Origin: Candidatus Magasanikiibacteriota bacterium
GTDB taxonomy: Bacteria > Patescibacteriota > Patescibacteriia > Magasanikbacterales > UBA922
NCBI GenBank assembly: GCA_018061685.1
Contig: JAGOTR010000003.1
Location: forward strand, 1 to 51,247
Reading direction: 5' to 3'
Length of the DNA: 51,247 nucleotides
Shown: piece after piece, positions 1 to 51,247 of the stretch
Numbering within the stretch: the first letter of the stretch is position 1
Layout: every line of letters begins with the position of its first letter
Made by a program: the position numbers and the translations under genes
The notes under the pieces: generated by a model
Seen by the model: the letters and a program-made list of their open reading frames with translations, nothing else
Databases searched by the model: none
What the model was told of the DNA's origin: nothing

Positions 1-329
1 GGAATGTCGGTGACTTGCCAGAGGATGAGAAAGAACAGTGATCCTCCCCCACACAGGAGGTCTCGTTTTTTGATTTCCTCCTCACCTTTCCACAGAGCGA
101 GCAAAAAAATAATGCCCGGGCCGATGGTGTACATGGCAATCAAGAGCGCTGCCCCCGTCATGCCGTCCGTCGCCATTTGCTCTCGATAGCTGAAGAGCAA
201 TACGGCACCATTCAGAGTGAGGGCGGCCCATGCTACACGGTTTGGTTTCAAGTCTCGGAAGAGAATATCAAAGATGTAGAAGCCAAAGGCGATAAACACC
301 AACACGCTTCCGAATGTATTCAAAGACAT
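1..329 (-). CDS. Hypothetical multi-pass membrane protein; only the N-terminal part is in the window (gene runs off the left edge)
   Basis: Absent from the ORF track because there is no stop in the window. Hand translation of the rc from ATG at 329-327 gives MSLNTFGSVLVFIAFGFYIFDILFRDLKPNRVAWAALTLNGAVLLFSYREQMATDGMTGAALLIAMYTIGPGIIFLLALWKGEEEIKKRDLL..., 109 sense codons with no stop and several hydrophobic helices. Confidence 0.6.
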   Translation of the reverse strand, partial: MSLNTFGSVLVFIAFGFYIFDILFRDLKPNRVAWAALTLNGAVLLFSYREQMATDGMTGAALLIAMYTIGPGIIFLLALWKGEEEIKKRDLLCGGGSLFFLILWQVTDI

Positions 330-552
330 GGTTTTCTCCGTACGGAAATGTCCGTGATTGTGTCTGCTATATATATCATGCAAAACGTGTTTTGTCTAAC
401 ATTTGTTATGTATGTGCACCCTCTCCACAGAAATATATTGCTGGGCTATTTGAGCTTTTTTTCAAAATACGCTATACTCATTTTTATAGAGAGTGTCTCT
501 CTCACTTGAACACAAAAAGTATTCTTTCTTTTGCTATTTTATTTTTTTATCT

Positions 553-1026
553 ATGTTTCAAAAAAATACCCAACAACCACAAGAACAATATGTACACGAA
601 GACGTCGGCCGTGATGAGGTAGAAACCGTCGTTGGTCCTTCGGTGCAAGTAGAAGGGGATTTTGCTTCAGAAGGAAATATTATTGTAAAAGGAACCGTAT
701 CTGGAAGTGTGAAAACCAGTCGGTTACTTCGGGTAGAACCAGGGGCAAAAATTTTAGCAAATGTAAAAGCAAATGAAGCTATTATTGCTGGGCAAGTAAA
801 AGGCGATGTTCGTGTATTGAACACACTTGAACTCACTGAAACAGCACAAATTTTAGGAGACATTACTTGTAGTGTGTTGGCTGTTGCTGCAGGAGCACTC
901 GTTGAAGGAAAGGTAAGTATGAAAGGAATTGATATTCAAGATAATAAACCTATCAAAAGAAGAGGGCTTAGTCGTATCAAACAAAGCACGGGAGAAGACG
1001 ATCATGACGAATCTGAATCTATGTAA
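553..1026 (+). CDS. Bactofilin-family (DUF583-type) polymer-forming cytoskeletal protein
   Basis: ORF 493..1026. An internal ATG at 553 (MFQKNTQQ...) is the likelier start, since 493 is GTG inside an AT-rich spacer. Repetitive beta-helix pattern VEGDFASEGNIIVKGTVSGSVK...ILANVKANEAIIAGQVKGDVRV...ILGDITCSVLAVAAGALVEGKVSM followed by an acidic tail. Confidence 0.8.
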   Translation: MFQKNTQQPQEQYVHEDVGRDEVETVVGPSVQVEGDFASEGNIIVKGTVSGSVKTSRLLRVEPGAKILANVKANEAIIAGQVKGDVRVLNTLELTETAQILGDITCSVLAVAAGALVEGKVSMKGIDIQDNKPIKRRGLSRIKQSTGEDDHDESESM

Positions 1027-1052
1027 TCCTCCGCGAGAAGATCCCGCTGCCT

Positions 1053-1814
1053 ATGTACGTCTATTTGTACGATGATTATATAAAAGAAAAAAAATACGAT
1101 GTGACCATGAAAGCAATCGAAACACGATTGACAGATTTTGGTATTGCTGGTAAAATTATTCGGCTACAACAGTTTACCAATGCGGAAAGTTTGATAGAAG
1201 AAGAGGTAAAAAAAGGTGCCACCACGATTGTTATTGTGGGCAATGATCGCACGTTTGGGCAGGTATTATCACGCGCCGCAACCTGTCAGGTACTGTTTGG
1301 CTTTTTACCAGTTGGTGAAGGAAATACCATTGCAGGAGTCCTTGGTATTAAAGAAGGCGTTGACGCATGTGACATTCTTTCAAAAAGAAGAAAAGTACTT
1401 CTTGATGTGGGGTGGGTAAATAATAGATATTTTATTTCTCAACTTCACATTTATCCGCACAATATTCGTGTTGAATATGATGAGCGGTTTGCCGTGTCTT
1501 CCAAAAAAAATAAAATGGAATTGGTGGTGTGTAATTTACAACCATTTGTTTGGAAGGCTCGTGGCAGAAAAGAATATGTGATTCACCCACAAGATGGAAA
1601 GCTTGAAGCATTTTTGCGACCATTACAAAAGAAAACATTGTTTCAAGATTTGTACGAAGAACCCAGTGTGTTTCCATTTGAAGAAATGATTGTGACAAGT
1701 GCAACGCCATTTGTAATGGAAGCTGATGGGAAAAGAACAAAAGAAATTAAAGTGGTCATTCGACTCGCAAAAAAACGAGTGGAAATGATTGTTGGAAAAG
1801 AGAGAAAGTTTTAA
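1053..1814 (+). CDS. Diacylglycerol-kinase-catalytic-domain (YegS/BmrU-like) lipid kinase family protein with a degenerate motif
   Basis: 253-aa ORF. TTIVIVGNDRTFGQVLS aligns with the GGDGT nucleotide-binding loop of DAGK_cat proteins, and GFLPVGEGNTIA resembles the (L)P.G(T/S)(G/A)N motif. Confidence 0.55.
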   Translation: MYVYLYDDYIKEKKYDVTMKAIETRLTDFGIAGKIIRLQQFTNAESLIEEEVKKGATTIVIVGNDRTFGQVLSRAATCQVLFGFLPVGEGNTIAGVLGIKEGVDACDILSKRRKVLLDVGWVNNRYFISQLHIYPHNIRVEYDERFAVSSKKNKMELVVCNLQPFVWKARGRKEYVIHPQDGKLEAFLRPLQKKTLFQDLYEEPSVFPFEEMIVTSATPFVMEADGKRTKEIKVVIRLAKKRVEMIVGKERKF

Positions 1815-1838
1815 ATTCCCGTCTTCGCCTGCGGGCTA

Positions 1839-1858
1839 CCTGCCTGCCGGCAGGCAGG
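1839..1858. repeat. Perfect 20-bp GC-rich palindrome CCTGCCTGCCGGCAGGCAGG (copy 1 of 3)
   Basis: Read directly. It lies just after the stop of the 1053..1814 gene and could also act as its terminator hairpin. The same core recurs at 2552-2568 and 2965-2984. Confidence 0.85.
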
Positions 1859-1944
1859 CGCCGGGCAAGTTCTTCTTTACAAATTTTTATCTACACCCTA
1901 TGTGCTTTTGTGAGAGTGTATAGATGTGTATGTAATACACTAAG

Positions 1945-2027
1945 GCTCAGATGGCGGAATGGTATACGCGCATGCTTGAGGTGCATGTGGGGGCAACCCC
2001 GTGGAGGTTCAAGTCCTCTTCTGAGCA
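1945..2027 (+). tRNA. tRNA-Leu, anticodon GAG, class II (long variable arm), no encoded CCA
   Basis: Acceptor stem GCTCAGA/TCTGAGC plus discriminator A. D arm GCG-GAATGGTATA-CGC. Anticodon stem CATGC/GCATG with loop TTGAGGT (anticodon GAG). Variable-arm hairpin GGGG-GCAA-CCCC. T arm GGAGG-TTCAAGT-CCTCT. Confidence 0.85.
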
Positions 2028-2140
2028 CGCGAAAAATGGCGCAAGCCATTTAGAGCGTCACGTGATGACCGATAGGTCATTTTACGTGACGAGGTGAGGG
2101 TAATTAAACGAAAGGCGCCATCTCGCGGCACAGCACGAAT

Positions 2141-2172
2141 AAAAAAACTCCGATAGTATCGGAGTTTTTTTT
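2141..2172. terminator. Bidirectional intrinsic terminator shared by convergent tRNA-Leu and rnpB
   Basis: AAAAAAA-CTCCGATA-G-TATCGGAG-TTTTTTTT: a 9-bp stem flanked by an A-run on one side and a T-run on the other. Confidence 0.75.
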
Positions 2173-2911
2173 GTTCATAGCAGTGTAAGCCGAATTTTGT
2201 ATCCTTTGAGCAGAGCTCTCGGGACTTGATCATTTATCTTGTTCACGTATTACTACGTGACTCCAGCGAGCGAACTTTTCCAGGGCTTCGCTTCCGCTAC
2301 GCTACAGCTACGCCCTGCAGGCATGGCACATGACACGTGTATGAGTGTGAATCAATCATACACCTGTCGGGCCTGCCCGGCGTAGCCGGAGCGCAGCGGA
2401 GGCGAAGCCAGGGCTGCTCTTGCTCTCAGTAGGGTTTACCACGCCGCGCTGTCACCAGGCGGCGAGCGTTGTCGCTTTTTCTCTCGAGAGGAAAAAACGT
2501 CAATGCACTTTTCACCTTTCGTCTTGCGCAGCAAGACGACCCTGAGCGAACGCCTGCCGGCAGGCAGGACGTGAGTCGAAGGGTATAATGGTAATTCTCA
2601 CAAAAATAATCTTCGGCGTATGGTGGATAGTATCCAGTATACTCTGCTATCCATCTTCACGCAGATGCTTTTGGTTAGAATTACACTCATCATACCCTTC
2701 GACTTCAGTCGGCTGCGGCCTCCTTACGCTCAGGGTAATTTTGCTGCGCAAAATTAGTATTGTCTCTGTGGCACTGTCCCGCCTGTATACTTTGCAGTAT
2801 ACGGGGGTGGGTGTTACCCACTACCATGCTACCTTAGGCAAATGCCAGGGGAGAGTTCGGACTTTCCTCATCTCGACGTAAAGTCGTGACGCGATCAAGA
2901 CTGATATGAAC
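2173..2911 (-). ncRNA. rnpB: RNase P RNA, bacterial type A, with two large helical expansions (about 739 nt)
   Basis: Minus-strand reading shows the universal elements. P4 5' strand GAGGAAAGUCCGAAC (rc of 2855-2869). ACAGUGCCACAGAGACA (rc of 2761-2777). GAAAGGUGAAAAGUG (rc of 2506-2520). GGUAAACCCUACUGAGAGCAAGAGC (rc of 2416-2440). P4 3' strand ACAAAAUUCGGCUUAC (rc of 2185-2200). P1 pairing GUUCAUAUCAGU (rc of 2900-2911) with ACUGCUAUGAAC (rc of 2173-2184), 11 of 12 bp. Ends are good to about +/-10 nt. Confidence 0.85.
2552..2568. repeat. GC-rich palindrome copy 2 (GCCTGCCGGCAGGCAGG, left arm shortened), inside the rnpB expansion
   Basis: Read directly. It shares 16 of 20 nt of the core with copies 1 and 3. 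Confidence 0.8.
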
Positions 2912-2964
2912 GAGAGAAATATACAGTGGAAAGAGAGTGTTGTCAACCCGGCTTCACTTCGTTA

Positions 2965-2984
2965 CCTGCCTGCCGGCAGGCAGG
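2965..2984. repeat. Perfect 20-bp GC-rich palindrome CCTGCCTGCCGGCAGGCAGG (copy 3), centre of a longer hairpin
   Basis: Identical to copy 1 including the flanking TA. Outer arms GTCAACCCGGCTTC (2942-2955) and GAAGTCGGGTTGAC (about 2999-3012) pair with one G-U, giving a hairpin of about 70 nt between rnpB and the sugar transferase gene. Confidence 0.85.
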
Positions 2985-3060
2985 AAGCGGAGCCGGACGA
3001 AGTCGGGTTGACCAAAGTAGTATTTTTTCGTATTATGAAGCTAGAATATCTTTATTTTTT

Positions 3061-4479
3061 ATGAAACGATTTGAACTTATTTTATTATTTTTGCACGTCC
3101 CGATTGATTTTATTTTATTGCTCTTGGCAGCAATAAGTGCGTATGTGCTTCGAGCTTCGGATTTTGTGGTTGGGGTAAAACCCATTTTATTTGATATTAC
3201 ATTTTCTGAATATTTTTCTATTGCTCTTTGGGTGAGTGTCGCATGGATTGCTATTTTTGCTCTCGCGGGCCTCTATAGCCCGGTTGCTTCTCGACGGTTT
3301 GCTACCGATATGGTGCGTATTTTTTTTGCGACCGCAACAGGATTGGCGGGCATTGCATTGTATATGCTGTTCACGCAACAATTATTTGATTCTCGTTTTT
3401 TGGTTGCTGCGAGTTGGGGATTTGCACTTATCTATGTGATTCTTGGGAGACTCGTCGTGCGTGGTATAAAGGGTATTTGCTATCGTGCGGGGATTGGTCT
3501 TCGGTCTCTTGTTATTATCGGTGACGATAGTATCGCATCTGAATTAGAAAACGTGCTCAAAACAAGAAAAGAATTAGGCAGACACGTTATTGCGAGATTT
3601 TCTCATTTTACTCGTGAGGCACAAAAGTACATGGATGGTGTCACAATCGATGAGGTACTTATGACAAATCCTCGTGGAAATGAAGAAGAAACGCTCAAGC
3701 TCCTCGACTATGTGCAATCACGTCATATTGCGTTTCACTATTCGGCAGACTTGTTTGCCACTATTGCTGCCAACACGAGTGTCCACCCGTTAGCAGGAAT
3801 TCCTATTGTAGAAATAAAGCCCACGCGACTTGAGGGGTGGGGAAGAATTTTGAAACGATTGTTTGATATTGTGCTGAGCGTGATTGTCCTTGTGGGAGGC
3901 ACACCATTTTTTCTTATTGTTGCCCTTGGTATTTTAATAGAAACGGGTCGACCCGTGATTTATAAAAACGAACGAGTGGGCGTTCGTCGAAAATATTTTT
4001 TTCTGTATAAATTTAGATCTATGTATCAAGCTGATTCTACCGGCCCACAGTTTGGTGCATCAGGTGACGTGGCTTTAAAAAAAGAGGCGGCTCTTATTAA
4101 AAAACAAAATGGGCGAAAAGGACCCATTTATAAAGTACACAACGATCCTCGAGTAACACGATTTGGTAAATTTTTACGTCGGTGGAGTATTGATGAGTTT
4201 CCCCAATTTTGGAATGTCCTGTGTGGCACTATGAGCGTGGTTGGCCCACGTCCACATCAACCGCGTGAAGTATCGCTGTATGAAAAAAAACATGGATTAG
4301 CATTTAACGTGAAGCCCGGCATTACCGGATTATCACAAATTTCTGGCAGAAGTGATTTGTCGTATGAAGAAGAAATGCGACTCGATATTTTATATATTGA
4401 AAAATGGAGTTTGTGGCTTGATGTGATTATTGTGGTGAAGACGCCGTTTTTATTGTTTAAGAAAAGAAAGGTGGAGTAA
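3061..4479 (+). CDS. Undecaprenyl-phosphate sugar phosphotransferase (WbaP/ExoY-type bacterial sugar transferase)
   Basis: ORF 2926..4479 trimmed to ATG 3061 (MKRFELILLF...), because the upstream 45 codons cover the GC palindrome and the rnpB flank. N-terminal TM helices. C-terminal hallmark KRLFDIVLS...PVIYKNERVG...FFLYKFRSM...DPRVTRFGKFLRRWSIDEFPQFWNVLCGTMSVVGPRP...KPGITGLSQI. Confidence 0.9.
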   Translation: MKRFELILLFLHVPIDFILLLLAAISAYVLRASDFVVGVKPILFDITFSEYFSIALWVSVAWIAIFALAGLYSPVASRRFATDMVRIFFATATGLAGIALYMLFTQQLFDSRFLVAASWGFALIYVILGRLVVRGIKGICYRAGIGLRSLVIIGDDSIASELENVLKTRKELGRHVIARFSHFTREAQKYMDGVTIDEVLMTNPRGNEEETLKLLDYVQSRHIAFHYSADLFATIAANTSVHPLAGIPIVEIKPTRLEGWGRILKRLFDIVLSVIVLVGGTPFFLIVALGILIETGRPVIYKNERVGVRRKYFFLYKFRSMYQADSTGPQFGASGDVALKKEAALIKKQNGRKGPIYKVHNDPRVTRFGKFLRRWSIDEFPQFWNVLCGTMSVVGPRPHQPREVSLYEKKHGLAFNVKPGITGLSQISGRSDLSYEEEMRLDILYIEKWSLWLDVIIVVKTPFLLFKKRKVE

Positions 4480-4491
4480 TTATTTCATGGC

Positions 4492-4516
4492 AACATGGAG
4501 CATGGAACATTGAACA
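4492..4516. repeat. Left inverted repeat flanking the four-helix-bundle gene
   Basis: AACATGGAGCATGGAACATTGAACA. Its rc, TGTTCAATGTTCCATGCTCCATG, recurs as two overlapping pieces at 4913-4941. Confidence 0.7.
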
Positions 4517-4523
4517 CAAATAT

Positions 4524-4903
4524 ATGGGAGGGGATTTGCGTATACAAGAGAGGTTTCATGATAAGCTGAAGCGTTTGATTCATGAGTATGTTTTGTTAAC
4601 ATATACACTCACAAAAAAGTATCCCAATGAAGAACGATATGGGCTTATATCTCAAGACCGACGAGCATCTTTATCTATTATGTTGAATTATGTGGAAGGA
4701 TATGGAAGAATGAAAGACGGTGTAAAGAAAAATTTTTATGAAATTTCTTTTGCATCTTTAAAAGAATCCATTTATTGCAAGTATATTGCATTGAATCAAA
4801 ATATATAACAAAAGAAGAGTATATTTCTCTTTTTACTTTAAAACAAAAAATCGGAGCAATGCTTTTTTCTACTATTGCAAGTATAAGTAAAAAAAGTGAG
4901 TAA
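4524..4903 (+). pseudogene. Four-helix-bundle protein (23S rRNA intervening-sequence protein / Avd-like family), split by a frame change near 4800-4808
   Basis: Frame 0 (4524..4808) reads GDLRIQERFHDKLKRLIHEYVLLTYTLTKKYPNEERYGLISQDRRASLSIMLNYVEGYGR...FASLKESIYCKYIALNQNI-stop. The expected family C-terminus continues in the -1 frame from 4808 as TKEEYISLFTLKQKIGAMLFSTIASISKKSE-stop (TAA 4901-4903). The switch falls in the run CAAAATATATAA. Confidence 0.7.
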
Positions 4904-4912
4904 CACAATCGG

Positions 4913-4941
4913 GTTCCATGCTCCATGTTCAATGTTCCATG
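4913..4941. repeat. Right inverted repeat flanking the four-helix-bundle gene
   Basis: GTTCCATGCTCCATG followed by TTCAATGTTCCATG, both complementary to parts of 4492-4516. Confidence 0.7.
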
Positions 4942-4943
4942 AT

Positions 4944-6068
4944 ATGAAAATTGCCTTAGTTCACGACTACCTTTCTCAAGATGGGGGGGCCGAAAAAGTG
5001 TTGCATGCCTTTCATGAAGTATGGCCTGATGCCCCTATTTTTGTGTTGTTTTATGATGCAAAAAAAATTTTAGGATTTGAGAATGCTGATATTCGTGAAT
5101 CATTCTTAGCTAAGCTGCCTTTGGGCAAGAAAAAATATCAGTGGTATATTTCACTCATGCCGCTTGCGACAGAAAAACATAATTTGCATGAATTTGATGT
5201 GGTACTCTCTTCAACGAGTGCCTTTGCAAAAGGCGTACTCACTCGGCCAGACACATTGCATATTTCATACTGCCATACACCCACGCGATATTTATGGACC
5301 GATACGCATGAATATATTGCCGAATTAAAATATAATAAATTGGTGAAAGCAGCACTCCCAAAATTGATTCATAAACTTCGTATGTGGGATAAAATGAGTG
5401 TTGACCGTGTTGATCATTTTATTGCTAATTCAAATACCGTGCGACAACGCATTCAAAAATATTATCGACGAGAAAGTGATATTATCTACCCGCCAGCCGA
5501 TGTGCATGCATTTTCTGTGGCCGAACACCCGCAAGATTATTTTATTTCAGGTGGCCGATTGGTGCCGTATAAACGATTTGATATTTTGGTGCAAGCGTTT
5601 AATCGATTGCGATTGCCGCTGGTTATTTTTGGCTCAGGCCCCGAACTTGCACGACTCAAAAAAATGGCAAAGCCAAATATTCGGTTTGTGGGGCGTGTCA
5701 GTGATAGTGAAAAAGCAACACTGTTACAGCATGCCCGTGCTTTTTTGCATCCGCAGGTAGAAGATTTAGGTATTACCCCAATTGAATCCATGGCAAGCGG
5801 CACGCCCGTGATTGCCTATGGCGTAGGGGGAGCAACCGAAACCGTGATACCGGGCAAAACCGGCGTGTTTTTTTACGAACAAACGTGGGAATCGGTAGTG
5901 GATGTGGTGCTCAATTTTGAGGATGATGCATGGGATAGAGATGATATTGCCAAACATGCACAAAGTTACGGTTTGGTTGGTTTTAAACACAAAATAAAAA
6001 CATACGTTGATGAACGCTACGAAGAGTTTCAAAAAGGGTTGAATCAATGTCAATTAAACATTCGATAA
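4944..6068 (+). CDS. Glycosyltransferase family 4 (group 1)
   Basis: ORF 4896..6068 trimmed to ATG 4944 (MKIALVHDYLSQDGGAEKV...), because upstream codons lie in the inverted repeat. C-terminal EX7E region HPQVEDLGITPIESMASGTPVIAYGVGGATETV. Confidence 0.85.
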   Translation: MKIALVHDYLSQDGGAEKVLHAFHEVWPDAPIFVLFYDAKKILGFENADIRESFLAKLPLGKKKYQWYISLMPLATEKHNLHEFDVVLSSTSAFAKGVLTRPDTLHISYCHTPTRYLWTDTHEYIAELKYNKLVKAALPKLIHKLRMWDKMSVDRVDHFIANSNTVRQRIQKYYRRESDIIYPPADVHAFSVAEHPQDYFISGGRLVPYKRFDILVQAFNRLRLPLVIFGSGPELARLKKMAKPNIRFVGRVSDSEKATLLQHARAFLHPQVEDLGITPIESMASGTPVIAYGVGGATETVIPGKTGVFFYEQTWESVVDVVLNFEDDAWDRDDIAKHAQSYGLVGFKHKIKTYVDERYEEFQKGLNQCQLNIR

Positions 6069-6078
6069 ATTTTTGTGT

Positions 6079-7227
6079 ATGCGTATTGCAATTGACATTC
6101 GATCACTCGCACAACCAGAATGTACCGGCGTGGGTGAGTATACGCGTGAATGTGTGCGTGCATTGGTAAAAAAAAAAATGGATCACAAGATCTATTTATT
6201 TTATTCGGGCTTGCGTACTCTTCACCTCCCATTTGTGTTACCACAGGGTGTTGAGTTGATTCATACCAAGTGGCCAAATAAAGTATTTCATGCTCTTGTT
6301 TTTTTGCGTTTTATTTGTGTGGATCGGCATATTGAAAAAAGAATGAAGCTCCAAAAAAAATTGGATGTATTTTTTTCACCCAATAGTCATTTTACGCATG
6401 TGTCACACGACGTTCGTGTTGCACTCACGATTCATGATCTTGCCTCGGTGTTGTACCCCGAAACATTTTCACTCAAGCGTCGATTGTGGCACGCGTTACT
6501 TGGGGTAAAAAAACAGGTGGATCGTGCGGACATTATTTTTACGCCATCAGAACACACGAAGCGTGATGTGTGCCGAGTTTTTTCTATTGCAAAAGAAAAA
6601 GTGCATGTGGCGTATCCTGGTATTTCTGATTTGTTTTTGGATACCACACCTGGCCTGCAAAAAGAACAATCACAGGTACAAGAAAAATATAGCTTGCAGT
6701 TTCCGTATATATTTTTTTTAGGAACATTAGAGCCACGGAAAAATGTGGGTACCCTTATTGATGCGTTTGTTCTTTCGGGGTTACGAGAAAAAGGATACAC
6801 CTTACTTTTGGCGGGTGGAAAGGGGTGGAAATCACGGGGCCTGTTACAAAAAATTACGAATACAGCAGGGGTGCGATATATTGGCTATGTGCCGCGACAA
6901 GAAAAACGTGCCTTGTATTCACTTGCACGGGTATCGGTGTACCCCAGCACCTACGAAGGGTTTGGGTTTCCGCCACTTGAAGCAGCGTCGTGCTCTACTG
7001 CGGTTGTTGCAAGCAATGTATCGTCACTCCCCGAAGTATTGGGTGGTGGGGCGTATTTGGTGAATCCACACAGTGTGGCAGACTTGGCCACTGGCATGGT
7101 GCGTGTGGCAGAGGACGATACGTTGCGACAGTTATTGATTCAAAAAGGGAAAGCCGTAGCGGCGGGGTATAGGTGGCAGCGGATGGTGGGTGAGGTGGTG
7201 AGGGTGCTTGAAAGGCTTCCTGAATAA
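6079..7227 (+). CDS. Glycosyltransferase family 4 (group 1)
   Basis: ORF 6073 (TTG) trimmed to ATG 6079 (MRIAIDIRSL...). Motifs FFLGTLEPRKN and PSTYEGFGFPPLEAASCSTAVVASNVSSLPEVLG. Confidence 0.85.
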   Translation: MRIAIDIRSLAQPECTGVGEYTRECVRALVKKKMDHKIYLFYSGLRTLHLPFVLPQGVELIHTKWPNKVFHALVFLRFICVDRHIEKRMKLQKKLDVFFSPNSHFTHVSHDVRVALTIHDLASVLYPETFSLKRRLWHALLGVKKQVDRADIIFTPSEHTKRDVCRVFSIAKEKVHVAYPGISDLFLDTTPGLQKEQSQVQEKYSLQFPYIFFLGTLEPRKNVGTLIDAFVLSGLREKGYTLLLAGGKGWKSRGLLQKITNTAGVRYIGYVPRQEKRALYSLARVSVYPSTYEGFGFPPLEAASCSTAVVASNVSSLPEVLGGGAYLVNPHSVADLATGMVRVAEDDTLRQLLIQKGKAVAAGYRWQRMVGEVVRVLERLPE

Positions 7228-7249
7228 TCAAGGTATTCTTTTTTAGAAG

Positions 7250-7276
7250 ATCGCTCCTGTACGGGCGATTTTTTTT
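7250..7276 (+). terminator. Weak intrinsic terminator after the GT4 gene
   Basis: ATCGC-TCCTGTACGG-GCGAT followed by T8. The stem is only 5-6 bp. Confidence 0.35.
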
Positions 7277-7291
7277 GTGGGTGGAGGAGGA

Positions 7292-7320
7292 TTGACAAAG
7301 TATGCAAAGTGTGGCAACCT
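7292..7320 (+). promoter_or_regulatory. Candidate sigma-70 promoter of island gene 1
   Basis: Perfect -35 TTGACA (7292-7297), 17-nt spacer, weak -10 CAACCT. Confidence 0.35.
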
Positions 7321-7417
7321 CACCTGTTCTCTGCATGGGTGTGCAGGGGATTTTTTACAATTCAAATTCAGGATACATGATCCTGAGGCGCCCGTGGAAG
7401 GGCAGAAGGAACGTTCC

Positions 7418-9115
7418 ATGAACAGTAATAAGACTCTCGGAGAAAAGTCTCGCACTGCGGCGTGGAGCGTGGCCTATGCTCTTTCGCAGATCGTGCTTTT
7501 CCCATTCTACCTTTTGAGCGAGGTCGTGCACCAGGTGATCGTTGGGGTGTTTCAAACCCTGACGCAGACCTCGGTGTCGGTCTGGCAGCTCAAGGTGCAC
7601 GGCGAAACTCTGTATACCCCGCGTGCTGCCGTGTGGATCGGCAGCGCAGGCCTGCTCCTCTCGGTCATGGCCGTGGTGGAGCTTTTGTGCTGGGGCTGGC
7701 TGTTTCAGCCCATGATGGCGTACGCCGAGCCAATCCTCGGCATGTCGCCCACGGTCATGGCTGCTCTCATGATGGTGAGCTTCACGACGCTCATCATCTT
7801 GGTGGATCGGCTCATCCTCATCGCCGACAGCGTGGCGAAGTCATTTTTGACGGCTGTCGCAAGTGTCGGCGTGCGTGTTGCTATGATCGGCATTACCACC
7901 GCCATCATGGCCGAGCCGGCCACACAGGCTATGTTGGCTGGGCAAATTCAGGAGCATTTTGCCGCACAAGAAAGTGCCGTGCGGCAAGTGGCAATCGCAC
8001 AGGCGACCGCCAAAATTCAAGAAACCTCCGCCGTGGCGATTGACGCTGCGGACAAGCGGACGGTGACTGGAATTGCGGCTGTGCGGGTGAGCGTGAGCAC
8101 TGCTGGCCCCGAGGCTGATAAGGCCTGGGCTCGTTTGTGTATGCGTTGCCTCGATATCGCCAAGTGCGATAGTGCTCTGTACCGCAACGCCAAAGGCGGT
8201 GCATGCCCCGTACCAAGCCGTTCTCGTGGGGCTGCTGCCATTCGGCGTGATCTGAATGAAAAAATTGCAGCAGCCGATGCTGCGATTGCCGCTGCAACGC
8301 AAGGATCCGTTGATGCCCAGCTTGCCCAAGGCCGTGCGGTTGGGGAGGAAAACAACGGTCACGTCCGGTCTCTCGAGGCCAAACGTGATGCCGAGATTGC
8401 GGCTCTCGGTACCCTCACCACGCAAAGCCTGATCGAAAAATACGGCCTTGAACTGGTGGTGCCCCGCAACGACTTTGCGGGGCGAGTGCTGGCGAAGAGC
8501 GCTGTCATTAGCCAAACCCCCGAGTTTGGAGTGCTCAACACTATTGGGCATCTCATTTTCGTTCTGTTTGGCTTTGGTGTGCTCCTCTTCAAGTACGGCC
8601 TCATGCCGGTTGAATCACGCCTGTACTACTCGCTCAAGGCGCAGATGGCCACTGGCAACCCTGACGTGCTATCACTCCGACCCGCCTTGCGGGCTATTGG
8701 CGAACTTCCTCGCGAGGAAACTCACGAGGGGGTGGAAGATGCACTGCATCGCCACCTCGTCAATCTGCTGACACAGCATGCATTGCTGGTCGATCGGTTG
8801 GCCAGCAACTTTGCCCCGCCGCTTGATGATCGCAAGGCACAGGTGGAGCAGCACTGGACGCAGTACCTCTTGCCCCAGCTTCGGCTGTATCAGGGGTACA
8901 TCGCTCAGACTGGTAACAGCCACAGCTGGCCCGACGGGTATGCTGAAGCACTGGGTTTCACCCCAGAGCAAAAGCAAGACCCTTTCATGGGCCAGGCCGA
9001 GCGGTTCACTGTGGAGCAGTCGATTGTGGCAGTGCCTCCTCCACAAGAGGAACGTGCGCCACTGGCACGGGTTGTTGATTTTTTTCGGGGAGGCCGTTCT
9101 TCCCCGCGTTCTTGA
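7418..9115 (+). CDS. Island gene 1: polytopic membrane protein with a central Ala-rich coiled coil (possibly DUF4407-like; unverified)
   Basis: ORF 7277..9115 trimmed to ATG 7418 (MNSNKTLGEK...), preceded by GAAGGA 7 nt upstream. About four N-terminal hydrophobic helices (e.g. AAWSVAYALSQIVLFPFYLL, VWIGSAGLLLSVMAVVELLCWGWLF). An Ala/Gln-rich helical stretch QAMLAGQIQEHFAAQESAVRQVAIAQATAKIQE...AADAAIAAATQ. A further TM helix IGHLIFVLFGFGVLLFKYGLM, then a soluble tail of about 150 aa. Stop is TGA. Confidence 0.7.
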   Translation: MNSNKTLGEKSRTAAWSVAYALSQIVLFPFYLLSEVVHQVIVGVFQTLTQTSVSVWQLKVHGETLYTPRAAVWIGSAGLLLSVMAVVELLCWGWLFQPMMAYAEPILGMSPTVMAALMMVSFTTLIILVDRLILIADSVAKSFLTAVASVGVRVAMIGITTAIMAEPATQAMLAGQIQEHFAAQESAVRQVAIAQATAKIQETSAVAIDAADKRTVTGIAAVRVSVSTAGPEADKAWARLCMRCLDIAKCDSALYRNAKGGACPVPSRSRGAAAIRRDLNEKIAAADAAIAAATQGSVDAQLAQGRAVGEENNGHVRSLEAKRDAEIAALGTLTTQSLIEKYGLELVVPRNDFAGRVLAKSAVISQTPEFGVLNTIGHLIFVLFGFGVLLFKYGLMPVESRLYYSLKAQMATGNPDVLSLRPALRAIGELPREETHEGVEDALHRHLVNLLTQHALLVDRLASNFAPPLDDRKAQVEQHWTQYLLPQLRLYQGYIAQTGNSHSWPDGYAEALGFTPEQKQDPFMGQAERFTVEQSIVAVPPPQEERAPLARVVDFFRGGRSSPRS

Positions 9116-9137
9116 TTCACCCCACCAAAAAATTCTC

Positions 9138-9173
9138 GGGAGTCTCTCACTTTGGCCAAGTGACGAGACTCCC
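9138..9173 (+). terminator. Hairpin without a U-tail after island gene 1
   Basis: GGGAGTCTC-TCAC...GTGA-C-GAGACTCCC: 9 + 4 bp, followed by ACCCCCC rather than a T-run. Confidence 0.45.
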
Positions 9174-9233
9174 ACCCCCCACAAGTCGCGTGATTTTTTT
9201 AAAATCGTGCGTTTTGATAAGGGGGTTTTTTTA

Positions 9234-9263
9234 TTGACAAAAAGTCTATTTTCTGCATTAAAT
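9234..9263 (+). promoter_or_regulatory. Candidate promoter of island gene 2 (TTTTTTTATTGACAAAA module)
   Basis: -35 TTGACA (9234-9239), 18-nt spacer, -10 TTAAAT, with a T7 run immediately upstream. Confidence 0.45.
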
Positions 9264-9303
9264 AGTGCATCGGAATCATCCGATAAAAACATAGGAGTTT
9301 GTC

Positions 9304-9987
9304 ATGGAAATTTTGTGGGTTTCCAAGTCTCATGAGCCACCTCTTCCCATTCAAATTCAGGCGCTTACCACGCTGAAGGGGCAACGACGGGTGCAGATAG
9401 ATCATCGGCACATCGAGAATGCCCAAGTGCTTGCTCGGGAATTTCGTCAAGGGGGGTATGGAGACCTGGTGTGCATAGCTCCTCAATCGGTGATGGCGCG
9501 GATTACACAGGAAGGGGTTCATCCTCTCCGCCCGTGTATGACCTATACCGCCCCCACGATCGGAGGTCGGCGTGCACCGGACTTGCGGCTTCCAAACGGC
9601 AACTTTTGGTTTAGTCACTTTGAGCGAGTAGAAAAAGTTGCGCTCAATCTGGTTGCCGTGCATCCAGCCACTGATGTGCGTCGAGTGTTGCGAATCACGC
9701 GACACCTATTGCAACGACCCGAAGAAGCGGCACTGAAACACGTGTTTGGTCCTCGCGTGGTGATTGAAACGTTGCAACCCACTGAATCATCTATGAGCGC
9801 TGAGTGGGTGATTCAACAGGCAAATCAATACCGTGCCACAGAGGTGGTGTTGGTAGCCCCGTGGGCAGTGTATAAGTTTTTGGCAGAGCGCGGCTGCTTT
9901 GCCTTATATTCACAGTTTGACCCGGCCAATCGGTTTGTGGCTCTGTGGCGCTGTTTGGGCGTTGAGGAACGCGTGACCCGCGTGTAA
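9304..9987 (+). CDS. Island gene 2: unknown protein, paralogue A, internally duplicated alpha/beta unit
   Basis: 227-aa ORF with AGGAG 6 nt upstream of the ATG. Clearly paralogous to 10203..10892 through shared blocks: LW.S, HI.NAQ.LAR.FR..GY.DLVCI.P..VM, PDL, WF, RVLRITRH, AL...FG, IET, VVLVAPW.V.K.LA.RG, LY.Q.D...RFVALWRC.G. Confidence 0.75.
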   Translation: MEILWVSKSHEPPLPIQIQALTTLKGQRRVQIDHRHIENAQVLAREFRQGGYGDLVCIAPQSVMARITQEGVHPLRPCMTYTAPTIGGRRAPDLRLPNGNFWFSHFERVEKVALNLVAVHPATDVRRVLRITRHLLQRPEEAALKHVFGPRVVIETLQPTESSMSAEWVIQQANQYRATEVVLVAPWAVYKFLAERGCFALYSQFDPANRFVALWRCLGVEERVTRV

Positions 9988-10002
9988 CTGGAGGGTGTAT
10001 TG

Positions 10003-10038
10003 TGATGAGGAAAGAGAGCCGTTCAGCTTTCCTCATCA
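10003..10038 (+). terminator. Hairpin without a U-tail after island gene 2
   Basis: TGATGAGGAAAG-12 nt-CTTTCCTCATCA, a perfect 12-bp stem. Confidence 0.45.
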
Positions 10039-10094
10039 CATATACCAAATAATATACCAGCACGTTCGTTCATGCTTTTAGATTTTTTTATACA

Positions 10095-10119
10095 CCTTGC
10101 TTTGCCAAGGCTTTTTTTT
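10095..10119 (+). terminator. Short hairpin plus T8 run just before the next promoter
   Basis: CCTTG-CTTTGC-CAAGG-C-TTTTTTTT. The stem is only 5 bp. Confidence 0.35.
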
Positions 10120-10120
10120 A

Positions 10121-10149
10121 TTGACAAAATATATCTTTTCTTGTATGTA
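10121..10149 (+). promoter_or_regulatory. Candidate promoter of island gene 3 (TTTTTTTTATTGACAAAA module)
   Basis: -35 TTGACA (10121-10126), 17-nt spacer, -10 TATGTA. Confidence 0.4.
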
Positions 10150-10202
10150 TATATCCTTCAGCATTCTTTTGTTTTTTCAAAAAAACCAACGGAGAAGAAT
10201 CC

Positions 10203-10892
10203 ATGAACGTTTTGTGGGGTTCACAACGACGAGGACCTGTGCCTGCTGAAATTGCTGCAATCAAGGCAATCTTTGGTACTGCTGTCCGCATCCATGAACA
10301 GCATATTCCAAACGCGCAAAATTTGGCACGCACATTTCGGCGTGAGGGGTATACTGATCTAGTATGCATTGTGCCCGATGCTGTGATGGGGCATATTTGT
10401 GAACAAGGTCTGCGTCCATTGGTCCCTGTTTTGACTTCTAGTACACAGGGAATTCGACAGCCGGACTTGGTAGATAAACATACGAATATGTGGTTTGACC
10501 GATTTGTTCGTATGAAAGAAGTGTCATTGATACTTCGGCCTGTTGAACGGCGGACCGATGTCACCCGTGTGTTGCGGATTACGCGACATGCTGTATCTCG
10601 AGAAGAACGAGATGCACTGCGGGGACTGTTTGGTGATACCATCCAGATTGAGACGATTTCTGGTGAGGACGCCTTTCTCGATGCTGGATATGTGGTAGCC
10701 AAAACACGGCAGCATGGTGCACAAGATGTTGTCTTGGTTGCACCGTGGGTTGTGTTTAAGAGCTTGGCCACTCGCGGCTATTATCCACTGTATGTGCAGT
10801 GTGATGATACTGGCCGTTTTGTTGCTTTGTGGCGATGTTATGGCTTGAAACAGGTGAGCATTTCGATCACCGACCCGCCGGATACTCGCTAG
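10203..10892 (+). CDS. Island gene 3: unknown protein, paralogue B of 9304..9987
   Basis: 229-aa ORF with GGAG 8 nt upstream of the ATG. Paralogy as described for gene 2. It looks less GC-rich than paralogue A (by eye). Confidence 0.75.
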   Translation: MNVLWGSQRRGPVPAEIAAIKAIFGTAVRIHEQHIPNAQNLARTFRREGYTDLVCIVPDAVMGHICEQGLRPLVPVLTSSTQGIRQPDLVDKHTNMWFDRFVRMKEVSLILRPVERRTDVTRVLRITRHAVSREERDALRGLFGDTIQIETISGEDAFLDAGYVVAKTRQHGAQDVVLVAPWVVFKSLATRGYYPLYVQCDDTGRFVALWRCYGLKQVSISITDPPDTR

Positions 10893-10904
10893 GTAGGAGT
10901 GCTT

Positions 10905-10935
10905 GGTGGAAGAGTTTGCTAAAAACTCTTCCACC
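10905..10935 (+). terminator. Hairpin without a U-tail after island gene 3
   Basis: GGTGGAAGAGTTT-GCTAA-AAACTCTTCCACC, a perfect 13-bp stem. Confidence 0.45.
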
Positions 10936-10970
10936 ACACAAACGTATTGGATTCAATATAACAATAATAG

Positions 10971-10993
10971 AAAGACTTGAAAGGTCTTTTTTT
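10971..10993 (+). terminator. Short hairpin plus T-run just before the next promoter
   Basis: AAAGAC-TTGAAAG-GTCTTT-TTTT. Confidence 0.4.
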
Positions 10994-10996
10994 GTA

Positions 10997-11025
10997 TTGA
11001 CAAAAATAGGTATGTAGTATATTCT
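10997..11025 (+). promoter_or_regulatory. Candidate promoter of island gene 4 (TTTTTTTGTATTGACAAAA module)
   Basis: -35 TTGACA (10997-11002), 17-nt spacer, -10 TATTCT. Confidence 0.45.
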
Positions 11026-11102
11026 CGAGTGCTCTCCACAGGTCTGTGGCAGAGTGAAACTTCAGAATTGGGGTACACACACCCCAAGAAAGGAAAAAAG
11101 CC

Positions 11103-11498
11103 ATGAATTGGCTTACGTATATGTTGTTCGGTTTGTTTCTCCTTGTGGCGGGTTGTGGGGGAACCTCTCTTCGGCCGGAACCACAGTGGGATCGAGGGAT
11201 CGCCTACCACCAGGACGATCGCGCTGCCGGGCAGCGCGAGCACGACATCAGCAACTATCCCGATCAGGCGGGCTTCCAGGCCCGGCTGGCCGCCCATGTG
11301 TCGGCCGTCAACCGGGTCAACGCAGGAGGAGAAGCGCCGCCGTGCTTTGGCAACTGGTGCCAAGGCAAGGCTTACTCTTCCGAGGCACTCCTCACGGGCA
11401 ACCTGATTTACGCGTTTTGTTTGCGAGATCAGCGCTTCCCTGAAGATGTTTGTCGGCGTGAAGCGAAGGGGCGGGCGGACGGCATTGGCGTCAAATAG
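11103..11498 (+). CDS. Island gene 4: small lipoprotein with four additional Cys
   Basis: 131 aa with AAGGAAA upstream of the ATG. Signal peptide MNWLTYMLFGLFLLVAGC has a canonical lipobox (V-A-G-C). Mature part has CFGNWC and FC...VC pairs. Preferred over overlapping frames 11054..11443 and 11143..11406, which lack start signals. Confidence 0.7.
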   Translation: MNWLTYMLFGLFLLVAGCGGTSLRPEPQWDRGIAYHQDDRAAGQREHDISNYPDQAGFQARLAAHVSAVNRVNAGGEAPPCFGNWCQGKAYSSEALLTGNLIYAFCLRDQRFPEDVCRREAKGRADGIGVK

Positions 11499-11543
11499 GT
11501 CGAGGATTTGAGGTAGGATTGCCTCTGCCCTCGTGAACATCGT

Positions 11544-11579
11544 GGTCCCCGCATTTTTGAAATACAAAATGCGGGGGCC
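11544..11579 (+). terminator. Hairpin without a U-tail after island gene 4
   Basis: GGTCCCCGCATTTT-8 nt-AAAATGCGGGGGCC, about 14 bp. Confidence 0.45.
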
Positions 11580-11605
11580 TCAAAACAACCGGTTGAGTAT
11601 AGGTA

Positions 11606-11632
11606 AAAGACTTTTTGTAAGAGTCTTTTTTT
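11606..11632 (+). terminator. Short hairpin plus T-run
   Basis: AAAGACT-TTTTGTAAG-AGTCTTT-TTTT. Confidence 0.45.
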
Positions 11633-11672
11633 ATTCCGTTCATGTTCCCTATTCTAGGGGGAGGGTTTTACC

Positions 11673-11701
11673 TTGACAAATTATTCAAAATCCGCTAGGC
11701 T
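11673..11701 (+). promoter_or_regulatory. Candidate promoter of island gene 5
   Basis: -35 TTGACA (11673-11678), 17-nt spacer, -10 TAGGCT. Confidence 0.35.
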
Positions 11702-11783
11702 GGGCTACTCCTTTGCGTGCAGTACGCAGTAAGGAGAATTCACAACGTGGGTCTGGGAGACCCCAAAAAAAGGAGAGTGCCGT

Positions 11784-12251
11784 ATGGAACGGCTCAGCAT
11801 GTGGTTTTTGTTTCTGTTCGGTTTCTTGACCGTGGGCTGCGGCGCACAGCCGGTCAAGATTGAGTACGTCCCGTGCCAGATGTGCCCGGCGGGCGTGGGA
11901 CTCGAGCGGGCCCATAAGCCTGTGGTCGAGAAGGACCAGTGTCCTCCCGCCGCGCAGAGCGCCTTCGGAACCAAGCAGGGGGCTCTCGCGGGACGGCTCT
12001 CGGAGGCGATCGCCGATCGCCCGGTTAATCGGGAGAACGGACCGACAGCGTGGATGCCTGTGTCCATGGCGCCCACTTCGCATCATGAGGTCCTGGTCAT
12101 GGGCCTCAAGGAGGCGAAGGACTGCCTCAAGAGGCAACGTGAAAAGGGGCGCAAGGTGACCCAGGCGGTGATCGAGTGGTGCAACCGTATCGCCCGACTC
12201 ACCGACGACGGGAAGCGCGTCCGACCGGAGGCCATGACTCCGCCCGACTGA
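11784..12251 (+). CDS. Island gene 5: lipoprotein with several Cys and a basic C-terminal helix
   Basis: 155 aa with AGGAGA 7 nt upstream of the ATG. Signal peptide MERLSMWFLFLFGFLTVGC (lipobox-compatible). Cys residues at VPCQMCP, DQCPP, KDCLK and EWCNR. Stop is TGA. Confidence 0.65.
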   Translation: MERLSMWFLFLFGFLTVGCGAQPVKIEYVPCQMCPAGVGLERAHKPVVEKDQCPPAAQSAFGTKQGALAGRLSEAIADRPVNRENGPTAWMPVSMAPTSHHEVLVMGLKEAKDCLKRQREKGRKVTQAVIEWCNRIARLTDDGKRVRPEAMTPPD

Positions 12252-12270
12252 CGCACCACCCTGAACCTTT

Positions 12271-12316
12271 GAATCACTCCAGATTTTTGCCCTAGGCAAC
12301 TATTCTGGAGTGGTTC
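12271..12316 (+). terminator. Long hairpin after island gene 5
   Basis: CACTCCAGA (12275-12283) pairs with TCTGGAGTG (12304-12312). Outer GAA/TTC extends the stem. The loop is 20 nt. Confidence 0.4.
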
Positions 12317-12347
12317 AACAATATCTTCGAAATTTGTTTGTATGTGT

Positions 12348-12370
12348 ATCTCTTAATAGAGATTTTTTTT
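12348..12370 (+). terminator. Intrinsic terminator closing the island
   Basis: ATCTCT-TAAT-AGAGAT followed by T8. Confidence 0.5.
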
Positions 12371-12413
12371 ATATATACAATTTTTTAATACGCCATGATA
12401 CACTGATGGGTAT

Positions 12414-13532
12414 ATGACTATCGGCATCGACGCACGCATGCTGGGCAAAGGCTTTGGCCTGGCTCGGTATGTAGAACAATTACTTATACATCTTTTCGCT
12501 ATTGACCATACCAATACCTATGTTTTGTTTGTGCAAAAAAGTACTGTGTTTTTAGAAGTAGGCATACAGCTTCCCGCATCTGCTCGCATTGTCGAGTGCA
12601 CCATACCGTGGTATTCGTTCAAAGAACAAGTGTCTTTTTCACACATTATAAAAAAAGAACAGGTCGACCTTATGCACTTTCCTCATTGGAACGTGCCACT
12701 TCTCTACAACGATCCATTTATTGTTACGATTCACGATCTCATCATGTATCATTTTCCACGACCCGAAGCCACCACACTTGGCCCCGCAAAATTTTGGCTC
12801 AAAGACAAAGTGCATCGGCAGGTGGTAAAACATGCGGTGAATAAGGCCAAGCATAGTATTGTCACATCTGAATTTACTAAACATGATGTGCATACCACAC
12901 TCGGCGTGCCACACAATCGTATGACGGTCACCTATCAGGCACCGTTTCCCATTTCCTCCTCACCACTTCCAAAAGAAACAATCCACCGGTACGGTATATA
13001 TAAGCCATACATTTTATACGTCGGAGCGGCCTATCCTCATAAAAATATAGAAACATTAGTGGACGCATGGCAGCAGTATGTAGAAGAGTATGGCGATACA
13101 TACAATTTGGTATTGGCTGGCAAAAAGAATTATTTTTACGAACGATTGCTTTCTCGTATTGGTGACGTGCCATCGATTACGTTTACTGATTTTGTGGAAG
13201 ACGATGTATTGGATGTGCTGTATCGAGAGGCACACGCATTTGTATTCCCCAGTTTATACGAAGGGTTTGGCTTGCCTCCACTTGAAGCCATAGCGCGGGG
13301 TATTCCGGTACTTGCCTCAAGTCATACGTGTTTGCCCGAAGTGTTAGGCGAAGCAGCGTTGTATGTTGACGCACAAAGTACTGAGCAACTCGTTTCTGGT
13401 ATACACACTATTCTTACCGATGAGTATGTTCGGTCTAGTTTGATGCAACAGGGGAGAGAAGAACTAAAACGCTATTCGTGGCAGCGCTTAGCAGAAGAGA
13501 CGTATGGGGTATATATGACCTATGGGTCATAA
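12414..13532 (+). CDS. Glycosyltransferase family 4 (group 1)
   Basis: 372 aa, MTIGIDARMLGKGFGLARY...; motifs ILYVGAAYPHKN and PSLYEGFGLPPLEAIARGIPVLASSHTCLPEVLGEAALYVD. Confidence 0.85.
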   Translation: MTIGIDARMLGKGFGLARYVEQLLIHLFAIDHTNTYVLFVQKSTVFLEVGIQLPASARIVECTIPWYSFKEQVSFSHIIKKEQVDLMHFPHWNVPLLYNDPFIVTIHDLIMYHFPRPEATTLGPAKFWLKDKVHRQVVKHAVNKAKHSIVTSEFTKHDVHTTLGVPHNRMTVTYQAPFPISSSPLPKETIHRYGIYKPYILYVGAAYPHKNIETLVDAWQQYVEEYGDTYNLVLAGKKNYFYERLLSRIGDVPSITFTDFVEDDVLDVLYREAHAFVFPSLYEGFGLPPLEAIARGIPVLASSHTCLPEVLGEAALYVDAQSTEQLVSGIHTILTDEYVRSSLMQQGREELKRYSWQRLAEETYGVYMTYGS

Positions 13533-13562
13533 TACGAGATTGATCGATTCGATGGGGGAGTG

Positions 13563-13591
13563 TTGATTCTTATCTACTATAATGCTATACT
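13563..13591 (+). promoter_or_regulatory. Candidate promoter of yidC
   Basis: TTGATT, 17-nt spacer, TATACT. Confidence 0.4.
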
Positions 13592-13618
13592 GCTACCGCT
13601 TATATTTAACCATTCTGT

Positions 13619-14374
13619 ATGGGTCATTTGTTTGAAATTATTTTGTTTCAACCGATTTTTAATGGGTTTGTTGCCCTGTATAATGTATTACCCGATGTTG
13701 GGTTGGTTATTTTGATTATCACCGTTATTATTAAAGTAGTGCTGTACCCACTTACCACCGCATCGATTAAAGCACAAAAATCTCTTACCGAATTACAACC
13801 AAAATTAGAAGAGCTTAAACAAAAGCACAAGGGCAATCAACAAGAAATTGCACAAGAAACAATGAAATTATATAAAGAGCACAAGGTGAACCCATTGGGA
13901 TCTTGTTTGCCTATTTTAATTCAATTGCCTATTTTTCTTGCGCTCTACTTTGTATTTCGCGATGCCTTGGCAAATAGTCGATTTGAATTATTATATTCGT
14001 TTGTCACGAAGCCTGAATATATTAATTCAGTGACACTTCAATTATTTGATTTAGGAAAACCAAATGTGGTGTTGGCGGTACTCGCTGGTGGTGCACAATT
14101 TTTTCAAGCAAAAATGTTTATTCGAAAAAATCCACCGAAACAATCTGGTACTGATGGAAAAAATGAAAACATGATGAGTATTATGAATAAGCAAATGTTG
14201 TACCTCATGCCAATTATGACGCTTTTGATTGGGTTACAATTGCCTGGGGGCTTGTCACTGTATTGGTTCCTATCTACCATTCTTACCTTTTTGCAACAAC
14301 ACATTGTATTTCGCCAAACAAAAAATGATTCGGGTACGCCGTCTGATGTGCTTGAAGGAACGTTGGTAAAATAA
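13619..14374 (+). CDS. yidC: Membrane protein insertase YidC (short, Gram-positive/Oxa1-like form)
   Basis: 251 aa. Motifs GLVILIITVIIKVVLYPLT, KAQKSLTELQPKLEELKQKHKGNQQEIAQETMKLYKEHKVNPLGSCLPILIQLPIFLALY and GLSLYWFLSTILTFLQQ. Confidence 0.9.
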   Translation: MGHLFEIILFQPIFNGFVALYNVLPDVGLVILIITVIIKVVLYPLTTASIKAQKSLTELQPKLEELKQKHKGNQQEIAQETMKLYKEHKVNPLGSCLPILIQLPIFLALYFVFRDALANSRFELLYSFVTKPEYINSVTLQLFDLGKPNVVLAVLAGGAQFFQAKMFIRKNPPKQSGTDGKNENMMSIMNKQMLYLMPIMTLLIGLQLPGGLSLYWFLSTILTFLQQHIVFRQTKNDSGTPSDVLEGTLVK

Positions 14375-14387
14375 TATTTTATTTTGT

Positions 14388-14672
14388 ATGCGTGCCACAT
14401 GGAAACAAATAAAAAAATCAGTGGTAGAAACTCTTTCGGGAACACCTATTGGTCATGTGACTGATATCGTATTTCAAACCGAAGGTCAAGAAATTATTCA
14501 ATACCAGGTCAAGCCTTCGGCATTTCGAGGAAAAGAGTATCTTATTAGTCGCGATCAAATTGTTCGTTTTGAAGAGAGTAAGATCATTGTATACGATACG
14601 GCACTTCCAAAAGAATTGCGCAAGCAGGTCCGTGAAGAATTGCCCTTGTTACCCGATGTGGCAGGATTATAA
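14388..14672 (+). CDS. PRC-barrel domain protein
   Basis: 94 aa. V.TLSGTPIGHVTDIVFQTEGQEIIQYQV...YLISRDQIVRFEESKIIV matches the PRC-barrel pattern. Lies 13 nt downstream of yidC. Confidence 0.55.
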   Translation: MRATWKQIKKSVVETLSGTPIGHVTDIVFQTEGQEIIQYQVKPSAFRGKEYLISRDQIVRFEESKIIVYDTALPKELRKQVREELPLLPDVAGL

Positions 14673-14690
14673 CACCTCTGCATATTTCAG

Positions 14691-14722
14691 CATCCCCCCA
14701 AGCAGGGGATGTTTTATTTTTT
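14691..14722 (+). terminator. Intrinsic terminator after the yidC/PRC-barrel pair
   Basis: CATCCCC-CCAAGCA-GGGGATG followed by TTTTATTTTTT. The ATG at 14709 used by the ORF track lies inside this stem. Confidence 0.65.
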
Positions 14723-14741
14723 ACGGCAAGTACGATACACT

Positions 14742-15695
14742 ATGTATCGTATGAATACGACCAGCCTTCGACAATCAATAATTCAAACACTCTCGTATTT
14801 TGATATGTTTGATATGCCACTGACACGAGAAGAATTGTATCGGTGGTTGTGGCAACCTCCGGCTGTATCGTACCAAGAATTTGTTGTTTTTTTAGATATC
14901 CATGATACGGGTATGCCGTGGGCGTATGTGCAGGGGCATTATGTATTAAAAAAGAGAGAATCGCTGATAGAAAAAAAACAAGAGGGTGGACATATTGTGC
15001 ATACCAAATTACAGATTGCAAAAAAAGCTGCGAAAAAATTACGATGGATTCCGTTTGTGCGTGCCTGCTGTGTGTGTAATACGGTTGCGGGTGGGGGAGT
15101 CAAGCCTGATAGTGATATTGATGTGTTTTTGATTATTCAAGAACGGAGATTGTGGGTCACACGCTTGCTCGTTACTCTTGTGCTCAGTCTATTTTTTTTG
15201 CGAAGAACAAAAACGCGCGTGACAAATAAAATATGCTTGAGTTTTTATGTCACCACCAATCAGCAATGCCTGTGTCATGTGCGTATGCCTGAACCAGATA
15301 TTTATTTTGCCTATTGGATGCACCACCTTATTCCTGTCTACGATCCAGACCACTCGTTAGGCGTATTGATGGAAAAAAATACGTGGTTACAGGAATACCT
15401 CCCCCATGCGAGTCTTGCACATGCACCACAGAGTAGTGTGCAAATACACCATACTCGTATATCTCAAAAAGTCCAACAGGTATTCGAATATTTTTTTGGT
15501 GGAAAACGAGGAGATTTTTTTGAAAAAAAAACAAAAGCAGTGCAACTCAAAAAAATGCAGCACAATACCACGAGTCTCCAACACGCGGGTGATACACGCG
15601 TCATGATTTCTGATAGTATTTTAAAATTTCATGAAAATGATCGACGCATGTACTATAGAGACCTGTGGCAGGAACGATGGAATAAACGAGTGTAG
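14742..15695 (+). CDS. Nucleotidyltransferase-fold (Pol-beta-like) domain protein, function unknown
   Basis: ORF 14709..15695 trimmed to ATG 14742 (14751 is also possible), because 14709 sits in the terminator. The NTase signature is AGGGVKPDSDIDVFLI (G-G...D-x-D). Confidence 0.6.
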   Translation: MYRMNTTSLRQSIIQTLSYFDMFDMPLTREELYRWLWQPPAVSYQEFVVFLDIHDTGMPWAYVQGHYVLKKRESLIEKKQEGGHIVHTKLQIAKKAAKKLRWIPFVRACCVCNTVAGGGVKPDSDIDVFLIIQERRLWVTRLLVTLVLSLFFLRRTKTRVTNKICLSFYVTTNQQCLCHVRMPEPDIYFAYWMHHLIPVYDPDHSLGVLMEKNTWLQEYLPHASLAHAPQSSVQIHHTRISQKVQQVFEYFFGGKRGDFFEKKTKAVQLKKMQHNTTSLQHAGDTRVMISDSILKFHENDRRMYYRDLWQERWNKRV

Positions 15696-15727
15696 TGCAT
15701 GTTTCCTAATTTTTTCATCGGTGTTTG

Positions 15728-17089
15728 ATGTTTTGTATGTCTTTTTTCCCGCGTATTGAATCACTTCAGCAAAAAGTATTGCAGCTCTTTTTTTTCATAC
15801 TGCCGTGGCCAAGTATATGGATGTATCGAGAAGTATACGTTGATGGAATAAAGTGGCAATATGCGACACTTGGTTTCTATGCGTCAGAGGTGGTGTTGTG
15901 GCTTTTTTTTCTGTTATTTTTTACCGGGTTTATAAAAAAGTTTTTTTCTTTGCCCCGCGAGGAAAGACGATTTTCTTTTTCTTTTGATCGCATATTTTTG
16001 AGTACACTGTTTCTTTTTGTCGTGTACGTCCTCATGAGTAGATGGTGGGCAGTAGACAGTGCCATTGCCGCGCAACATGGGCTGCATCTGCTGGAAGGAG
16101 TGTTATTGTTTGTCACACTCAGTATAAGTCCCTATTCATTTCGGCAGCTTGCGTCGTGGTTTTTGGTGGGTATGATTGCTCCTATGCTGCTTGCTATATA
16201 TCAATTTTTTTCTCAAACCACGGTATCGTCAACCCTGTTAGGGTTGGCGGCACATCCGGCATTTGAGGCTGGAACATCGGTGGTTGTTGACGCCGGTAGC
16301 CGGTGGCTACGAGCCTATGGCAGCTTTGCTCACCCCAATATGTTTGGCGGGTTTGTGGTGCTCAGTTTTTTTATGAGTTCGTATTTGTTATTACAACAAC
16401 CAAAACAATTGTCTGGTATACAAAAATTTTTTCCACTCGGCATGCTGATCTTTAGCATAGTAGCACTCATCATCAGTTGGAGCAGAAGTAGTTGGATTGC
16501 CGGGGCACTAACAGGGGTCCTTTTGCTGGGTTTCTTTTTCAAGACGAGTGTGTTTCGATGGCAGTATGTGTTTGTCTGCGTGAGCATCCCCATTCTTTTT
16601 TTTCTGCTTTTGCCCAATTTATTTTTGACACGTCTCACCGTAGGGTCTCTTCATGAACTTCGTTCCATGAGCGAGCGTGTCGATGGGTATACAAACGCCA
16701 TGACCCTGTTTCAATCATCTCCCTGGTTTGGTGTGGGGATTGGCAACTACACACAGCAAGAAGCGCTGAGTTTTAGGGGGTTCCCGGTATGGGTGTATCA
16801 GCCCGTGCACAATATGTTTCTTCTTGCTCTTGTTGAGTTAGGTATTGTGGGCTTTGGGATTGCGAGTATTTCTTTTGTGGGTTACGTCACCTATATTGCC
16901 TCACGTGTTCACAAGCGGGGACTGCTCCTCTTTCTCTTTTGTATCTCTCCTCTGGTGCCGCTCGCTGTATTGGATCACTATATAGTCTCATCGTATCAGG
17001 GGCTATTGCTTGCTGCTCTCTGGCTTGCTTTGGTTACACACAGTCTTTCCACACAAGAAAAGAACGAAGAGTATTTGGGGCTCAAATAA
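15728..17089 (+). CDS. O-antigen ligase/polymerase-like (Wzy_C domain) polytopic membrane protein
   Basis: ORF 15725 (TTG) trimmed to ATG 15728. About 10-12 hydrophobic helices. Wzy_C-type motif LIISWSRSSWIAGALTGVLLL. Periplasmic-loop segment AYGSFAHPNMFGG. Confidence 0.75.
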   Translation: MFCMSFFPRIESLQQKVLQLFFFILPWPSIWMYREVYVDGIKWQYATLGFYASEVVLWLFFLLFFTGFIKKFFSLPREERRFSFSFDRIFLSTLFLFVVYVLMSRWWAVDSAIAAQHGLHLLEGVLLFVTLSISPYSFRQLASWFLVGMIAPMLLAIYQFFSQTTVSSTLLGLAAHPAFEAGTSVVVDAGSRWLRAYGSFAHPNMFGGFVVLSFFMSSYLLLQQPKQLSGIQKFFPLGMLIFSIVALIISWSRSSWIAGALTGVLLLGFFFKTSVFRWQYVFVCVSIPILFFLLLPNLFLTRLTVGSLHELRSMSERVDGYTNAMTLFQSSPWFGVGIGNYTQQEALSFRGFPVWVYQPVHNMFLLALVELGIVGFGIASISFVGYVTYIASRVHKRGLLLFLFCISPLVPLAVLDHYIVSSYQGLLLAALWLALVTHSLSTQEKNEEYLGLK

Positions 17090-17190
17090 GCAAAAACAAA
17101 CTCACCTTGACAATACCGACCCCACATGGGAAACTAGGTATCCACTCGTACAAGAAAAGAGTGTTGAATAGCTCAGAGGTGGTAGTAGGC

Positions 17191-17304
17191 ATGGACATGC
17201 GCCATTCGATTGTCATGTTACTGACAGGCATCATGACAGTTATATGTGGACGCTGTTTTCAAGCTTACTACCGCCTGTGGGCTTTTCTTTTTGTGGAAAA
17301 TTAA
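17191..17304 (+). CDS. Speculative 37-codon hydrophobic small ORF (alternatively part of a structured small RNA)
   Basis: MDMRHSIVMLLTGIMTVICGRCFQAYYRLWAFLFVEN. GAGGTGG lies 8 nt upstream of the ATG, which is unusual in this SD-poor genome. The SD lies in a 17-nt segment (17174-17190) that pairs 16/17 with 17263-17279. Confidence 0.25.
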   Translation: MDMRHSIVMLLTGIMTVICGRCFQAYYRLWAFLFVEN

Positions 17305-17307
17305 CCC

Positions 17308-17335
17308 TTGACAGTGTTATATAATTTTGTACAAT
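17308..17335 (+). promoter_or_regulatory. groESL sigma-70 promoter
   Basis: TTGACA (17308-17313), 16-nt spacer, TACAAT (17330-17335). Confidence 0.7.
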
Positions 17336-17342
17336 GGGGGTG

Positions 17343-17369
17343 TTATCACTCTTTTTGTAAGAGTGATAA
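17343..17369 (+). promoter_or_regulatory. CIRCE-type HrcA operator, variant TTATCACTC-N9-GAGTGATAA
   Basis: Perfect 9-bp inverted repeat with a 9-nt spacer, just downstream of the -10 box and upstream of groES. It differs from the canonical TTAGCACTC-N9-GAGTGCTAA by one symmetric substitution. Confidence 0.8.
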
Positions 17370-17396
17370 TGTATTCATCTTTTTAATCATTTTTTT

Positions 17397-17684
17397 ATGC
17401 AAGTACATCCACTTGGAAATCGCGTATTAATTCAACTCAGTAAAGAAGAAGAAATGACCAAATCAGGTATTGTTATTACCGTTGGTGATAAAGAAAAAAA
17501 GAGCGAAGGCATTATTATTGCCGTTGGCACCGGAAAAGTAACTGATGGTGGAACGACGATCCCGATGACTGTTTCTGTTGGTCAAAAAGTACTCGTAAAA
17601 TCATGGGGTGGTGACGAAGTGGTTATGGATGGAGAAACGTATAAAATTTTTGATGCAGATGATATTTTAGCGATCCTTTCTTAA
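17397..17684 (+). CDS. groES: Co-chaperonin GroES
   Basis: 95 aa: PLGNRVLIQLSKEEEMTKSGIVI...GIIIAVGTGK...VSVGQKVLVKSWGGDEV. Confidence 0.95.
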   Translation: MQVHPLGNRVLIQLSKEEEMTKSGIVITVGDKEKKSEGIIIAVGTGKVTDGGTTIPMTVSVGQKVLVKSWGGDEVVMDGETYKIFDADDILAILS

Positions 17685-17732
17685 TTTCGTGAATATCTGA
17701 ATATCCAAATAATATTTACTCTACTCATATAA

Positions 17733-19373
<1,641 letters not shown>

Positions 19374-19394
19374 TCGTAATAAAAAAGAAAAAAA

Positions 19395-19421
19395 ATCGTC
19401 AACACGTGTTGACGATTTTTT
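19395..19421 (+). terminator. Intrinsic terminator after groEL
   Basis: ATCGTCAACACGTGTTGACGAT palindrome followed by a T-run and preceded by an A-run. Confidence 0.8.
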
Positions 19422-19512
19422 ATTTTTCTTCAATATGTGATATAGTGATAGCTACTTAGATCTCTCTCATGTACACCACTGTACCTATTTGTTTACATAA
19501 CTCTCTCTTGTT

Positions 19513-22500
19513 ATGAAAGAAAACGCCACCGCAGTTCGAGTTCCTTCGGGGTACCCAGGCGATACATCTGTATTTGCTATATTTATTTTACTTTTTTTAA
19601 TTGCCATTGTATCGGCTGTAATTTTAAGTGTGCGAGGGTTGCCGGCTGCTTCGGCTCATCCAAATACTCTTGTGGAGTTAGATTATAATATTCAAGGCTC
19701 TGTGCAAGATATGGCAATTTCTGCCGATGGTGAGACGTACTACTTAAGTGGTAATTTTTCTTATGTTGGTGCCACAACCGGGCCTGGTGTGATTGTGAAT
19801 GCTACCACAGGCGCATTAGCGGAATACCATAAACTTGGGTCAGGATCTGTTTCGGCTCGTGTGGTTATCTCTGATGGAAGCGGCGGATGGTATGTGGGTG
19901 GTACGTTCACAACAGTGGGAAATGTTTCTCAAGATAGACTTGTTCATATTACATCTGACGGGTCTATTAATACTTCTTTTGATCCAACATTTGACCAGTT
20001 TGGAAGCATCTATTCATTAGCGCTTGATAGTGCTGCGGGAAGGCTATATGTGGGTGGATCATTTACCGAGGTGAATGGCCAAGCTCGTGATAGTTTGGTT
20101 GCACTGCAAACGGCAAACGGTGATCTTGTTGATGCGTTTCAAATTGATGTAAATAATTTTGGTACGGTGTATGACATGGAAATCAATAGCGGCACCCTCT
20201 ATCTTGCGGGTAATTTTAGTGCATTAGGTGATCTTGCTACACGGTATTCTTACGGAGCTATTGATGTTTCTTCGAGTACCACAAGTACGGTTACGAGTTT
20301 TGGAGATTCTTTTGGATTGGGTTTGTATGGTACTGCCTATGCATTGGAAATCTATGATGGATATGTCTATTTGGGTGGATTTTTTAATGGAATTGGCACG
20401 GGATTTGATATTAATCATGTTGCTCGATTTGATATTGTTGAGGGAGATATTGACTCTAATTGGAATATCGGACCAGACAGTAGTGTGAATGATATTGAAA
20501 TAAGTGATACGGGTATTGTATATGTCGGTGGTGGCTTTACTGGAATTGGCGGTGATAGTAGTCAAGGATATTTAGCTGCCGTAGATGTTGCCACAGAATT
20601 ATCAACGGGGTGGAGTCCGGTATTGAATGGGTCTGTTGAAGATATTCATATTGGAAGTGACACTATTTATTTTGCAGGATCTTTTGATACGGTAAACAGT
20701 TCCACTCGGTATTTAGGGGCGGCTGTGGACGCTGCGACGGGGTTAGTGAATACTGATCTTACCTTTACTCCTAATTCAGGGAGCACAGGATACGCTATTA
20801 TGGAACAATCGGGTGAAGTGTATTTTCTTGGGAGTTTTGATTCTATTGGAGGTGCTCGCTGTCGTGGGTTGGTTGGTATTACCGTTGATACTGGATTACC
20901 CACATCATTTTGTCATTCGTTTACCAATATGGGGTCAACCGCTGGGCCACGTACGTTGTTGTTAGAAGGGAACAAGTTGTATGTTGGAGGGGCTTTTTCG
21001 AGTATTAATGATGGAAGTTCTTCTCCAAATTTTGCTGCTGTATTTAATGTCGATACGAATGAATTATTAGATATTGATTTTGGTTTATCTATTGGTTTTG
21101 GTATGGGGGATCACGGTGTCTATAAATTTCTTATTGATGGTGATGATATCTATATTGGAGGGAAATATACGGCAATAGATCTCTCGAGTGATTATGCTGT
21201 TCTTGGTAAATTTAATAAAACAACAGGAGCGCATGATACTTCGTTGAGTACTGGTTTATTATATCCAAGTTGTTGTGGTGGAAATGACGGAGAAGTACGT
21301 GATATGGTATTAATTGATGATATTTTGTATGTTGGAGGATATTTTACTACTGCTACTGGTAGTGTTTCTCGGTCATATTTAAGTGCTTTTAATACGACGG
21401 ATGGTACATTAACTGCGTGGGCTCCAGAAGCAAACGGGCGGGTAACGCAAATGGAATATAATGGCACGGATACCCTGTATATTTCCGGCGATTTTGGTAC
21501 GATAAATGGTGATACAAGAAATTATTTAGCAGCAGTAGATGTAACAACGGGGTCGACAACTGACTGGGCACCTACTGTGGCAGCTGCACCGAGTGTGTTA
21601 TTAATTGAAGATGGCTATTTGTATGTGGGCGGCGGATTTTCAGAAATAAATGCGACGGCAAGAGAAATGCTCGCTAGCTTTCAATTAAGCGATGAAACAC
21701 TTACGAATTGGAATCCTAATTTAGATGATAGTATTTCAGCGAGTCAATCGAGTGTTCATACATTAAAAAAAGATAATTCTACCGTATTTGTAGGGGGAAA
21801 TTTTCTTACTGCAGGATCAGATAGAATATTTAACGTAGGTAAATTTGGACCACTGAAAGTACAATTTTCGTCCAGTACTTGGACTCAAAGTGAAACAGTG
21901 ACAAATGTGCCATTTACTATTGCTATTTCAAGTGGAAATACGTCATCACTCCCTATTGGTGTGGTGCTGAATGTCACCGGTGGAAGTGCCACCTATGGTG
22001 TCGATTATACCGTTTCCACCGGAACGCTTACTATTGCCGCAGGAGAAACGTCTACATCTTCTGCCATTACCATCGTCAATGATGATACCTTTGAAGCAGA
22101 CGAAACCATTGTACTTACCCTCGTATCAACCGATATTGCTGAATTTGATTTGAATACTACCTATACCTATACCATTGTGAATGATGAGGTTGTAACACCA
22201 GGTGTCATGATTACCGAATCTGATGCAGGAACAGCGGTGACTGAGGGTGGTGCAACCGATAGCTACACCGTGGTATTAAATTCCCAGCCAGATTCTGATG
22301 TGACGGTTGCAATTAGTGAGTCGGCGGATCTCACTATTTCTACGAGTAGTATTGTGTTTACTGCTGCAAACTGGGATACGGAACGCACCGTGACCGTTAC
22401 TGCGGTAAACGATGATATTGATGAAGATGTCGAAATAGTCACCACGACATTTAGTGCCACTTCTCTTGATATGGATTATGAGGCTATTGATATAGACCCA

Positions 22501-24468
22501 ATTGACGTAACCATAACCGATAATGATACTGCGGGTATGACACTCACTCAATCAGATGCAACGACGGTATTGAGTGAAGCTGTTGATGGAAGTAGTGATA
22601 GTTACACCATTGTGCTCGATAGTGAACCAACGGCAGACGTGACTGTTGCAATTACTTCCGATAGTACAGAGTTGACACTTTCAACAAGTACGATTGTATT
22701 TACGAGTGCTAATTGGGATACAGCCATAACGATTACGGCAACCATTGTTGATGATAGTAATGATGAAGATGCAACACATACAAGTGTTATTTCGCATGCC
22801 GTAACAAGTGGTGACAGTGATTATAATGAATTTGCTTTGGGCACCGTGAGTGTGAGTATTACCGATGATGATACTGCCTCTATTACTCTTACCGAAGCAG
22901 GTGGGTCAAGTACCGTGACCGAAGATGGAGCTACTGATACCTATACTTTGGTACTCGGAAGTTCTCCTTCTTCTTCCGTTACTATTGCACTGGCGTTGGA
23001 TAATGATGATGTGACCATTTCTACCAGTTCAATTGTATTTACCAGTGCTAATTGGAGTAGTGCTGTTACCGTCACAATAAGTGCGGTAAATGATGCAACT
23101 GTTGAAGGCGACCATACGTCTGAAATTAGTCATACCGTTACCTCTGACGATGCCTTGTATGATGCATTTGATATTGATGACGTGGTTGTCACCATTACGG
23201 ATAATGATGTTGCGGCAAGTGAAGATGATGATACACCGGTAGATACTGGTGGGGCTGCATCACCAGTTGCTTCTCCTTCTCAAGTACTCAATACACTCAC
23301 AACCGCTCCGGAATTTTCTCAAAGTATTCAAACCACCTTTGCCGTAACACCTGGGAATCCAACACAAATTAACGTGGGGGGCGCTTCTCACACCTTAAGT
23401 GTTGAACTTGCATCAACTGACGAAGTGACTATTATTATTCAGTCTGATCCGGTTTCTGTGCAATTGTGGAAAGGTGAAAGTAAAGACGTTGATATTACGG
23501 GTGATTATGTGCCAGATGTTTCAGTAAAATATAAAGGAGTATTAAATGGCAAACCTCAAATTGCTGTCACCGACTTAGTGCGTCAAAGAAAAGTATTTGT
23601 GATTAATAACGATGCACTCCAAACAGAAGCACGCGAAGTAACGGTTCAACTATTAGCAGATGGTATTCGATCATTAGTATTGTCGGACGAACCAAATTTA
23701 TCAAAGAAAAGTTTTGAATCAAAAACGACGTCAACACTCACCTGGCAATTACCCGAAGGAAATGGAAAGAAAACTATTTACGGAAGATTTATTCTTACAA
23801 ATGGAAGCATTATTGCCTTTGAAGACAGTATTAATTTGGTGCCAAAAGGAACAAAAGTGGAAACCTGCCCGCTTCGCTCTGGGGCAGCGTATAAAGTAAG
23901 AAATAGTGGGGTGGTATGGTTTGTAACAGGGTCATGCACCAAACGACCGTTTAGTAGCGAAGATATTTTCTTTTCCTATTTTGATTCCTTTAGAGGAGTT
24001 GAAACCATACCACAGGCAACATTACAAGCTGTCCCTGAAGATGCATTTGGTGCAATGCCTATGGGTGTGCGCCTTCGGTTTGCTGATGGAAGTTTAGTAA
24101 AGCTAGCCAATGATCCAACCGTGTATTTGGTGCTGCAAGGTGAGGTGCGTCCTATCCCGAACGAACAAACATTTATTTCCCTTGGCTTTCAATGGAATTG
24201 GATAGAAACGATTACAAAAGAAACGTTTGCTCGTTATAGAATGGGGGCGCCACTCACCAGTGCGAGACTCCCATATACGCTTATAAGCTATCCACGATCG
24301 TCCCAAATATATCGATTAGAGCCTGATGCGGCAATGCCCGGAAAATTGGTAAAAAGACGCATTGCAACGACCGATGCGTTGAATCGATTAGGGTATCGAC
24401 GAGATCGTGTGGTGGTTATTCCTGCCACAGAAGTGTATGCCGATGGGTCTCCAATTGGTGTGAATTAA
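19513..24468 (+). CDS. Giant (1651 aa) membrane-anchored/secreted surface protein: beta-propeller repeats plus Calx-beta-like repeats plus a C-terminal repeat domain
   Basis: N-terminal hydrophobic anchor VFAIFILLFLIAIVSAVILSV. About 15 repeats of the Y(V/L)(G/A)GxF(T/S)x(V/I)(N/G)...(L/A)A(A/V)(V/F)D..TG type, typical of delta-60/beta-propeller repeats. A classic Calx-beta unit, GGSATYGVDYTVSTGTLTIAAGETSTSSAITIVNDDTFEADETIVLTLV. Confidence 0.9.
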   Translation: MKENATAVRVPSGYPGDTSVFAIFILLFLIAIVSAVILSVRGLPAASAHPNTLVELDYNIQGSVQDMAISADGETYYLSGNFSYVGATTGPGVIVNATTGALAEYHKLGSGSVSARVVISDGSGGWYVGGTFTTVGNVSQDRLVHITSDGSINTSFDPTFDQFGSIYSLALDSAAGRLYVGGSFTEVNGQARDSLVALQTANGDLVDAFQIDVNNFGTVYDMEINSGTLYLAGNFSALGDLATRYSYGAIDVSSSTTSTVTSFGDSFGLGLYGTAYALEIYDGYVYLGGFFNGIGTGFDINHVARFDIVEGDIDSNWNIGPDSSVNDIEISDTGIVYVGGGFTGIGGDSSQGYLAAVDVATELSTGWSPVLNGSVEDIHIGSDTIYFAGSFDTVNSSTRYLGAAVDAATGLVNTDLTFTPNSGSTGYAIMEQSGEVYFLGSFDSIGGARCRGLVGITVDTGLPTSFCHSFTNMGSTAGPRTLLLEGNKLYVGGAFSSINDGSSSPNFAAVFNVDTNELLDIDFGLSIGFGMGDHGVYKFLIDGDDIYIGGKYTAIDLSSDYAVLGKFNKTTGAHDTSLSTGLLYPSCCGGNDGEVRDMVLIDDILYVGGYFTTATGSVSRSYLSAFNTTDGTLTAWAPEANGRVTQMEYNGTDTLYISGDFGTINGDTRNYLAAVDVTTGSTTDWAPTVAAAPSVLLIEDGYLYVGGGFSEINATAREMLASFQLSDETLTNWNPNLDDSISASQSSVHTLKKDNSTVFVGGNFLTAGSDRIFNVGKFGPLKVQFSSSTWTQSETVTNVPFTIAISSGNTSSLPIGVVLNVTGGSATYGVDYTVSTGTLTIAAGETSTSSAITIVNDDTFEADETIVLTLVSTDIAEFDLNTTYTYTIVNDEVVTPGVMITESDAGTAVTEGGATDSYTVVLNSQPDSDVTVAISESADLTISTSSIVFTAANWDTERTVTVTAVNDDIDEDVEIVTTTFSATSLDMDYEAIDIDPIDVTITDNDTAGMTLTQSDATTVLSEAVDGSSDSYTIVLDSEPTADVTVAITSDSTELTLSTSTIVFTSANWDTAITITATIVDDSNDEDATHTSVISHAVTSGDSDYNEFALGTVSVSITDDDTASITLTEAGGSSTVTEDGATDTYTLVLGSSPSSSVTIALALDNDDVTISTSSIVFTSANWSSAVTVTISAVNDATVEGDHTSEISHTVTSDDALYDAFDIDDVVVTITDNDVAASEDDDTPVDTGGAASPVASPSQVLNTLTTAPEFSQSIQTTFAVTPGNPTQINVGGASHTLSVELASTDEVTIIIQSDPVSVQLWKGESKDVDITGDYVPDVSVKYKGVLNGKPQIAVTDLVRQRKVFVINNDALQTEAREVTVQLLADGIRSLVLSDEPNLSKKSFESKTTSTLTWQLPEGNGKKTIYGRFILTNGSIIAFEDSINLVPKGTKVETCPLRSGAAYKVRNSGVVWFVTGSCTKRPFSSEDIFFSYFDSFRGVETIPQATLQAVPEDAFGAMPMGVRLRFADGSLVKLANDPTVYLVLQGEVRPIPNEQTFISLGFQWNWIETITKETFARYRMGAPLTSARLPYTLISYPRSSQIYRLEPDAAMPGKLVKRRIATTDALNRLGYRRDRVVVIPATEVYADGSPIGVN
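22189..23209 (+). repeat. Three tandem in-frame repeats of about 340 nt (about 113 aa), Calx-beta-like adhesin modules, inside the 19513 CDS
   Basis: Units start VVTPGVMITESDAGTAVTEGGATDSYTVVLNSQP, TAGMTLTQSDATTVLSEAVDGSSDSYTIVLDSEP and TASITLTEAGGSSTVTEDGATDTYTLVLGSSP. Each unit ends ...V(T/S)ITD(N/D)D. Confidence 0.85.
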
Positions 24469-24477
24469 GCAAAAAAA

Positions 24478-24510
24478 ACGGTGAAAAAATCTTCTTTTCA
24501 CCGTTTTTTT
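24478..24510 (+). terminator. Intrinsic terminator after the 1651-aa gene
   Basis: ACGGTGAAAA-AATCTTC-TTTTCACCGT followed by T7. Confidence 0.8.
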
Positions 24511-24590
24511 ATTTGCGTATTTTGTGTTCTGCCTTTATACTATTGATGTATGGAGAGAAATTGAACTCTCTATTTTGATAGTGTATTCGT

Positions 24591-25706
24591 ATGGATAGCG
24601 TGTCGCTTATTTCACAATTAGATGCATTGCAGCAAAAAATAGATAGCCTTGGGCCTATTCTTCAGCTTGATACAAAAAAACAAACGATTGCTCTGCTTTC
24701 AGAAAAAGTGGCTGATCCAGCATTTTGGTCTGATCCTACCGAGGCAACTCGGGTGAGTAAAGAATTGGCGGACCTTCAGTCAGAGGTAACGCTGTTTATG
24801 AAGGTGGAGCAGCAAATAAAAGATCTTTCCGACATGGCTGTACTCCCAGACGTCGCCACTTCTGCTGAATTGGAATCATCACTTTTTTCTGAATATATGA
24901 CACTTCGAGAAGAGGTAAAACGACTCGAAGTGCAAACACTGCTTTCTGAAAAATATGATGCTTCTCCCGCAATTGTTTCTTTTTATGCGGGGGCCGGCGG
25001 AACAGAAGCGCAAGATTGGACAGAAATGCTTATTCGTATGATTTTGAGATATGCCGAGAAAAAAAATTGGAGTGTGAGCCTCATTGATGAGTCCCGGGGC
25101 CAAGAGGCAGGAATAAAATCTGCGACCTTTCGTATTGTTGGTCGATATGCATACGGCTATTTACAAAGTGAACATGGGACGCATCGGTTAGTGCGTATTT
25201 CTCCATTTGATGGTGAAAAAATGCGTCATACATCGTTTGCTTCAATAGAAGTAATTCCCGAGGTAGAACATGCGGATTTAGTTATCCCCGAAAAAGAGTT
25301 GCGGGTGGATACGTTTATGGCTGGTGGAAATGGTGGACAAAGTGTGAATACCACATATTCGGCCGTGCGTATTGTTCATATCCCAACCGGGATTATGGCC
25401 CAGTGTCAAAATGAAAAATCACAAATTCAAAACAGACAAACGGCATTAAAAATTTTATATTCTCGTTTACAACAAAAAAAAGAAGCCGAAGAAGAAGCTG
25501 AACGGTTGGCACTTCGAGGAGAACGCCGAGAAGCCGAATGGGGGAATCAAATTCGTTCGTATGTGCTTCATCCGTATAAATTAGTCAAAGATGTCCGCAC
25601 AAAATATGAATCAGCAGATCCTGATACTGTATTAGCCGGAGAGTTAGAGGGGTTTAGCGAAGCGTATTTGGTGTGGAAATCTGAACAACGTCATCATAGT
25701 GTATAA
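24591..25706 (+). CDS. prfB: Peptide chain release factor 2, encoded in a single frame
   Basis: 371 aa. RF2-specific SPF tripeptide (RISPFDGEK) and GGQ motif (AGGNGGQSVNTTYSAVRIVHIPTG). There is no internal in-frame stop near codon 25. Confidence 0.95.
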   Translation: MDSVSLISQLDALQQKIDSLGPILQLDTKKQTIALLSEKVADPAFWSDPTEATRVSKELADLQSEVTLFMKVEQQIKDLSDMAVLPDVATSAELESSLFSEYMTLREEVKRLEVQTLLSEKYDASPAIVSFYAGAGGTEAQDWTEMLIRMILRYAEKKNWSVSLIDESRGQEAGIKSATFRIVGRYAYGYLQSEHGTHRLVRISPFDGEKMRHTSFASIEVIPEVEHADLVIPEKELRVDTFMAGGNGGQSVNTTYSAVRIVHIPTGIMAQCQNEKSQIQNRQTALKILYSRLQQKKEAEEEAERLALRGERREAEWGNQIRSYVLHPYKLVKDVRTKYESADPDTVLAGELEGFSEAYLVWKSEQRHHSV

Positions 25707-25709
25707 TAT

Positions 25710-26321
25710 ATGCAAATTATTTCTTCTGAACAAGTAGATATTTCATCTATCGTTGCCGCACTCAAGTTGGGTAGTACGTTGGTGTATCCAACAGAAACCT
25801 GCTATGGATTAGGGTGTGATGCAACGCAAGAAACCGCCATAGAACAGGTATTTGCTATCAAAAAAAGACAGCAAGAAAAATCTGTCTTGGTTATTTTTCC
25901 AGATATTACAATGGCAAAACAGTACGTAGAATGGAATCCGACTATTGATACGATTGCTACCAAATATTGGCCAGGTCCTGTGACGGTTGTTTCGCGTGTA
26001 TTGTCACCTGGTATTCTTCCTCAGGGAGTTGTTTCTCTTTCTGGAACTATTGCTTTTCGCGTCAGTAGTCACCCACTCGTACAAGAAATAAGTGCGGCGC
26101 TTCAAAAACCATTAGTATCAACATCTGCAAATATTTCTGCTCAAGCAAGCCCCTATGATATTGAGTCTGTGGTTGGTATGTTTGCAAACGAACTTGATCA
26201 GCCAGATATTATTATTGATGGGGGTAATTTACCACATCGTGCGCCTTCAACTATTGTTGCGGTACATTCAGATGAGCGTATTGAAATTCTTCGTCAAGGA
26301 GATATGGTAATAGACGTATGA
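25710..26321 (+). CDS. tsaC: L-threonylcarbamoyladenylate synthase (YrdC/TsaC type)
   Basis: 203 aa. Motifs GSTLVYPTETCYGLGCDA, FAIKKRQQEKSVLVIF, LVSTSANISAQ. The stop overlaps the next start (ATGA at 26318-26321). Confidence 0.85.
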   Translation: MQIISSEQVDISSIVAALKLGSTLVYPTETCYGLGCDATQETAIEQVFAIKKRQQEKSVLVIFPDITMAKQYVEWNPTIDTIATKYWPGPVTVVSRVLSPGILPQGVVSLSGTIAFRVSSHPLVQEISAALQKPLVSTSANISAQASPYDIESVVGMFANELDQPDIIIDGGNLPHRAPSTIVAVHSDERIEILRQGDMVIDV

Positions 26322-27139
26322 TTCATTCGCCAAAAGAATTAAAAGAATTATGTGCCAAGTATAGCCTGACCCCATCAAAGCAGTATGGACAGCATTATTT
26401 AATTTCTGAAACGCCCATACACAAAATGGTGGAGGCTGCGGGCATAGAACCGGGGGATACGGTGGTAGAAGTTGGTCCTGGCTTTGGTATTTTAACCACT
26501 GCCGTAGCAGAAAAAGCGGGGCGTGTTATGACTTTTGAAATAGAAAAAAAATTAGCCCCATATTGGGAGGTCATGGGTAAAACATACCCGAATGTAGAGG
26601 TCATTTGGGGAAATGTGCTGACTCAGTTTGACCGGTATGCGCATACATTTCCACCAGAATATATTGTGGTTGCAAATTTACCCTATCAAATTACGTCACA
26701 AGCGATTCGTATTTTTTTAGAATCTGCACACCCCCCAAAGCGAATGGTGGTAATGATCCAAAAAGAAGTTGCCGAGCGTATTGTAGCCAAACCATCAGAT
26801 ATGAGTGTCCTCTCGGTGTCGGTACAGTATTTTGGTACGCCTCGTATAGTTACCAAAGTGTCGGGTGGTTCATTTTGGCCCATTCCCAAAGTGGATTCTG
26901 CCGTGATTGCCATTGACCATATTCATGCGCAGCCAAAGAGTGAAGAATTTTTTCGCATCGTTCGTGCCGGCTTTCATAATAAACGAAAGCAACTGTGGCG
27001 AAATCTCGCAGATGCTTTGTCTATCCCAAAAGAAAGGGTACAAGAGGTACTTTTGCAAGTAAAACAGAATGAAAAAGTAAGAGCCGAAGAAGTGAGTGTG
27101 GAAGAGTGGCGGCGAATTGTGGAATTATTGTCTGAGTAA
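26318..27139 (+). CDS. rsmA: 16S rRNA (adenine1518/1519-N6)-dimethyltransferase RsmA/KsgA
   Basis: 273 aa. Motifs KQYGQHYL, TVVEVGPGFGILT, VVANLPYQITS. Confidence 0.9.
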   Translation: MIHSPKELKELCAKYSLTPSKQYGQHYLISETPIHKMVEAAGIEPGDTVVEVGPGFGILTTAVAEKAGRVMTFEIEKKLAPYWEVMGKTYPNVEVIWGNVLTQFDRYAHTFPPEYIVVANLPYQITSQAIRIFLESAHPPKRMVVMIQKEVAERIVAKPSDMSVLSVSVQYFGTPRIVTKVSGGSFWPIPKVDSAVIAIDHIHAQPKSEEFFRIVRAGFHNKRKQLWRNLADALSIPKERVQEVLLQVKQNEKVRAEEVSVEEWRRIVELLSE

Positions 27140-27189
27140 GGAATATCCCGAGTGACAAAATATATTTTGTTCCATATATTTATTATCCT

Positions 27190-27591
27190 ATGACCGTTAA
27201 ATTTTTTTTCAAATCGTTGCTACCACCTATTGTCTTGTTTACACTCCACGTATTCGCGATTGTATTGTTTAATATCTACAGTGTATTTCCCAATTTTGAT
27301 ATTCTCATGCATTTTTTGGGTGGCTGTACGATTGGGATAACCGCTGTCATGTGGTACAGGCAGTTGGTGACTATAGGTATGTTGCCACGTCTTCCTTTGT
27401 GGCTATCGCTTTTTTTTCTTACGGCAATTGTTGCTTTTGTTGCTGTGGGGTGGGAGTGGGCAGAATATCTTGCGGATACCTATTTAGGCACATTCATGCA
27501 GGCAGGACTTCGCGATACCATGGGCGATTTGGCGTTAGGAACATGGGGAGGATTTTTGACAGGGCTAGTGCTCCTGTGGAAAAACAGATGA
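27190..27591 (+). CDS. Hypothetical four-helix membrane protein
   Basis: 133 aa, strongly hydrophobic (LLPPIVLFTLHVFAIVLFNIY, GGCTIGITAVMWY, LWLSLFFLTAIVAFVAVGW, GTWGGFLTGLVLLW). Confidence 0.6.
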   Translation: MTVKFFFKSLLPPIVLFTLHVFAIVLFNIYSVFPNFDILMHFLGGCTIGITAVMWYRQLVTIGMLPRLPLWLSLFFLTAIVAFVAVGWEWAEYLADTYLGTFMQAGLRDTMGDLALGTWGGFLTGLVLLWKNR

Positions 27592-27737
27592 ACCGCTATT
27601 TGACAAAAATAGAAGTATATTGATAGAGTAGCAACATAATTTTTACTAAACGGAGGCTATGAGAGTATTTTATTCTCACAAAGTAAAAACACGAGACTTA
27701 CCGCCTACTTTTGTTTTATTTTTACCGTAATTAATTT

Positions 27738-27761
27738 ACCACGCTCAGCGTGGTTTTTTTT
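27738..27761 (+). terminator. Intrinsic terminator 9 nt upstream of the Rhs start codon
   Basis: ACCACGC-TCA-GCGTGGT followed by T8. Confidence 0.65.
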
Positions 27762-27769
27762 ATTTTTCT

Positions 27770-30700
27770 ATGCTGTACACTTTGTTTCGGAAAAGCCTGT
27801 TTGTCTTTATGGCCGTAATGACGGGTTTTATGCCTGTGGCACCTGTGCTTGCCACCACGGCTCTTGAAAGCAGCTCGGAGAGTACTGAGGTACAATCGCT
27901 TACCTTCACCCCACAAGAAACAATCCCGCCCATAGAAACCGTGACGCTCGAGCCGAGCGGTTTAGAAGAAGACACTATCGAGATACCCTCTCCTTTGACT
28001 ATTGTGCCTGAAGAGATATTGACACCATCATCGCCTGAAGAGCTGACAATAGTATTAGACATACCAACCAGCACAACACCTGATGTGGATACTCTTGTGC
28101 TGCAAGAACAAACAGAGACTTCTTTTTTTGCGACCATACAAGAAACAGTGAGTGATATTGTAACAACCGTAGAAGAAGCGGTAGAAGAGACTATCGACGA
28201 GGCGGTTCAATTTTTTTCATACGCATGGTATAGCACTGTAAATTCTTTGAGTGGATTACCTCCAGAACTCCCAGAAGAAGCATTCAACGTGGTTGACTCG
28301 GTCACCGATGTGGCCTATTTGCCAGATGGAAAGCATGTATATCGTGAATTTTTGTCTCCTCGATTTTTGTACCATGAGAATGGACAGTGGAAAGCACGCC
28401 CTGCTGATTGGCATGCGTTTTCCGAAATAACAGAATCACAACTAGCACCAAATACTCAAGGCTATTCATACCAAGCCCCAGGAGAAACAGCATTGACTAT
28501 TGGTGCAGGCACGCTCTCTGTCGGCACACAGGATATTTCGCCAGGTCAAGCTAATTTTTCTCAATATGAAAAAAATGGGTATACCGTGAGTGCCTATGAA
28601 GGAGTGTACCCAGGCATTGATGTGATATTTCAAGATTCAAGCGTGCTTCGACAACGAAGTATTGTGATTCACGAAACGGCAGGGCGATCGTTTACCAACG
28701 ATGTGACATTTTGGGAAGAGTATGTGATTCCGGCAGGAACAGTGGTTCGCACGAGTAGTGGTGAAGCCATTAGTGACAGTCGTGATATCACTGGCGATCA
28801 TGTGAGCTTTGAGTTACCAAGTGGATTTGTGTTTGGTGTGAGTGACGCGATTGTGTTTGATGCGTCGGCACAAACACCAGACGAGATCGATATTTCACCG
28901 TCCCTTGAAACCGTTTCTTCTCGTATTGAAATTGATTCGGCAAGCGGTATCGCACGAATTGGTCTTACTATTCCAGCGACGTATTTGCAAGACGCGGTAC
29001 GAAAATATCCGGTGACGATTGATCCGAATTATTATTTTTGTCAAACGGCTACGCCACATTCAGTAGAACAATTGCCAGGTGTGCAATGTTCTGGTGGAAT
29101 TACTGATCTTTATTTACGATATTTGGCGAGTCGAGAAACCGGCACGGGGGATTTATTTTTGGGGTATTATAGTGGAGATCCTGCGGGTCCAGCAACACGC
29201 CAGCCTGTGGTAAAATTTTCTTTGGCAGCTATTCCTGCTGGTCATCAAATAACGAGTGCGTCATTACAACTATATAAGAGTAGAAATGGGCTTGGCAATT
29301 TTAATGGTGATATCAATACTATTGCTCGAAGAATTACGGTCGATTGGAATATCAACAATGTGACCTATCAACTCATCCGCCCAGGATTGGTGAATTTGGG
29401 TCAGAGTGTTGTGCAAACAGGAGTCAACGGGTGGTATGTGTGGTCTGTCACTGCTGCTGCACAAAGTTGGTATGCTACACCGCTTCAAAATTATGGTCTA
29501 TTAGTTGAACCAACTCCTGCTTGGAATGCTGGTGCTGTCCCCGCATGGCCAAATAGGCTTGCTATTTTTAGCTCCTCACGAAATGGTGATACAAATGGAC
29601 CATACTTGTTGGTGCAGACACAAGTGGCACAGCCGGATTTACGAATACAAAATAATGCTATTGATGATACTACTGTCACGCCAGGTCAAGTAGTGAATCT
29701 TTCTCTTGACGTCATAAATAGTGGCAACGCTGCGACAAATCAGCAAGGGAGTGTGTATTATTATTTCAAGAAAGATAGTCGTCTCTATGAGGAACAGTAT
29801 CGTGTTGGGTCGGACACCTATCCGGGACTCGCTGTGAATACATTTTCGTCAGAGACATTTCAATTTACCATTCCTGCAGGGGCAGAACCCGGAACATATT
29901 ATTTGTATTCTTTTGTGGATCCTACGGGATTATTTGTTGAAAGTAATGAAAATAATAACACGGCGTTTCATACGATTACTGTGTCAAGTCCCAATTTACC
30001 CAACTTGGTGCCTGAACAAAATGCCGTCGATGACAACACCGTATTTACCGGTCAACAAGTGACGGCAAGTACACGAGTATTTAATCGTGGTGCTGCGGGT
30101 GCAGGGAATACGTCTGTCTTGCGATATTATTTATCTACCAATCAAACATACGACGCAAATGATACCTATCTCAATCAACAAGACACTGTTGATAATTTAG
30201 CTGTAGGTGCAAGTAATTTTGAGTCGGCACTTGTGACTATTCCAAATGTTGCGGCAGGAACATATTACATTTTGTTCCGTGCGGATTATGATAATCAAAT
30301 TCCAGAATCAAATGAAAATGATAATGTAGGGTTTGTGCAAGTAACCGTCTCTATCCCTATTGATCCGCTTGAGCCAAATAATACGTCAGGGACAGCAACA
30401 AATTTGGGTGCACTGGTAAATTACAATAATAATCAAACATTGCTCACTGCTGGCGATCAAGATTGGTTTGTATTTCGTTATAATAATCAAAATTATTATG
30501 TGAAAGTTGCTGGGCTTAATGCAAACACTGCTGGTGATTACAATGTTTCTTTTTCTTTGGTAGGGAATAGACTCACTGCTGAGACGCTTCGACGAACAGG
30601 TGGCACAGACACGACCCTTACTCTCTATGGTCCTGATTTATTACAGTTAGACTACAATGACGATGTTGATAATACACTCTTCTCTCGTATTGTGTACGAT

Positions 30701-33700
30701 TTACCACTCGGCGGATATTGTGGTGGACAGTGCGGTGGTGGTGGCAATCCTCCACCGAGCGAAAATTTACCTGACCAAGATAATGATACATTTGCCGACG
30801 TAGAAGAAGCCTATGGTGGAACGCCAATTCAAAACCCAAATCAAAGGGCAAGTCTCTATAACATTGGGAATCCCGTGCTCTACTCAAAAGTTGCCGACAA
30901 AACAGCAAACAATTATGGCGCCGACCCAGTCAACTTGCGTACTGGTTCATTTGAATTTATACAACAAGATTTTGTACTTTCTGGCCGAGGTGTCCCAATT
31001 GAATTTACGCGTACCTACAACAGTTTAGTAACAGACAAAGATTCTCGCCTTGGGAATGGCTGGGATTTTTCACAAAACTTTTTTTACTACCAAGATCCTG
31101 ACACGGGCAATGTGCAAATATATTTTGGTGGGTCACGTGTCTCATCATTTAGTTCAAACGATGGGGGACAAACATTTGTTGCCGAAAAAGGAAACTTCGA
31201 TACATTGTTTTGGGAGAATAATGCAATTGTCTACCGCACACTCGAAGGCATTCGGTATGAATTTACCAATCGCTTAACGAGTCAATTAGGTATTTTGGAA
31301 CGCATTCGAGATACCAATGGCAATGTGACCGAATTTACCTACATGGTTCGCCGTGATGTGCCACTTATTACACAAATTCGTGATGCATCTGGTCGTGTGG
31401 TTGAATTTACGTATGGCGCAGAAGATGCTGCAAACTGGCAACGTATTGAGTCACTTCGCGAACGAGCCAACCAAAATCAAGCAGAACAACGTGTAATTCT
31501 TTTTACATACAATGGTTCTGGCAATTTAATTCGAGTGCGTGACAACAAATCATTTGAAGGCGTTACTGAAACGAGTGACAGACAATATGCGTATGATGCC
31601 AATAATCGATTAACACAATATACCGATCCACGGGGAACTATTTTATACAACGAATACGATGCAAATGGGCGAGTCATTCGTCAACGAGAATATAATCCAC
31701 GTGTTGACGCTGCTGGCAGTTCTCGCTTGGTATGGGAATTATCATACGCCGGCGGAAGAGGCGACGCACCGGGCAGTGTTGCCTGTACGACCGTTACCTA
31801 TCACCGAAGTGCTGCGAGTAGCTATACCGAAGTCAGTTGTTTTAATGCCGACGGCTTAAAAGTATTTTTTCAAGATGGAGCAGGCGCAAGTGAAAAGTGG
31901 ACATACGACAATAATGGTATGGCTCAAACATACCAAGATAAAAATGGAAATACTACCAGCTATACTCATGACGCTCGTCGTCGTTTGACGCTCGAGGTGT
32001 TGCCAGAAACGGCATGGTACACCGAAGTGGCCTATGCGTATGAAAATAATTTTAATCGCCTTGTTCGTGCAACAGAGCGATATCGCGCTGCCAACGCTCC
32101 CGAAGATCCACTCCAACTCCGTGAAAAACAATTTTTGTATGACAATGAGCATGGGAATCTTACCGAAGCACGAGATTATTTGGGTCGAGCAGAATTTTTT
32201 GCCTACGACCAATATGGTAATGTGATTCAGTTTACCAACAAAAATGGACATATAACATCCTACGTCTACGACGCACAAGGCAACTATCGCATTCGAGAGT
32301 CCATACAAGCACAAGTGTTAGATGGCGAGGATATGAATGTGGTGAAGAGCTATCAATATGATCCGTATGGCAATGTGACGGTGTATACCGACCCTGCCGG
32401 TGGATTATGGCAATATGCGTATGACACCCGAAATAATCTTCGTCGCACCGTTGATCCCTTGGGTGCTGTTCGTCAGTACCGCTATGACGCCGAAGACAAC
32501 AAAATACAAGAAATAAACGAGCGTGGCTTTATTACCAATTATGTGTACGATCAAGATATTGAAGCATCTCTTTTGTCTATTGAACAAGTCGGCGCAAATG
32601 GTGACGCATCGCGCATCACTCGTTTTGAACGAGATTATTTAGGTACACTGGTCAGAGAAATTGATCCACGTGGCAACGCAACCGTGTATACACATAACGG
32701 AGCCAATTTGTTGACGCAAAAACAAATGCCACAAGATACGATTGTGTATGCATATGATGGTGTGGGCAATGTAATCCGCGAAACAAATAGTTTGGGTCAA
32801 CAAGTTGCGTACCAATATGATGCCCGCAATAAACGAACACAATCACAAACGCAATCAGACGCTGGGTTAGTGACGGTGACAACGCAATATGATGCATTTT
32901 CTCGACCTATCTTGGTGACAGATCCAAATAATAGCGTTCATGGCTACACCTATGACGCTATGGATCGAGTGGTAAGTGAGGTGGACGCATTGGGTGGTGT
33001 GACAAGTTATACCTATGACGCCATTGGTAATAAACGAAGTGTGTTATTGCCTCGTGCACAAGCAGACCTTGCACTTCGTAACGCACAAGGAAATTCTGTG
33101 ACGTATGAATATGACAGTCTTCGTCGATTAGTTCGAGAAACCAATGCAGACAATAAACAAACGTTGTATTTTTACGATACCAGAGGAAATTTGATTCGTA
33201 CAATTGACAGACAAAATGCAAATGGGACAGACAATACGCATGTAACAACGTACACGTATGACGCGGTAAACAGAAATATAACCAAAACCATGCCCGAAGG
33301 CGGGGTGACACAAATGGAATATGACGGAGTAGGCAACATGACACGCATGACCGACGCCATGAATCGTGCAACGGTGTATGGCTACGACACGTTTAATGCA
33401 CAAAAAACAGTGACCGATGCCGCAGGAAATCAAACCGCATTTACCTTCGACACGGCTGGCAATGTCACACGAACAACGTATCCAGATAATACGAGTGTGT
33501 CTGTGGTGTATGACACTGCGAACAGACCAATACAGGTGACCGATGCCGACAATAATACCGAAGTCACTACGTATGATTCTTCAAGCAATGTTGTTGCACT
33601 TCAAAATAGACGGGGAGAAATAACAACGTTTGTCTATGATGCATCAAATCGCCTTATTCGTGAAACCAATCCACAAAATACTGCGACACTCTATACCTAT

Positions 33701-36016
33701 GATGCAGGTGGAAATAAACTGTCTCAAAGTGTAGACGGAGAAACCACGAGCTTTGCCTACGATGCATTGAACCGTGTCACGACACAAACCAATCCAGGCA
33801 ATAGTGTGGAATCATACACTTATGATCGAGAAGGGCATGTGCTCTCGTTTACCGATGCAAAAAATCAAACGACCAGTTATGCCTATGATGCACTGGGGAG
33901 AATGACAGTGAAAACTCCCGCATCAAACGATTGGGTGCAATACCAATACAATAATTGGGGTATGCCAACGCAAATTGCAGAGAACGATACATTCATCCGA
34001 AACTTTGTGTACAACAGAGAAAATAATGTGACAGAGGAATCGCATATATTTACTACACAAGGTGGTCCAGTAGTAAAACGAATACAACGCACCTACAATG
34101 CAGCACAAGAAGTCACATCACTCATCGATCCCGCCAACCGTGCCTTTGATTATGTATACAATAATCGAGGCTTACTGTCTCGTGTGAATTATGGTGCCAC
34201 CGCTTTGGCACAATACACCTACACCCCATTTGGCAACGTTGCAGCCACTACATTTGGTAATGGTGTGCGTACCACCTATGGCTATGATGCACTGCACCGC
34301 ATGGATGACATGCATGTACAAACTGCAGGCAACCAAACACTCTTACGCCAGGCATATAGCTATGACGCTGGGGGAAACAGACTTGAATTACAAGAAACAT
34401 TTGTGAATGAAAACGGAGACGCTGCCAACCGTACTGTTCGGTATGCCTACGATGATATTGATCAACTCACGAGTGTGAACTACACCGACCGTGGTGCTGG
34501 AAACGATCTGACGTTTGCGTATGACGCAAAAGGAAATAGAACAACTGCTACCGCACCATTTGGGAGCGTAAATTATGGCTACAATAATGCTGGGCAATTA
34601 ACCGGTGTGAATCAAAATAGCAGAATGTCGGTTGCGTCGAGCTATGACCCAAATGGCAGTCTGACCCAAGAAGTATATCGCCGCCAAGGCAGAGATGTGC
34701 AACAAGTGGCATACACCTGGGACGCTGAAAATCGTTTGGCCGGTATTACCTATACCGACATGTCTCGACCAAATTATTTGCCAGACCTTGCGCAAAATGA
34801 ATTAAGTTTTGTGTACGACAACAGTGGCAATAGAATTAAAAAACAAGCCAATGATGAGGCCACATATTATGTAAACACAGGCTTGACTGTGTTGAGTGAA
34901 TTAAACGGCCAAACACTTGCCGTGGATAAAACATTGATCCCAGGTGTTGGTACTGTTGCCGAACTTGAGGGAGACGGAACACTTTCGTATGTGCATAGTG
35001 ATGTATTAGGTTCCACCGTGCTTATGACCAATGCACAAGGCGCTGTAACAGCGGAGTATGACTATGATGTGTTTGGGTCGCTCTTGGGTATGAAGGGCTC
35101 AAGTAGTACGGGGTACTTGTTTACTGGCCAAGAATTTGATCCTGAGTCAAATTTGTATTATTACAATGCACGGTATTACAGCCCAACATTAGGACGATTT
35201 ATTTCTCGTGATGTATACTTGGGCGAGGCAGGGGATTCGCTGAGTCGGAATCGGTATGTGTATGTGAAGAATAATCCTATTAAGTTTGTGGATCCTAGTG
35301 GAAATGTTTGGGAAACTCCTTGGGATATCGGTAATATAATATATGATCTGGGAAAAGGCGTAAAAAATACTCTTGAAGTTGCGTATCACGGTGCTGGTAT
35401 TGTGATAAATTATGTTGGGGAAAATGATGAAGAAGATATTGCCTATCATAACGAGAAGGCGGCTCAAGATTTGAAACAATTAGGGAATGCTGGTGTTGAT
35501 CTAGCATTTGATTTTGGAGCAACGCTTGTTCCTTTTCTTCCTGCGGGGTCAACAAAAGCTGTTCGGTATGCTGATGACGTAGTCGATGCTGGGAAAGTAA
35601 TAAAAAATAGTAAACCAGTTGAAGGCATATATCAATTTACAACTAAAGATGGATTAGATTATGTGGGTCAATCACAAGATATTACGAAGAGACTGCAACA
35701 ACACATGAAATCTGGAAAATTGGATGCCAATGATTTATTACAGGTCAAAGTAAAAGAAGTTCCTGGAGGAAAAACACAAAGAGAAATTGCCGAACAGATG
35801 AGAATTAATGAGTTAGGTGGTATTGATAAATTGTCGAATAAAGTAAATCCAATTGGCCCGAATAGACAACAGTTATTACCAAAATCAACAGGCGGACCAA
35901 ATATAGTACCGGTTGTGATCCCTCTTCCATTCAATAAACCAGAGGAACTAAAAAAATCAGGTCAACAGTCTACAGAAAGAAAAACGAGAGCTTTGATAAA
36001 ACAAGATAATAAGTAA
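27770..36016 (+). CDS. Rhs/YD-repeat polymorphic toxin (WapA-like, Sec signal peptide) with a C-terminal GIY-YIG nuclease module
   Basis: 2748 aa. Signal peptide MLYTLFRKSLFVFMAVMTGFMPVAPVLATT. Two CARDB-like units (PDLRIQNNAIDDTTVTPGQVVNLSLDVINSGN; PNLVPEQNAVDDNTVFTGQQVTASTRVFNRG). A PPC-like unit (EPNNTSGTATNLG...GDQDWFVF). DPVNLRTGSFEF shell start. Dozens of YD repeats (Y.YDA.GN...). Rhs core end YYYNARYYSPTLGRFISRD...NRYVYVKNNPIKFVDPSGN. Confidence 0.92.
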   Translation: MLYTLFRKSLFVFMAVMTGFMPVAPVLATTALESSSESTEVQSLTFTPQETIPPIETVTLEPSGLEEDTIEIPSPLTIVPEEILTPSSPEELTIVLDIPTSTTPDVDTLVLQEQTETSFFATIQETVSDIVTTVEEAVEETIDEAVQFFSYAWYSTVNSLSGLPPELPEEAFNVVDSVTDVAYLPDGKHVYREFLSPRFLYHENGQWKARPADWHAFSEITESQLAPNTQGYSYQAPGETALTIGAGTLSVGTQDISPGQANFSQYEKNGYTVSAYEGVYPGIDVIFQDSSVLRQRSIVIHETAGRSFTNDVTFWEEYVIPAGTVVRTSSGEAISDSRDITGDHVSFELPSGFVFGVSDAIVFDASAQTPDEIDISPSLETVSSRIEIDSASGIARIGLTIPATYLQDAVRKYPVTIDPNYYFCQTATPHSVEQLPGVQCSGGITDLYLRYLASRETGTGDLFLGYYSGDPAGPATRQPVVKFSLAAIPAGHQITSASLQLYKSRNGLGNFNGDINTIARRITVDWNINNVTYQLIRPGLVNLGQSVVQTGVNGWYVWSVTAAAQSWYATPLQNYGLLVEPTPAWNAGAVPAWPNRLAIFSSSRNGDTNGPYLLVQTQVAQPDLRIQNNAIDDTTVTPGQVVNLSLDVINSGNAATNQQGSVYYYFKKDSRLYEEQYRVGSDTYPGLAVNTFSSETFQFTIPAGAEPGTYYLYSFVDPTGLFVESNENNNTAFHTITVSSPNLPNLVPEQNAVDDNTVFTGQQVTASTRVFNRGAAGAGNTSVLRYYLSTNQTYDANDTYLNQQDTVDNLAVGASNFESALVTIPNVAAGTYYILFRADYDNQIPESNENDNVGFVQVTVSIPIDPLEPNNTSGTATNLGALVNYNNNQTLLTAGDQDWFVFRYNNQNYYVKVAGLNANTAGDYNVSFSLVGNRLTAETLRRTGGTDTTLTLYGPDLLQLDYNDDVDNTLFSRIVYDLPLGGYCGGQCGGGGNPPPSENLPDQDNDTFADVEEAYGGTPIQNPNQRASLYNIGNPVLYSKVADKTANNYGADPVNLRTGSFEFIQQDFVLSGRGVPIEFTRTYNSLVTDKDSRLGNGWDFSQNFFYYQDPDTGNVQIYFGGSRVSSFSSNDGGQTFVAEKGNFDTLFWENNAIVYRTLEGIRYEFTNRLTSQLGILERIRDTNGNVTEFTYMVRRDVPLITQIRDASGRVVEFTYGAEDAANWQRIESLRERANQNQAEQRVILFTYNGSGNLIRVRDNKSFEGVTETSDRQYAYDANNRLTQYTDPRGTILYNEYDANGRVIRQREYNPRVDAAGSSRLVWELSYAGGRGDAPGSVACTTVTYHRSAASSYTEVSCFNADGLKVFFQDGAGASEKWTYDNNGMAQTYQDKNGNTTSYTHDARRRLTLEVLPETAWYTEVAYAYENNFNRLVRATERYRAANAPEDPLQLREKQFLYDNEHGNLTEARDYLGRAEFFAYDQYGNVIQFTNKNGHITSYVYDAQGNYRIRESIQAQVLDGEDMNVVKSYQYDPYGNVTVYTDPAGGLWQYAYDTRNNLRRTVDPLGAVRQYRYDAEDNKIQEINERGFITNYVYDQDIEASLLSIEQVGANGDASRITRFERDYLGTLVREIDPRGNATVYTHNGANLLTQKQMPQDTIVYAYDGVGNVIRETNSLGQQVAYQYDARNKRTQSQTQSDAGLVTVTTQYDAFSRPILVTDPNNSVHGYTYDAMDRVVSEVDALGGVTSYTYDAIGNKRSVLLPRAQADLALRNAQGNSVTYEYDSLRRLVRETNADNKQTLYFYDTRGNLIRTIDRQNANGTDNTHVTTYTYDAVNRNITKTMPEGGVTQMEYDGVGNMTRMTDAMNRATVYGYDTFNAQKTVTDAAGNQTAFTFDTAGNVTRTTYPDNTSVSVVYDTANRPIQVTDADNNTEVTTYDSSSNVVALQNRRGEITTFVYDASNRLIRETNPQNTATLYTYDAGGNKLSQSVDGETTSFAYDALNRVTTQTNPGNSVESYTYDREGHVLSFTDAKNQTTSYAYDALGRMTVKTPASNDWVQYQYNNWGMPTQIAENDTFIRNFVYNRENNVTEESHIFTTQGGPVVKRIQRTYNAAQEVTSLIDPANRAFDYVYNNRGLLSRVNYGATALAQYTYTPFGNVAATTFGNGVRTTYGYDALHRMDDMHVQTAGNQTLLRQAYSYDAGGNRLELQETFVNENGDAANRTVRYAYDDIDQLTSVNYTDRGAGNDLTFAYDAKGNRTTATAPFGSVNYGYNNAGQLTGVNQNSRMSVASSYDPNGSLTQEVYRRQGRDVQQVAYTWDAENRLAGITYTDMSRPNYLPDLAQNELSFVYDNSGNRIKKQANDEATYYVNTGLTVLSELNGQTLAVDKTLIPGVGTVAELEGDGTLSYVHSDVLGSTVLMTNAQGAVTAEYDYDVFGSLLGMKGSSSTGYLFTGQEFDPESNLYYYNARYYSPTLGRFISRDVYLGEAGDSLSRNRYVYVKNNPIKFVDPSGNVWETPWDIGNIIYDLGKGVKNTLEVAYHGAGIVINYVGENDEEDIAYHNEKAAQDLKQLGNAGVDLAFDFGATLVPFLPAGSTKAVRYADDVVDAGKVIKNSKPVEGIYQFTTKDGLDYVGQSQDITKRLQQHMKSGKLDANDLLQVKVKEVPGGKTQREIAEQMRINELGGIDKLSNKVNPIGPNRQQLLPKSTGGPNIVPVVIPLPFNKPEELKKSGQQSTERKTRALIKQDNK
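30919..35305 (+). other. YD-repeat shell and RHS-repeat-associated core (domain within the Rhs CDS)
   Basis: Runs from ADPVNLRTGSF to the PxxxxDPSGN boundary motif (GAT CCT AGT GGA AAT at 35291-35305). Confidence 0.85.
35306..36013 (+). other. Variable C-terminal toxin module (236 aa): linker plus GIY-YIG nuclease domain
   Basis: Directly after DPSGN. GIYQFTTKDGLDYVGQSQDITKRLQQH...KTQREIAEQMRINE...SNKVN carries the GIY, YVG, Arg, Glu and Asn landmarks of GIY-YIG nucleases (GIY begins at 35624). Visibly more AT-rich than the shell. Confidence 0.75.
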
Positions 36017-36880
36017 ATGATTATTATGAAGAATAACTTTATTATTGAGCCAGGCCTATACAAAGATCAAATCATTTTGACCGGTTCTTGGACAAAAGAT
36101 GTTGAGGCATATATTCGTCAGCATGGAATTACTGAATTATGTCTCAATCATGCAAAAGGATGGACGGGGGATTCAATTGATTTCCTTGAAACGATAGCAG
36201 ATCAAATAGAGGTTTTTACCCTTTTGGATTTTCACATAAAAGATATTACACCGATTCATTTACTCCGCAATCTTAAGAGTATTGATATTCAAACTTATTG
36301 CAATACAAAACTCGATTTTTCCAATTTTCCCAAATTGAAAAAATGCGGGTTTTATTGGAGAAAAAATGTTGTATTAGGTGTGCTCCCCTCTATTGAAGAT
36401 TTGTTTATATACAAATATAAACATGAGGATCTTTCGTTGCTATATGGACTAAAAAATTTACGACGTTTGCGAATTAAATTTTCATCTCAATTAGATTCGT
36501 TGAAGGGTATTAATTCGTTAGCACACTTAGAAGTTTTGGAATTAGCTCTTTGTTCTAAATTGGAGTCTCTTGATGAGGTATGGAAATTAGGTTCGTTGAA
36601 AGAACTCGCCCTTGATACATGTAAAAAAGTTTCAAATATCAAAGGGATTGAATCATTACACCAGCTTCGCAAATTAGCGTTAAATAATTGTGGAAAAATT
36701 GATAGCTTGAAACCGATTGCTACATTAAGAAATCTGGAGGAAGTCTATTTTTATGAGTCTACGAATGTTGAAGATGGAGATATTAATTTTTTGCTCGACT
36801 TACCTCTGTTAAAAAAAATAGCCTATCAAGATAGAAAACATTATTCATTAAAAAGGGATGTCTTTGAGAAAAAATTATAA
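36017..36880 (+). CDS. Leucine-rich-repeat protein, candidate cognate immunity protein
   Basis: The ATG abuts the Rhs stop (TAA ATG). 287 aa, no signal peptide. About 7 LRRs of 22-23 aa (LKNLRRLRIKFSSQLDSLKGINSLAHLEVLELALCSKLESLDEVWKLGSLKELALDTCKKVSNIKGIESLHQLRKLALNNCGKIDSLKPIATLRNLEEVYF). Confidence 0.7.
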   Translation: MIIMKNNFIIEPGLYKDQIILTGSWTKDVEAYIRQHGITELCLNHAKGWTGDSIDFLETIADQIEVFTLLDFHIKDITPIHLLRNLKSIDIQTYCNTKLDFSNFPKLKKCGFYWRKNVVLGVLPSIEDLFIYKYKHEDLSLLYGLKNLRRLRIKFSSQLDSLKGINSLAHLEVLELALCSKLESLDEVWKLGSLKELALDTCKKVSNIKGIESLHQLRKLALNNCGKIDSLKPIATLRNLEEVYFYESTNVEDGDINFLLDLPLLKKIAYQDRKHYSLKRDVFEKKL

Positions 36881-36897
36881 TTTTTCTTTAGAGCTGT

Positions 36898-37125
36898 ATG
36901 TATATAGAAGCAATAATTATCATGATACTATTCGCCATTATTCCTTTTTCAAAAAAGATAATGTCTATCATAGATAAACCTTTTCAGATTATGTGGTATT
37001 TATCACCAACGAACGCCCCCCTTGAAAGAATGTTTGGTAAACATATTCGAATGTGGGTTTTGAAAGGGATATTTTGGGGAGTAAGTTTCATTATATTATT
37101 GTTTGTATTAGGTATTTTAAGATGA
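36898..37125 (+). CDS. Small two-helix membrane protein (75 aa), unknown
   Basis: MYIEAIIIMILFAIIPF...GIFWGVSFIILLFVLGIL. Lies in a very AT-rich stretch continuous with the toxin/immunity cassette. Confidence 0.45.
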   Translation: MYIEAIIIMILFAIIPFSKKIMSIIDKPFQIMWYLSPTNAPLERMFGKHIRMWVLKGIFWGVSFIILLFVLGILR

Positions 37126-37138
37126 TCTTTCGTTTTGT

Positions 37139-37387
37139 ATGAAATCAATAGTTATCTTAGTCCTCATCACTATGCTGTTTATACTAATTGCACAATCAAA
37201 CAAAATTATTCATTCTCTGAAAAAGATTTTTGGAATGATATTGGGTCTCTTTGCATTTAGTGCAAGTGTTACTCTCAAAGAAGTCATGGATGAAAAATCT
37301 ACTACCAAAATAATGAAAGCAGTGTTGTATACATTTGCAGTATTATCGGCGATAATTGCGATTATACTTATTATGACAGGGGTATAA
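37139..37387 (+). CDS. Small three-helix membrane protein (82 aa), unknown
   Basis: MKSIVILVLITMLFILIA...GMILGLFAFSASV...AVLYTFAVLSAIIAIILIMTG. Confidence 0.45.
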   Translation: MKSIVILVLITMLFILIAQSNKIIHSLKKIFGMILGLFAFSASVTLKEVMDEKSTTKIMKAVLYTFAVLSAIIAIILIMTGV

Positions 37388-37428
37388 CGTACACATTATT
37401 TATCAATTTTTTAAAAATAATAAGTAGT

Positions 37429-38928
37429 ATGAAATCTCTCAATCGTTTTAGTCTCATCATTTGTGCAGTTCTCTTCGTTCTTGCACCGAATATAACGCAC
37501 GCCGCTCCCGAAACAGAACGCCTGGTCAAAACCGCCAACGACCACCGCGTTTTTTTGGTAAAAAATAATCGACGCATTCACATTCCAAATCCATCTGTCT
37601 TTGAAGCCGGCGGGTACTTGTGGACAGATTTACGCGTTATTTCTGAAAAAGACATGAATGCAATTCGGAATACCGCCCTAATCAAATCCCCAGTCGATGC
37701 AAAAGTATATTTAATTAAAGACGGGCAAAAAGCATGGATTCCCGACGAAGAAACATTTTTAGGTGCCGGTCTTTCATGGAACGACATTGTGGTTATTCGT
37801 CAAGAACAAGTCAATTTTTACCCAGAAATTGATTTTCACCAAAAAGATGCACAAGAGATTGCCGTTGTTCGCCCATTGCAAGGCACCACCAGTCAAAAAG
37901 TTGAGGCATATAAAAATAGTTTGGTTCGACCTGTCGAATTTGCATCTATTCAAACATTGGGAAGCCTTCGCCCTGAATCGGTGTACACCGAACCGTATGC
38001 AATAAACAATGTCGGGCAAGTCGTGGGAATGTCTTTGGTGACCGGTAAAAATGCGAGTCATCCTTTTTTGTGGGAGAACGGCGTGTTGAAAGATATTGGA
38101 ACACTTCGAGGCGGAGATCTTGGCGGTGGCATGGCGCTTGATATTAATGACGCAGGAACTATTGTTGGATTTTCTGCTGTTTCCGCATCATCTGATAACA
38201 CCTATCTGTTCTATTATGATGCAACGGGCATTCATTCACTCGCCATGGGTGGTGGTGGCCCTATTCGGCTCAATAGTCGAGGCGATATATCATTTATTAA
38301 AACAGTGAACGATGCCACTATTCAAGGTGGCGTGATTCGTGATGGTAAGAGAACATTGTATAACGAGGAGGTTGCTGGTGTCACACCAGAAGGAATCGTC
38401 GTAAAAGAAATAGCGAAGACCCCATCAACGTATGACATTGTCCTTTCTTCAGGAAATATCAATACGCCTATTGTGTTTGACCCGAGTGCTCCGAATCATC
38501 GGGTACAAGGTGTGAATGATAAAGGCGATATTATTGGCTACGCCGAAACACCAGGAACTGCCGTCCACGGATTTTTATATACCAATGGCACATTTGTTGA
38601 TTTGGGTGAAGGAGTGAAGCCTATAGCACTCAATAATATTCAAGATGTTTTGGTCGAAAAAGTGCTCACATTTCCATCTGGTGGACGTGCTATGGGGCCT
38701 GCGTTGTGGAGAAACGGAGAATTTTTTCCGCTTCTTGATTTGTTGCCACCTGGTACACCTTGGGCAGATATTACCGCAACCGATATTAATGATCTCGGAC
38801 AAATTGTTGGGTTTGGAAGTACGAGTGAGCTTGAAGGAAAGCAAGGATTTATTATGACACTCCCAGAGGTTGTGCGTGCCAAAGTGATTTCGCCAGAACC
38901 CCTAAGCGATGAACAAGAAGATATTTAA
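37429..38928 (+). CDS. Secreted HAF-repeat-type protein with two N-terminal 40-aa repeats
   Basis: Signal peptide MKSLNRFSLIICAVLFVLAPNITHA. Repeats AINNVGQVVGMS...HPFLWENGVLKDIGTL...ALDINDAGTIVGFS...GVNDKGDIIGYA...HGFLYTNGTFVDLG...TDINDLGQIVGFG match the extracellular HAF-repeat pattern. Confidence 0.7.
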   Translation: MKSLNRFSLIICAVLFVLAPNITHAAPETERLVKTANDHRVFLVKNNRRIHIPNPSVFEAGGYLWTDLRVISEKDMNAIRNTALIKSPVDAKVYLIKDGQKAWIPDEETFLGAGLSWNDIVVIRQEQVNFYPEIDFHQKDAQEIAVVRPLQGTTSQKVEAYKNSLVRPVEFASIQTLGSLRPESVYTEPYAINNVGQVVGMSLVTGKNASHPFLWENGVLKDIGTLRGGDLGGGMALDINDAGTIVGFSAVSASSDNTYLFYYDATGIHSLAMGGGGPIRLNSRGDISFIKTVNDATIQGGVIRDGKRTLYNEEVAGVTPEGIVVKEIAKTPSTYDIVLSSGNINTPIVFDPSAPNHRVQGVNDKGDIIGYAETPGTAVHGFLYTNGTFVDLGEGVKPIALNNIQDVLVEKVLTFPSGGRAMGPALWRNGEFFPLLDLLPPGTPWADITATDINDLGQIVGFGSTSELEGKQGFIMTLPEVVRAKVISPEPLSDEQEDI

Positions 38929-38955
38929 CCATTTATTTATTTCCGTTGAATCCAT

Positions 38956-41772
38956 ATGACATACCGCATCATGATTTCAATCGTTTTGTGTCTGGGCTGG
39001 GCCGTGCCTGCACTTGCGCGAGAAGCATATTTTACGCCGGCCTTGGGCGATGTATTGCCTGCCGTTGTCGGCGACGAACGAGCCTACACCACCGACGATG
39101 GGGGCATAGCACTTTCTGCCTATAGCGGAGATGTGGTGCCCAATTTTCCATTATTTGTTGCAGAGAGTGTCGTTGCCTCATCACCCTTGATTGCCGATGT
39201 ACAAGGTGATGGTACGTTTGAAATTATTTTTCTTGCTCGAAGTGAACAAAATCAATATGCACTTTATGGCTATACTGGTGCAGGCGTCTCTGTTGCAACT
39301 GTGAATCTTGGCGGCACGGACGTGTTTGCCGACCTTGTGGCAGTAGAACGTGTTGCGGGTGGAAGTGACATATTTGTTATGGACGATAGTGGCAGCATAA
39401 AAAGAATTCGTTTTTCAAATAATCAATTTGTGGTTGCCAATATCGCAAACATTGGTGGACCGGGTGCACTTGCCGTAAGCACAAGTGGCGACGAATTGTA
39501 TATATCGATCGCAGAAGAAAATCGTGTGCTTGTGTATGTACGAAATGGCGATGGGTGGCAACAAGGCAGAGTCTTGAATACCAATTCACCAGTGATATAC
39601 CCACTCCTCGACGGTGGCGACGGACATGTGTATGGCGTGAATCGAGATGGCAATATTGTCGCACTTTCTACTCAAAATGGGGCTATGAAAGCAGGGTTCC
39701 CTGTTGATGCGTCACTCCCATTGGGTCAACTTACTCGTGCCGAACTTTCGGACGCTCATGCAGGAAAAGAACTGGTAGCCCCACTTCAAAACGGAAAACA
39801 ACTTGTGTTGACCACGAGCGGTGTGGTGGTAGAAGAAGCAGGGGAACAGTCGTTTGTGTCTCAATCATTGTCTGTCCAAGATCCGTCAAGCACCGGATTG
39901 TTCCGTGGACTTCGCTCTCGCTTGGGGAGTATTTTGACTCAAGCACAAGAAGTGATTATTTCAGCACTCACTCGTATTCGTATTGCCTTTCAAGAACGTT
40001 CTGCTGAAATAGCACTCACCTCTGGTGGCCAGCCATATGAAAGTGGAGCCACTATTGATATGGGCATGGTGCAGGTGGGGCAAACGAGTGATATTGTGCT
40101 CACAATTCAAAATACGGCCGATGGAGTATTACATCTTTCTGGCAATCCACGAGTGACCCTCGCGGGTGATGCAGCGTTTTCTGTATCGCAACAACCAATT
40201 GCTTTTGTTCAACCGGGTGCACAAACGCAGGCAACGATTCGGTTTACGCCAGCACAAGCCGGTGCTGTTCAAGCTGTTGTAACCATACGAAATAACGATG
40301 AAAATGAAGATCCGTTTACCTTGACGATTTCTGCACAAGGCGTGAATAATTTGGTGGTGGATGGTTTTATGGAACAAGCTGGTGTGGCCAGTTGGCCATC
40401 GTATGGAACGCCACCTATAAAAGAAAAAAGTAATGTGGCATATCAAGGTGCACAAAGTTTACATATCAATACCATAGGAAGTCGTGGGGGAGTATATCAA
40501 TCAAATATTCCGGTTGAAGCAGGTGAGTGGTATCGATATTCGTTTTATTACAAACACAATGGACAAGTAAGTACATTTTTAAGTATTAGTTTGCCAAATT
40601 CAGATTATGAAAATGCGCCAGCGCAATTACCTCCAACAGGCGATACGTGGGTGTATTATGAACGTGTATTTCAAATTCCAAATAATTATGTGAGTAAATT
40701 CCGACCGGTTATTGGAACGGTGAATGCCGATCTGTATATTGATAGCATGATCATTGAGCCTATTGCTGCACCACTGTTAGTCCAGGATGGCGATATGCAA
40801 GCAAATCATATGAATTATTGGGTACGGTATGGGCTTCCTGATGTATTAGAAAAGCGAGAAGATGGTGGGCAAAATCAGTATGTATTTGTACAAAAATTAA
40901 ATGGAAATGGGGGTGTTCAGCAAACCAATATTTTGGTTGAACCAGATCAAACCTACATTCTCAGATTCCGATACCAATTTGAACAAGGAAAACAACTACG
41001 TGCCATGTTGAATTTACGTTCTATCAATGCAAATGGTGATTTTGAAGAATTTTATAGAAATATTCCAAAAACACAAAACGGAGAATGGTCATGGTATGAG
41101 CGACAATTTACTATTCCAGAAAATACGGTCGATGCATTATCACTACGTATCACGGGCATGTCAGAATCAGGGCAACTTATGAGATTTTCTCTTGATGATG
41201 TGTCAATCACACGGGTGGAAGATCCACTATTAGTTCGAGATGGAGACATGGAATTGGTTGATCTTGCTGCCTGGGGAGACTATGGGGCTCTTCTTGAAAA
41301 GAGAAAAGATGCGGATGCTCATGCTGGGGCACAGTCACTCTATATTGCCAGAGACACAAACGTTGCAAATAATTTGGGTGTACAACAAATCATTCCTGTT
41401 GAAGCCGGACAACAATATCGATTCAGATTTTGGTATAAAACAAATACCGGTGTGATTCCTATTCTTGGAACAGCAAATACAGATTATGAAAATACTGCGA
41501 CCTACCTGTATCCAAGTAACAATTGGAGACAATACGAACGTACGTTTACGGCACCGCAAAACGTGGATCAATTCCGTATGCTCTTTGTTGCTGATAGATT
41601 CTATTACGATATTCCAAGCGTAGGAGCCTATAGTGTGTACTTTGTTGATGCTCAAGGCGTATCGTTTATAGACGGTGTCCGTCGCGATGGCCTTGGGCCA
41701 AATGATATTGTGGTACAGCAACCAGCCAACCCACATCTTTGGATTGATGATGTGACATTGGAACGCTTGTAA
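38956..41772 (+). CDS. Secreted 938-aa protein: FG-GAP/VCBS-like N-terminal region, an ASH/choice-of-anchor-D-like Ig domain and four CBM4/9-like jelly-roll repeats
   Basis: Signal peptide MTYRIMISIVLCLGWAVPALA. SSPLIADVQGDGTFEIIF is FG-GAP-like. IDMGMVQVGQTSDIVLTIQNTADGVLHLSG...ATIRFTPAQAGAVQAVVTIRNND is ASH-like. Four modules begin LVVDGFMEQ, LLVQDGDMQ, LLVRDGDME etc., each with GAQSL...VEAG.(Y/W)YR(F/Y)(S/R)F(Y/W)YK. Confidence 0.8.
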   Translation: MTYRIMISIVLCLGWAVPALAREAYFTPALGDVLPAVVGDERAYTTDDGGIALSAYSGDVVPNFPLFVAESVVASSPLIADVQGDGTFEIIFLARSEQNQYALYGYTGAGVSVATVNLGGTDVFADLVAVERVAGGSDIFVMDDSGSIKRIRFSNNQFVVANIANIGGPGALAVSTSGDELYISIAEENRVLVYVRNGDGWQQGRVLNTNSPVIYPLLDGGDGHVYGVNRDGNIVALSTQNGAMKAGFPVDASLPLGQLTRAELSDAHAGKELVAPLQNGKQLVLTTSGVVVEEAGEQSFVSQSLSVQDPSSTGLFRGLRSRLGSILTQAQEVIISALTRIRIAFQERSAEIALTSGGQPYESGATIDMGMVQVGQTSDIVLTIQNTADGVLHLSGNPRVTLAGDAAFSVSQQPIAFVQPGAQTQATIRFTPAQAGAVQAVVTIRNNDENEDPFTLTISAQGVNNLVVDGFMEQAGVASWPSYGTPPIKEKSNVAYQGAQSLHINTIGSRGGVYQSNIPVEAGEWYRYSFYYKHNGQVSTFLSISLPNSDYENAPAQLPPTGDTWVYYERVFQIPNNYVSKFRPVIGTVNADLYIDSMIIEPIAAPLLVQDGDMQANHMNYWVRYGLPDVLEKREDGGQNQYVFVQKLNGNGGVQQTNILVEPDQTYILRFRYQFEQGKQLRAMLNLRSINANGDFEEFYRNIPKTQNGEWSWYERQFTIPENTVDALSLRITGMSESGQLMRFSLDDVSITRVEDPLLVRDGDMELVDLAAWGDYGALLEKRKDADAHAGAQSLYIARDTNVANNLGVQQIIPVEAGQQYRFRFWYKTNTGVIPILGTANTDYENTATYLYPSNNWRQYERTFTAPQNVDQFRMLFVADRFYYDIPSVGAYSVYFVDAQGVSFIDGVRRDGLGPNDIVVQQPANPHLWIDDVTLERL

Positions 41773-41853
41773 AAACTATATGCGGATATACGGATAATGC
41801 AGATTTACGGATATATAGTACATTCGTTATCTCACAGCTGTATTATCCAAAAA

Positions 41854-41883
41854 AACTCTCTTCGTTCCTCGGAGAGAGTTTTT
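41854..41883 (+). terminator. Intrinsic terminator after the 938-aa gene
   Basis: AACTCTCT-11 nt-AGAGAGTT followed by TTTT, with an A-run upstream. Confidence 0.7.
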
Positions 41884-41891
41884 GTATTATA

Positions 41892-41916
41892 TTAACAATT
41901 AACCAATAATTGTTAA
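41892..41916. promoter_or_regulatory. 10-5-10 perfect palindrome TTAACAATTA-ACCAA-TAATTGTTAA overlapping a candidate -35 box
   Basis: Read directly. The right arm contains TTGTTA, which is followed by a 17-nt spacer and TATACT (41934-41939). Possible operator for the downstream giant-gene operon. Confidence 0.4.
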
Positions 41917-41990
41917 CTGTTGACTGTTATGATATACTTTTCCTATTCGTAGTATGCCTGGTATATTCAGGTGTTGATAAACTATTTTTT

Positions 41991-42695
41991 ATGGCGGAAC
42001 GTACACCGTCAAGTCGTCTTACCCGTGAGCAAAAGACAGGATTTGTGTTATTGCTCACTTTTGGTATTGTTGCTGTTGGCATGGGTGCATTACAAATGCG
42101 TAATACCATTTATGGTCCATTTGCATTCGAAGCTGGTACGGCAGCAAAAACCACCGCCGATTTATTGGAAGACGAAACGGTCCGATTGCAATCTATTGAT
42201 ACGGATCGAGATACTATAAATGATTATGAAGAGTTATATTTTTATCAAACCAGTCCCTATTTACCAGATACGGATTCCGATGGAGTAAGTGATAAAGCCG
42301 AAATAGATACTGGCACAAATCCACTCTGTGCCGAAGGGGAATTATGTGAAGATACGACATTGTTTGCAAGTGGTGATACGACAAATAGTATCGATGCGAG
42401 TGTGTTTGGTAATCCAAATGAACCTGCGATGCCGGCCAGTTTGCTTGATACATTAAATAATGCCAATCAAGATACTATTATTGATGTAGAACCGGTGACA
42501 ACAGATGCTGCTCAAATTCGGGCACTTCTCCTTCAAACCGGTAAATTAACACAAGAACAATTAGATGGAATTCCAGATGATCAACTTTTGGCGATTGTGA
42601 ATGAGCTGGTTTCCGCTCCAGAGTCAGATGCCTCGAGTACCACCTCGACTACGCCACCTACGACGGTTGTGCCTGTATCACCAGACAATTTGTAA
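41991..42695 (+). CDS. Membrane-anchored protein with thrombospondin-type-3-like Ca-binding repeats
   Basis: ORF 41910..42695 trimmed to ATG 41991 (MAERTPSSRLTREQKTGFVLLLTFGIVAVGMGAL). DTDRDTINDYEE and DTDSDGVSDKAEIDTGTNPL are DxDxDG-type acidic repeats. Ser/Thr/Pro-rich tail. Confidence 0.75.
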   Translation: MAERTPSSRLTREQKTGFVLLLTFGIVAVGMGALQMRNTIYGPFAFEAGTAAKTTADLLEDETVRLQSIDTDRDTINDYEELYFYQTSPYLPDTDSDGVSDKAEIDTGTNPLCAEGELCEDTTLFASGDTTNSIDASVFGNPNEPAMPASLLDTLNNANQDTIIDVEPVTTDAAQIRALLLQTGKLTQEQLDGIPDDQLLAIVNELVSAPESDASSTTSTTPPTTVVPVSPDNL

Positions 42696-42743
42696 TACTA
42701 GCCATTTTTTTCTTTTGCTATGTTTCACTCGCCGTTTCGGAAT

Positions 42744-45700
42744 ATGAAAACAAAAATACGACTTACGTTTCTTTTGTGTTGTTTATTTGTGCAGGTATTT
42801 GGTGTGTTTTTTGTGGCAACACCCGCTTCGGCCACTGGTGTTCCTGTATTTGATGCTAGTGTGAATGCCACGTTGCAAGGCTTAGATATTAAACGTGTGG
42901 TAGAAAAAGTAGAAGAAGAGTCGTTTACTGCTGCTGTTATGGGATCGCTTGTTCATGGTGCAGCGTATTTTACACGTCGACTTGCCTATGATACTGCCGT
43001 ATATGTTGCAAGTGGTGGAAAAGGACAAAATCCCTTAGCCTTTTGGCAATCCGGGAATGATTACATCAGTAGTACCTTGGGTGATGCATTGGCAGATAGT
43101 ATTGGGGAACTCGGAAAACCATTTGGATTAAATCTTTGTCAAATTCCTGATTTACAATTTCAGGTTTTTTTGCAATTTGGGCTTTTAGATTTGTATGGTG
43201 GAACAAATGGACCTCAACCAAATTGTACGTTTCAAGATTTAACGAATGGTGGTCTTTTTGATACTGATGCATGGAAACAACGGTATGGTACCGAAGAAGG
43301 ATTGGCAGAAACATTTAGTGCCGAAATTAGTGTACGGAGTAGTGATTTTGGTATTGCACTTGGTGCGATTGAACAAATTGATGAAATTCGTGAACAACAA
43401 AAAGAAGCCGCGGTATTAGAGCGAACAGAAGGTGAAGGGTTTACTGCATTAACCGATCTTATTACGGGTAATGTAAAAACGCCTGCACAAATAATTAAAG
43501 AAGAGTCGAGTGCTGTAACCGCCAAACACCAAGGAGAACTTTCTGCTATTCAAACAGCCGGTATTTATGGCAGCGGATTAAAACAGTTACCTGCTGTTGC
43601 TGCTTCGGTATTTTTAAATACACTTACCTCTCAGTTATTAAATAGATTGCTCACAGAAGGGCTATTTCCAAGTAGAAGTGCCGAAGATAATCCAGGTAGT
43701 GCATTTTCATTTTTTGGTTCTCCTCAACAAAACAATCAACAACGTGCCAGAAACGCACTTACCTTTTTGTTTACCAAGCCAGCAGATCAATTAAGTAACT
43801 ATCCTATTTTGGCAGAATTTGCATCGTGCCCTGATAATCCTGGGTTAAACAACTGTGTGATTGACTCTAATTTACACCAAGCATTATCTCAGGCAAAAGT
43901 AGGCAAGCCATTAACCATTGGTGAAGCATTGGAAAGCGGAAAATTAAATGGTTCTTGGCGGCTTATTCCACCACGACACCAAATACATCAAGATATTGAG
44001 CGCTGTCAAGTTGGCTATTATTGCTATTCAAATGTTCAAAAATTAAGAAAATTACGCGTGTTGCCGCTTGGGTTTGAAGTCGCCGCACTTCGATCAGATC
44101 CAGAAAGTCCATGGACACTTCAAGAAGTGGTTGACGGGTTTGAAGATTGTGCCCGGCCAAATCCAAATGACCCAACAGAAGTGGTGGCCGATGCTGATCA
44201 TCCATTTTGTCATTTAATCAATCCAAACTGGGTGATTGCATTACCAGACGCTCGTTGTGAATCCAATGTTATTGGACCTCAATTAGTAGATAGTCGGGCA
44301 GCAAAACGTCGTAACGAATGTGTGGATATTTCTACCTGTATTGCAAAAGATGCCAGTGGAAGTTGTATTGATTATGGGTATTGTACCAAAGAAAAAAATG
44401 TGTGGAATTTAGGTGGTGATGCCTGTCCTGCTGAATTTAGTACGTGTACTACCTATACGAATACGCAAAATAGAAGCATTCAGTCATACCTTGCGCGCAC
44501 CATTGATGCTGGCGAATGTAGTATTGATACCGTTGGCTGTCGTACATTTACGTTTGAGCAAGCAAATAATGCATGGGTAACGACTCCAAACAGTTCAGAC
44601 GCCTATACTGCTGTTGGCAGAAATCAAAATATCCATTTTAATGCAAGCATTCTTTCAAGAAGCGATGTGTGTCGACCAGAAGCAGACGGCTGTCATGCCT
44701 ACTATGCTGCTCAACGGGATACGGCTGGCAATTATATTCAAACAGACACAGAACAATTTATTCAGGATGCTCGAAATGAATTTTACATGCAAAAAGCACC
44801 GGATTATTTAGGCTGTTATGATACCAATCGTGCGGCAAATTCTCCTGAAATTAATTGGCCAACCACCCTCGCACAAGTGCAAAATGAAGCTGGTGGTGTG
44901 TCTCAAAACGAAGCCTGTAATGCATTTGCATCGGTTTGTATTGAAGACGAAGTAGGATGTAATGCCTATCGTCCACTTGCCGGTGGACCAAATGTGCCGG
45001 GTATTATTGGTACGGACAACACCTGTGCACAAAGTTGTGTTGGGTACGATGTGTTCCGTCAAGAAGAAACAGTGTTTGATAGTTCTGTATTCCCACTGTA
45101 TTTTATTCCATCCACTGCAGAAAGTTGTTCACAAACCTATGTGGGGTGTGATGAATTTACCAATATTGATGAAGCTAGTCGTGGCGGTGAAGGGCTAGAA
45201 TATTATACGGATTTAAAATATTGTGAACGACCACTTGAAGATAGAAGTAATGTAACTACCTACTATTCATGGGAAGGGTCACTCAGCGAAGGATTGGCAA
45301 TTAAAACACACCGATTACGACCAATCACACAAGGTGATGCACAATATATTGCTGCAATTTTGGGGAATAATAATGATGTGAATGGATTATTTGCTATTGG
45401 CAGCCCTGCCTACGCCGATGATTCTGTTGAAGCATTAACCGACTATGCGGCTCGTTGTAACGAAGCTCGCTATACGGCAAAAATTAATGATCCATACAAC
45501 ACCAATGTTGCAGACAATATTGATCCTGCCGAAGCTGGGTGTCACGCTGTGTACTTAAACGATGGAACCGTCTTTTATCGATTACTTTCTGAATTAATCA
45601 CGGTCGACGATGCCTGTCATCCATTACGCAAGACCCAAGCAAATACATTTGTTGACGAGGCTATTCCAGATGCATTGTGTACTGGTCGCCATGGGACGTT

Positions 45701-48700
45701 AGTTGACGGCGAATGTGTGCGTTGTAAAGATGGTGGTACCTACGTTGATGGTGTGTGTATTTATTCAGCCATGACAGGTGAAAATGAATCACTCTCTTGC
45801 CCTGCACAATTTAATGGCTGTCGTGCCTATACGGGGAATACTGCCGGTAATATCCAAGAATTATTTAATAATGATTTTGAAGCTGGTGGAAATGACCCCG
45901 CTGCGTTAGCACAAGAATTAGCGGGCTGGACTCCCGTAGCGTCACTTAGTATTGTTGCCGAAGCAACTGATGTTGGATTGCATTCTCTTCAAGCATTGAA
46001 TGGTCGTGCGACAAAAGTTATTCCAACTACCACTCCTGCAATTGCACAAGGACAATTTTTTGAACTATCATTTTGGGCTCGCGGTATTCGACAAAATATT
46101 GTTATTCGACTGCGTCAAAATATTGATGGTCAAAACGTGTATCCTGCGGTCATTGCACCAAACGTGAGTGTTGGAAACGCATGGCAAGAATATCGCTTTG
46201 GGCCAGTGCAATTAGGTGCGGTAGACCCAACCAAACCACTTGAATTAACCATTCATCAATTAGATGAAGATGGGCAAGTGGATAACGGTATTAATGGGCG
46301 CACTCTTTTCTTGGATCATGTGCGATTAACACGGGTGCAAGATACGGTGTCACTGGTAAAAGATTCTTGGAAAACACGAGAAGGGTTTGATGTGCCACTT
46401 GCTTGTGATTCTAACCCGCAAGACGGCTTACCAGGTGAAGGTTTAGGCTGCCGTGCCTACGAAGAAGTCGGCAGTAAAGGACAAATTCGATATGCCACGG
46501 GATTTGAACAACTCTGTCGTGAAAAAGCTGTTGGTTGTCAACCTGTGTGGGATACGTATAATACGCTCCAAGGTGATTCACCACAATTAGCACATATCTA
46601 TAACTTAAAATGTACTGCCGCTGCGGGACAAAATTGTACAATTGAATTTGAGGGAACGCAGTTAGGGAATTGTACCGTAGGTGGTGAACAAACAGCGTGT
46701 TATGTAACAGATGCAGCACTTCCTGCCACGATAACATTTGCCGATCTTCGTGATGCTGGGTATACCGATGCGTCAACCGTCTTTGTTCCACAAGATACAC
46801 CAACATCAACACCCATATTTTTGGCATACCGAGAAGAATTTGCCTGTACCAATGCTGAGCTTGGGTGTAGCCCCGCAGGGTTAGAACAACAAGTGTTACC
46901 GGACGCTACGGAATCTGTATCATTTACACATGCCGATCTTCGTATTAAAAACGATCCAAATGCGTATGCGGAAACCCTTTGTCAAGAAGGACTGGTTGGT
47001 TGTACCGAATTTGCGCACGGAAGCGAAATTTCATACTTTAAAGATCCAAAATTAAGTGGTAATGCGCTTTGTACATACAAACAGCCAAACCGCTCCGGAG
47101 AATCATACGGATGGTTTTTGGATGGCGTAGGACAATGTGCTGGGAGTGACACGTATTGTACCGAAAATGCGCAGTGTGGAGAAAATGGACGATGTCAAAA
47201 TATCGGCAATATTGCGTGTTACGATAATTTGTTAGAGCGTGGAGGAGAATACGGATTGTGGAGTAATGCCTCAGATAATTATGCCGGTTTTGTTGGTATG
47301 TGTCCTGATCAGTACAACAGTTGTACTGAATTAGTCGATCCGCAAGATACCTCAAACAGTAACCCAGAAGGCAAGCCATACTATGTGTTGTTTAATCAAA
47401 AAATGCAAAGTAAATTGGCTGCCTGTGATCAGGTGAGTTTGCGTGATGGGTGTGTGTTGTTTGATAAAACAGATAATCCAAATAAAATTTTCTCATCAGG
47501 ATTAACGTACAAAAAAAGTGAAGAATTATCTCCACCATACGGATTAACTGATCCAATAAGAAGTAATAACCAAGAAGAAAACGATACCAATATTTTAATT
47601 CAAGTTGAAAGAGAACGTGCCTGTAGTGAATGGCTTGCCTGCCGTACCTCAGTGCCAATTACCACCGAAACTGGTCAAACACAGCAAGTGTGTTACCAAT
47701 ATCAAGCCTGTGATGCCTTGGGCGACGTTACTGCCTGTTCAAGTTGGGTTGATGATTTAAGTACGCCAGAAGATACTGATCGTGCATTATATCGATTAAC
47801 GTACGACCGCTATGTCGAGCGTGGTGTTTCTTGGTACGACGAAGAGTTAAGTGGCTATTCACTCTATGATTCCTATCAAATTACGAATTTGATTTATTTA
47901 GGATTTTCATTCCCTTCAGAAATACGCAATAATCCTGAAATTCGTGCAAAAGAAAAGGAAACCTTTATTGTTCGTGAATTTAAAAATCATATTTTTGAAC
48001 GTCTTCGAGAAAATCCTGCAGAACAAGTGAATCCTTGTTTAGCTGAAAATTCAAATTGGAATATTTGTGGATTTGATGCAGGCGGTCGCTGTTATTCAGG
48101 AAAATGTTTGTATCCAACAAATAATGGATTTAAAACAATTGTGGATAAAGATGAAAATGGTATTCCTGATGCAACTGATTTGGTGAATTTACTCGATGAA
48201 TTGTCACCAAATATCTGTAAAGGATTCCCCGAAGACGATAGTCCGTATGCATTTGGTGTCGCCCAAGAAGGTGCTCGGTTGTTACCAGAACGAGATGTGG
48301 AAGAAACACATGGTCGTCATTATGTGTTTACACAAAAACGACCTGGGTTTAGTGAAGTAAATGTCTGTCAGGCCGGTAATTGTTCATGTAATTATGAAAA
48401 AGAATACTATCAAGACGGTACCGTAGAGTATTGGCCAATAGAATTAGAAGATAAAGCGCATTTGAAAGAACCAAGCGGTATTTGTACCGGTGGTGATTTT
48501 GAGGGCACTCCTTGTTCAACAGACAGTCACTGTAATCCAATTCCGCAAAATAATGGCGAAGCTGTTTCACAAAATGGCACCTGTTCACAAAAAGTCCGAA
48601 CCGATATTAAGATTGGATTAGAAGGATTTTGTTTAGAAGAAGATTTAAGTCGTCCTGTCCTGTATGGTGAAGGTGGATTTGCTTGTTTAACATGGCTGCC

Positions 48701-51247
48701 GATTCAAGCCTCTGCGTCAAATGTGGATATTTACAATAATTCTTTGGCAGCTGGATACGCTCCTGACATTGATGGAGATGGTTTTGGGCAAATATATTGT
48801 GTTGATGGTACCCGTGCAAGTGCAAAAGTGTATGATCATCGATATTTGAATATGCAATTAAATGTAAATGATCCAAATTCAACAGCAACAACTCGTGATT
48901 ATGCTGTGAGTTGGTCACCTGTGACGAATGAGTTTGTTCCGTGCCCTCCGCCACCTGAAGGTCAAAATGGACAGGGTGGTCGTCCTGGAGCTTGTCGTCA
49001 AGATGCTCCCTTGATTCAAGGATGTGAGAATCCAGAAAACGCAAATGCGATATTTTGTCCCGCACGAGATGTATTAGAGTTATACGCCGAAGCGCGGGGG
49101 GCAGGATTTTTTGAAGAAGGTAACTTGACCAGACTGTATAGTTACTTCCAAAATTATGCTTGGCATAACTTTAATAATGCGGCTGTATTACGGTTTGAGT
49201 ATGATTTGGCGGGCCATGCAACGGGTGGAAATAGACAAAATGAACAATTTGGTGTGTATGCAAGACAAGAAAATGATCAAAGCGTACAATCTCGAGGTGT
49301 CTATGGTTTTGCGCCGATGGTCGTTCGGAGTAATGATTTTGGGGCAACAGAAGAATTTGGAACAATTATGCATCCTCCACGTCGATTCTCAAATAATCAA
49401 GGACCGTTCTTAGGAAAATACCGTCAGGCTGTTATTAGTCGTCCAGAACAAAATGATGTAGATGATAGAGATGCCACTATTGTGACAACCGCGATGAGTC
49501 CTGAGTATTCTGTCCGTGGAGAAGTGCAAGCCAATGAAGAAAATCATGGTGCTATGCAAAATGGGGTATATGTTTCTCCATTTGAAAGACAATTAAATGA
49601 GTTTGATATTAAAAAAATACATATAGTACCATTTACGTATATCAATTTTAATAATGCCGAAGTTCCCGCTCGTCTGTCGGATATTCAAATTGACTTTGAA
49701 TTATTACGAACAGAAGGGGCACATGTACAAGAATTAGACGATCAACGAGAAGGAAATAGCGATTACCTTGCGTGGAGTTACTTTTTGGATGAACAAGATA
49801 TGCAACGGTTTAGTCGATTTACGAATTATGGGTTACAAAGTAACGCTGCAGATATTGCTATTGATGATGATGCGTTACAAAGACGAAATGTCATTCACCA
49901 TCGTTATGTAGTGGTAACATCAGATTCCAATCGAGCAAACAAGCAGCATATGCCATCATTTATGGGGGTAACCTATAATCAGAATCGTGGTATTACAGGA
50001 GCTACAAATCCTGCCGATGATTTTCAGCCAAATACAAAAGATCCATTCCAAGTACCTTGTGGTACAGACAATTCTGAATGGTTAGCCATAGGTATGGACT
50101 TTAATGCAGACGGAGAGTTTTTGGGATATATTACTCGATGGTGTTCTGAATCATTACAAAATGATGATTCTGTGGGTATTGCATTCTTAACCGCCGCTGA
50201 GTTGGTGGATCACTGTACCAATGTTGCTTTGGTACAAAATCAAGGAAACCCATTACGAGATATATTAAATAAAGCTTGGACAAATCGAGTGTGGTTAGGT
50301 GCCCGAAGTGGACTCATTAGAGAAGAAGGTATTCCTCAAATTTTTGCAAGAAAGCATCCAGAACAACCATATATTCGTGCGATAACTCAAGATACTCCGT
50401 CCAAACCATTTGGCTCATTTGCTGTATTAAATTCTGATTTTAGTAATGAGTTTGCGATTAGAAAAAATACTTTTCTCGTACCAGACAATGGTATCCCTTA
50501 TGCATGTACGTCTCCGTGGCTTGCTTCTCGTACAAATTTTGGAACCTTACGCCGTTGTCAGAATTTGGGTACCACCTATCCAGATGATGTAAAACTGCAA
50601 CTTGGAACGGTTGCTGGGGCAGGTATTGCTCGTCGAGATGGTATTAGTCAATTATTTGCTGAAATTTTTGATCAAAGAATATTTGAATATACATTTGCTG
50701 ATAATGGAAGAATTACGCGGAACTTTGTTCAATTGCCAGCAACGGATGTGTCACAAACTGTGGGAGAAGAATTAAATCTTATGTTCCCACAAGTGTATGC
50801 AACAAATCCTCATGCTTGTACACAGCTAAAAGATTGTGTGGCCGCAGAAAAAAATGCGTTAACCTTAAATGGTAGAAACGGTACGATGGAAGACTACAAT
50901 AACGATGGCTCGCCAGACGAAGATTTTGATGGCAATGGCACTCCAGATTCGTTTATCGGCCAAGCCAGTTACTATGCAGTGTTGAGTTTCTTTGCCTTTG
51001 CCGACGACAATCGTATGCCGATTCGTCGTGTGATGGTGGATTGGGGTGATAATAGTCAAGTGAGTGATCGTATGGGCCTGTATCAAAACAGAAAGCCAGT
51101 GTGTGGTGGTGACGATCCTGGATTTGCCGATGTAGGGTTGTGTGTGGACGCAAATAATAACCCAACAGGATTAACCTGTGATTTGGGTGAAGCCAAAAAA
51201 ACATGTCCTACATTTGATTTAAATCCTGCTGAAAATCAAACATGTGT
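42744..51247 (+). CDS. Giant Cys-rich secreted protein, 5' partial (more than 2,830 codons, continues past the right edge)
   Basis: Absent from the ORF track because there is no stop in the window. I translated 42720-45340 continuously and spot-checked frame 0 at 47400, 48600, 49380 and 51180, and found no stop. Start is 42744 (MKTKIRLTFLLCCLFVQVFGVFFVATPASA, a good signal peptide) or 42720. Cys occurs mostly in closely spaced pairs (e.g. CVDISTCIAKDASGSCIDYGYCTKE; CPAEFSTCTTY). Confidence 0.88.
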   Translation, partial: MKTKIRLTFLLCCLFVQVFGVFFVATPASATGVPVFDASVNATLQGLDIKRVVEKVEEESFTAAVMGSLVHGAAYFTRRLAYDTAVYVASGGKGQNPLAFWQSGNDYISSTLGDALADSIGELGKPFGLNLCQIPDLQFQVFLQFGLLDLYGGTNGPQPNCTFQDLTNGGLFDTDAWKQRYGTEEGLAETFSAEISVRSSDFGIALGAIEQIDEIREQQKEAAVLERTEGEGFTALTDLITGNVKTPAQIIKEESSAVTAKHQGELSAIQTAGIYGSGLKQLPAVAASVFLNTLTSQLLNRLLTEGLFPSRSAEDNPGSAFSFFGSPQQNNQQRARNALTFLFTKPADQLSNYPILAEFASCPDNPGLNNCVIDSNLHQALSQAKVGKPLTIGEALESGKLNGSWRLIPPRHQIHQDIERCQVGYYCYSNVQKLRKLRVLPLGFEVAALRSDPESPWTLQEVVDGFEDCARPNPNDPTEVVADADHPFCHLINPNWVIALPDARCESNVIGPQLVDSRAAKRRNECVDISTCIAKDASGSCIDYGYCTKEKNVWNLGGDACPAEFSTCTTYTNTQNRSIQSYLARTIDAGECSIDTVGCRTFTFEQANNAWVTTPNSSDAYTAVGRNQNIHFNASILSRSDVCRPEADGCHAYYAAQRDTAGNYIQTDTEQFIQDARNEFYMQKAPDYLGCYDTNRAANSPEINWPTTLAQVQNEAGGVSQNEACNAFASVCIEDEVGCNAYRPLAGGPNVPGIIGTDNTCAQSCVGYDVFRQEETVFDSSVFPLYFIPSTAESCSQTYVGCDEFTNIDEASRGGEGLEYYTDLKYCERPLEDRSNVTTYYSWEGSLSEGLAIKTHRLRPITQGDAQYIAAILGNNNDVNGLFAIGSPAYADDSVEALTDYAARCNEARYTAKINDPYNTNVADNIDPAEAGCHAVYLNDGTVFYRLLSELITVDDACHPLRKTQANTFVDEAIPDALCTGRHGTLVDGECVRCKDGGTYVDGVCIYSAMTGENESLSCPAQFNGCRAYTGNTAGNIQELFNNDFEAGGNDPAALAQELAGWTPVASLSIVAEATDVGLHSLQALNGRATKVIPTTTPAIAQGQFFELSFWARGIRQNIVIRLRQNIDGQNVYPAVIAPNVSVGNAWQEYRFGPVQLGAVDPTKPLELTIHQLDEDGQVDNGINGRTLFLDHVRLTRVQDTVSLVKDSWKTREGFDVPLACDSNPQDGLPGEGLGCRAYEEVGSKGQIRYATGFEQLCREKAVGCQPVWDTYNTLQGDSPQLAHIYNLKCTAAAGQNCTIEFEGTQLGNCTVGGEQTACYVTDAALPATITFADLRDAGYTDASTVFVPQDTPTSTPIFLAYREEFACTNAELGCSPAGLEQQVLPDATESVSFTHADLRIKNDPNAYAETLCQEGLVGCTEFAHGSEISYFKDPKLSGNALCTYKQPNRSGESYGWFLDGVGQCAGSDTYCTENAQCGENGRCQNIGNIACYDNLLERGGEYGLWSNASDNYAGFVGMCPDQYNSCTELVDPQDTSNSNPEGKPYYVLFNQKMQSKLAACDQVSLRDGCVLFDKTDNPNKIFSSGLTYKKSEELSPPYGLTDPIRSNNQEENDTNILIQVERERACSEWLACRTSVPITTETGQTQQVCYQYQACDALGDVTACSSWVDDLSTPEDTDRALYRLTYDRYVERGVSWYDEELSGYSLYDSYQITNLIYLGFSFPSEIRNNPEIRAKEKETFIVREFKNHIFERLRENPAEQVNPCLAENSNWNICGFDAGGRCYSGKCLYPTNNGFKTIVDKDENGIPDATDLVNLLDELSPNICKGFPEDDSPYAFGVAQEGARLLPERDVEETHGRHYVFTQKRPGFSEVNVCQAGNCSCNYEKEYYQDGTVEYWPIELEDKAHLKEPSGICTGGDFEGTPCSTDSHCNPIPQNNGEAVSQNGTCSQKVRTDIKIGLEGFCLEEDLSRPVLYGEGGFACLTWLPIQASASNVDIYNNSLAAGYAPDIDGDGFGQIYCVDGTRASAKVYDHRYLNMQLNVNDPNSTATTRDYAVSWSPVTNEFVPCPPPPEGQNGQGGRPGACRQDAPLIQGCENPENANAIFCPARDVLELYAEARGAGFFEEGNLTRLYSYFQNYAWHNFNNAAVLRFEYDLAGHATGGNRQNEQFGVYARQENDQSVQSRGVYGFAPMVVRSNDFGATEEFGTIMHPPRRFSNNQGPFLGKYRQAVISRPEQNDVDDRDATIVTTAMSPEYSVRGEVQANEENHGAMQNGVYVSPFERQLNEFDIKKIHIVPFTYINFNNAEVPARLSDIQIDFELLRTEGAHVQELDDQREGNSDYLAWSYFLDEQDMQRFSRFTNYGLQSNAADIAIDDDALQRRNVIHHRYVVVTSDSNRANKQHMPSFMGVTYNQNRGITGATNPADDFQPNTKDPFQVPCGTDNSEWLAIGMDFNADGEFLGYITRWCSESLQNDDSVGIAFLTAAELVDHCTNVALVQNQGNPLRDILNKAWTNRVWLGARSGLIREEGIPQIFARKHPEQPYIRAITQDTPSKPFGSFAVLNSDFSNEFAIRKNTFLVPDNGIPYACTSPWLASRTNFGTLRRCQNLGTTYPDDVKLQLGTVAGAGIARRDGISQLFAEIFDQRIFEYTFADNGRITRNFVQLPATDVSQTVGEELNLMFPQVYATNPHACTQLKDCVAAEKNALTLNGRNGTMEDYNNDGSPDEDFDGNGTPDSFIGQASYYAVLSFFAFADDNRMPIRRVMVDWGDNSQVSDRMGLYQNRKPVCGGDDPGFADVGLCVDANNNPTGLTCDLGEAKKTCPTFDLNPAENQTC

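Follow-up and report, generated by a model that had tools for sequence, protein, structure and literature searches.

A 741-nt type-A RNase P RNA gene with expansions in P12 and P16/17 in a Magasanikbacteria species

Bacterial RNase P RNA, a textbook ribozyme, is thought to be compact (about 330–450 nt), and type-A members usually measure about 330–480 nt. In the stretch of DNA analysed here (the window, 51,247 nt), the gene for this RNA (rnpB) is 741 nt long and lies outside the usual type-A length. What does the additional sequence consist of, where did it come from, and does it belong to a working ribozyme? The host is an uncultured species of Candidatus Magasanikbacteria (CPR/Patescibacteria), and the genes adjoining rnpB match Magasanikbacteria genomes.

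Gene identity and catalytic core

The cmscan program matched the bacterial type-A model RF00010 (RNaseP_bact_a) to 2170–2910 of the minus strand, with model positions 1–367 of 367 aligned (110.8 bits, E = 3.9e-33). In a permissive Rfam scan, the type-A model was the best-scoring member of the RNase P clan. The original prediction, made from the letters of the sequence, was of a type-A core on this strand in an RNase P RNA of about twice normal size, and both parts held: the model aligned end to end, and all conserved blocks are readable. The predicted extent of 2173–2911 (739 nt) shifts to 2170–2910 (741 nt). The score exceeds the gathering score of the model (100 bits) by 10.8 bits; it is lower than the 154–170 bits reached by rnpB of relatives because of the inserts described below. 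The rnpB of a second population (L035) scores 115.3 bits. The gene, its signals and the parts of its core are the following:

1945–2028, plus strand: tRNA-Leu(GAG), convergent with rnpB, CCA not encoded
2141–2171, unstranded: perfect 15-bp hairpin between A and T runs (inverted repeat 2141–2155/2157–2171, 100% complementary)
2170–2910, minus strand: rnpB, bacterial type-A RNase P RNA, 741 nt, full-length to RF00010 and identical in L032
2186–2200, minus strand: P4 3' strand block ACAAAAUUCGGCUUA, from the model alignment
2835–2852, minus strand: small extra hairpin between P5 and P7, an insert relative to the RF00010 model, also in L003 and L038
2858–2869, minus strand: P4 5' strand block GAGGAAAGUCCG, from the model alignment
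2870–2892, minus strand: P3 hairpin, with its 9-position helix and 5-nt loop kept in comparison with L035
2918–2946, minus strand: sigma-70-type promoter TTGACA-17-TATATT (matching the consensus at 11 of 12 positions), which puts the transcript start near 2910

The universal type-A blocks were all found (GAGGAAAGUCCG, ACAGARA of J11/12, GGUGAAA of J12/13 and ACANAANNCGGCUUA), and further conserved blocks are present (CCACAGAGACAAUAC in J11/12, GGUGAAAAG in J12/13, GGUAAACCC, GAGCAAG and AGAUAAAUG). On direct reading, AAG(U)CCGAA of the P4 5' strand pairs with UUCGGCUU in the 3' block. The peripheral type-A helices P13, P14 and P18 all have a place in the model alignment; CACGUAGUAAUACGUG, with the loop GUAA, forms P18, and the P13–14 segment measures 79 nt (62–90 nt in relatives). 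The GGU motif of L15, which pairs with the tRNA 3'-CCA and is typical for type A but not universal, is absent, and the 3' side of L15 reads AAAAGUUC. The same CCA-binding motif (UGG/GGU) is missing in 23 of 35 CPR genomes (PMC8172020).

The hairpin at 2141–2171 is a bidirectional intrinsic terminator common to rnpB and the convergent tRNA-Leu gene. It is identical in L035, and both hexamers of the rnpB promoter are unchanged there. Two hairpins have diverged between the populations. P3 differs at 8 of 23 positions, which comprise two double compensatory pairs, one mismatch that became a pair and one pair that became a mismatch. In the J5/7 hairpin, which is typical of the lineage, GGC/GCC is replaced by UGC/GCA, also a compensatory change. 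These compensatory substitutions argue that rnpB is under selection.

Spurious ORFs do lie over rnpB; eight of at least 40 aa overlap it, rather than the three that had been listed, and none of those tested has a Pfam match. A 31-aa ORF on the RNA strand of the P12 insert was rejected, as it has no domain and poor ribosome-binding-site spacing. A 97-aa antisense ORF, likewise with poor ribosome-binding-site spacing and with no Pfam match, was also rejected.

Inserts and palindromic modules

Alignment to RF00010 places the excess in P12 and in the P15–P17 region, the two locations that had been predicted. Inside P12 it amounts to about 200 nt, and the P15–P17 interior has 143 nt versus 43 nt in the model. 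Without both inserts the RNA would measure 411 nt, against the roughly 409 nt originally claimed. The two inserts, their parts and the palindromic elements that flank the gene are the following:

1820–1870, unstranded: GC-rich element with the 20-nt palindrome, directly after a DAGK-like gene
2029–2140, unstranded: nested palindromic element of 112 nt that separates tRNA-Leu from the terminator (fold z = -6.8; depth 5–10 times that of the genome)
2280–2413, minus strand: P16/17 insert, a 134-nt rod hairpin of 63% G+C with 54 predicted pairs
2373–2408, minus strand: 36-nt P16/17 arm that recurs elsewhere (contigs of runs X12 and X8 match only here and have other flanks)
2524–2751, minus strand: whole P12, 228 nt, a predicted four-way junction (inverted repeat and fold, 86 predicted pairs)
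2540–2735, minus strand: P12 insert, 196 nt, closed by ACCCUGAGCG/CGCUCAGGGU (model alignment and fold)
2549–2568, unstranded: copy of the 20-nt palindrome (17/20), a small hairpin at the P12 junction
2574–2704, minus strand: inner, AT-richer hairpin of 131 nt with 50 predicted pairs, 17 of them consecutive (inverted repeat and fold)
2699–2731, minus strand: 33-nt module GAGCGUAAGGAGGCCGCAGCCGACUGAAGUCGA, multi-copy in metagenomes (other contigs of runs X1, X4, X8 and X12)
2947–3006, unstranded: 60-nt palindromic element with the 20-nt palindrome (fold z = -6.2; multi-copy depth)

P12 contains the inverted repeats 2524–2559/2716–2751 and, with arms of 17 nt, 2574–2590/2688–2704 (94%). Together with the model alignment, these repeats place the first insert, and the stems named for it, where the original prediction had put them. 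The minimum-energy fold of P12 uses CCCUGAGCG/CGCUCAGGG and GUCGAAGGGUAU.../...AUACCCUUCGAC. At -115.7 kcal/mol (z = -12.0), the region folds better than all shuffled versions (0 of 200 as good), and the same is true of the P15–17 region (-99.7 kcal/mol, z = -8.5; 0 of 200). CCCUGG is found on both sides of the P16/17 insert, but most of this sequence belongs to a conserved frame, CCCU...UGG, that is also present in the nearest sister species (L038). The predicted position of this second helix stands; its predicted length of about 35 bp gives way to 54 pairs. Both inserts had been called GC-rich. The G+C content of the P12 insert is 50% (40% in the inner hairpin), and therefore the description really fits only the P16/17 insert.

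Parts of both inserts recur on other metagenome contigs. The 33-mer at 2699–2731 reaches a read depth up to 23-fold above that of the genome and is found on several other contigs with different flanks. Modules at 2699–2731, 2373–2408, 2965–3008 and 2026–2131 occur on several other contigs in at least four metagenomes, and some of these contigs have a depth close to this genome's. Run X1 comes from wastewater in which the organism is abundant, at about 30x. These counts refer to other metagenome contigs: the 33-mer and the 36-mer each have one copy in the 51-kb window. By comparison, the inner P12 hairpin is single-copy: its read depth equals that of the genome and gives no sign of further copies. 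Viral contigs contained no exact match to the 33-mer. Four possible identities of the 33-mer were considered (CRISPR repeat, hammerhead core, piece similar to the 16S 3' end, coding sequence), and none convincingly fits.

Only the 20-nt palindrome is repeated in the 51-kb window, with three occurrences within 1.2 kb: the 20-mer CCTGCCTGCCGGCAGGCAGG at 1839 and 2965, and a copy with three mismatches at 2549, inside the P12 insert. In a variant from run X12, a substitution at 2559 falls in the loop of the hairpin that this last copy forms. The elements around the gene differ between populations and species. The 60-nt element fills exactly the space that separates the -35 box of rnpB from that of a divergent sugar-transferase gene; L038 has the empty site GGTCAAC/TTGACC, and L035 has 28 unrelated nucleotides. 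In place of the 112-nt element, L035 has about 45 unrelated nucleotides, and the element at 1820–1870 has a different sequence in a variant strain (L036). Filled and empty sites can thus be compared among relatives: the P12 and P16/17 tips are short in L038, and L035 lacks or replaces three elements.

The elements have a hairpin shape or terminal inverted repeats (ACCCUGAGCG/CGCUCAGGGU and CUUCGC.../...GCGAAG), with fold z-scores of -6 to -12. No transposase was detected among the ORFs scanned in the 51-kb window, and no clear target-site duplication was found there; at the P12 insert in particular, none was seen. A connection of the expansions to a family of palindromic repeats had been proposed from the start and is borne out by the 20-mer near-copy in the P12 insert and by the 33-mer and 36-mer on other contigs. 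The expansions thus appear to be built in part from repeated palindromic modules, a reading supported by these matches.

Origin, constraint and alternative explanations

L038, L003 and L024 have their rnpB at the position syntenic with this locus. In the fully syntenic L038, rnpB is 400 nt long, with a P12 of about 21 nt and a P16/17 hairpin of 17 nt; it measures 432 nt in L003 and 463 nt in L024. All relatives examined are far shorter. From P4 to the 3' motif, 25 relatives have 278–477 nt versus 684 nt here. The segment from J11/12 to J12/13 is 38–103 nt in relatives versus 255 nt, and the P15–18 segment 70–111 nt versus 186 nt. The P12 insert is absent from L038, L039, L003, L024 and about 25 other relatives, and BLAST found no similarity to either insert in relatives. 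Among the reference genomes, L001 has the best match to the DAGK-like protein and no rnpB nearby; the L002 sequence ends directly past the tRNA. The lineage-specific expansion originally proposed therefore needs narrowing, as it is derived in this species and not lineage-wide (the sister L038 has the 400-nt gene). The expansions look species-specific and recent; on this comparative evidence, they were gained once the species had separated from its nearest sampled sister.

Conservation between populations was assessed by one pairwise comparison, with L035, plus fragments. In that comparison the P12 insert has 1 change in 196 nt, at position 2621, which is unpaired in the predicted fold, as is the position of the X12 substitution (2559). 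The flanking genes differ by 6–9% overall and, at third codon positions, by 20.5% in the sugar-transferase gene and 15.0% in the next glycosyltransferase gene. At a divergence of 0.15, the probability of at most one change in the P12 insert is about 5e-13. Within rnpB, 12 changes fall in the 62 nt of P3 and the J5/7 hairpin and 1 in the 417 nt of 2414–2830; all other 150-nt bins across the 6.8-kb alignment have 3–30 differences. Hence, rnpB is the most conserved stretch of the locus, and the P12 insert matches the conservation of the core. The P16/17 site differs in this respect: L035 has a different 111-nt hairpin there (z = -6.2), which suggests that this insert is hypervariable and swapped between populations. 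The insert helices offer no variation in which covariation could be seen, and therefore their pairing could simply reflect an origin from palindromic DNA.

We consider it probable that this is a working rnpB that was expanded by insertions of palindromic repeats at hairpin tips, and that P12 has become constrained while P16/17 is hypervariable. The single gene would encode a type-A ribozyme that removes the 5' leaders of pre-tRNAs, and it would be transcribed from the promoter at 2946–2918 to the hairpin terminator at 2171–2141. Its core (P1–P5, the P4 pseudoknot, P7–P11, J11/12, J12/13, P13, P14, P15 and P18) would be of the usual form in the lineage. Once the sister species had diverged, palindromic DNA would have entered the apical loops of P12, in the specificity domain, and of P16/17, in the catalytic domain, and part of it would be the GC-rich modules that are repeated elsewhere. 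The ribozyme may tolerate rods of 196 and 134 nt because both helix tips point away from the tRNA-binding face. Later, the P12 expansion would have become constrained, and P16/17 would have stayed a hypervariable hairpin exchanged among populations. Since the P12 insert is as well conserved as the core, it is most likely retained in the mature RNA, where it may matter for folding, stability or the binding of a partner. Index searches for RNA runs, one with rnpB and one with groEL, and alignment of five runs yielded either no rnpB transcript or only the RNase P core of another organism. More tentatively, the P12 expansion may be a young ribozyme domain maintained by selection and derived from mobile palindromic modules that insert at the apices of hairpins or palindromes. 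Three candidate insertion sites of this kind are the tips of P12 and P16/17 and the middle of the promoter palindrome (GGTCAAC/TTGACC).

Two other readings accept the gene as it is and differ on what the inserts do. The inserts could be intervening sequences like those of rRNA: the gene would be transcribed in full, RNase III would then excise the rods without re-ligation, and the remaining helices would join two or three RNA pieces into the ribozyme. As in rRNA, both inserts are extended stem-loops that replace the tip of a conserved helix. Their duplexes are long and nearly perfect, with 17 pairs in a row in P12 and 54 predicted pairs in P16/17; their occurrence among close relatives is sporadic, and a break at either tip would presumably spare the core. 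The rRNA genes of CPR bacteria are rich in insertions (PMC11270868). However, excised spacers usually evolve freely, whereas the P12 insert, with its loops, shows core-like conservation. To our knowledge, there is no report of a bacterial RNase P RNA in fragments, which also counts against excision, and we regard it as unlikely. Group I and II introns, ribozymes and HEARO were also sought in the inserts, and an Rfam scan of 1–6000 with E up to 1 returned only sub-threshold miRNA noise. Alternatively, the P12 insert might be neutral baggage that is nearly identical in L035 through recent recombination in the rnpB interior, both inserts being tolerated selfish DNA. A short recombination tract in that interior would look like constraint, and the uneven divergence between P3 and J5/7 on the one hand and 2414–2830 on the other could mark its boundary. 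Gain, loss or exchange between populations is clear for the P16/17 insert and for three of the palindromic elements that flank the gene. Yet the 6.8-kb alignment has no other near-identical stretch (the lowest value elsewhere is 3 differences per 150 nt), and therefore a mosaic of recent exchanges is not evident. Moreover, the conserved block coincides with the functional RNA, and both substitutions in the P12 insert are at unpaired positions. We thus think that recombination is improbable as the explanation and that the P12 insert is probably constrained.

The remaining readings question the gene itself. If rnpB were a pseudogene broken by repeats, another rnpB copy or a protein-only enzyme would process tRNA 5' ends; the score barely above the cut-off, the missing GGU motif and a view limited to the 51-kb window of the genome fit this idea. 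It is very unlikely, as the core blocks are intact with every model position matched, conservation extends to the promoter and the terminator, compensatory substitutions are found in P3 and in the J5/7 hairpin, the RNA is the most conserved stretch of its locus, and the gene lies at the syntenic rnpB site. The loss of GGU is, in addition, common in CPR, and the tRNA-Leu gene here is without CCA. Finally, repeats could have been mis-joined in assembly, and short-read contigs do break at the flanking repeats (2107 and 2977). We give this hardly any credence: the same 741 nt are present in L032, a contig of an independent JGI assembly; single Logan contigs from two further runs cover 2107–2977 and 2107–2700 at uniform depth with zero mismatches; and the diverged population L035 has the same architecture.

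Implications and comparison with known systems

On the reading of a working, expanded rnpB, a type-A core can carry about 330 extra nucleotides at two helix tips, and their gain would date to after the split from a sister with a 400-nt gene. The two inserts would have met different fates, selection having frozen one while the other turns over rapidly. The locus offers a system for asking how repetitive DNA gives rise to expansion segments in structural RNAs, what amount of peripheral RNA a ribozyme tolerates, and whether inserts of this type are trimmed in CPR bacteria in the way that rRNA insertions are. Genes of this kind lie near the Rfam detection threshold, and gene callers overlay them with spurious ORFs. 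If P12 is indeed a new domain, this RNA would possibly exceed all other bacterial RNase P RNAs in size, and it would show selfish DNA in the course of domestication as part of an essential RNA; if the rods are excised, it would be the first fragmented bacterial RNase P RNA.

Among known RNAs, very large yeast nuclear RNase P RNAs such as that of Candida glabrata (about 1.1 kb) similarly have a conserved core and a length multiplied by peripheral helical insertions, which are retained in the mature RNA. Those RNAs are eukaryotic, work with many protein subunits, have an unrelated origin and have no link to repeats. REP- and MITE-like repeats are short, GC-rich, hairpin-forming, multi-copy and polymorphic between strains, and they lie near terminators and promoters. 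The modules described here resemble them in being short, GC-rich and hairpin-forming, in their presence/absence polymorphism and in their location near terminators and promoters, and they recur on other metagenome contigs. They differ in that REP/MITE-like repeats are normally extragenic, whereas these are inside a ribozyme gene; moreover, the window yielded neither a transposase or RAYT nor a clear target duplication. Cyanobacterial RNase P RNAs reportedly carry STRR repeats in P12, as described by Vioque in 1997 (reference 108 of PMC2858038). The likeness extends to genomic repeats inside a type-A P12, a tolerant and partly dispensable helix, and the absence of the CCA-binding motif; the STRRs are short tandem heptanucleotides that lengthen P12 modestly, whereas here a 196-nt palindrome with a four-way junction is accompanied by a second insert.

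Intervening sequences of bacterial 23S and 16S rRNA, which RNase III removes, are also stem-loops at the tips of conserved helices in an essential RNA, sporadically distributed among close relatives. The insertions in CPR rRNA genes are mostly group I intron-like and often encode homing endonucleases (PMC11270868), whereas the rnpB inserts have no match to intron models and no ORF with a known domain. There is also a likeness to other CPR RNase P RNAs, for which "large extensions of helices" (e.g. an extended P15) and weak RF00010 scores have been reported (Lui et al. 2021, PMC8172020); the type-A framework, the helix extensions, the weak score and the loss of GGU are common to both. A doubled length, a link to palindromic repeats and a comparison of populations are not part of that study. 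Distinctive of the gene described here are two simultaneous expansions, of 196 and 134 nt, one apparently constrained and the other apparently swapped between populations.

Architecture of the RNase P RNA gene

Positions 2170–2910 of the window (minus strand) match RF00010, the Rfam covariance model of type-A bacterial RNase P RNA, with a score of 110.8 bits (E = 3.9e-33; gathering score, 100), and the alignment spans the full model (positions 1–367). The original prediction of a type-A RNase P RNA of about double length is borne out by this match, which is 741 nt long. The core of the gene (rnpB) is ordinary in the alignment and is interrupted by several insertions, with the excess in P12 and P15–P17. 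The stems named in the prediction are present as inverted repeats and in the predicted fold; the P16/17 helix is likewise predicted as a long rod, although its size had been estimated too low (54 pairs are predicted). Besides rnpB, a permissive Rfam scan of positions 1–6000 returned only tRNA-Leu and sub-threshold noise.

Features of the rnpB locus (window positions)
2946–2918, minus strand: rnpB promoter, near-consensus TTGACA-17-TATATT; predicted transcript start at ~2910
2540–2735, minus strand: P12 insert, 196 nt, 50 per cent G+C; predicted four-way junction with 73 pairs
2280–2413, minus strand: P16/17 insert, 134 nt, 63 per cent G+C; predicted rod with 54 pairs
2141–2171: terminator, perfect 15-bp hairpin with T runs, common to rnpB and the convergent tRNA-Leu(GAG)
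1945–2028: tRNA-Leu(GAG), convergent with rnpB; no CCA encoded

Insertions in rnpB in the RF00010 alignment
J5/7 (P5 to P7): 17 nt extra
P9: ~11 nt
P12: ~200 nt
P13: 43 nt, against 17 in the model
P15–P17: 143 nt, against 43 in the model
3' end: 8 nt

Both expanded regions are predicted to fold stably (P12, −115.7 kcal/mol, z = −12.0; P15–17, −99.7 kcal/mol, z = −8.5), and none of 200 shuffles was as stable in either case. The GGU motif of L15, the partner of the tRNA 3'-CCA, is absent from the window rnpB, which has AAAAGUUC instead; together with the tRNA-Leu lacking an encoded CCA, this is consistent with the 23 of 35 CPR genomes without the GGU (UGG) motif (PMC8172020). In the public assembly, a 52-aa gene has been called automatically over the rnpB 5' end and promoter (2906–3064; 3658–3816 in the JGI contig L032). 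The sugar transferase has a 517-aa GTG-start ORF (2926–4479) that extends into a palindromic element, and a 472-aa form from 3061 fits its relatives.

Comparison with relatives

Searching metagenome contigs for an rnpB pattern specific to the lineage yielded 27 loci, 25 of them complete. In the window, the P4 block lies 684 nt from the 3' block, compared to 278–477 nt in the complete loci of relatives. Measured between conserved junctions as anchors, the P12 segment is 255 nt long (38–103 nt in relatives), the P15–P18 segment is 186 nt long (70–111 nt), and the P13–P14 segment, at 79 nt, is lineage-normal. The small J5/7, P9, and P13 inserts are therefore traits of the lineage, and only the two large inserts are special; BLAST of both against the relatives found no similarity in any.

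The closest sister species found (L038; 70 per cent protein identity in the sugar transferase) shares the window's gene order over the whole stretch bounded by bactofilin and the glycosyltransferases. In L038, rnpB is 400 nt long (155 bits), with a P12 of ~21 nt and, in the common frame GAGCAGCCCU...UGGAAAAGUUCGCUC, a 17-nt hairpin in place of the 134-nt rod. Because rnpB is compact in L038 and in two further syntenic relatives, L003 (432 nt) and L024 (463 nt), both predicted expansions postdate the split from L038 and are specific to the window species. Between tRNA-Leu and rnpB, L038 (2340–2957, with a 205-aa called ORF without a Pfam entry) and L003 (4990–7559, ~2.5 kb) carry extra DNA that the window lacks, which makes this spacer a variable spot of the lineage.

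A second, diverged population is represented by the Logan contig L035, reached via the 90 per cent protein cluster of the sugar transferase. Its rnpB is 720 nt long (115.3 bits). The three flanking genes compared are 91–94 per cent identical to those of the window in nucleotides, with third-codon divergence of 20.5 per cent in the sugar transferase and 15.0 per cent in the next glycosyltransferase. Across 6.8 kb of alignment, 150-nt bins contain 3–30 differences, except 2438–2587 (none) and 2588–2737 (one). The P12 insert has a single substitution in 196 nt (position 2621, unpaired in the predicted fold), and the adjoining core has no changes in 126 nt and two in 99 nt; at an assumed neutral divergence of 0.15, the probability of at most one change in 196 nt is ~5e-13. 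A third variant, from metagenome run X12, is changed at 2559, in the loop of a small palindromic hairpin. In P3, 8 of 23 nt differ but the helix is kept (two pairs have compensatory changes on both strands, one mismatch has become a pair, and one pair has been lost), and the J5/7 hairpin changes from GGC/GCC to UGC/GCA. In place of the P16/17 insert, L035 has a different 111-nt hairpin (z = −6.2), whose arms are ~65 per cent similar to those of the window (read by eye from the alignment) and whose interior is barely alignable.

Palindromic repeat DNA

Two copies of the 20-mer CCTGCCTGCCGGCAGGCAGG lie at 1839 and 2965, and a third, which has three mismatches, lies at 2549 within the P12 insert; chance alone would predict none. 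Four stretches show depth spikes and recur on contigs with unrelated flanks.

Multi-copy stretches (window positions)
2699–2731: 33-mer of the P12 insert, up to 23x genome depth
2373–2408: arm of the P16/17 insert
2965–3008: depth spike, contigs with unrelated flanks
2026–2131: depth spike, contigs with unrelated flanks

Some contigs carrying these modules are at near-host depth and may represent additional copies elsewhere in the host genome. The 51-kb window has one copy per module, the 20-mer excepted, and in both inserts the inner, AT-richer hairpin is single-copy. Where the 33-mer recurs on other contigs, it is flanked by ACUCC...GGAGU instead of the ACCCU...AGGGU of the window, a covarying 5-bp closing stem; beyond it, the sequence is semi-conserved on one side (GGAGTTCAGKATCATCA) and AT-rich and variable on the other. 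The module is widespread, with no match in Rfam or in viral contigs.

The flanking palindromic elements at 1820–1870, 2029–2140, and 2947–3006 are missing or replaced in the second population. The 60-nt element at 2947–3006 has an empty site in L038, where the two divergent −35 boxes meet directly and form the palindrome GGTCAAC|TTGACC. Judging from three cases (the tips of P12 and P16/17, and this promoter palindrome), insertions may occur in the middle of hairpins or palindromes that were already there. We found no target-site duplication that was convincing at the insertions examined in the window, nor a transposase among the ORFs scanned.

The 112-nt nested palindromic element at 2029–2140, between tRNA-Leu and the rnpB terminator (fold z = −6.8), reaches 5–10x genome depth in several metagenomes, with many variant copies; L035 has ~45 unrelated nt instead. 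L024 carries the 20-nt palindrome twice (1075–1125 and 1380–1430), each joined to a partial copy of the tRNA-Leu 5' half and located downstream of the intact tRNA-Leu. At two of the sites where the window has elements with the 20-nt palindrome, the second population has sequences that share the 12-mer TGTTCGCACATA, in opposite orientations (L035, ~870–900; variant strain L036, 5710–5739); this replacement hints that each population may have its own small repeat family at shared intergenic sites.

Elsewhere in the window, a ~420-nt stretch (4492–4941) contains a gene at 4524–4808 whose 94-aa product belongs to the 23S rRNA intervening-sequence protein family (PF05635, E = 3.6e-17). Its perfect terminal inverted repeats of ~25–30 nt (4492–4516/4913–4941), its position between the sugar-transferase and glycosyltransferase genes, and its failure to align in L035 suggest a small mobile cassette. 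A ~5-kb region (7277–12400) has 50–55 per cent G+C (window, 43 per cent), long ORFs on both strands, none with a Pfam match, and three copies of TTTTTTTATTGACAAAA ~880 nt apart (9226, 10113, and 10989); L038 has no counterpart between the glycosyltransferase genes and yidC, and parts are present in L035. Two very large plus-strand ORFs lie at 19513–24468 (1651 aa) and 27770–36016 (2748 aa).

Origin of the expansions and known systems

The sequence comparisons make it probable that the locus is a working rnpB, its product the catalytic RNA of RNase P, into which palindromic-repeat DNA was inserted at the P12 and P16/17 helix tips. The expansion in P12 would be retained under constraint, and that in P16/17 would be a tolerated hairpin in rapid turnover. 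In the type-A structure, P12 belongs to the specificity domain and P16/17 to the catalytic domain, with helix tips directed away from the tRNA-binding face (PMC4919922), so added rods should leave catalysis undisturbed.

An assembly artefact is practically negligible as an explanation, given that the identical 741 nt occur in the independent JGI assembly L032 and that in two other runs individual Logan contigs cross rnpB at uniform depth with zero mismatches. The neighbours of rnpB (bactofilin, a DAGK-like protein, a polyprenyl-phosphate sugar transferase, and glycosyltransferases) have their best matches in Candidatus Magasanikbacteria genomes, and the window sequence is found in metagenomes of wastewater, freshwater, and sediment. 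A pseudogene, with its core ordinary and P3 kept through compensatory change, is very improbable. The near-identity of the P12 insert could reflect either purifying selection that equals the core's in strength or a recent, short recombination tract over just that stretch; local recombination, which is compatible with a functional gene, seems unlikely, as the 6.8-kb aligned locus has no further near-identical stretch pointing to a mosaic. By analogy with rRNA intervening sequences, RNase III might instead cut out the rods and leave a fragmented ribozyme, a possibility that we likewise consider doubtful. None of the RNA runs searched contained the rnpB sequence, and five RNA runs compared to the region yielded nothing from the host organism.

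Compared to known systems, an expanded rnpB has partial precedents. Vioque reportedly described, in 1997, repeats inside P12 of the RNase P RNA of heterocystous cyanobacteria (cited in PMC2858038). Diverged RNase P RNAs of circularised CPR genomes have large helix extensions, such as an extended P15, lack some helices and the UGG motif, and fall short of Rfam thresholds in score (Lui et al. 2021, PMC8172020), and CPR rRNA genes are rich in mostly intron-like insertions (PMC11270868). Several points are new here. The gene is about twice as long as usual, at 741 nt, and is expanded at two sites; the 400-nt rnpB of a syntenic sister dates these expansions; multi-copy palindromic modules are linked to them; and the P12 expansion is probably constrained in sequence, in contrast to the one in P16/17, which was swapped.

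Follow-up and report, generated by a model that had tools for sequence, protein, structure and literature searches.

Morons of prophages such as HK97 and HK022 are defined by having their own promoter and terminator and a deviant GC content (PMC3594210). Each moron gene is an independent unit with a GC unlike that of its neighbours and is missing from related genomes, and its typical cargo comprises membrane proteins and lipoproteins. Classical genomic islands likewise combine atypical composition with presence or absence among relatives and carry envelope-directed cargo of unassigned function, whereas integron cassette arrays consist of short, unrelated ORFs on the same strand, of odd composition and no known relatives, with an inverted repeat after each. 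Here we compare with these systems a 5.2-kb island located in a 51,247-nt stretch of DNA (the window), where five ORFs on the same strand lie between two GT4 genes, GT4b and GT4c, of a surface-polysaccharide locus. Our preferred reading, to which we assign a probability of about 0.6, is that the island is an old, fixed array of five moron-like accessory cassettes from a GC-rich source using Shine-Dalgarno (SD) sites. The five ORFs had been called in the initial annotation, and we recovered them with the same sizes; they are given below with their spacers, whose promoters, SD sites, hairpins and terminators are predictions.

7228–7417, + strand: left spacer, GC 0.468; hairpin and T-run at about 7249–7277, after GT4b; TTGACAAA −35 box at 7292–7299; long 5′ leader with a hairpin at 7326–7351; SD GAGG at 7385–7388 and AAGGA at 7406–7410.
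7418–9115, + strand: g1, membrane protein of 565 aa (573 aa from an alternative GTG start at 7394).
9116–9303, + strand: g1-g2 spacer, GC 0.41; hairpin at 9138–9173; terminator hairpin and T-run at 9187–9232; TTGACA at 9234–9239; SD AGGAG at 9293–9297.
9304–9987, + strand: g2, predicted cytoplasmic protein of 227 aa with two copies of an alpha/beta domain; paralogue A.
9988–10202, + strand: g2-g3 spacer, GC 0.344; perfect 14-bp hairpin at 10001–10040; terminator at 10095–10119; TTGACA at 10121–10126; SD GGAG at 10191–10194.
10203–10892, + strand: g3, 229 aa; paralogue B; sister orthologue about 85% identical in amino acids.
10893–11102, + strand: g3-g4 spacer; perfect 14-bp hairpin at 10904–10936; terminator at about 10969–10995; promoter TTGACA at 10997–11002 and TATTCT at 11020–11025; SD AAGGA at 11090–11094.
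11103–11498, + strand: g4, predicted lipoprotein of 131 aa; lipobox LVAGC; one Cys-containing repeat.
11499–11783, + strand: g4-g5 spacer; hairpin at about 11541–11579; terminator at about 11607–11634; TTGACA at 11673–11678; SD AGGAG at 11771–11775.
11784–12251, + strand: g5, predicted lipoprotein of 155 aa; lipobox LTVGC; GC3 0.80.
12252–12413, + strand: right spacer; 15-bp hairpin at 12269–12318; hairpin and T-run at about 12349–12370; promoter-like site at 12353–12381, before GT4c.

The island is a real horizontal insertion. A relative (L094) is fully syntenic with the window from orf177 to GroEL, with amino acid identities of 87% for GroEL, 78% for GT4a and 67% for YidC, and preserves the empty site: its GT4b stop (7634) and GT4c start (7647) are separated by 12 bp, and its GC is uniform (0.39–0.46). 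This is the uninterrupted GT4-GT4 junction that the initial annotation had proposed to seek in relatives and, together with GC, GC3, amino acid composition and SD sites, it supports the horizontal acquisition postulated there. A GTDB genome scan with GT4b retrieved only distant Peribacteria/Peregrinibacteria relatives (33–36% identity) in other neighbourhoods, uninformative on the junction. In a sister genome (L004), the island occupies the same site with the same junctions and about 91% nucleotide identity, lacking g2 and with a longer g4. Since the dS values between the window and this genome are 0.15–0.28 for the island genes, matching those of most flanking genes (0.14–0.30), the island has been inherited vertically since the two lineages diverged. 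The spacers are 98–100% conserved in the sister (98% for the g3-g4 spacer and 100% at the right edge, 12236–12385), and dN/dS is below 1 in the four genes also present there: 0.31 for g1, 0.52 for g3, 0.21 for g4 and 0.72 for g5. Constraint is strongest in the core of g1 (residues 57–400, 0.10) and weakest in g5.

The compositional jump described earlier between the GT4 genes was upheld by sliding-window GC, tetranucleotide distance and GC3. The GC of positions 7228–12413 is 0.531, versus 0.417 for the remaining window, and lies over 10 sd away from the values of other windows of 5.2 kb (mean 0.417, sd 0.010, maximum 0.436); the tetranucleotide distance reaches its maximum over the island (0.41–0.42, versus 0.12–0.22 elsewhere in the window). 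The ORFs have the deviant GC of morons (0.49–0.64, versus 0.36–0.45 for flanking genes), with GC3 values of 0.65 for g1, 0.54 for g2, 0.42 for g3, 0.67 for g4 and 0.80 for g5 (0.24–0.46 in host genes), and the fraction of Gly, Ala, Arg and Pro in their products is 0.30–0.37, versus 0.13–0.28 in host proteins. SD sites precede all five island genes and one of the 21 host genes (Fisher p = 9e-5), so that an earlier remark on their use was correct. The five spacers are host-like in GC (0.34–0.47) and the compositional signal sits in the coding parts. The ORFs would thus have been drawn from a GC-rich, SD-using gene pool and inserted into the surface-glycan cluster of a host genome that is AT-rich, without SD use and probably of the CPR type, where they would since have become fixed. 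Against this reading, such AT-rich spacers beside GC3 values of 0.65–0.80 are not what is expected from a single block of GC-rich donor DNA.

Judging from sequence motifs, each island gene is a separate predicted promoter-SD-ORF-terminator unit, and the five do not form one operon. The hexamer TTGACA occurs five times on the + strand of the island, once per spacer and each time upstream of a gene; five of the nine TTGACAAA sites of the window fall in island spacers; and strong hairpins with T-runs are predicted in every spacer from motifs and folding. A cassette would comprise a canonical sigma-70 −35 box (TTGACAAA), an SD site, an ORF rich in GC and terminators of the hairpin/T-run type, and every gene has the predicted promoter and terminator of its own that characterise a moron. 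The island also resembles prophage morons in its GC, in its absence from a related genome and in its cargo of membrane protein and lipoproteins. However, it lies outside any recognisable prophage, as five cassettes in a row within a chromosomal housekeeping/glycan cluster, and its cassettes are richer in GC than the host instead of richer in AT. As no phage structural, integrase or mobility gene occurs in or near the island, the analogy with morons is one of architecture.

With classical genomic islands the locus shares atypical composition, presence or absence in relatives, and cargo of unassigned function that is directed to the envelope, here within a surface-polysaccharide locus; it differs in its size of only 5.2 kb and in lacking an adjacent tRNA, an integrase and flanking direct repeats. 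Neither integrase nor transposase genes were found in the flanks, the island proteins did not match any mobility family in profile libraries, and the island is not bordered by direct or inverted repeats; the sole tRNA near it (Leu, at 1945) lies at a distance of 5.2 kb. At the edges, the initial annotation had also seen no integrase, transposase, tRNA or direct repeats. Likewise, the window showed no phage genes; the flanks of the island encode GT4, YidC, GroES/EL and RNase P RNA. Rfam searches (at the gathering threshold and at permissive E-values) revealed no RNA gene within GC-rich blocks. The array resembles those of integrons in that its ORFs lie on one strand, are short, unrelated and of odd composition, and precede inverted repeats. 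Nevertheless, integron cassettes normally lack promoters whereas each cassette here has a predicted one, and there is no intI in the window; inspection of the hairpins showed no attC R″/R′ cores (RYYYAAC/GTTRRRY), and the integron reading was dropped.

None of the five products could be assigned to a characterised family, as had been anticipated: Pfam, NCBIfam and PHROGs gave nothing above threshold, and the defence models of PADLOC-DB v2 gave no match at E ≤ 1. No match was found either in PDB sequence searches with g1, a g2/g3 profile, g4 and g5; in tblastn searches of g1, g3 and a single-domain member against INPHARED phages and PLSDB plasmids; in tblastn searches of g1, g4 and g5 against the fetched loci (2.08 Mb), leaving aside the sister copies; in IMG/VR scans with the g2/g3 alignment and g1; or in a first metagenome scan with the g2/g3 alignment. 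Word-indexed searches with g2 and g4 retrieved only self or the sister lineage, and those with g1 only sister orthologues, with 87% identity; no relatives of g1, g4 and g5 were detected beyond the sister lineage. Literature searches on DUF4407 and bpMoxR yielded nothing of use.

The product of g1 is an all-helical membrane protein with hydrophobic segments at residues about 15–45, 69–98, 106–140, 139–165 and 370–399. Segments 4 and 5 are separated by about 200 helical, Ala-rich residues that include a patch of four Cys, and a soluble tail of about 165 residues follows the fifth. Its AlphaFold model, built from three near-identical sequences, has a pLDDT of 36 and is unusable for fold comparison. 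A weak alignment with DUF4407 (PF14362), an uncharacterised membrane/coiled-coil family, spans positions 34–238 of the 297 in the profile; however, its score (11.6 bits, E 0.17) is far under the Pfam gathering threshold of 31.3 bits and does not establish membership. The overall layout of DUF4407 proteins, with transmembrane helices at the N-terminus, then a long helical stretch and a further transmembrane helix late in the protein, may also resemble that of g1.

The products of g4 and g5 both have a hydrophobic signal followed by a lipobox Cys (...FLLVAGC and ...GFLTVGC), as predicted for lipoproteins. The lipobox is kept in both sister orthologues, although the signal peptide of g5 has diverged; the orthologue of g4, with 205 aa, has two repeats, the difference being a 219-bp indel. 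The lipoboxes noted earlier are thus present in both lineages and, with the five hydrophobic segments of g1, predict the envelope targeting that had been proposed for three of the products. The membrane proteins and lipoproteins encoded by morons suggest, by analogy, that g1 and the small, Cys-containing g4 and g5 would act at the envelope and most plausibly alter the cell surface, for instance by blocking phage entry or mediating contact with a partner cell.

Proteins g2 and g3 are 45% identical (E 2e-64) and belong to a family for which a search of 1.84 billion representatives found 182 relatives (E ≤ 1e-3), some with one domain and others with two; ten members had no match in Pfam, which holds no model for the family. 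The internal duplication claimed for these proteins stands on indirect evidence: single-domain relatives align with either half of the two-domain protein, and the AlphaFold model of g2 (pLDDT 96.1) repeats its secondary structure in two domains of b-a-b-a-b-a-b plus a hairpin. It did not stand in a direct BLASTP comparison of the halves, which gave no match (E 3.5). Proteins g2 and g3 would each be cytoplasmic and consist of two Rossmann-like alpha/beta domains. Only W5, L21, P60 and P186 are near-invariant in the family; because the putative active-site residues are poorly conserved, binding of a ligand or of a partner protein is likelier for these proteins than an enzymatic role. Readings of an 'SRH' motif as that of a histidine phosphatase or of a B12-binding protein were dropped, the motif not being conserved across the family. 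Foldseek of the g2 model found no convincing match in PDB or BFVD (TM ≤ 0.30); the best BFVD match had E 4.9e-4 and a noise-level TM of 0.28, and a CobK/SAVED reading was rejected since CobK, the best PDB match (E 2.4e-3), also had a TM at noise level (0.26).

The closest relatives of g2/g3 are in metagenomic contigs of about 60–66% GC with phage-type MoxR/VWA genes. This agrees with a source that is rich in GC and uses SD sites, possibly a mobile element; the initial annotation had speculated on an actinobacterium as the donor. Homologues adjoin bpMoxR and VWA genes in contig L085, a VWA gene in L093, and an integrase, Sak4, a primase and a CobS-like AAA plus VWA pair in L090, whereas no MoxR or VWA gene lies in or next to the island, where g2/g3 are detached from the module. 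Another relative (L177) occurs with a phage-like run of small ORFs beside an SNF2 helicase. Relatives repeatedly lie in GC-rich blocks of contigs with lower GC; in one of these (L087, 37% GC) a cassette of promoter, SD site and ORF of 67–75% GC, in the same style as in the island, adjoins the homologue. Because relatives sit in phage-like replication regions beside MoxR/VWA (CobS/CobT-like) pairs, the pool supplying g2 and g3 was most likely that of a phage or mobile element. Speaking against the moron-like reading, no relatives of g1, g3 or a single-domain member turned up in cultured phages or plasmids, nor did two IMG/VR scans yield any.

We found no evidence that the five genes work as one system, and the suggestion of an undescribed system made in the initial annotation is not supported. 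The five could form a coherent envelope system, with g1 as scaffold, two outer lipoproteins and two cytoplasmic partners, as their common strand, tight grouping, shared foreign composition and complementary compartments (membrane, outer face and cytoplasm) would suggest, and four of them have been kept under constraint at the same site in the sister. Yet each gene has its own predicted promoter and terminator, the sister lacks g2 and has a different g4, and g1, g4 and g5 have neither homologues beyond that lineage nor PADLOC matches; moreover, none of the recovered contexts of g2/g3 relatives contains a relative of g1, g4 or g5, and the five-gene set sought elsewhere did not recur in them. We consider a single system unlikely, even as the foremost alternative to five moron-like cassettes, which would act as separate accessory functions.

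Less probable still is that the island is an accessory of a Wzy-type glycan locus, in which g1 would resemble a polysaccharide co-polymerase or chain-length regulator, with transmembrane segments on either side of a long helical domain, and the lipoproteins would be export or anchoring factors. The island does sit between two GT4 genes, and the same cluster encodes Bac_transf, a phosphoglycosyl transferase, and a Wzy_C protein; both this and the helical region of about 200 residues between hydrophobic segments of g1 agree with such a role. However, g1 matched neither Wzz/GNVR nor other polysaccharide-family profiles even at E ≤ 1, its model is no help, and in L094 the cluster is complete although the island is absent.

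That the genes are native to the lineage and were lost in L094, their composition deriving from amino acid content or local mutation bias, is very improbable. The island does diverge in step with its flanks, and its host-like spacers have canonical promoters as found at the host groES and RNase P RNA genes; but amino acid content explains neither GC3 values of 0.65–0.80 nor SD sites before every gene, and relatives of g2/g3 occur in unrelated GC-rich and phage-like contigs. An assembly chimera of DNA from two organisms, suggested by the abrupt compositional change at both edges, is excluded for practical purposes, because three other public assemblies are 100% identical to the window, one of them (L001, an independent 15-kb assembly) across both junctions, and the sister shares these junctions with continuous divergence across them.

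The array of moron-like cassettes offers a clean, datable case of foreign genes that became fixed in a reduced genome, probably of the CPR type, and have been maintained there by selection, with four independent marks of foreign origin (GC, GC3, amino acid composition and ribosome-binding sites) and an empty site preserved in a syntenic relative. It also flags the small g2/g3 family, with a confident fold, no Pfam model and no convincing structural match, which turns up repeatedly in phage-like surroundings and in islands richer in GC than the genomes that carry them. A broader reading, which we regard as quite unlikely, is that the GC-rich, SD-bearing cassettes travelling with the g2/g3 family represent an unrecognised gene flow into AT-rich, SD-poor, ultra-small genomes, whose source could be an uncharacterised GC-rich pool of phages or mobile elements or the GC-rich host of the symbiont. 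The pattern fits four possibly independent cases (the window and L004; L086 and L087; L093; and perhaps L085 and L092) and, if this were true, the envelope set of g1, g4 and g5 would constitute a new module for interacting with the host or excluding phages. Were its donors identified, the island would inform the question of whether the genes acquired by ultra-small symbionts derive from their hosts or from phages.

The interval at 7228–12413, between the glycosyltransferase genes GT4b and GT4c, is real and foreign. Its gene content is as given in the initial annotation, namely five ORFs that include two paralogues (45% identity) and genes with lipoboxes:

g1, 7418–9115: 565-aa membrane protein
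g2, 9304–9987: paralogue of g3
g3, 10203–10892: paralogue of g2
g4, 11103–11498: predicted lipoprotein
g5, 11784–12251: predicted lipoprotein

The compositional jump described there was confirmed, with sliding-window GC and tetranucleotide analyses both singling out 7228–12413. Along the window (1-kb sliding), GC rises from ca. 0.42 to 0.55–0.60 at 7.0–9.0 kb, stays at 0.44–0.56 up to 12.5 kb and then falls to ca. 0.40; overall, GC is 0.531 in the island versus 0.417 in the rest of the window, where other 5.2-kb windows have a mean of 0.417 (sd 0.010, maximum 0.436). Likewise, the tetranucleotide distance peaks at 0.41–0.42 over the island, compared to 0.12–0.22 elsewhere. The only other GC peak of the window, at 2.0–3.0 kb, is due to the gene for a class A RNase P RNA (2170–2910, − strand), which spans 741 nt against a 367-position model and must therefore carry large insertions; a tRNA-Leu(GAG) gene is found at 1945–2028.

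The compositional signal resides in the island ORFs and not in the spacers. GC3 is 0.65, 0.54, 0.42, 0.67, and 0.80 for g1 to g5, versus 0.24–0.46 in host genes, and the Gly/Ala/Arg/Pro fraction is 0.30–0.37 in island proteins, which are depleted in Phe/Tyr/Met/Ile/Asn/Lys, versus 0.13–0.28 in host proteins; the spacers between island genes have host-like GC (0.34–0.47). Besides composition, Shine-Dalgarno (SD) sites are a second foreign mark, because an SD motif (AGGAG, GGAG or AAGGA) occurs 6–10 nt 5′ of the start codon in all five island genes but in only 1 of 21 host genes (Fisher p = 9e-5). From this, the host apparently starts translation without SD pairing; the anti-SD motif has been reported missing in some CPR lineages (PMC9297842). 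The best GTDB matches of GT4b are from Peribacteria/Peregrinibacteria (33–36% identity), and the CPR-type assignment of the host is one that we infer rather than a result.

A chimeric join was excluded. The same DNA occurs at 100% identity in three other public assemblies, one of which, L001 (15 kb, obtained independently with a different assembler), crosses both island junctions. Additionally, the sister genome L004 contains the island at the same place, with a nucleotide identity of ca. 90–92% that is unbroken across both edges. The uninterrupted GT4–GT4 junction was found in L094, a more distant relative retrieved by a scan with YidC (identities of 87% for GroEL, 78% for GT4a and 67% for YidC) that is syntenic with the window from the bactofilin gene through GroEL; here nothing separates the end of GT4b (7634) from the start of GT4c (7647), and GC is flat at 0.39–0.46. 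Given the empty site in L094 and the foreign composition, the island appears to have been gained on the branch shared by the window and L004. Synonymous divergence between these two is 0.15–0.28 in island genes and 0.14–0.30 in most flanking genes, so that the gain was not recent. As described initially, searches of the edges for mobility genes, an adjacent tRNA and flanking repeats found none.

The island is retained by purifying selection, only weakly for g5 (dN/dS of 0.31 for g1, 0.52 for g3, 0.21 for g4, and 0.72 for g5). The substitution pattern by codon position and the dN/dS values support g1, g3, and g4 as predicted coding sequences; the case for g5 is weaker, even though its putative signal peptide, while diverged, still has the lipobox. 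No match to known RNA families was found in the island region. The core of g1 (residues 57–400) has a dN/dS of 0.10, on par with housekeeping neighbors, and the middle part of the gene (7975–8274) is 98% identical in nucleotide sequence to the sister genome, with a nearly invariant protein, whereas the termini evolve fast and practically no alignment is possible over the final 40 codons. The 3′ end of g1 was remodelled at the spot where g2 is present or absent; L004 lacks g2. The g4 gene of L004 also carries an extra repeat: 219 additional bases (6407–6625 in L004, relative to 11498/11499 in the window) encode a second Cys-containing repeat (PxCFxNWCxG...LLxGNIxY), compared to a single one in the window.

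Every spacer shares the same layout: after the stop codon come a GC-rich hairpin and a second hairpin with a T-run abutting TTGACAAA, and then a leader that is followed by an SD site. Each of the five TTGACA hexamers that the island has on its + strand falls in a different spacer, and five of the nine TTGACAAA sites in the 51-kb window are in island spacers. Several spacers are 98–100% identical to those of L004, a conservation exceeding that of the ORFs; high-GC3 ORFs lie beside AT-rich, strongly conserved spacers. Judging from this repeated layout and its conservation, the island would be five self-contained predicted expression cassettes and not an operon. Canonical TTGACA/TATAAT promoters are found in the host as well, for example before groES and the gene for RNase P RNA, and the host RNA polymerase should hence read the predicted promoters of the island. 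Two of the leaders have a further layout in common, which may be a translational control element:

11060–11102: 5′ leader of g4; short GC hairpin (GGGGTACACACACCCC), then directly CCCCAA(A/G)AAAGGA and the start codon
11735–11783: 5′ leader of g5; short GC hairpin (GGGTCTGGGAGACCC), then directly CCCCAA(A/G)AAAGGA and the start codon

An independent promoter–gene–terminator architecture has been described for prophage morons (PMC3594210), which the island resembles in architecture, although it lacks a surrounding prophage.

The data do not support the proposal that the five genes form one undescribed system. In a full HMMER search, a profile of g2 and g3 retrieved 182 relatives at E ≤ 1e-3 among 1.84 billion representatives, in two sizes of ca. 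220 aa (two domains) and ca. 120 aa (one domain). The closest of them are on contigs L085, L091, L092, and L093. Relatives were seen in diverse contexts:

L085: bpMoxR AAA, VWA protein, g2/g3 homolog, two unknown genes, AAA_14/DUF4143 gene, second homolog
L092: same AAA_14 gene as L085, with a g2/g3 homolog
L093: VWA protein 70% identical to that of L085, with a g2/g3 homolog
L090: integrase, many small ORFs, CobS-like AAA, VWA, one-domain g2/g3 homolog, Sak4, processivity factor, primase, thymidylate synthase
L177: g2/g3 relative with small ORFs and an SNF2 helicase
L086/L087: g2/g3 homolog adjoining housekeeping genes

Relatives of g1, g4 or g5 were found in none of these contexts, and the sister genome lacks g2; the gene-neighborhood comparison thus gave no evidence that the five genes travel together. 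The region in L090 is clearly phage-like. In three unrelated contigs (L085, 174–2760; L093, 3–1373; L090, 4273–7186), genes of the g2/g3 family are closely preceded by a pair of MoxR-type AAA (bpMoxR or CobS-like) and VWA genes. This hints at a functional connection of the family, although the pair is absent from the window.

GC-rich cassettes also occur elsewhere. In L087 (ca. 37% GC), two short ORFs of 67–75% GC (552–941 and 1195–1458), separated by AT-rich spacers, precede the g2/g3 homolog, each with a promoter (TTGACA-17-TATAAT), an SD site and a hairpin; the observation also takes in L086, 1–1000. Protein coding by the short ORFs is doubtful, their products looking of low complexity, and no Rfam family matches. 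In L093, the block of the VWA gene and the g2/g3 homolog has a GC of 0.56–0.62, beside genes of 0.44–0.50. The composition of L087 and L093 therefore indicates that the g2/g3 family is found repeatedly in GC-rich islands of lower-GC contigs.

No Pfam model covers the g2/g3 family. AlphaFold, run on 39 family sequences, gave a model (pLDDT 96.1, pTM 0.87) with two copies of a beta-alpha-beta-alpha-beta-alpha-beta unit followed by a long beta-hairpin, for which Foldseek found no convincing match in PDB (best E 2.4e-3, TM 0.26) or BFVD (best E 4.9e-4, TM 0.28). Only four positions are near-invariant, all of them structural-looking, which argues against a conserved catalytic site. For g1, g4, and g5, the searches run found no relatives beyond the sister lineage, the fully sensitive search being for g2/g3 only. 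The g1 product is helical throughout; it has five hydrophobic segments, and four Cys lie in its Ala-rich stretch of ca. 200 residues. A sub-threshold match to DUF4407 was its sole family hint, and its AlphaFold model (pLDDT 36) was unusable.

The glycan cluster contains a second presence/absence difference: a gene of the 23S_rRNA_IVP family (94 aa; 4524–4808, GC 0.316; region 4495–4920) is in the window and absent from L004. In L094, a 392-aa predicted lipoprotein (8762–9940) is encoded between GT4c and yidC, which in the window are just 86 bp apart. Lineage-specific envelope genes seem to accumulate at the intergenic sites of the cluster. Further along the window are several giant proteins:

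19513–24468: 1651-aa beta-propeller/Calx-beta protein
27770–37500: 2748-aa RHS-repeat protein, directly followed by a 287-aa leucine-rich-repeat protein; GC of ca. 0.31 at 36.0–37.5 kb
42702–51245 (+): stop-free frame of >2,840 codons continuing past the window end, a third giant protein, probably at the surface

The RHS-repeat and leucine-rich-repeat segment resembles the tip and immunity region of a polymorphic toxin.

Altogether, an array of moron-like accessory cassettes, taken from a GC-rich gene pool in which SD sites are used, is the description that fits the island best; this kind of feature is already known. For g2/g3, the pool was probably one of phages or mobile elements. What merits follow-up is the g2/g3 family, together with the pattern of GC-rich cassettes that keeps recurring.

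Follow-up and report, generated by a model that had tools for sequence, protein, structure and literature searches.

A predicted Rhs polymorphic toxin with a GIY-YIG nuclease tip and a candidate leucine-rich repeat immunity protein in a probable Patescibacteria genome

The window, meaning the whole 51,247-nucleotide stretch of DNA that was analyzed, contains an ORF for an Rhs toxin of 2748 aa (27770..36016, + strand) and, immediately downstream, a gene for a leucine-rich repeat (LRR) protein that is the predicted immunity partner. The coordinates given for both ORFs in an earlier note on this DNA were rechecked and are exact, and the division of the pair into features is shown in Table 1.

Table 1. 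Features of the toxin gene and the adjoining LRR gene, with the basis on which each was placed.
Feature	Residues	Position	Strand	Basis
Signal-peptide-like N-terminus, MLYTLFRKSLFVFMAVMTGFMPVAPVLA then TT	1-28	27770..27853	+	Translation inspected by eye
N-terminal extracellular region	29-1051	27854..30922	+	NCBIfam, Pfam
Rhs/YD-repeat shell, DUF6531 plug to Rhs-associated core	1052-2512	30923..35305	+	Pfam, NCBIfam
Rhs-associated core, predicted aspartyl autoprotease, ending PIKFVDPSGN		35063..35305	+	TIGR03696
Pre-toxin linker, WETPWD helix motif and hydrophobic LVPFLPAGSTK	2513-2611	35306..35602	+	Sequence
Minimal GIY-YIG (URI-fold) nuclease toxin domain	2612-2706	35603..35887	+	Pfam, AlphaFold2, Foldseek
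Basic C-terminal extension, 42 aa, TGGPNIVPVV...KQDNK, and stop codon		35888..36016	+	pLDDT, alignment
LRR protein, predicted cognate immunity protein, cytoplasmic, 287 aa		36017..36880	+	Pfam LRR, adjacency

Read by eye, the N-terminus of the toxin shows a basic n-region (R7, K8), a hydrophobic core of 19 residues, and a V-L-A cleavage-type motif, which would place cleavage between MLYTLFRKSLFVFMAVMTGFMPVAPVLA and TT. The extracellular region that follows is made up of an acidic Thr/Pro/Glu-rich linker, a DNRLRE domain, two CARDB stretches, an unassigned beta-rich segment, and a Gly/Cys-rich linker; a Pfam scan returned no match in residues 1-460. This part had been described as bearing CARDB/PPC-like surface domains, and the CARDB half of that description stands, with two Pfam stretches at about residues 621-860 (best 621-731, E 3.2e-18), while the PPC half is without support, as a Pfam search of residues 851-1050 by themselves, with E allowed up to 1, gave no PPC match. 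The DNRLRE domain (NCBIfam DNRLRE_dom, residues 455-615, E 2e-17) was missing from the earlier description.

The shell opens with a DUF6531 plug (residues 1052-1101, Pfam E 3.3e-11) and carries the many repeats characteristic of Rhs polymorphic toxins, matching Pfam RHS_repeat (PF05593) in 21 stretches (E 2.5e-103) and NCBIfam YD_repeat (TIGR01643) in 12. It closes with an Rhs-associated core (TIGR03696, residues 2432-2511) that reaches 77.5 bits (cut-off 32.5), and its end, ...NRYVYVKNNPIKFVDPSGN (residues 2508-2512), is followed by a tail of 236 aa, in agreement with the canonical core end and tail reported earlier. The 20 nearest shells (45-54% identity) are alike up to DP[ST]Gx and diverge fully right after it, as expected for a variable C-terminal domain behind a conserved core, and only two of them (L219 and L220) share the GIY-YIG tip.

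RhsA of Pseudomonas protegens undergoes autoproteolysis at PxxxxDPxGL by means of a catalytic Asp dyad (PMC8765631). The core described here has the same arrangement, with a final N replacing L and with two conserved Asp residues, one in GRFISRD and one in DPSGN; both residues and their spacing are kept in an alignment of 20 related shells, and cleavage is predicted after residue 2512. Counted against an autoprotease are the Asp-Asp distance, which is 27 versus 22 in RhsA, and the N at the end of the motif. Like RhsA and TcB/TcC, the protein would form a YD-repeat cocoon in which the toxin is expected to be encapsulated, with a DUF6531 plug-type domain at one end and a predicted C-terminal aspartyl autoprotease at the other, but unlike RhsA it lacks PAAR, prePAAR, VgrG, and Eag.

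The linker behind the cleavage motif has no match in a Pfam scan; motifs resembling those it carries also occur upstream of the tip in relatives, and PT-TG (PF14449) is matched by 3 of 130 members of the tip family. The GIY-YIG landmarks had been placed in the last 130 aa or so of the toxin. The domain itself holds up, whereas its extent does not: it occupies about 2612-2706, some 90 aa, and the last 42 aa form a low-confidence extension (AlphaFold2 pLDDT 51-62, pI 10) that is predicted to be disordered. Most relatives lack this extension, and 13 aligned relatives stop within a few residues of ...NPIGPxRxxLL.

Several lines of evidence support the assignment of the tip to the GIY-YIG fold. All six landmarks of the motif (GIY...YxG, Arg, His/Tyr, Glu, Asn) are present, in tip numbering as Y10, Y20, R30, H34, E61, and N79, and Y10, Y20-x-G22, R30, H34, R60-E61, and N79 are invariant or nearly so in two alignments (A1, A2); across 130 relatives the six landmarks hardly vary. 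On the isolated tail or tip, PF01541 scores 24.6-25.4 bits against a gathering cut-off of 22.6, while on the full-length toxin it reaches 20.6 bits, below that cut-off; the match spans model positions 3-38 of 78, the N-terminal half alone, and 113 of the 130 family members match at E<=0.01. Searched against the PDB, the family profile finds I-TevI (E 0.002), with the motifs aligned over the N-terminal half. The AlphaFold2 model of the tip, with pLDDT above 90 over the domain and 93-97 over residues 11-80, has three strands (8-13, 19-24, 49-52) and three helices (27-37, 42-47, 57-70), corresponding to the beta-beta-alpha-(alpha)-beta-alpha order of GIY-YIG nucleases. Foldseek matched this model to I-TevI (1ln0, probability 1.00, a weak E of 5e-3, target TM-score 0.62) and UvrC (1yd6, probability 0.99, a weak E of 3e-2) and returned no other match above probability 0.2. 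The fold proposed from sequence alone is supported by the structural matches to I-TevI and UvrC, by the I-TevI profile match, and, for the isolated tip, by Pfam. The tip family comprises 1376 clusters at 50% identity (E<=1e-3), and its carriers are Rhs and HINT-type polymorphic toxins; of the 150 best representatives, nearly all have the tip at their very C-terminus. Judged by this placement, it behaves as a terminal toxin module.

The toxin stop codon TAA occupies 36014-36016 and is followed by an in-frame ATG at 36017, the start that had been proposed for the LRR gene. That ATG exists, but a second one at 36026, which is used in the database gene call and yields 284 aa, is a better fit to the N-termini of homologues; the gap between the two genes is therefore 0 or 9 nt. 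The LRR protein matches Pfam LRR_4, LRR_EndoS, and LRR_14, the first two above their cut-offs, and its PDB sequence matches are the LRR regions of Roq1 and internalin B. We count about ten LxxLxL units with a period of 20-26 aa, rather than the seven or so repeats given previously. No hydrophobic N-terminus is found in the translation, which agrees with the earlier view of a signal-less protein. The family has a mean column identity of 41% and conserves FYESTN[IV]xDGD near its C-terminus. Imm-LRR is a recognized immunity class (PMC3482391, which also describes URI-fold toxins on RHS proteins), and the present protein has its defining features, being a predicted cytoplasmic LRR protein beside a polymorphic toxin in a family that also occurs in poly-immunity loci.

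Co-variation of the LRR gene with the tip was assessed in three sets of loci. Of 80 tip loci from many phyla, 49 have a member of the LRR family beside the tip, encoded on the same strand in 45 cases and on the opposite one in 4. Of 48 LRR loci, 28 have a tip as the immediate upstream neighbor. Among 80 Rhs-shell loci, LRR is adjacent in all three that carry the tip, while the 77 tip-less loci yield a single LRR-family match, not adjacent (Fisher p=4.9e-5). The LRR gene thus travels with the tip and not with the Rhs shell, which is the behavior expected of the downstream immunity gene of an Rhs toxin. Given the extreme domain E-values and the recurrence of tip/LRR adjacency in dozens of unrelated genomes, the observation is far beyond chance. 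An orphan tip and LRR module also lies beside another Rhs toxin (locus L007), and elsewhere an orphan LRR gene sits inside an array of immunity-like genes (L006). In the tip tree, the tip from the window falls within an all-LRR clade, and in sister subclades a DUF5076 or RraB-like partner stands where the LRR gene would be. As these other partners account for about a third of the tip family, LRR is not the universal antidote of this tip fold, and at some loci LRR and DUF5076 genes occur in tandem. Co-folding of the tip with the LRR protein gave an uninformative model (pTM 0.38) with no interface. Adjacency speaks for co-inheritance rather than for physical neutralization of the tip, which is the predicted role of the LRR protein.

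The base composition changes along the locus: the shell has a GC of 0.44, the tip 0.33, the LRR gene 0.32, and the DNA downstream 0.29, after which the value returns to 0.44. Together with flanking DNA, the tail and the LRR gene make up a cassette of low GC, which was probably gained by C-terminal displacement from a tip/immunity pool common to bacterial phyla. The nearest Rhs shells are almost all from Patescibacteria (Magasanikbacteria, Peregrinibacteria, Peribacteria, or Patescibacteria), and the best named matches of the window GroEL are from Ca. Buchananbacteria. Many Patescibacteria live attached to host cells. These closest relatives are consistent with the ultrasmall, probably episymbiotic cell suggested before. 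A Pfam scan of 22 ORFs or segments of the window found no T6SS or T7SS domains, as had also been noted, and no PAAR, VgrG, Eag, or LXG/WXG markers occur in the toxin or the neighboring window ORFs that were scanned.

The earlier note had named two outcomes that would refute it, a tail without a GIY-YIG fold and an LRR gene that fails to co-vary with the toxin type, and both checks came out in favor of the note. Taken together, the fold and co-variation results support the original proposal of an Rhs toxin with a GIY-YIG nuclease tip and an LRR immunity candidate. We consider it likely that the two genes constitute a polymorphic Rhs toxin/immunity cassette, carried by a genome that is probably from Patescibacteria (CPR), and that the cassette acts as follows, each step being drawn from homology. 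The 2748-aa precursor would be exported via Sec through its putative N-terminal signal peptide, and the N-terminal region of about 1000 aa, with its DNRLRE and CARDB domains, may be retained on or near the cell surface. The YD-repeat shell would serve as a cocoon around the C-terminal tail, and the Rhs core would act as an aspartyl autoprotease through the Asp of GRFISRD and the Asp of DPSGN, freeing a 236-aa fragment by a cut after residue 2512. This fragment would bring a minimal GIY-YIG nuclease of about 90 aa, without a DNA-binding domain, into the target cell, where it may cut DNA non-specifically in a Mg2+-dependent manner, and in the cytoplasm of the producer and its siblings the signal-less LRR protein would bind and block the nuclease. 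Export by Sec, a need for contact, cleavage of DNA, physical neutralization by the LRR protein, and the choice of target are all predictions, and the idea of a host target is, as the earlier note said, speculation.

The cassette has clear precedents. RHS polymorphic toxins that end in a GIY-YIG toxin domain, Tox-URI1, were described in 2012 (Zhang, de Souza, Anantharaman, Iyer, Aravind 2012, PMC3482391), and PAAR-RhsA-GIY-YIG candidates have been annotated in Salmonella (PMC11669294). As in Tox-URI1, the RHS-repeat protein ends in a URI/GIY-YIG-fold nuclease and is followed directly by a gene for a predicted immunity protein. The Tox-URI1 signature (Y, YxG, R, E, N), compared by its published form alone, fits the tip approximately (R60-E61...E64), with no literal match to [RK]xxE, and Pfam Tox-URI2 is not matched by the toxin. 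The two differ in that Tox-URI1 is listed with the immunity families Imm14, Imm26, Imm44, and Imm51 (PMC3482391) rather than LRR, that published examples are assigned to export by T2SS, T5SS, T6SS, or TcdB/TcaC, and that the phyletic list for Tox-URI1 in the same paper is without candidate-phyla-radiation hosts. A parallel in pairing is found in Stenotrophomonas T6SS vgrG6 clusters, where an LRR immunity protein, “314”, is the predicted antidote to Rhs C-terminal domains of the C6 “UvrC-like endonuclease” type (bioRxiv 10.64898/2026.07.13.738213). The likeness, a GIY-YIG/UvrC-like Rhs tip with LRR immunity, is one of description rather than sequence comparison, and it extends to the occurrence of orphan LRR genes in poly-immunity clusters. 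In contrast, the Stenotrophomonas toxin is a PAAR-Rhs protein delivered via T6SS by a diderm, and its pairing with LRR comes from AlphaFold3 modeling, whereas the present one has a putative signal peptide and no PAAR and belongs to a probable monoderm CPR cell.

For export, the nearest model is WapA, which is Sec-exported and for which Streptococcus suis WapA-CT1 has been described (PMC12704120). WapA of Bacillus subtilis and S. suis has a Sec signal peptide, a surface region, an Rhs/YD shell, a polymorphic C-terminal toxin, a downstream immunity gene, and no specialized secretion machine; the plan of the present toxin is similar, with a signal peptide and an immunity gene that are putative and no such machine visible in the window. 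The characterized B. subtilis WapA toxins are tRNases and not GIY-YIG DNases. The WapA toxin is autocleaved, whereas cleavage is predicted in the present toxin, and the N-terminal DNRLRE and CARDB domains are unlike those of WapA. WapA is also anchored by cell-wall-binding repeats, and in S. suis it acts together with the sortase SrtB and a partner resembling SecF. Neither the repeats nor these partners were detected here: no cell-wall-binding or LPXTG-type domain is among the Pfam/NCBIfam matches of the toxin, and the window contains no sortase gene. The present toxin/LRR pair is thus a real and fairly ordinary case of a cassette that is widespread in other phyla, adding another member to the Tox-URI-type Rhs toxins known since 2012 and to the UvrC-like Rhs tip/LRR pairing predicted in 2026.

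It is conceivable, though unlikely, that the same cassette is aimed at the host bacterium of the episymbiont or is released in soluble form, instead of serving as a contact-dependent weapon against competing relatives, with the LRR protein protecting only the producer during synthesis. The Patescibacteria-like lineage, with its many host-attached members, would suit such a use, as would the large N-terminal region, whose adhesin-like domains could mediate attachment, and the lack of a T6SS or T7SS gene in the window. However, the same tip/LRR module is found in free-living Proteobacteria, Bacteroidota, Planctomycetota, and Actinomycetota, the sequence gives no pointer to any particular target, and in 20 of the 48 LRR loci the LRR gene is an orphan with no toxin, the pattern expected if cells must resist toxins from neighbors of the same kind. 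A broader and rather speculative proposal, to which we give little credence at present, is that the CPR Rhs lineage, with its signal peptide, DNRLRE/CARDB region of about 1000 aa, DP[ST]Gx motif, and no visible secretion machine, may provide ultrasmall episymbionts with a distinct route, one that needs no machine, for injecting nucleases into the host bacterium or rival epibionts, and, separately, that one GIY-YIG toxin family recruited three unrelated antidote folds (LRR, DUF5076, RraB-like) by subclade, in which case tandem LRR-DUF5076 arrays may cross-protect.

Two further readings appear very improbable. The LRR protein might have an accessory role in place of an antidote function, for instance as a chaperone or adaptor in loading or delivering the tip or as a target-binding protein, as LRR scaffolds have many binding roles, the co-fold lacks an interface, and the tandem LRR and DUF5076 genes mean that one of the two might not be an immunity protein. 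The protein has no signal peptide, though, and would therefore remain cytoplasmic when the toxin leaves the cell; its gene tracks the tip instead of the delivery shell, occurs as an orphan in an immunity-like array, and is replaced in sister subclades by DUF5076 or RraB-like proteins, which are of the small kind typical of immunity genes, and LRR immunity proteins are an established class (PMC3482391). That the tip is catalytically dead, acts on a non-DNA substrate such as RNA, or is a homing-endonuclease remnant has in its favor the confinement of the Pfam match to the N-terminal half and a weak resemblance of the C-terminal half of the family profile to the colicin E7 HNH region (E 0.0045), but is scarcely credible given the retained and near-invariant landmarks, structural matches to GIY-YIG proteins with none to HNH, the in-frame fusion of the tip behind the Rhs cleavage motif and its terminal position across the family, and the lack of the DNA-binding domain and intron or intein context seen with homing endonucleases.

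A polymorphic toxin with an LRR antidote remains our preferred reading, and the present case leaves the current understanding of polymorphic toxins unchanged. It indicates that polymorphic Rhs weapons persist at full size in the small genomes of Patescibacteria and exchange tips with the toxin/immunity pool of other phyla, which bears on epibiont competition or host exploitation. Three products of the analysis are open to reuse. The first is the definition of a minimal GIY-YIG toxin family whose domain spans about 90 aa, and the second is the family of LRR proteins, about 285 aa long and marked by FYESTNxxDGD, that is its predicted main antidote. The third is the use of DUF5076 or RraB-like partners in sister subclades, which suggests a function for DUF5076.

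Four lines of evidence, from profile searches, conserved residues, sequence comparison with the PDB, and structure prediction, agree that the 236-aa tail of the Rhs toxin (residues 2513-2748) carries a GIY-YIG nuclease domain. The earlier note had placed this domain in roughly the last 130 aa; its presence holds, and its extent is reduced to about 90 aa (residues 2612-2706, here called the tip). The isolated tail or tip matches the Pfam GIY-YIG model at 24.6-25.4 bits (gathering score 22.6), covering just the model's N-terminal half; in the whole toxin, the match (20.6 bits) falls under this threshold. A search with the tail as query returned 12 relatives and a profile search 397, and PF01541 matches 113 of the 130 aligned members of the tip family. 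Invariant or nearly so in the alignment are, in tip numbering, G8-I-Y10, Y20-x-G22-Q-S, R30, H34, R60-E61, E64, and N79, landmarks which we take to correspond to I-TevI Y6, Y17, R27, H31, E75, and N90. The tail as a single sequence found no match in the PDB; I-TevI was reached by the family profile only, which matched its catalytic domain (E 0.002) and aligned the N-terminal half of the tip directly to it. The AlphaFold2 model, built from the 130-sequence alignment, has a pLDDT of 93-97 across tip residues 11-80 and a predicted beta-beta-alpha-alpha-beta-alpha topology. Its only convincing Foldseek matches in the PDB were I-TevI (1ln0; 91 columns, probability 1.00, and a TM-score of 0.62 relative to the target) and the GIY-YIG domain of UvrC (1yd6; probability 0.99). 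The data do not favor the reading that the tip is inactive or that its substrate is something other than DNA.

The tip-family profile (alignment A1, positions 36-82, in the C-terminal half of the tip) also bears a weak resemblance to the HNH DNase region of colicin E7 (E 0.0045; REIAEQxRINELGG aligned with FELHHEKPISQNGG). An HNH relationship was rejected, as the family lacks a His-Asn-His motif and no HNH structure was among the Foldseek matches; because the structure search provides no backing, the resemblance is probably due to chance.

An exhaustive profile search of 1.84 billion representatives identified 1376 tip clusters at E<=1e-3. In nearly all of the best 150 of these, the domain forms the extreme C-terminal end of proteins reaching 4735 aa, and its carriers among the relatives are Rhs proteins and HINT-type polymorphic toxins. 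The tip therefore behaves as a terminal toxin module. A search for an annotated plasmid example gave a single match, in a stretch of a Ralstonia megaplasmid that carries no annotation.

The LRR ORF begins on the nucleotide following the toxin stop codon (TAA, 36014-36016), the abutting arrangement described in the earlier note. An alternative ATG 9 nt on, at 36026, gives a 284-aa product that is the public gene call (protein record P0013) and agrees better with the N-termini of homologues than the start at 36017. The product had been described as a signal-less protein of about 7 leucine-rich repeats; it is an LRR protein, with about 10 repeats, and a FYESTNxxDGD motif is conserved in its family. 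To place this pair in context, 80 tip loci were fetched with the tip alignment from species-representative genomes of Proteobacteria, Bacteroidota, Planctomycetota, Acidobacteriota, Actinomycetota, Cyanobacteria, Bacillota, and the candidate phyla radiation (CPR), and their ORFs were scanned with an HMM of the window's LRR family. A strong LRR-family ORF adjoins the tip in 49 of the 80, and a divergent LRR does so in four more, all actinobacterial. Forty-five of the 49 are on the same strand as the tip, mostly overlapping its stop or lying a few nt from it (maximum about 170 nt); in the other four, a DUF5076 gene follows the tip and the LRR lies past it, on the opposite strand. Outward from the LRR, a tip lies directly upstream in 28 of 48 LRR-family loci, the rest being orphans, several at contig ends. 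As a control, 80 loci were fetched with residues 2200-2512 of the window's Rhs shell. Only three contain a tip (L219, L220, and an orphan module in L229), and an LRR adjoins it in all three; the 77 tip-less loci yielded one LRR-family match, which is non-adjacent (Fisher p=4.9e-5). In L007, the closest LRR homologue (41% identity) sits after an orphan tip of 142 aa, and a different toxin, Rhs-TNT, follows downstream; in L006, another homologue belongs to an array of genes resembling immunity genes, downstream of a toxin with DUF6443. About 75 adjacent tip-LRR pairs were collected in all (L007-L087, L168-L213, L219, L220, L229).

The LRR gene therefore tracks the tip and not the delivery shell and also occurs as an orphan, a pattern that marks a cognate immunity gene; we infer that the LRR protein would physically neutralize the tip. 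The co-variation with this toxin type, whose absence would have refuted the earlier note, is borne out, and these data do not favor a role for the LRR protein as an accessory factor. Family HMMs found no tip, LRR, DUF5076, or RraB-like gene in the window beyond the pair itself. An artificial tip-LRR fusion, using the 42-aa extension that follows the GIY-YIG domain as linker and an unpaired alignment, gave a poor model (pTM 0.38, with pLDDT <50 in the middle of the LRR), probably caused by misalignment of the LRR rows by MAFFT. The tip of L220, a Patescibacteria group MAG (about 4480-4740), has YCGRAC for YVGQS and KQSIAEQ for TREIAEQ, losing R60-E61, and still adjoins an LRR gene; the toxin may be decaying while its immunity gene is retained.

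Two other families occupy the position downstream of the tip. A partner of about 90 aa, assigned by Pfam to DUF5076 (PF16826), is found in 19 of the remaining tip loci, and a partner of about 120 aa resembling RraB (PF06877) in nine, with a tenth example (L001) reached through the contig of a homologue. In a neighbor-joining tree of the tips, the partners sort largely by subclade, and the window's tip falls in an all-LRR clade with those of Xenorhabdus innexi and a Pirellulales MAG as its nearest neighbors. Across the loci from which these observations are drawn (L008-L087 and L168-L213; e.g., L168, L170, L171, L183, L200, L208, L033, L047, L048, L073), the tip family uses three unrelated downstream partners by subclade. 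Tandem tip-LRR-DUF5076 arrangements were seen in more than 10 loci. The presence of DUF5076 beside the tip by subclade and in tandem with the LRR suggests that it, too, is an immunity family.

The remainder of the toxin agrees with the YD-repeat Rhs shell, core end, and 236-aa tail that had been described, with 21 RHS_repeat stretches (E 2.5e-103), 12 YD-repeat stretches, and a core that terminates ...NRYVYVKNNPIKFVDPSGN at residue 2512. Of the surface domains proposed, CARDB was recovered and a PPC-like domain was not confirmed by Pfam. The N-terminus (MLYTLFRKSLFVFMAVMTGFMPVAPVLA, followed by TT) resembles a Sec signal peptide as judged by eye alone. The basic 42-aa extension after the GIY-YIG domain is predicted to be disordered and is absent from most relatives. 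Upstream, a promoter-like sequence is present at 27600-27629 (TTGACA, 18 nt, TAGAGT, with TG), and a hairpin resembling a terminator (ACCACGCTCAGCGTGGT, then a run of T) occupies 27738-27764, ending 6 nt 5' of the toxin ATG; it could either terminate the upstream gene or serve as a regulatory leader. Nothing resembling a Shine-Dalgarno sequence is seen before the ATG (27600-27769).

Features of the toxin, the LRR gene, and the low-GC cassette
Feature	Position	Strand	Details
Toxin ORF	27770..36016	+	ATG start, 2748 aa
DNRLRE domain	toxin residues 455-615	+	domain scan
CARDB	best 621-731 of toxin	+	2 stretches, domain scan
DUF6531 plug	toxin residues 1052-1101	+	domain scan
Rhs-associated core TIGR03696	toxin residues 2432-2511	+	77.5 bits, cut-off 32.5
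LRR ORF	36017..36880	+	287 aa, zero gap after toxin ORF
Low-GC cassette	35306-37428		GC: linker (residues 2513-2611) 0.40, tip 0.33, LRR 0.32, next 550 nt 0.29
Small predicted membrane ORF	36898-37125		in cassette
Small predicted membrane ORF	37139-37387		in cassette

The nearest Rhs shells (45-54% identity) come from Ca. Magasanikbacteria, Peregrinibacteria, Peribacteria, and "Patescibacteria group" MAGs, with a few from binchicken MAGs labelled "uncultured Gammaproteobacteria". They have in common ...YYYNARYYxPxxGRFISRD...(27 residues)...DP[ST]Gx, beyond which they diverge completely, and this is a classical polymorphic-toxin boundary. RhsA has a catalytic Asp dyad and an autoproteolysis site (PMC8765631). 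By analogy, the two conserved Asp residues of the shell would match this dyad, and cleavage is predicted four residues past the second Asp, so that the tail would be released after residue 2512. Unlike RhsA, the window's shell lineage has a variable last motif residue (N in the window's toxin), and its Asp spacing is 27 as opposed to 22.

GC content is 0.44 in the shell, drops from the linker onward, and is 0.44 again at the following gene, delimiting a cassette of about 2.1 kb that was probably acquired horizontally. Its two small membrane ORFs were excluded as members of the system, since none of the other fetched loci has an equivalent of either. Domain scans of the genes neighboring the toxin in the window found no T6SS or T7SS marker, in agreement with the earlier note; the products include GroEL, a release factor, Sua5, KsgA, YidC, glycosyltransferases, and large surface proteins. 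Another large surface protein, of 1651 aa with beta-propeller (Rax2, DUF5122) and Calx-beta domains, is encoded at 19513-24468 (+), upstream of prfA, sua5, and ksgA, and genes at 37429-41772 encode DUF3466 and CBM_4_9, so the toxin sits amid cell-surface genes. Another giant ORF (2848 aa or more), with a signal-peptide-like N-terminus (MKTKIRLTFLLCCLFVQVFGVFFVATPASA), runs off the window end (42702-51245, +); three segments of 841-1000 aa had no significant Pfam match. Elsewhere, a bacterial class A RNase P RNA (2170-2910, minus strand; 110.8 bits, gathering score 100) covers 741 nt against a 367-position model, implying that this gene carries at least one large insertion. A GC-rich island at 7277-10900 (0.55 at 8001-10000 versus 0.43 window-wide) contains a 612-aa ORF and two of about 228 aa, all three lacking a Pfam match; many overlapping ORFs occur on both strands.

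The best named matches of the window's GroEL are from Ca. Buchananbacteria (66-69%), and several better ones (74-82%) are from MAGs labelled "uncultured Gammaproteobacteria" or "uncultured Bdellovibrionales". "Binchicken" TPA MAGs with the former label (L088, L090, L093, L216, L229, and others) provide the closest GroEL and some of the shell relatives. As all other close relatives are CPR lineages, we suspect that the taxon labels of these MAGs are wrong.

Domain content, conserved catalytic residues, the fold prediction, and genomic co-variation are directly supported by the present analysis. By homology, the toxin would be exported via Sec and kept at the surface by its DNRLRE/CARDB region, with the tail encapsulated in the YD cocoon. 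Aspartyl autoproteolysis after DPSGN would release a 236-aa fragment that would enter the target cell, where the GIY-YIG domain, having no DNA-binding module, would cut DNA non-specifically in a Mg2+-dependent manner, while the cytoplasmic LRR protein would protect the producer and its kin. A soluble toxin, or one directed at the host, is not favored by the data.

The components of this predicted system have precedents. Two families of URI/GIY-YIG toxins carried by RHS proteins, Tox-URI1 and Tox-URI2, date from a 2012 study that lists Imm14, Imm26, Imm44, and Imm51 as Tox-URI1 immunity families and names Imm-LRR solely beside T5SS toxins (PMC3482391). PAAR-RhsA-GIY-YIG candidates are annotated in Salmonella (PMC11669294), and a 2026 preprint using AlphaFold3 predicts that an LRR protein blocks the "UvrC-like endonuclease" Rhs C-termini of Stenotrophomonas (bioRxiv 10.64898/2026.07.13.738213). 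For Firmicutes, Sec export of Rhs toxins of the WapA type is established (PMC12704120). The window's system would be expected to work like these examples; it qualifies as an Rhs polymorphic toxin with a GIY-YIG fold and a predicted immunity protein of the Imm-LRR class. Unlike WapA, the toxin lacks wall-anchoring features and is therefore WapA-like in logic and not a member of the WapA family; unlike T6SS or T7SS Rhs effectors, it has no marker of either system. A literature search for Rhs toxins in Patescibacteria gave nothing specific. A specialist would not be surprised by this system. Mildly new are the three-way division of partners within the tip family (LRR, DUF5076, or RraB-like, with LRR and DUF5076 genes in tandem in more than 10 loci), of which we found no description, the size and phyletic breadth of the tip-LRR pairing, and the CPR context.
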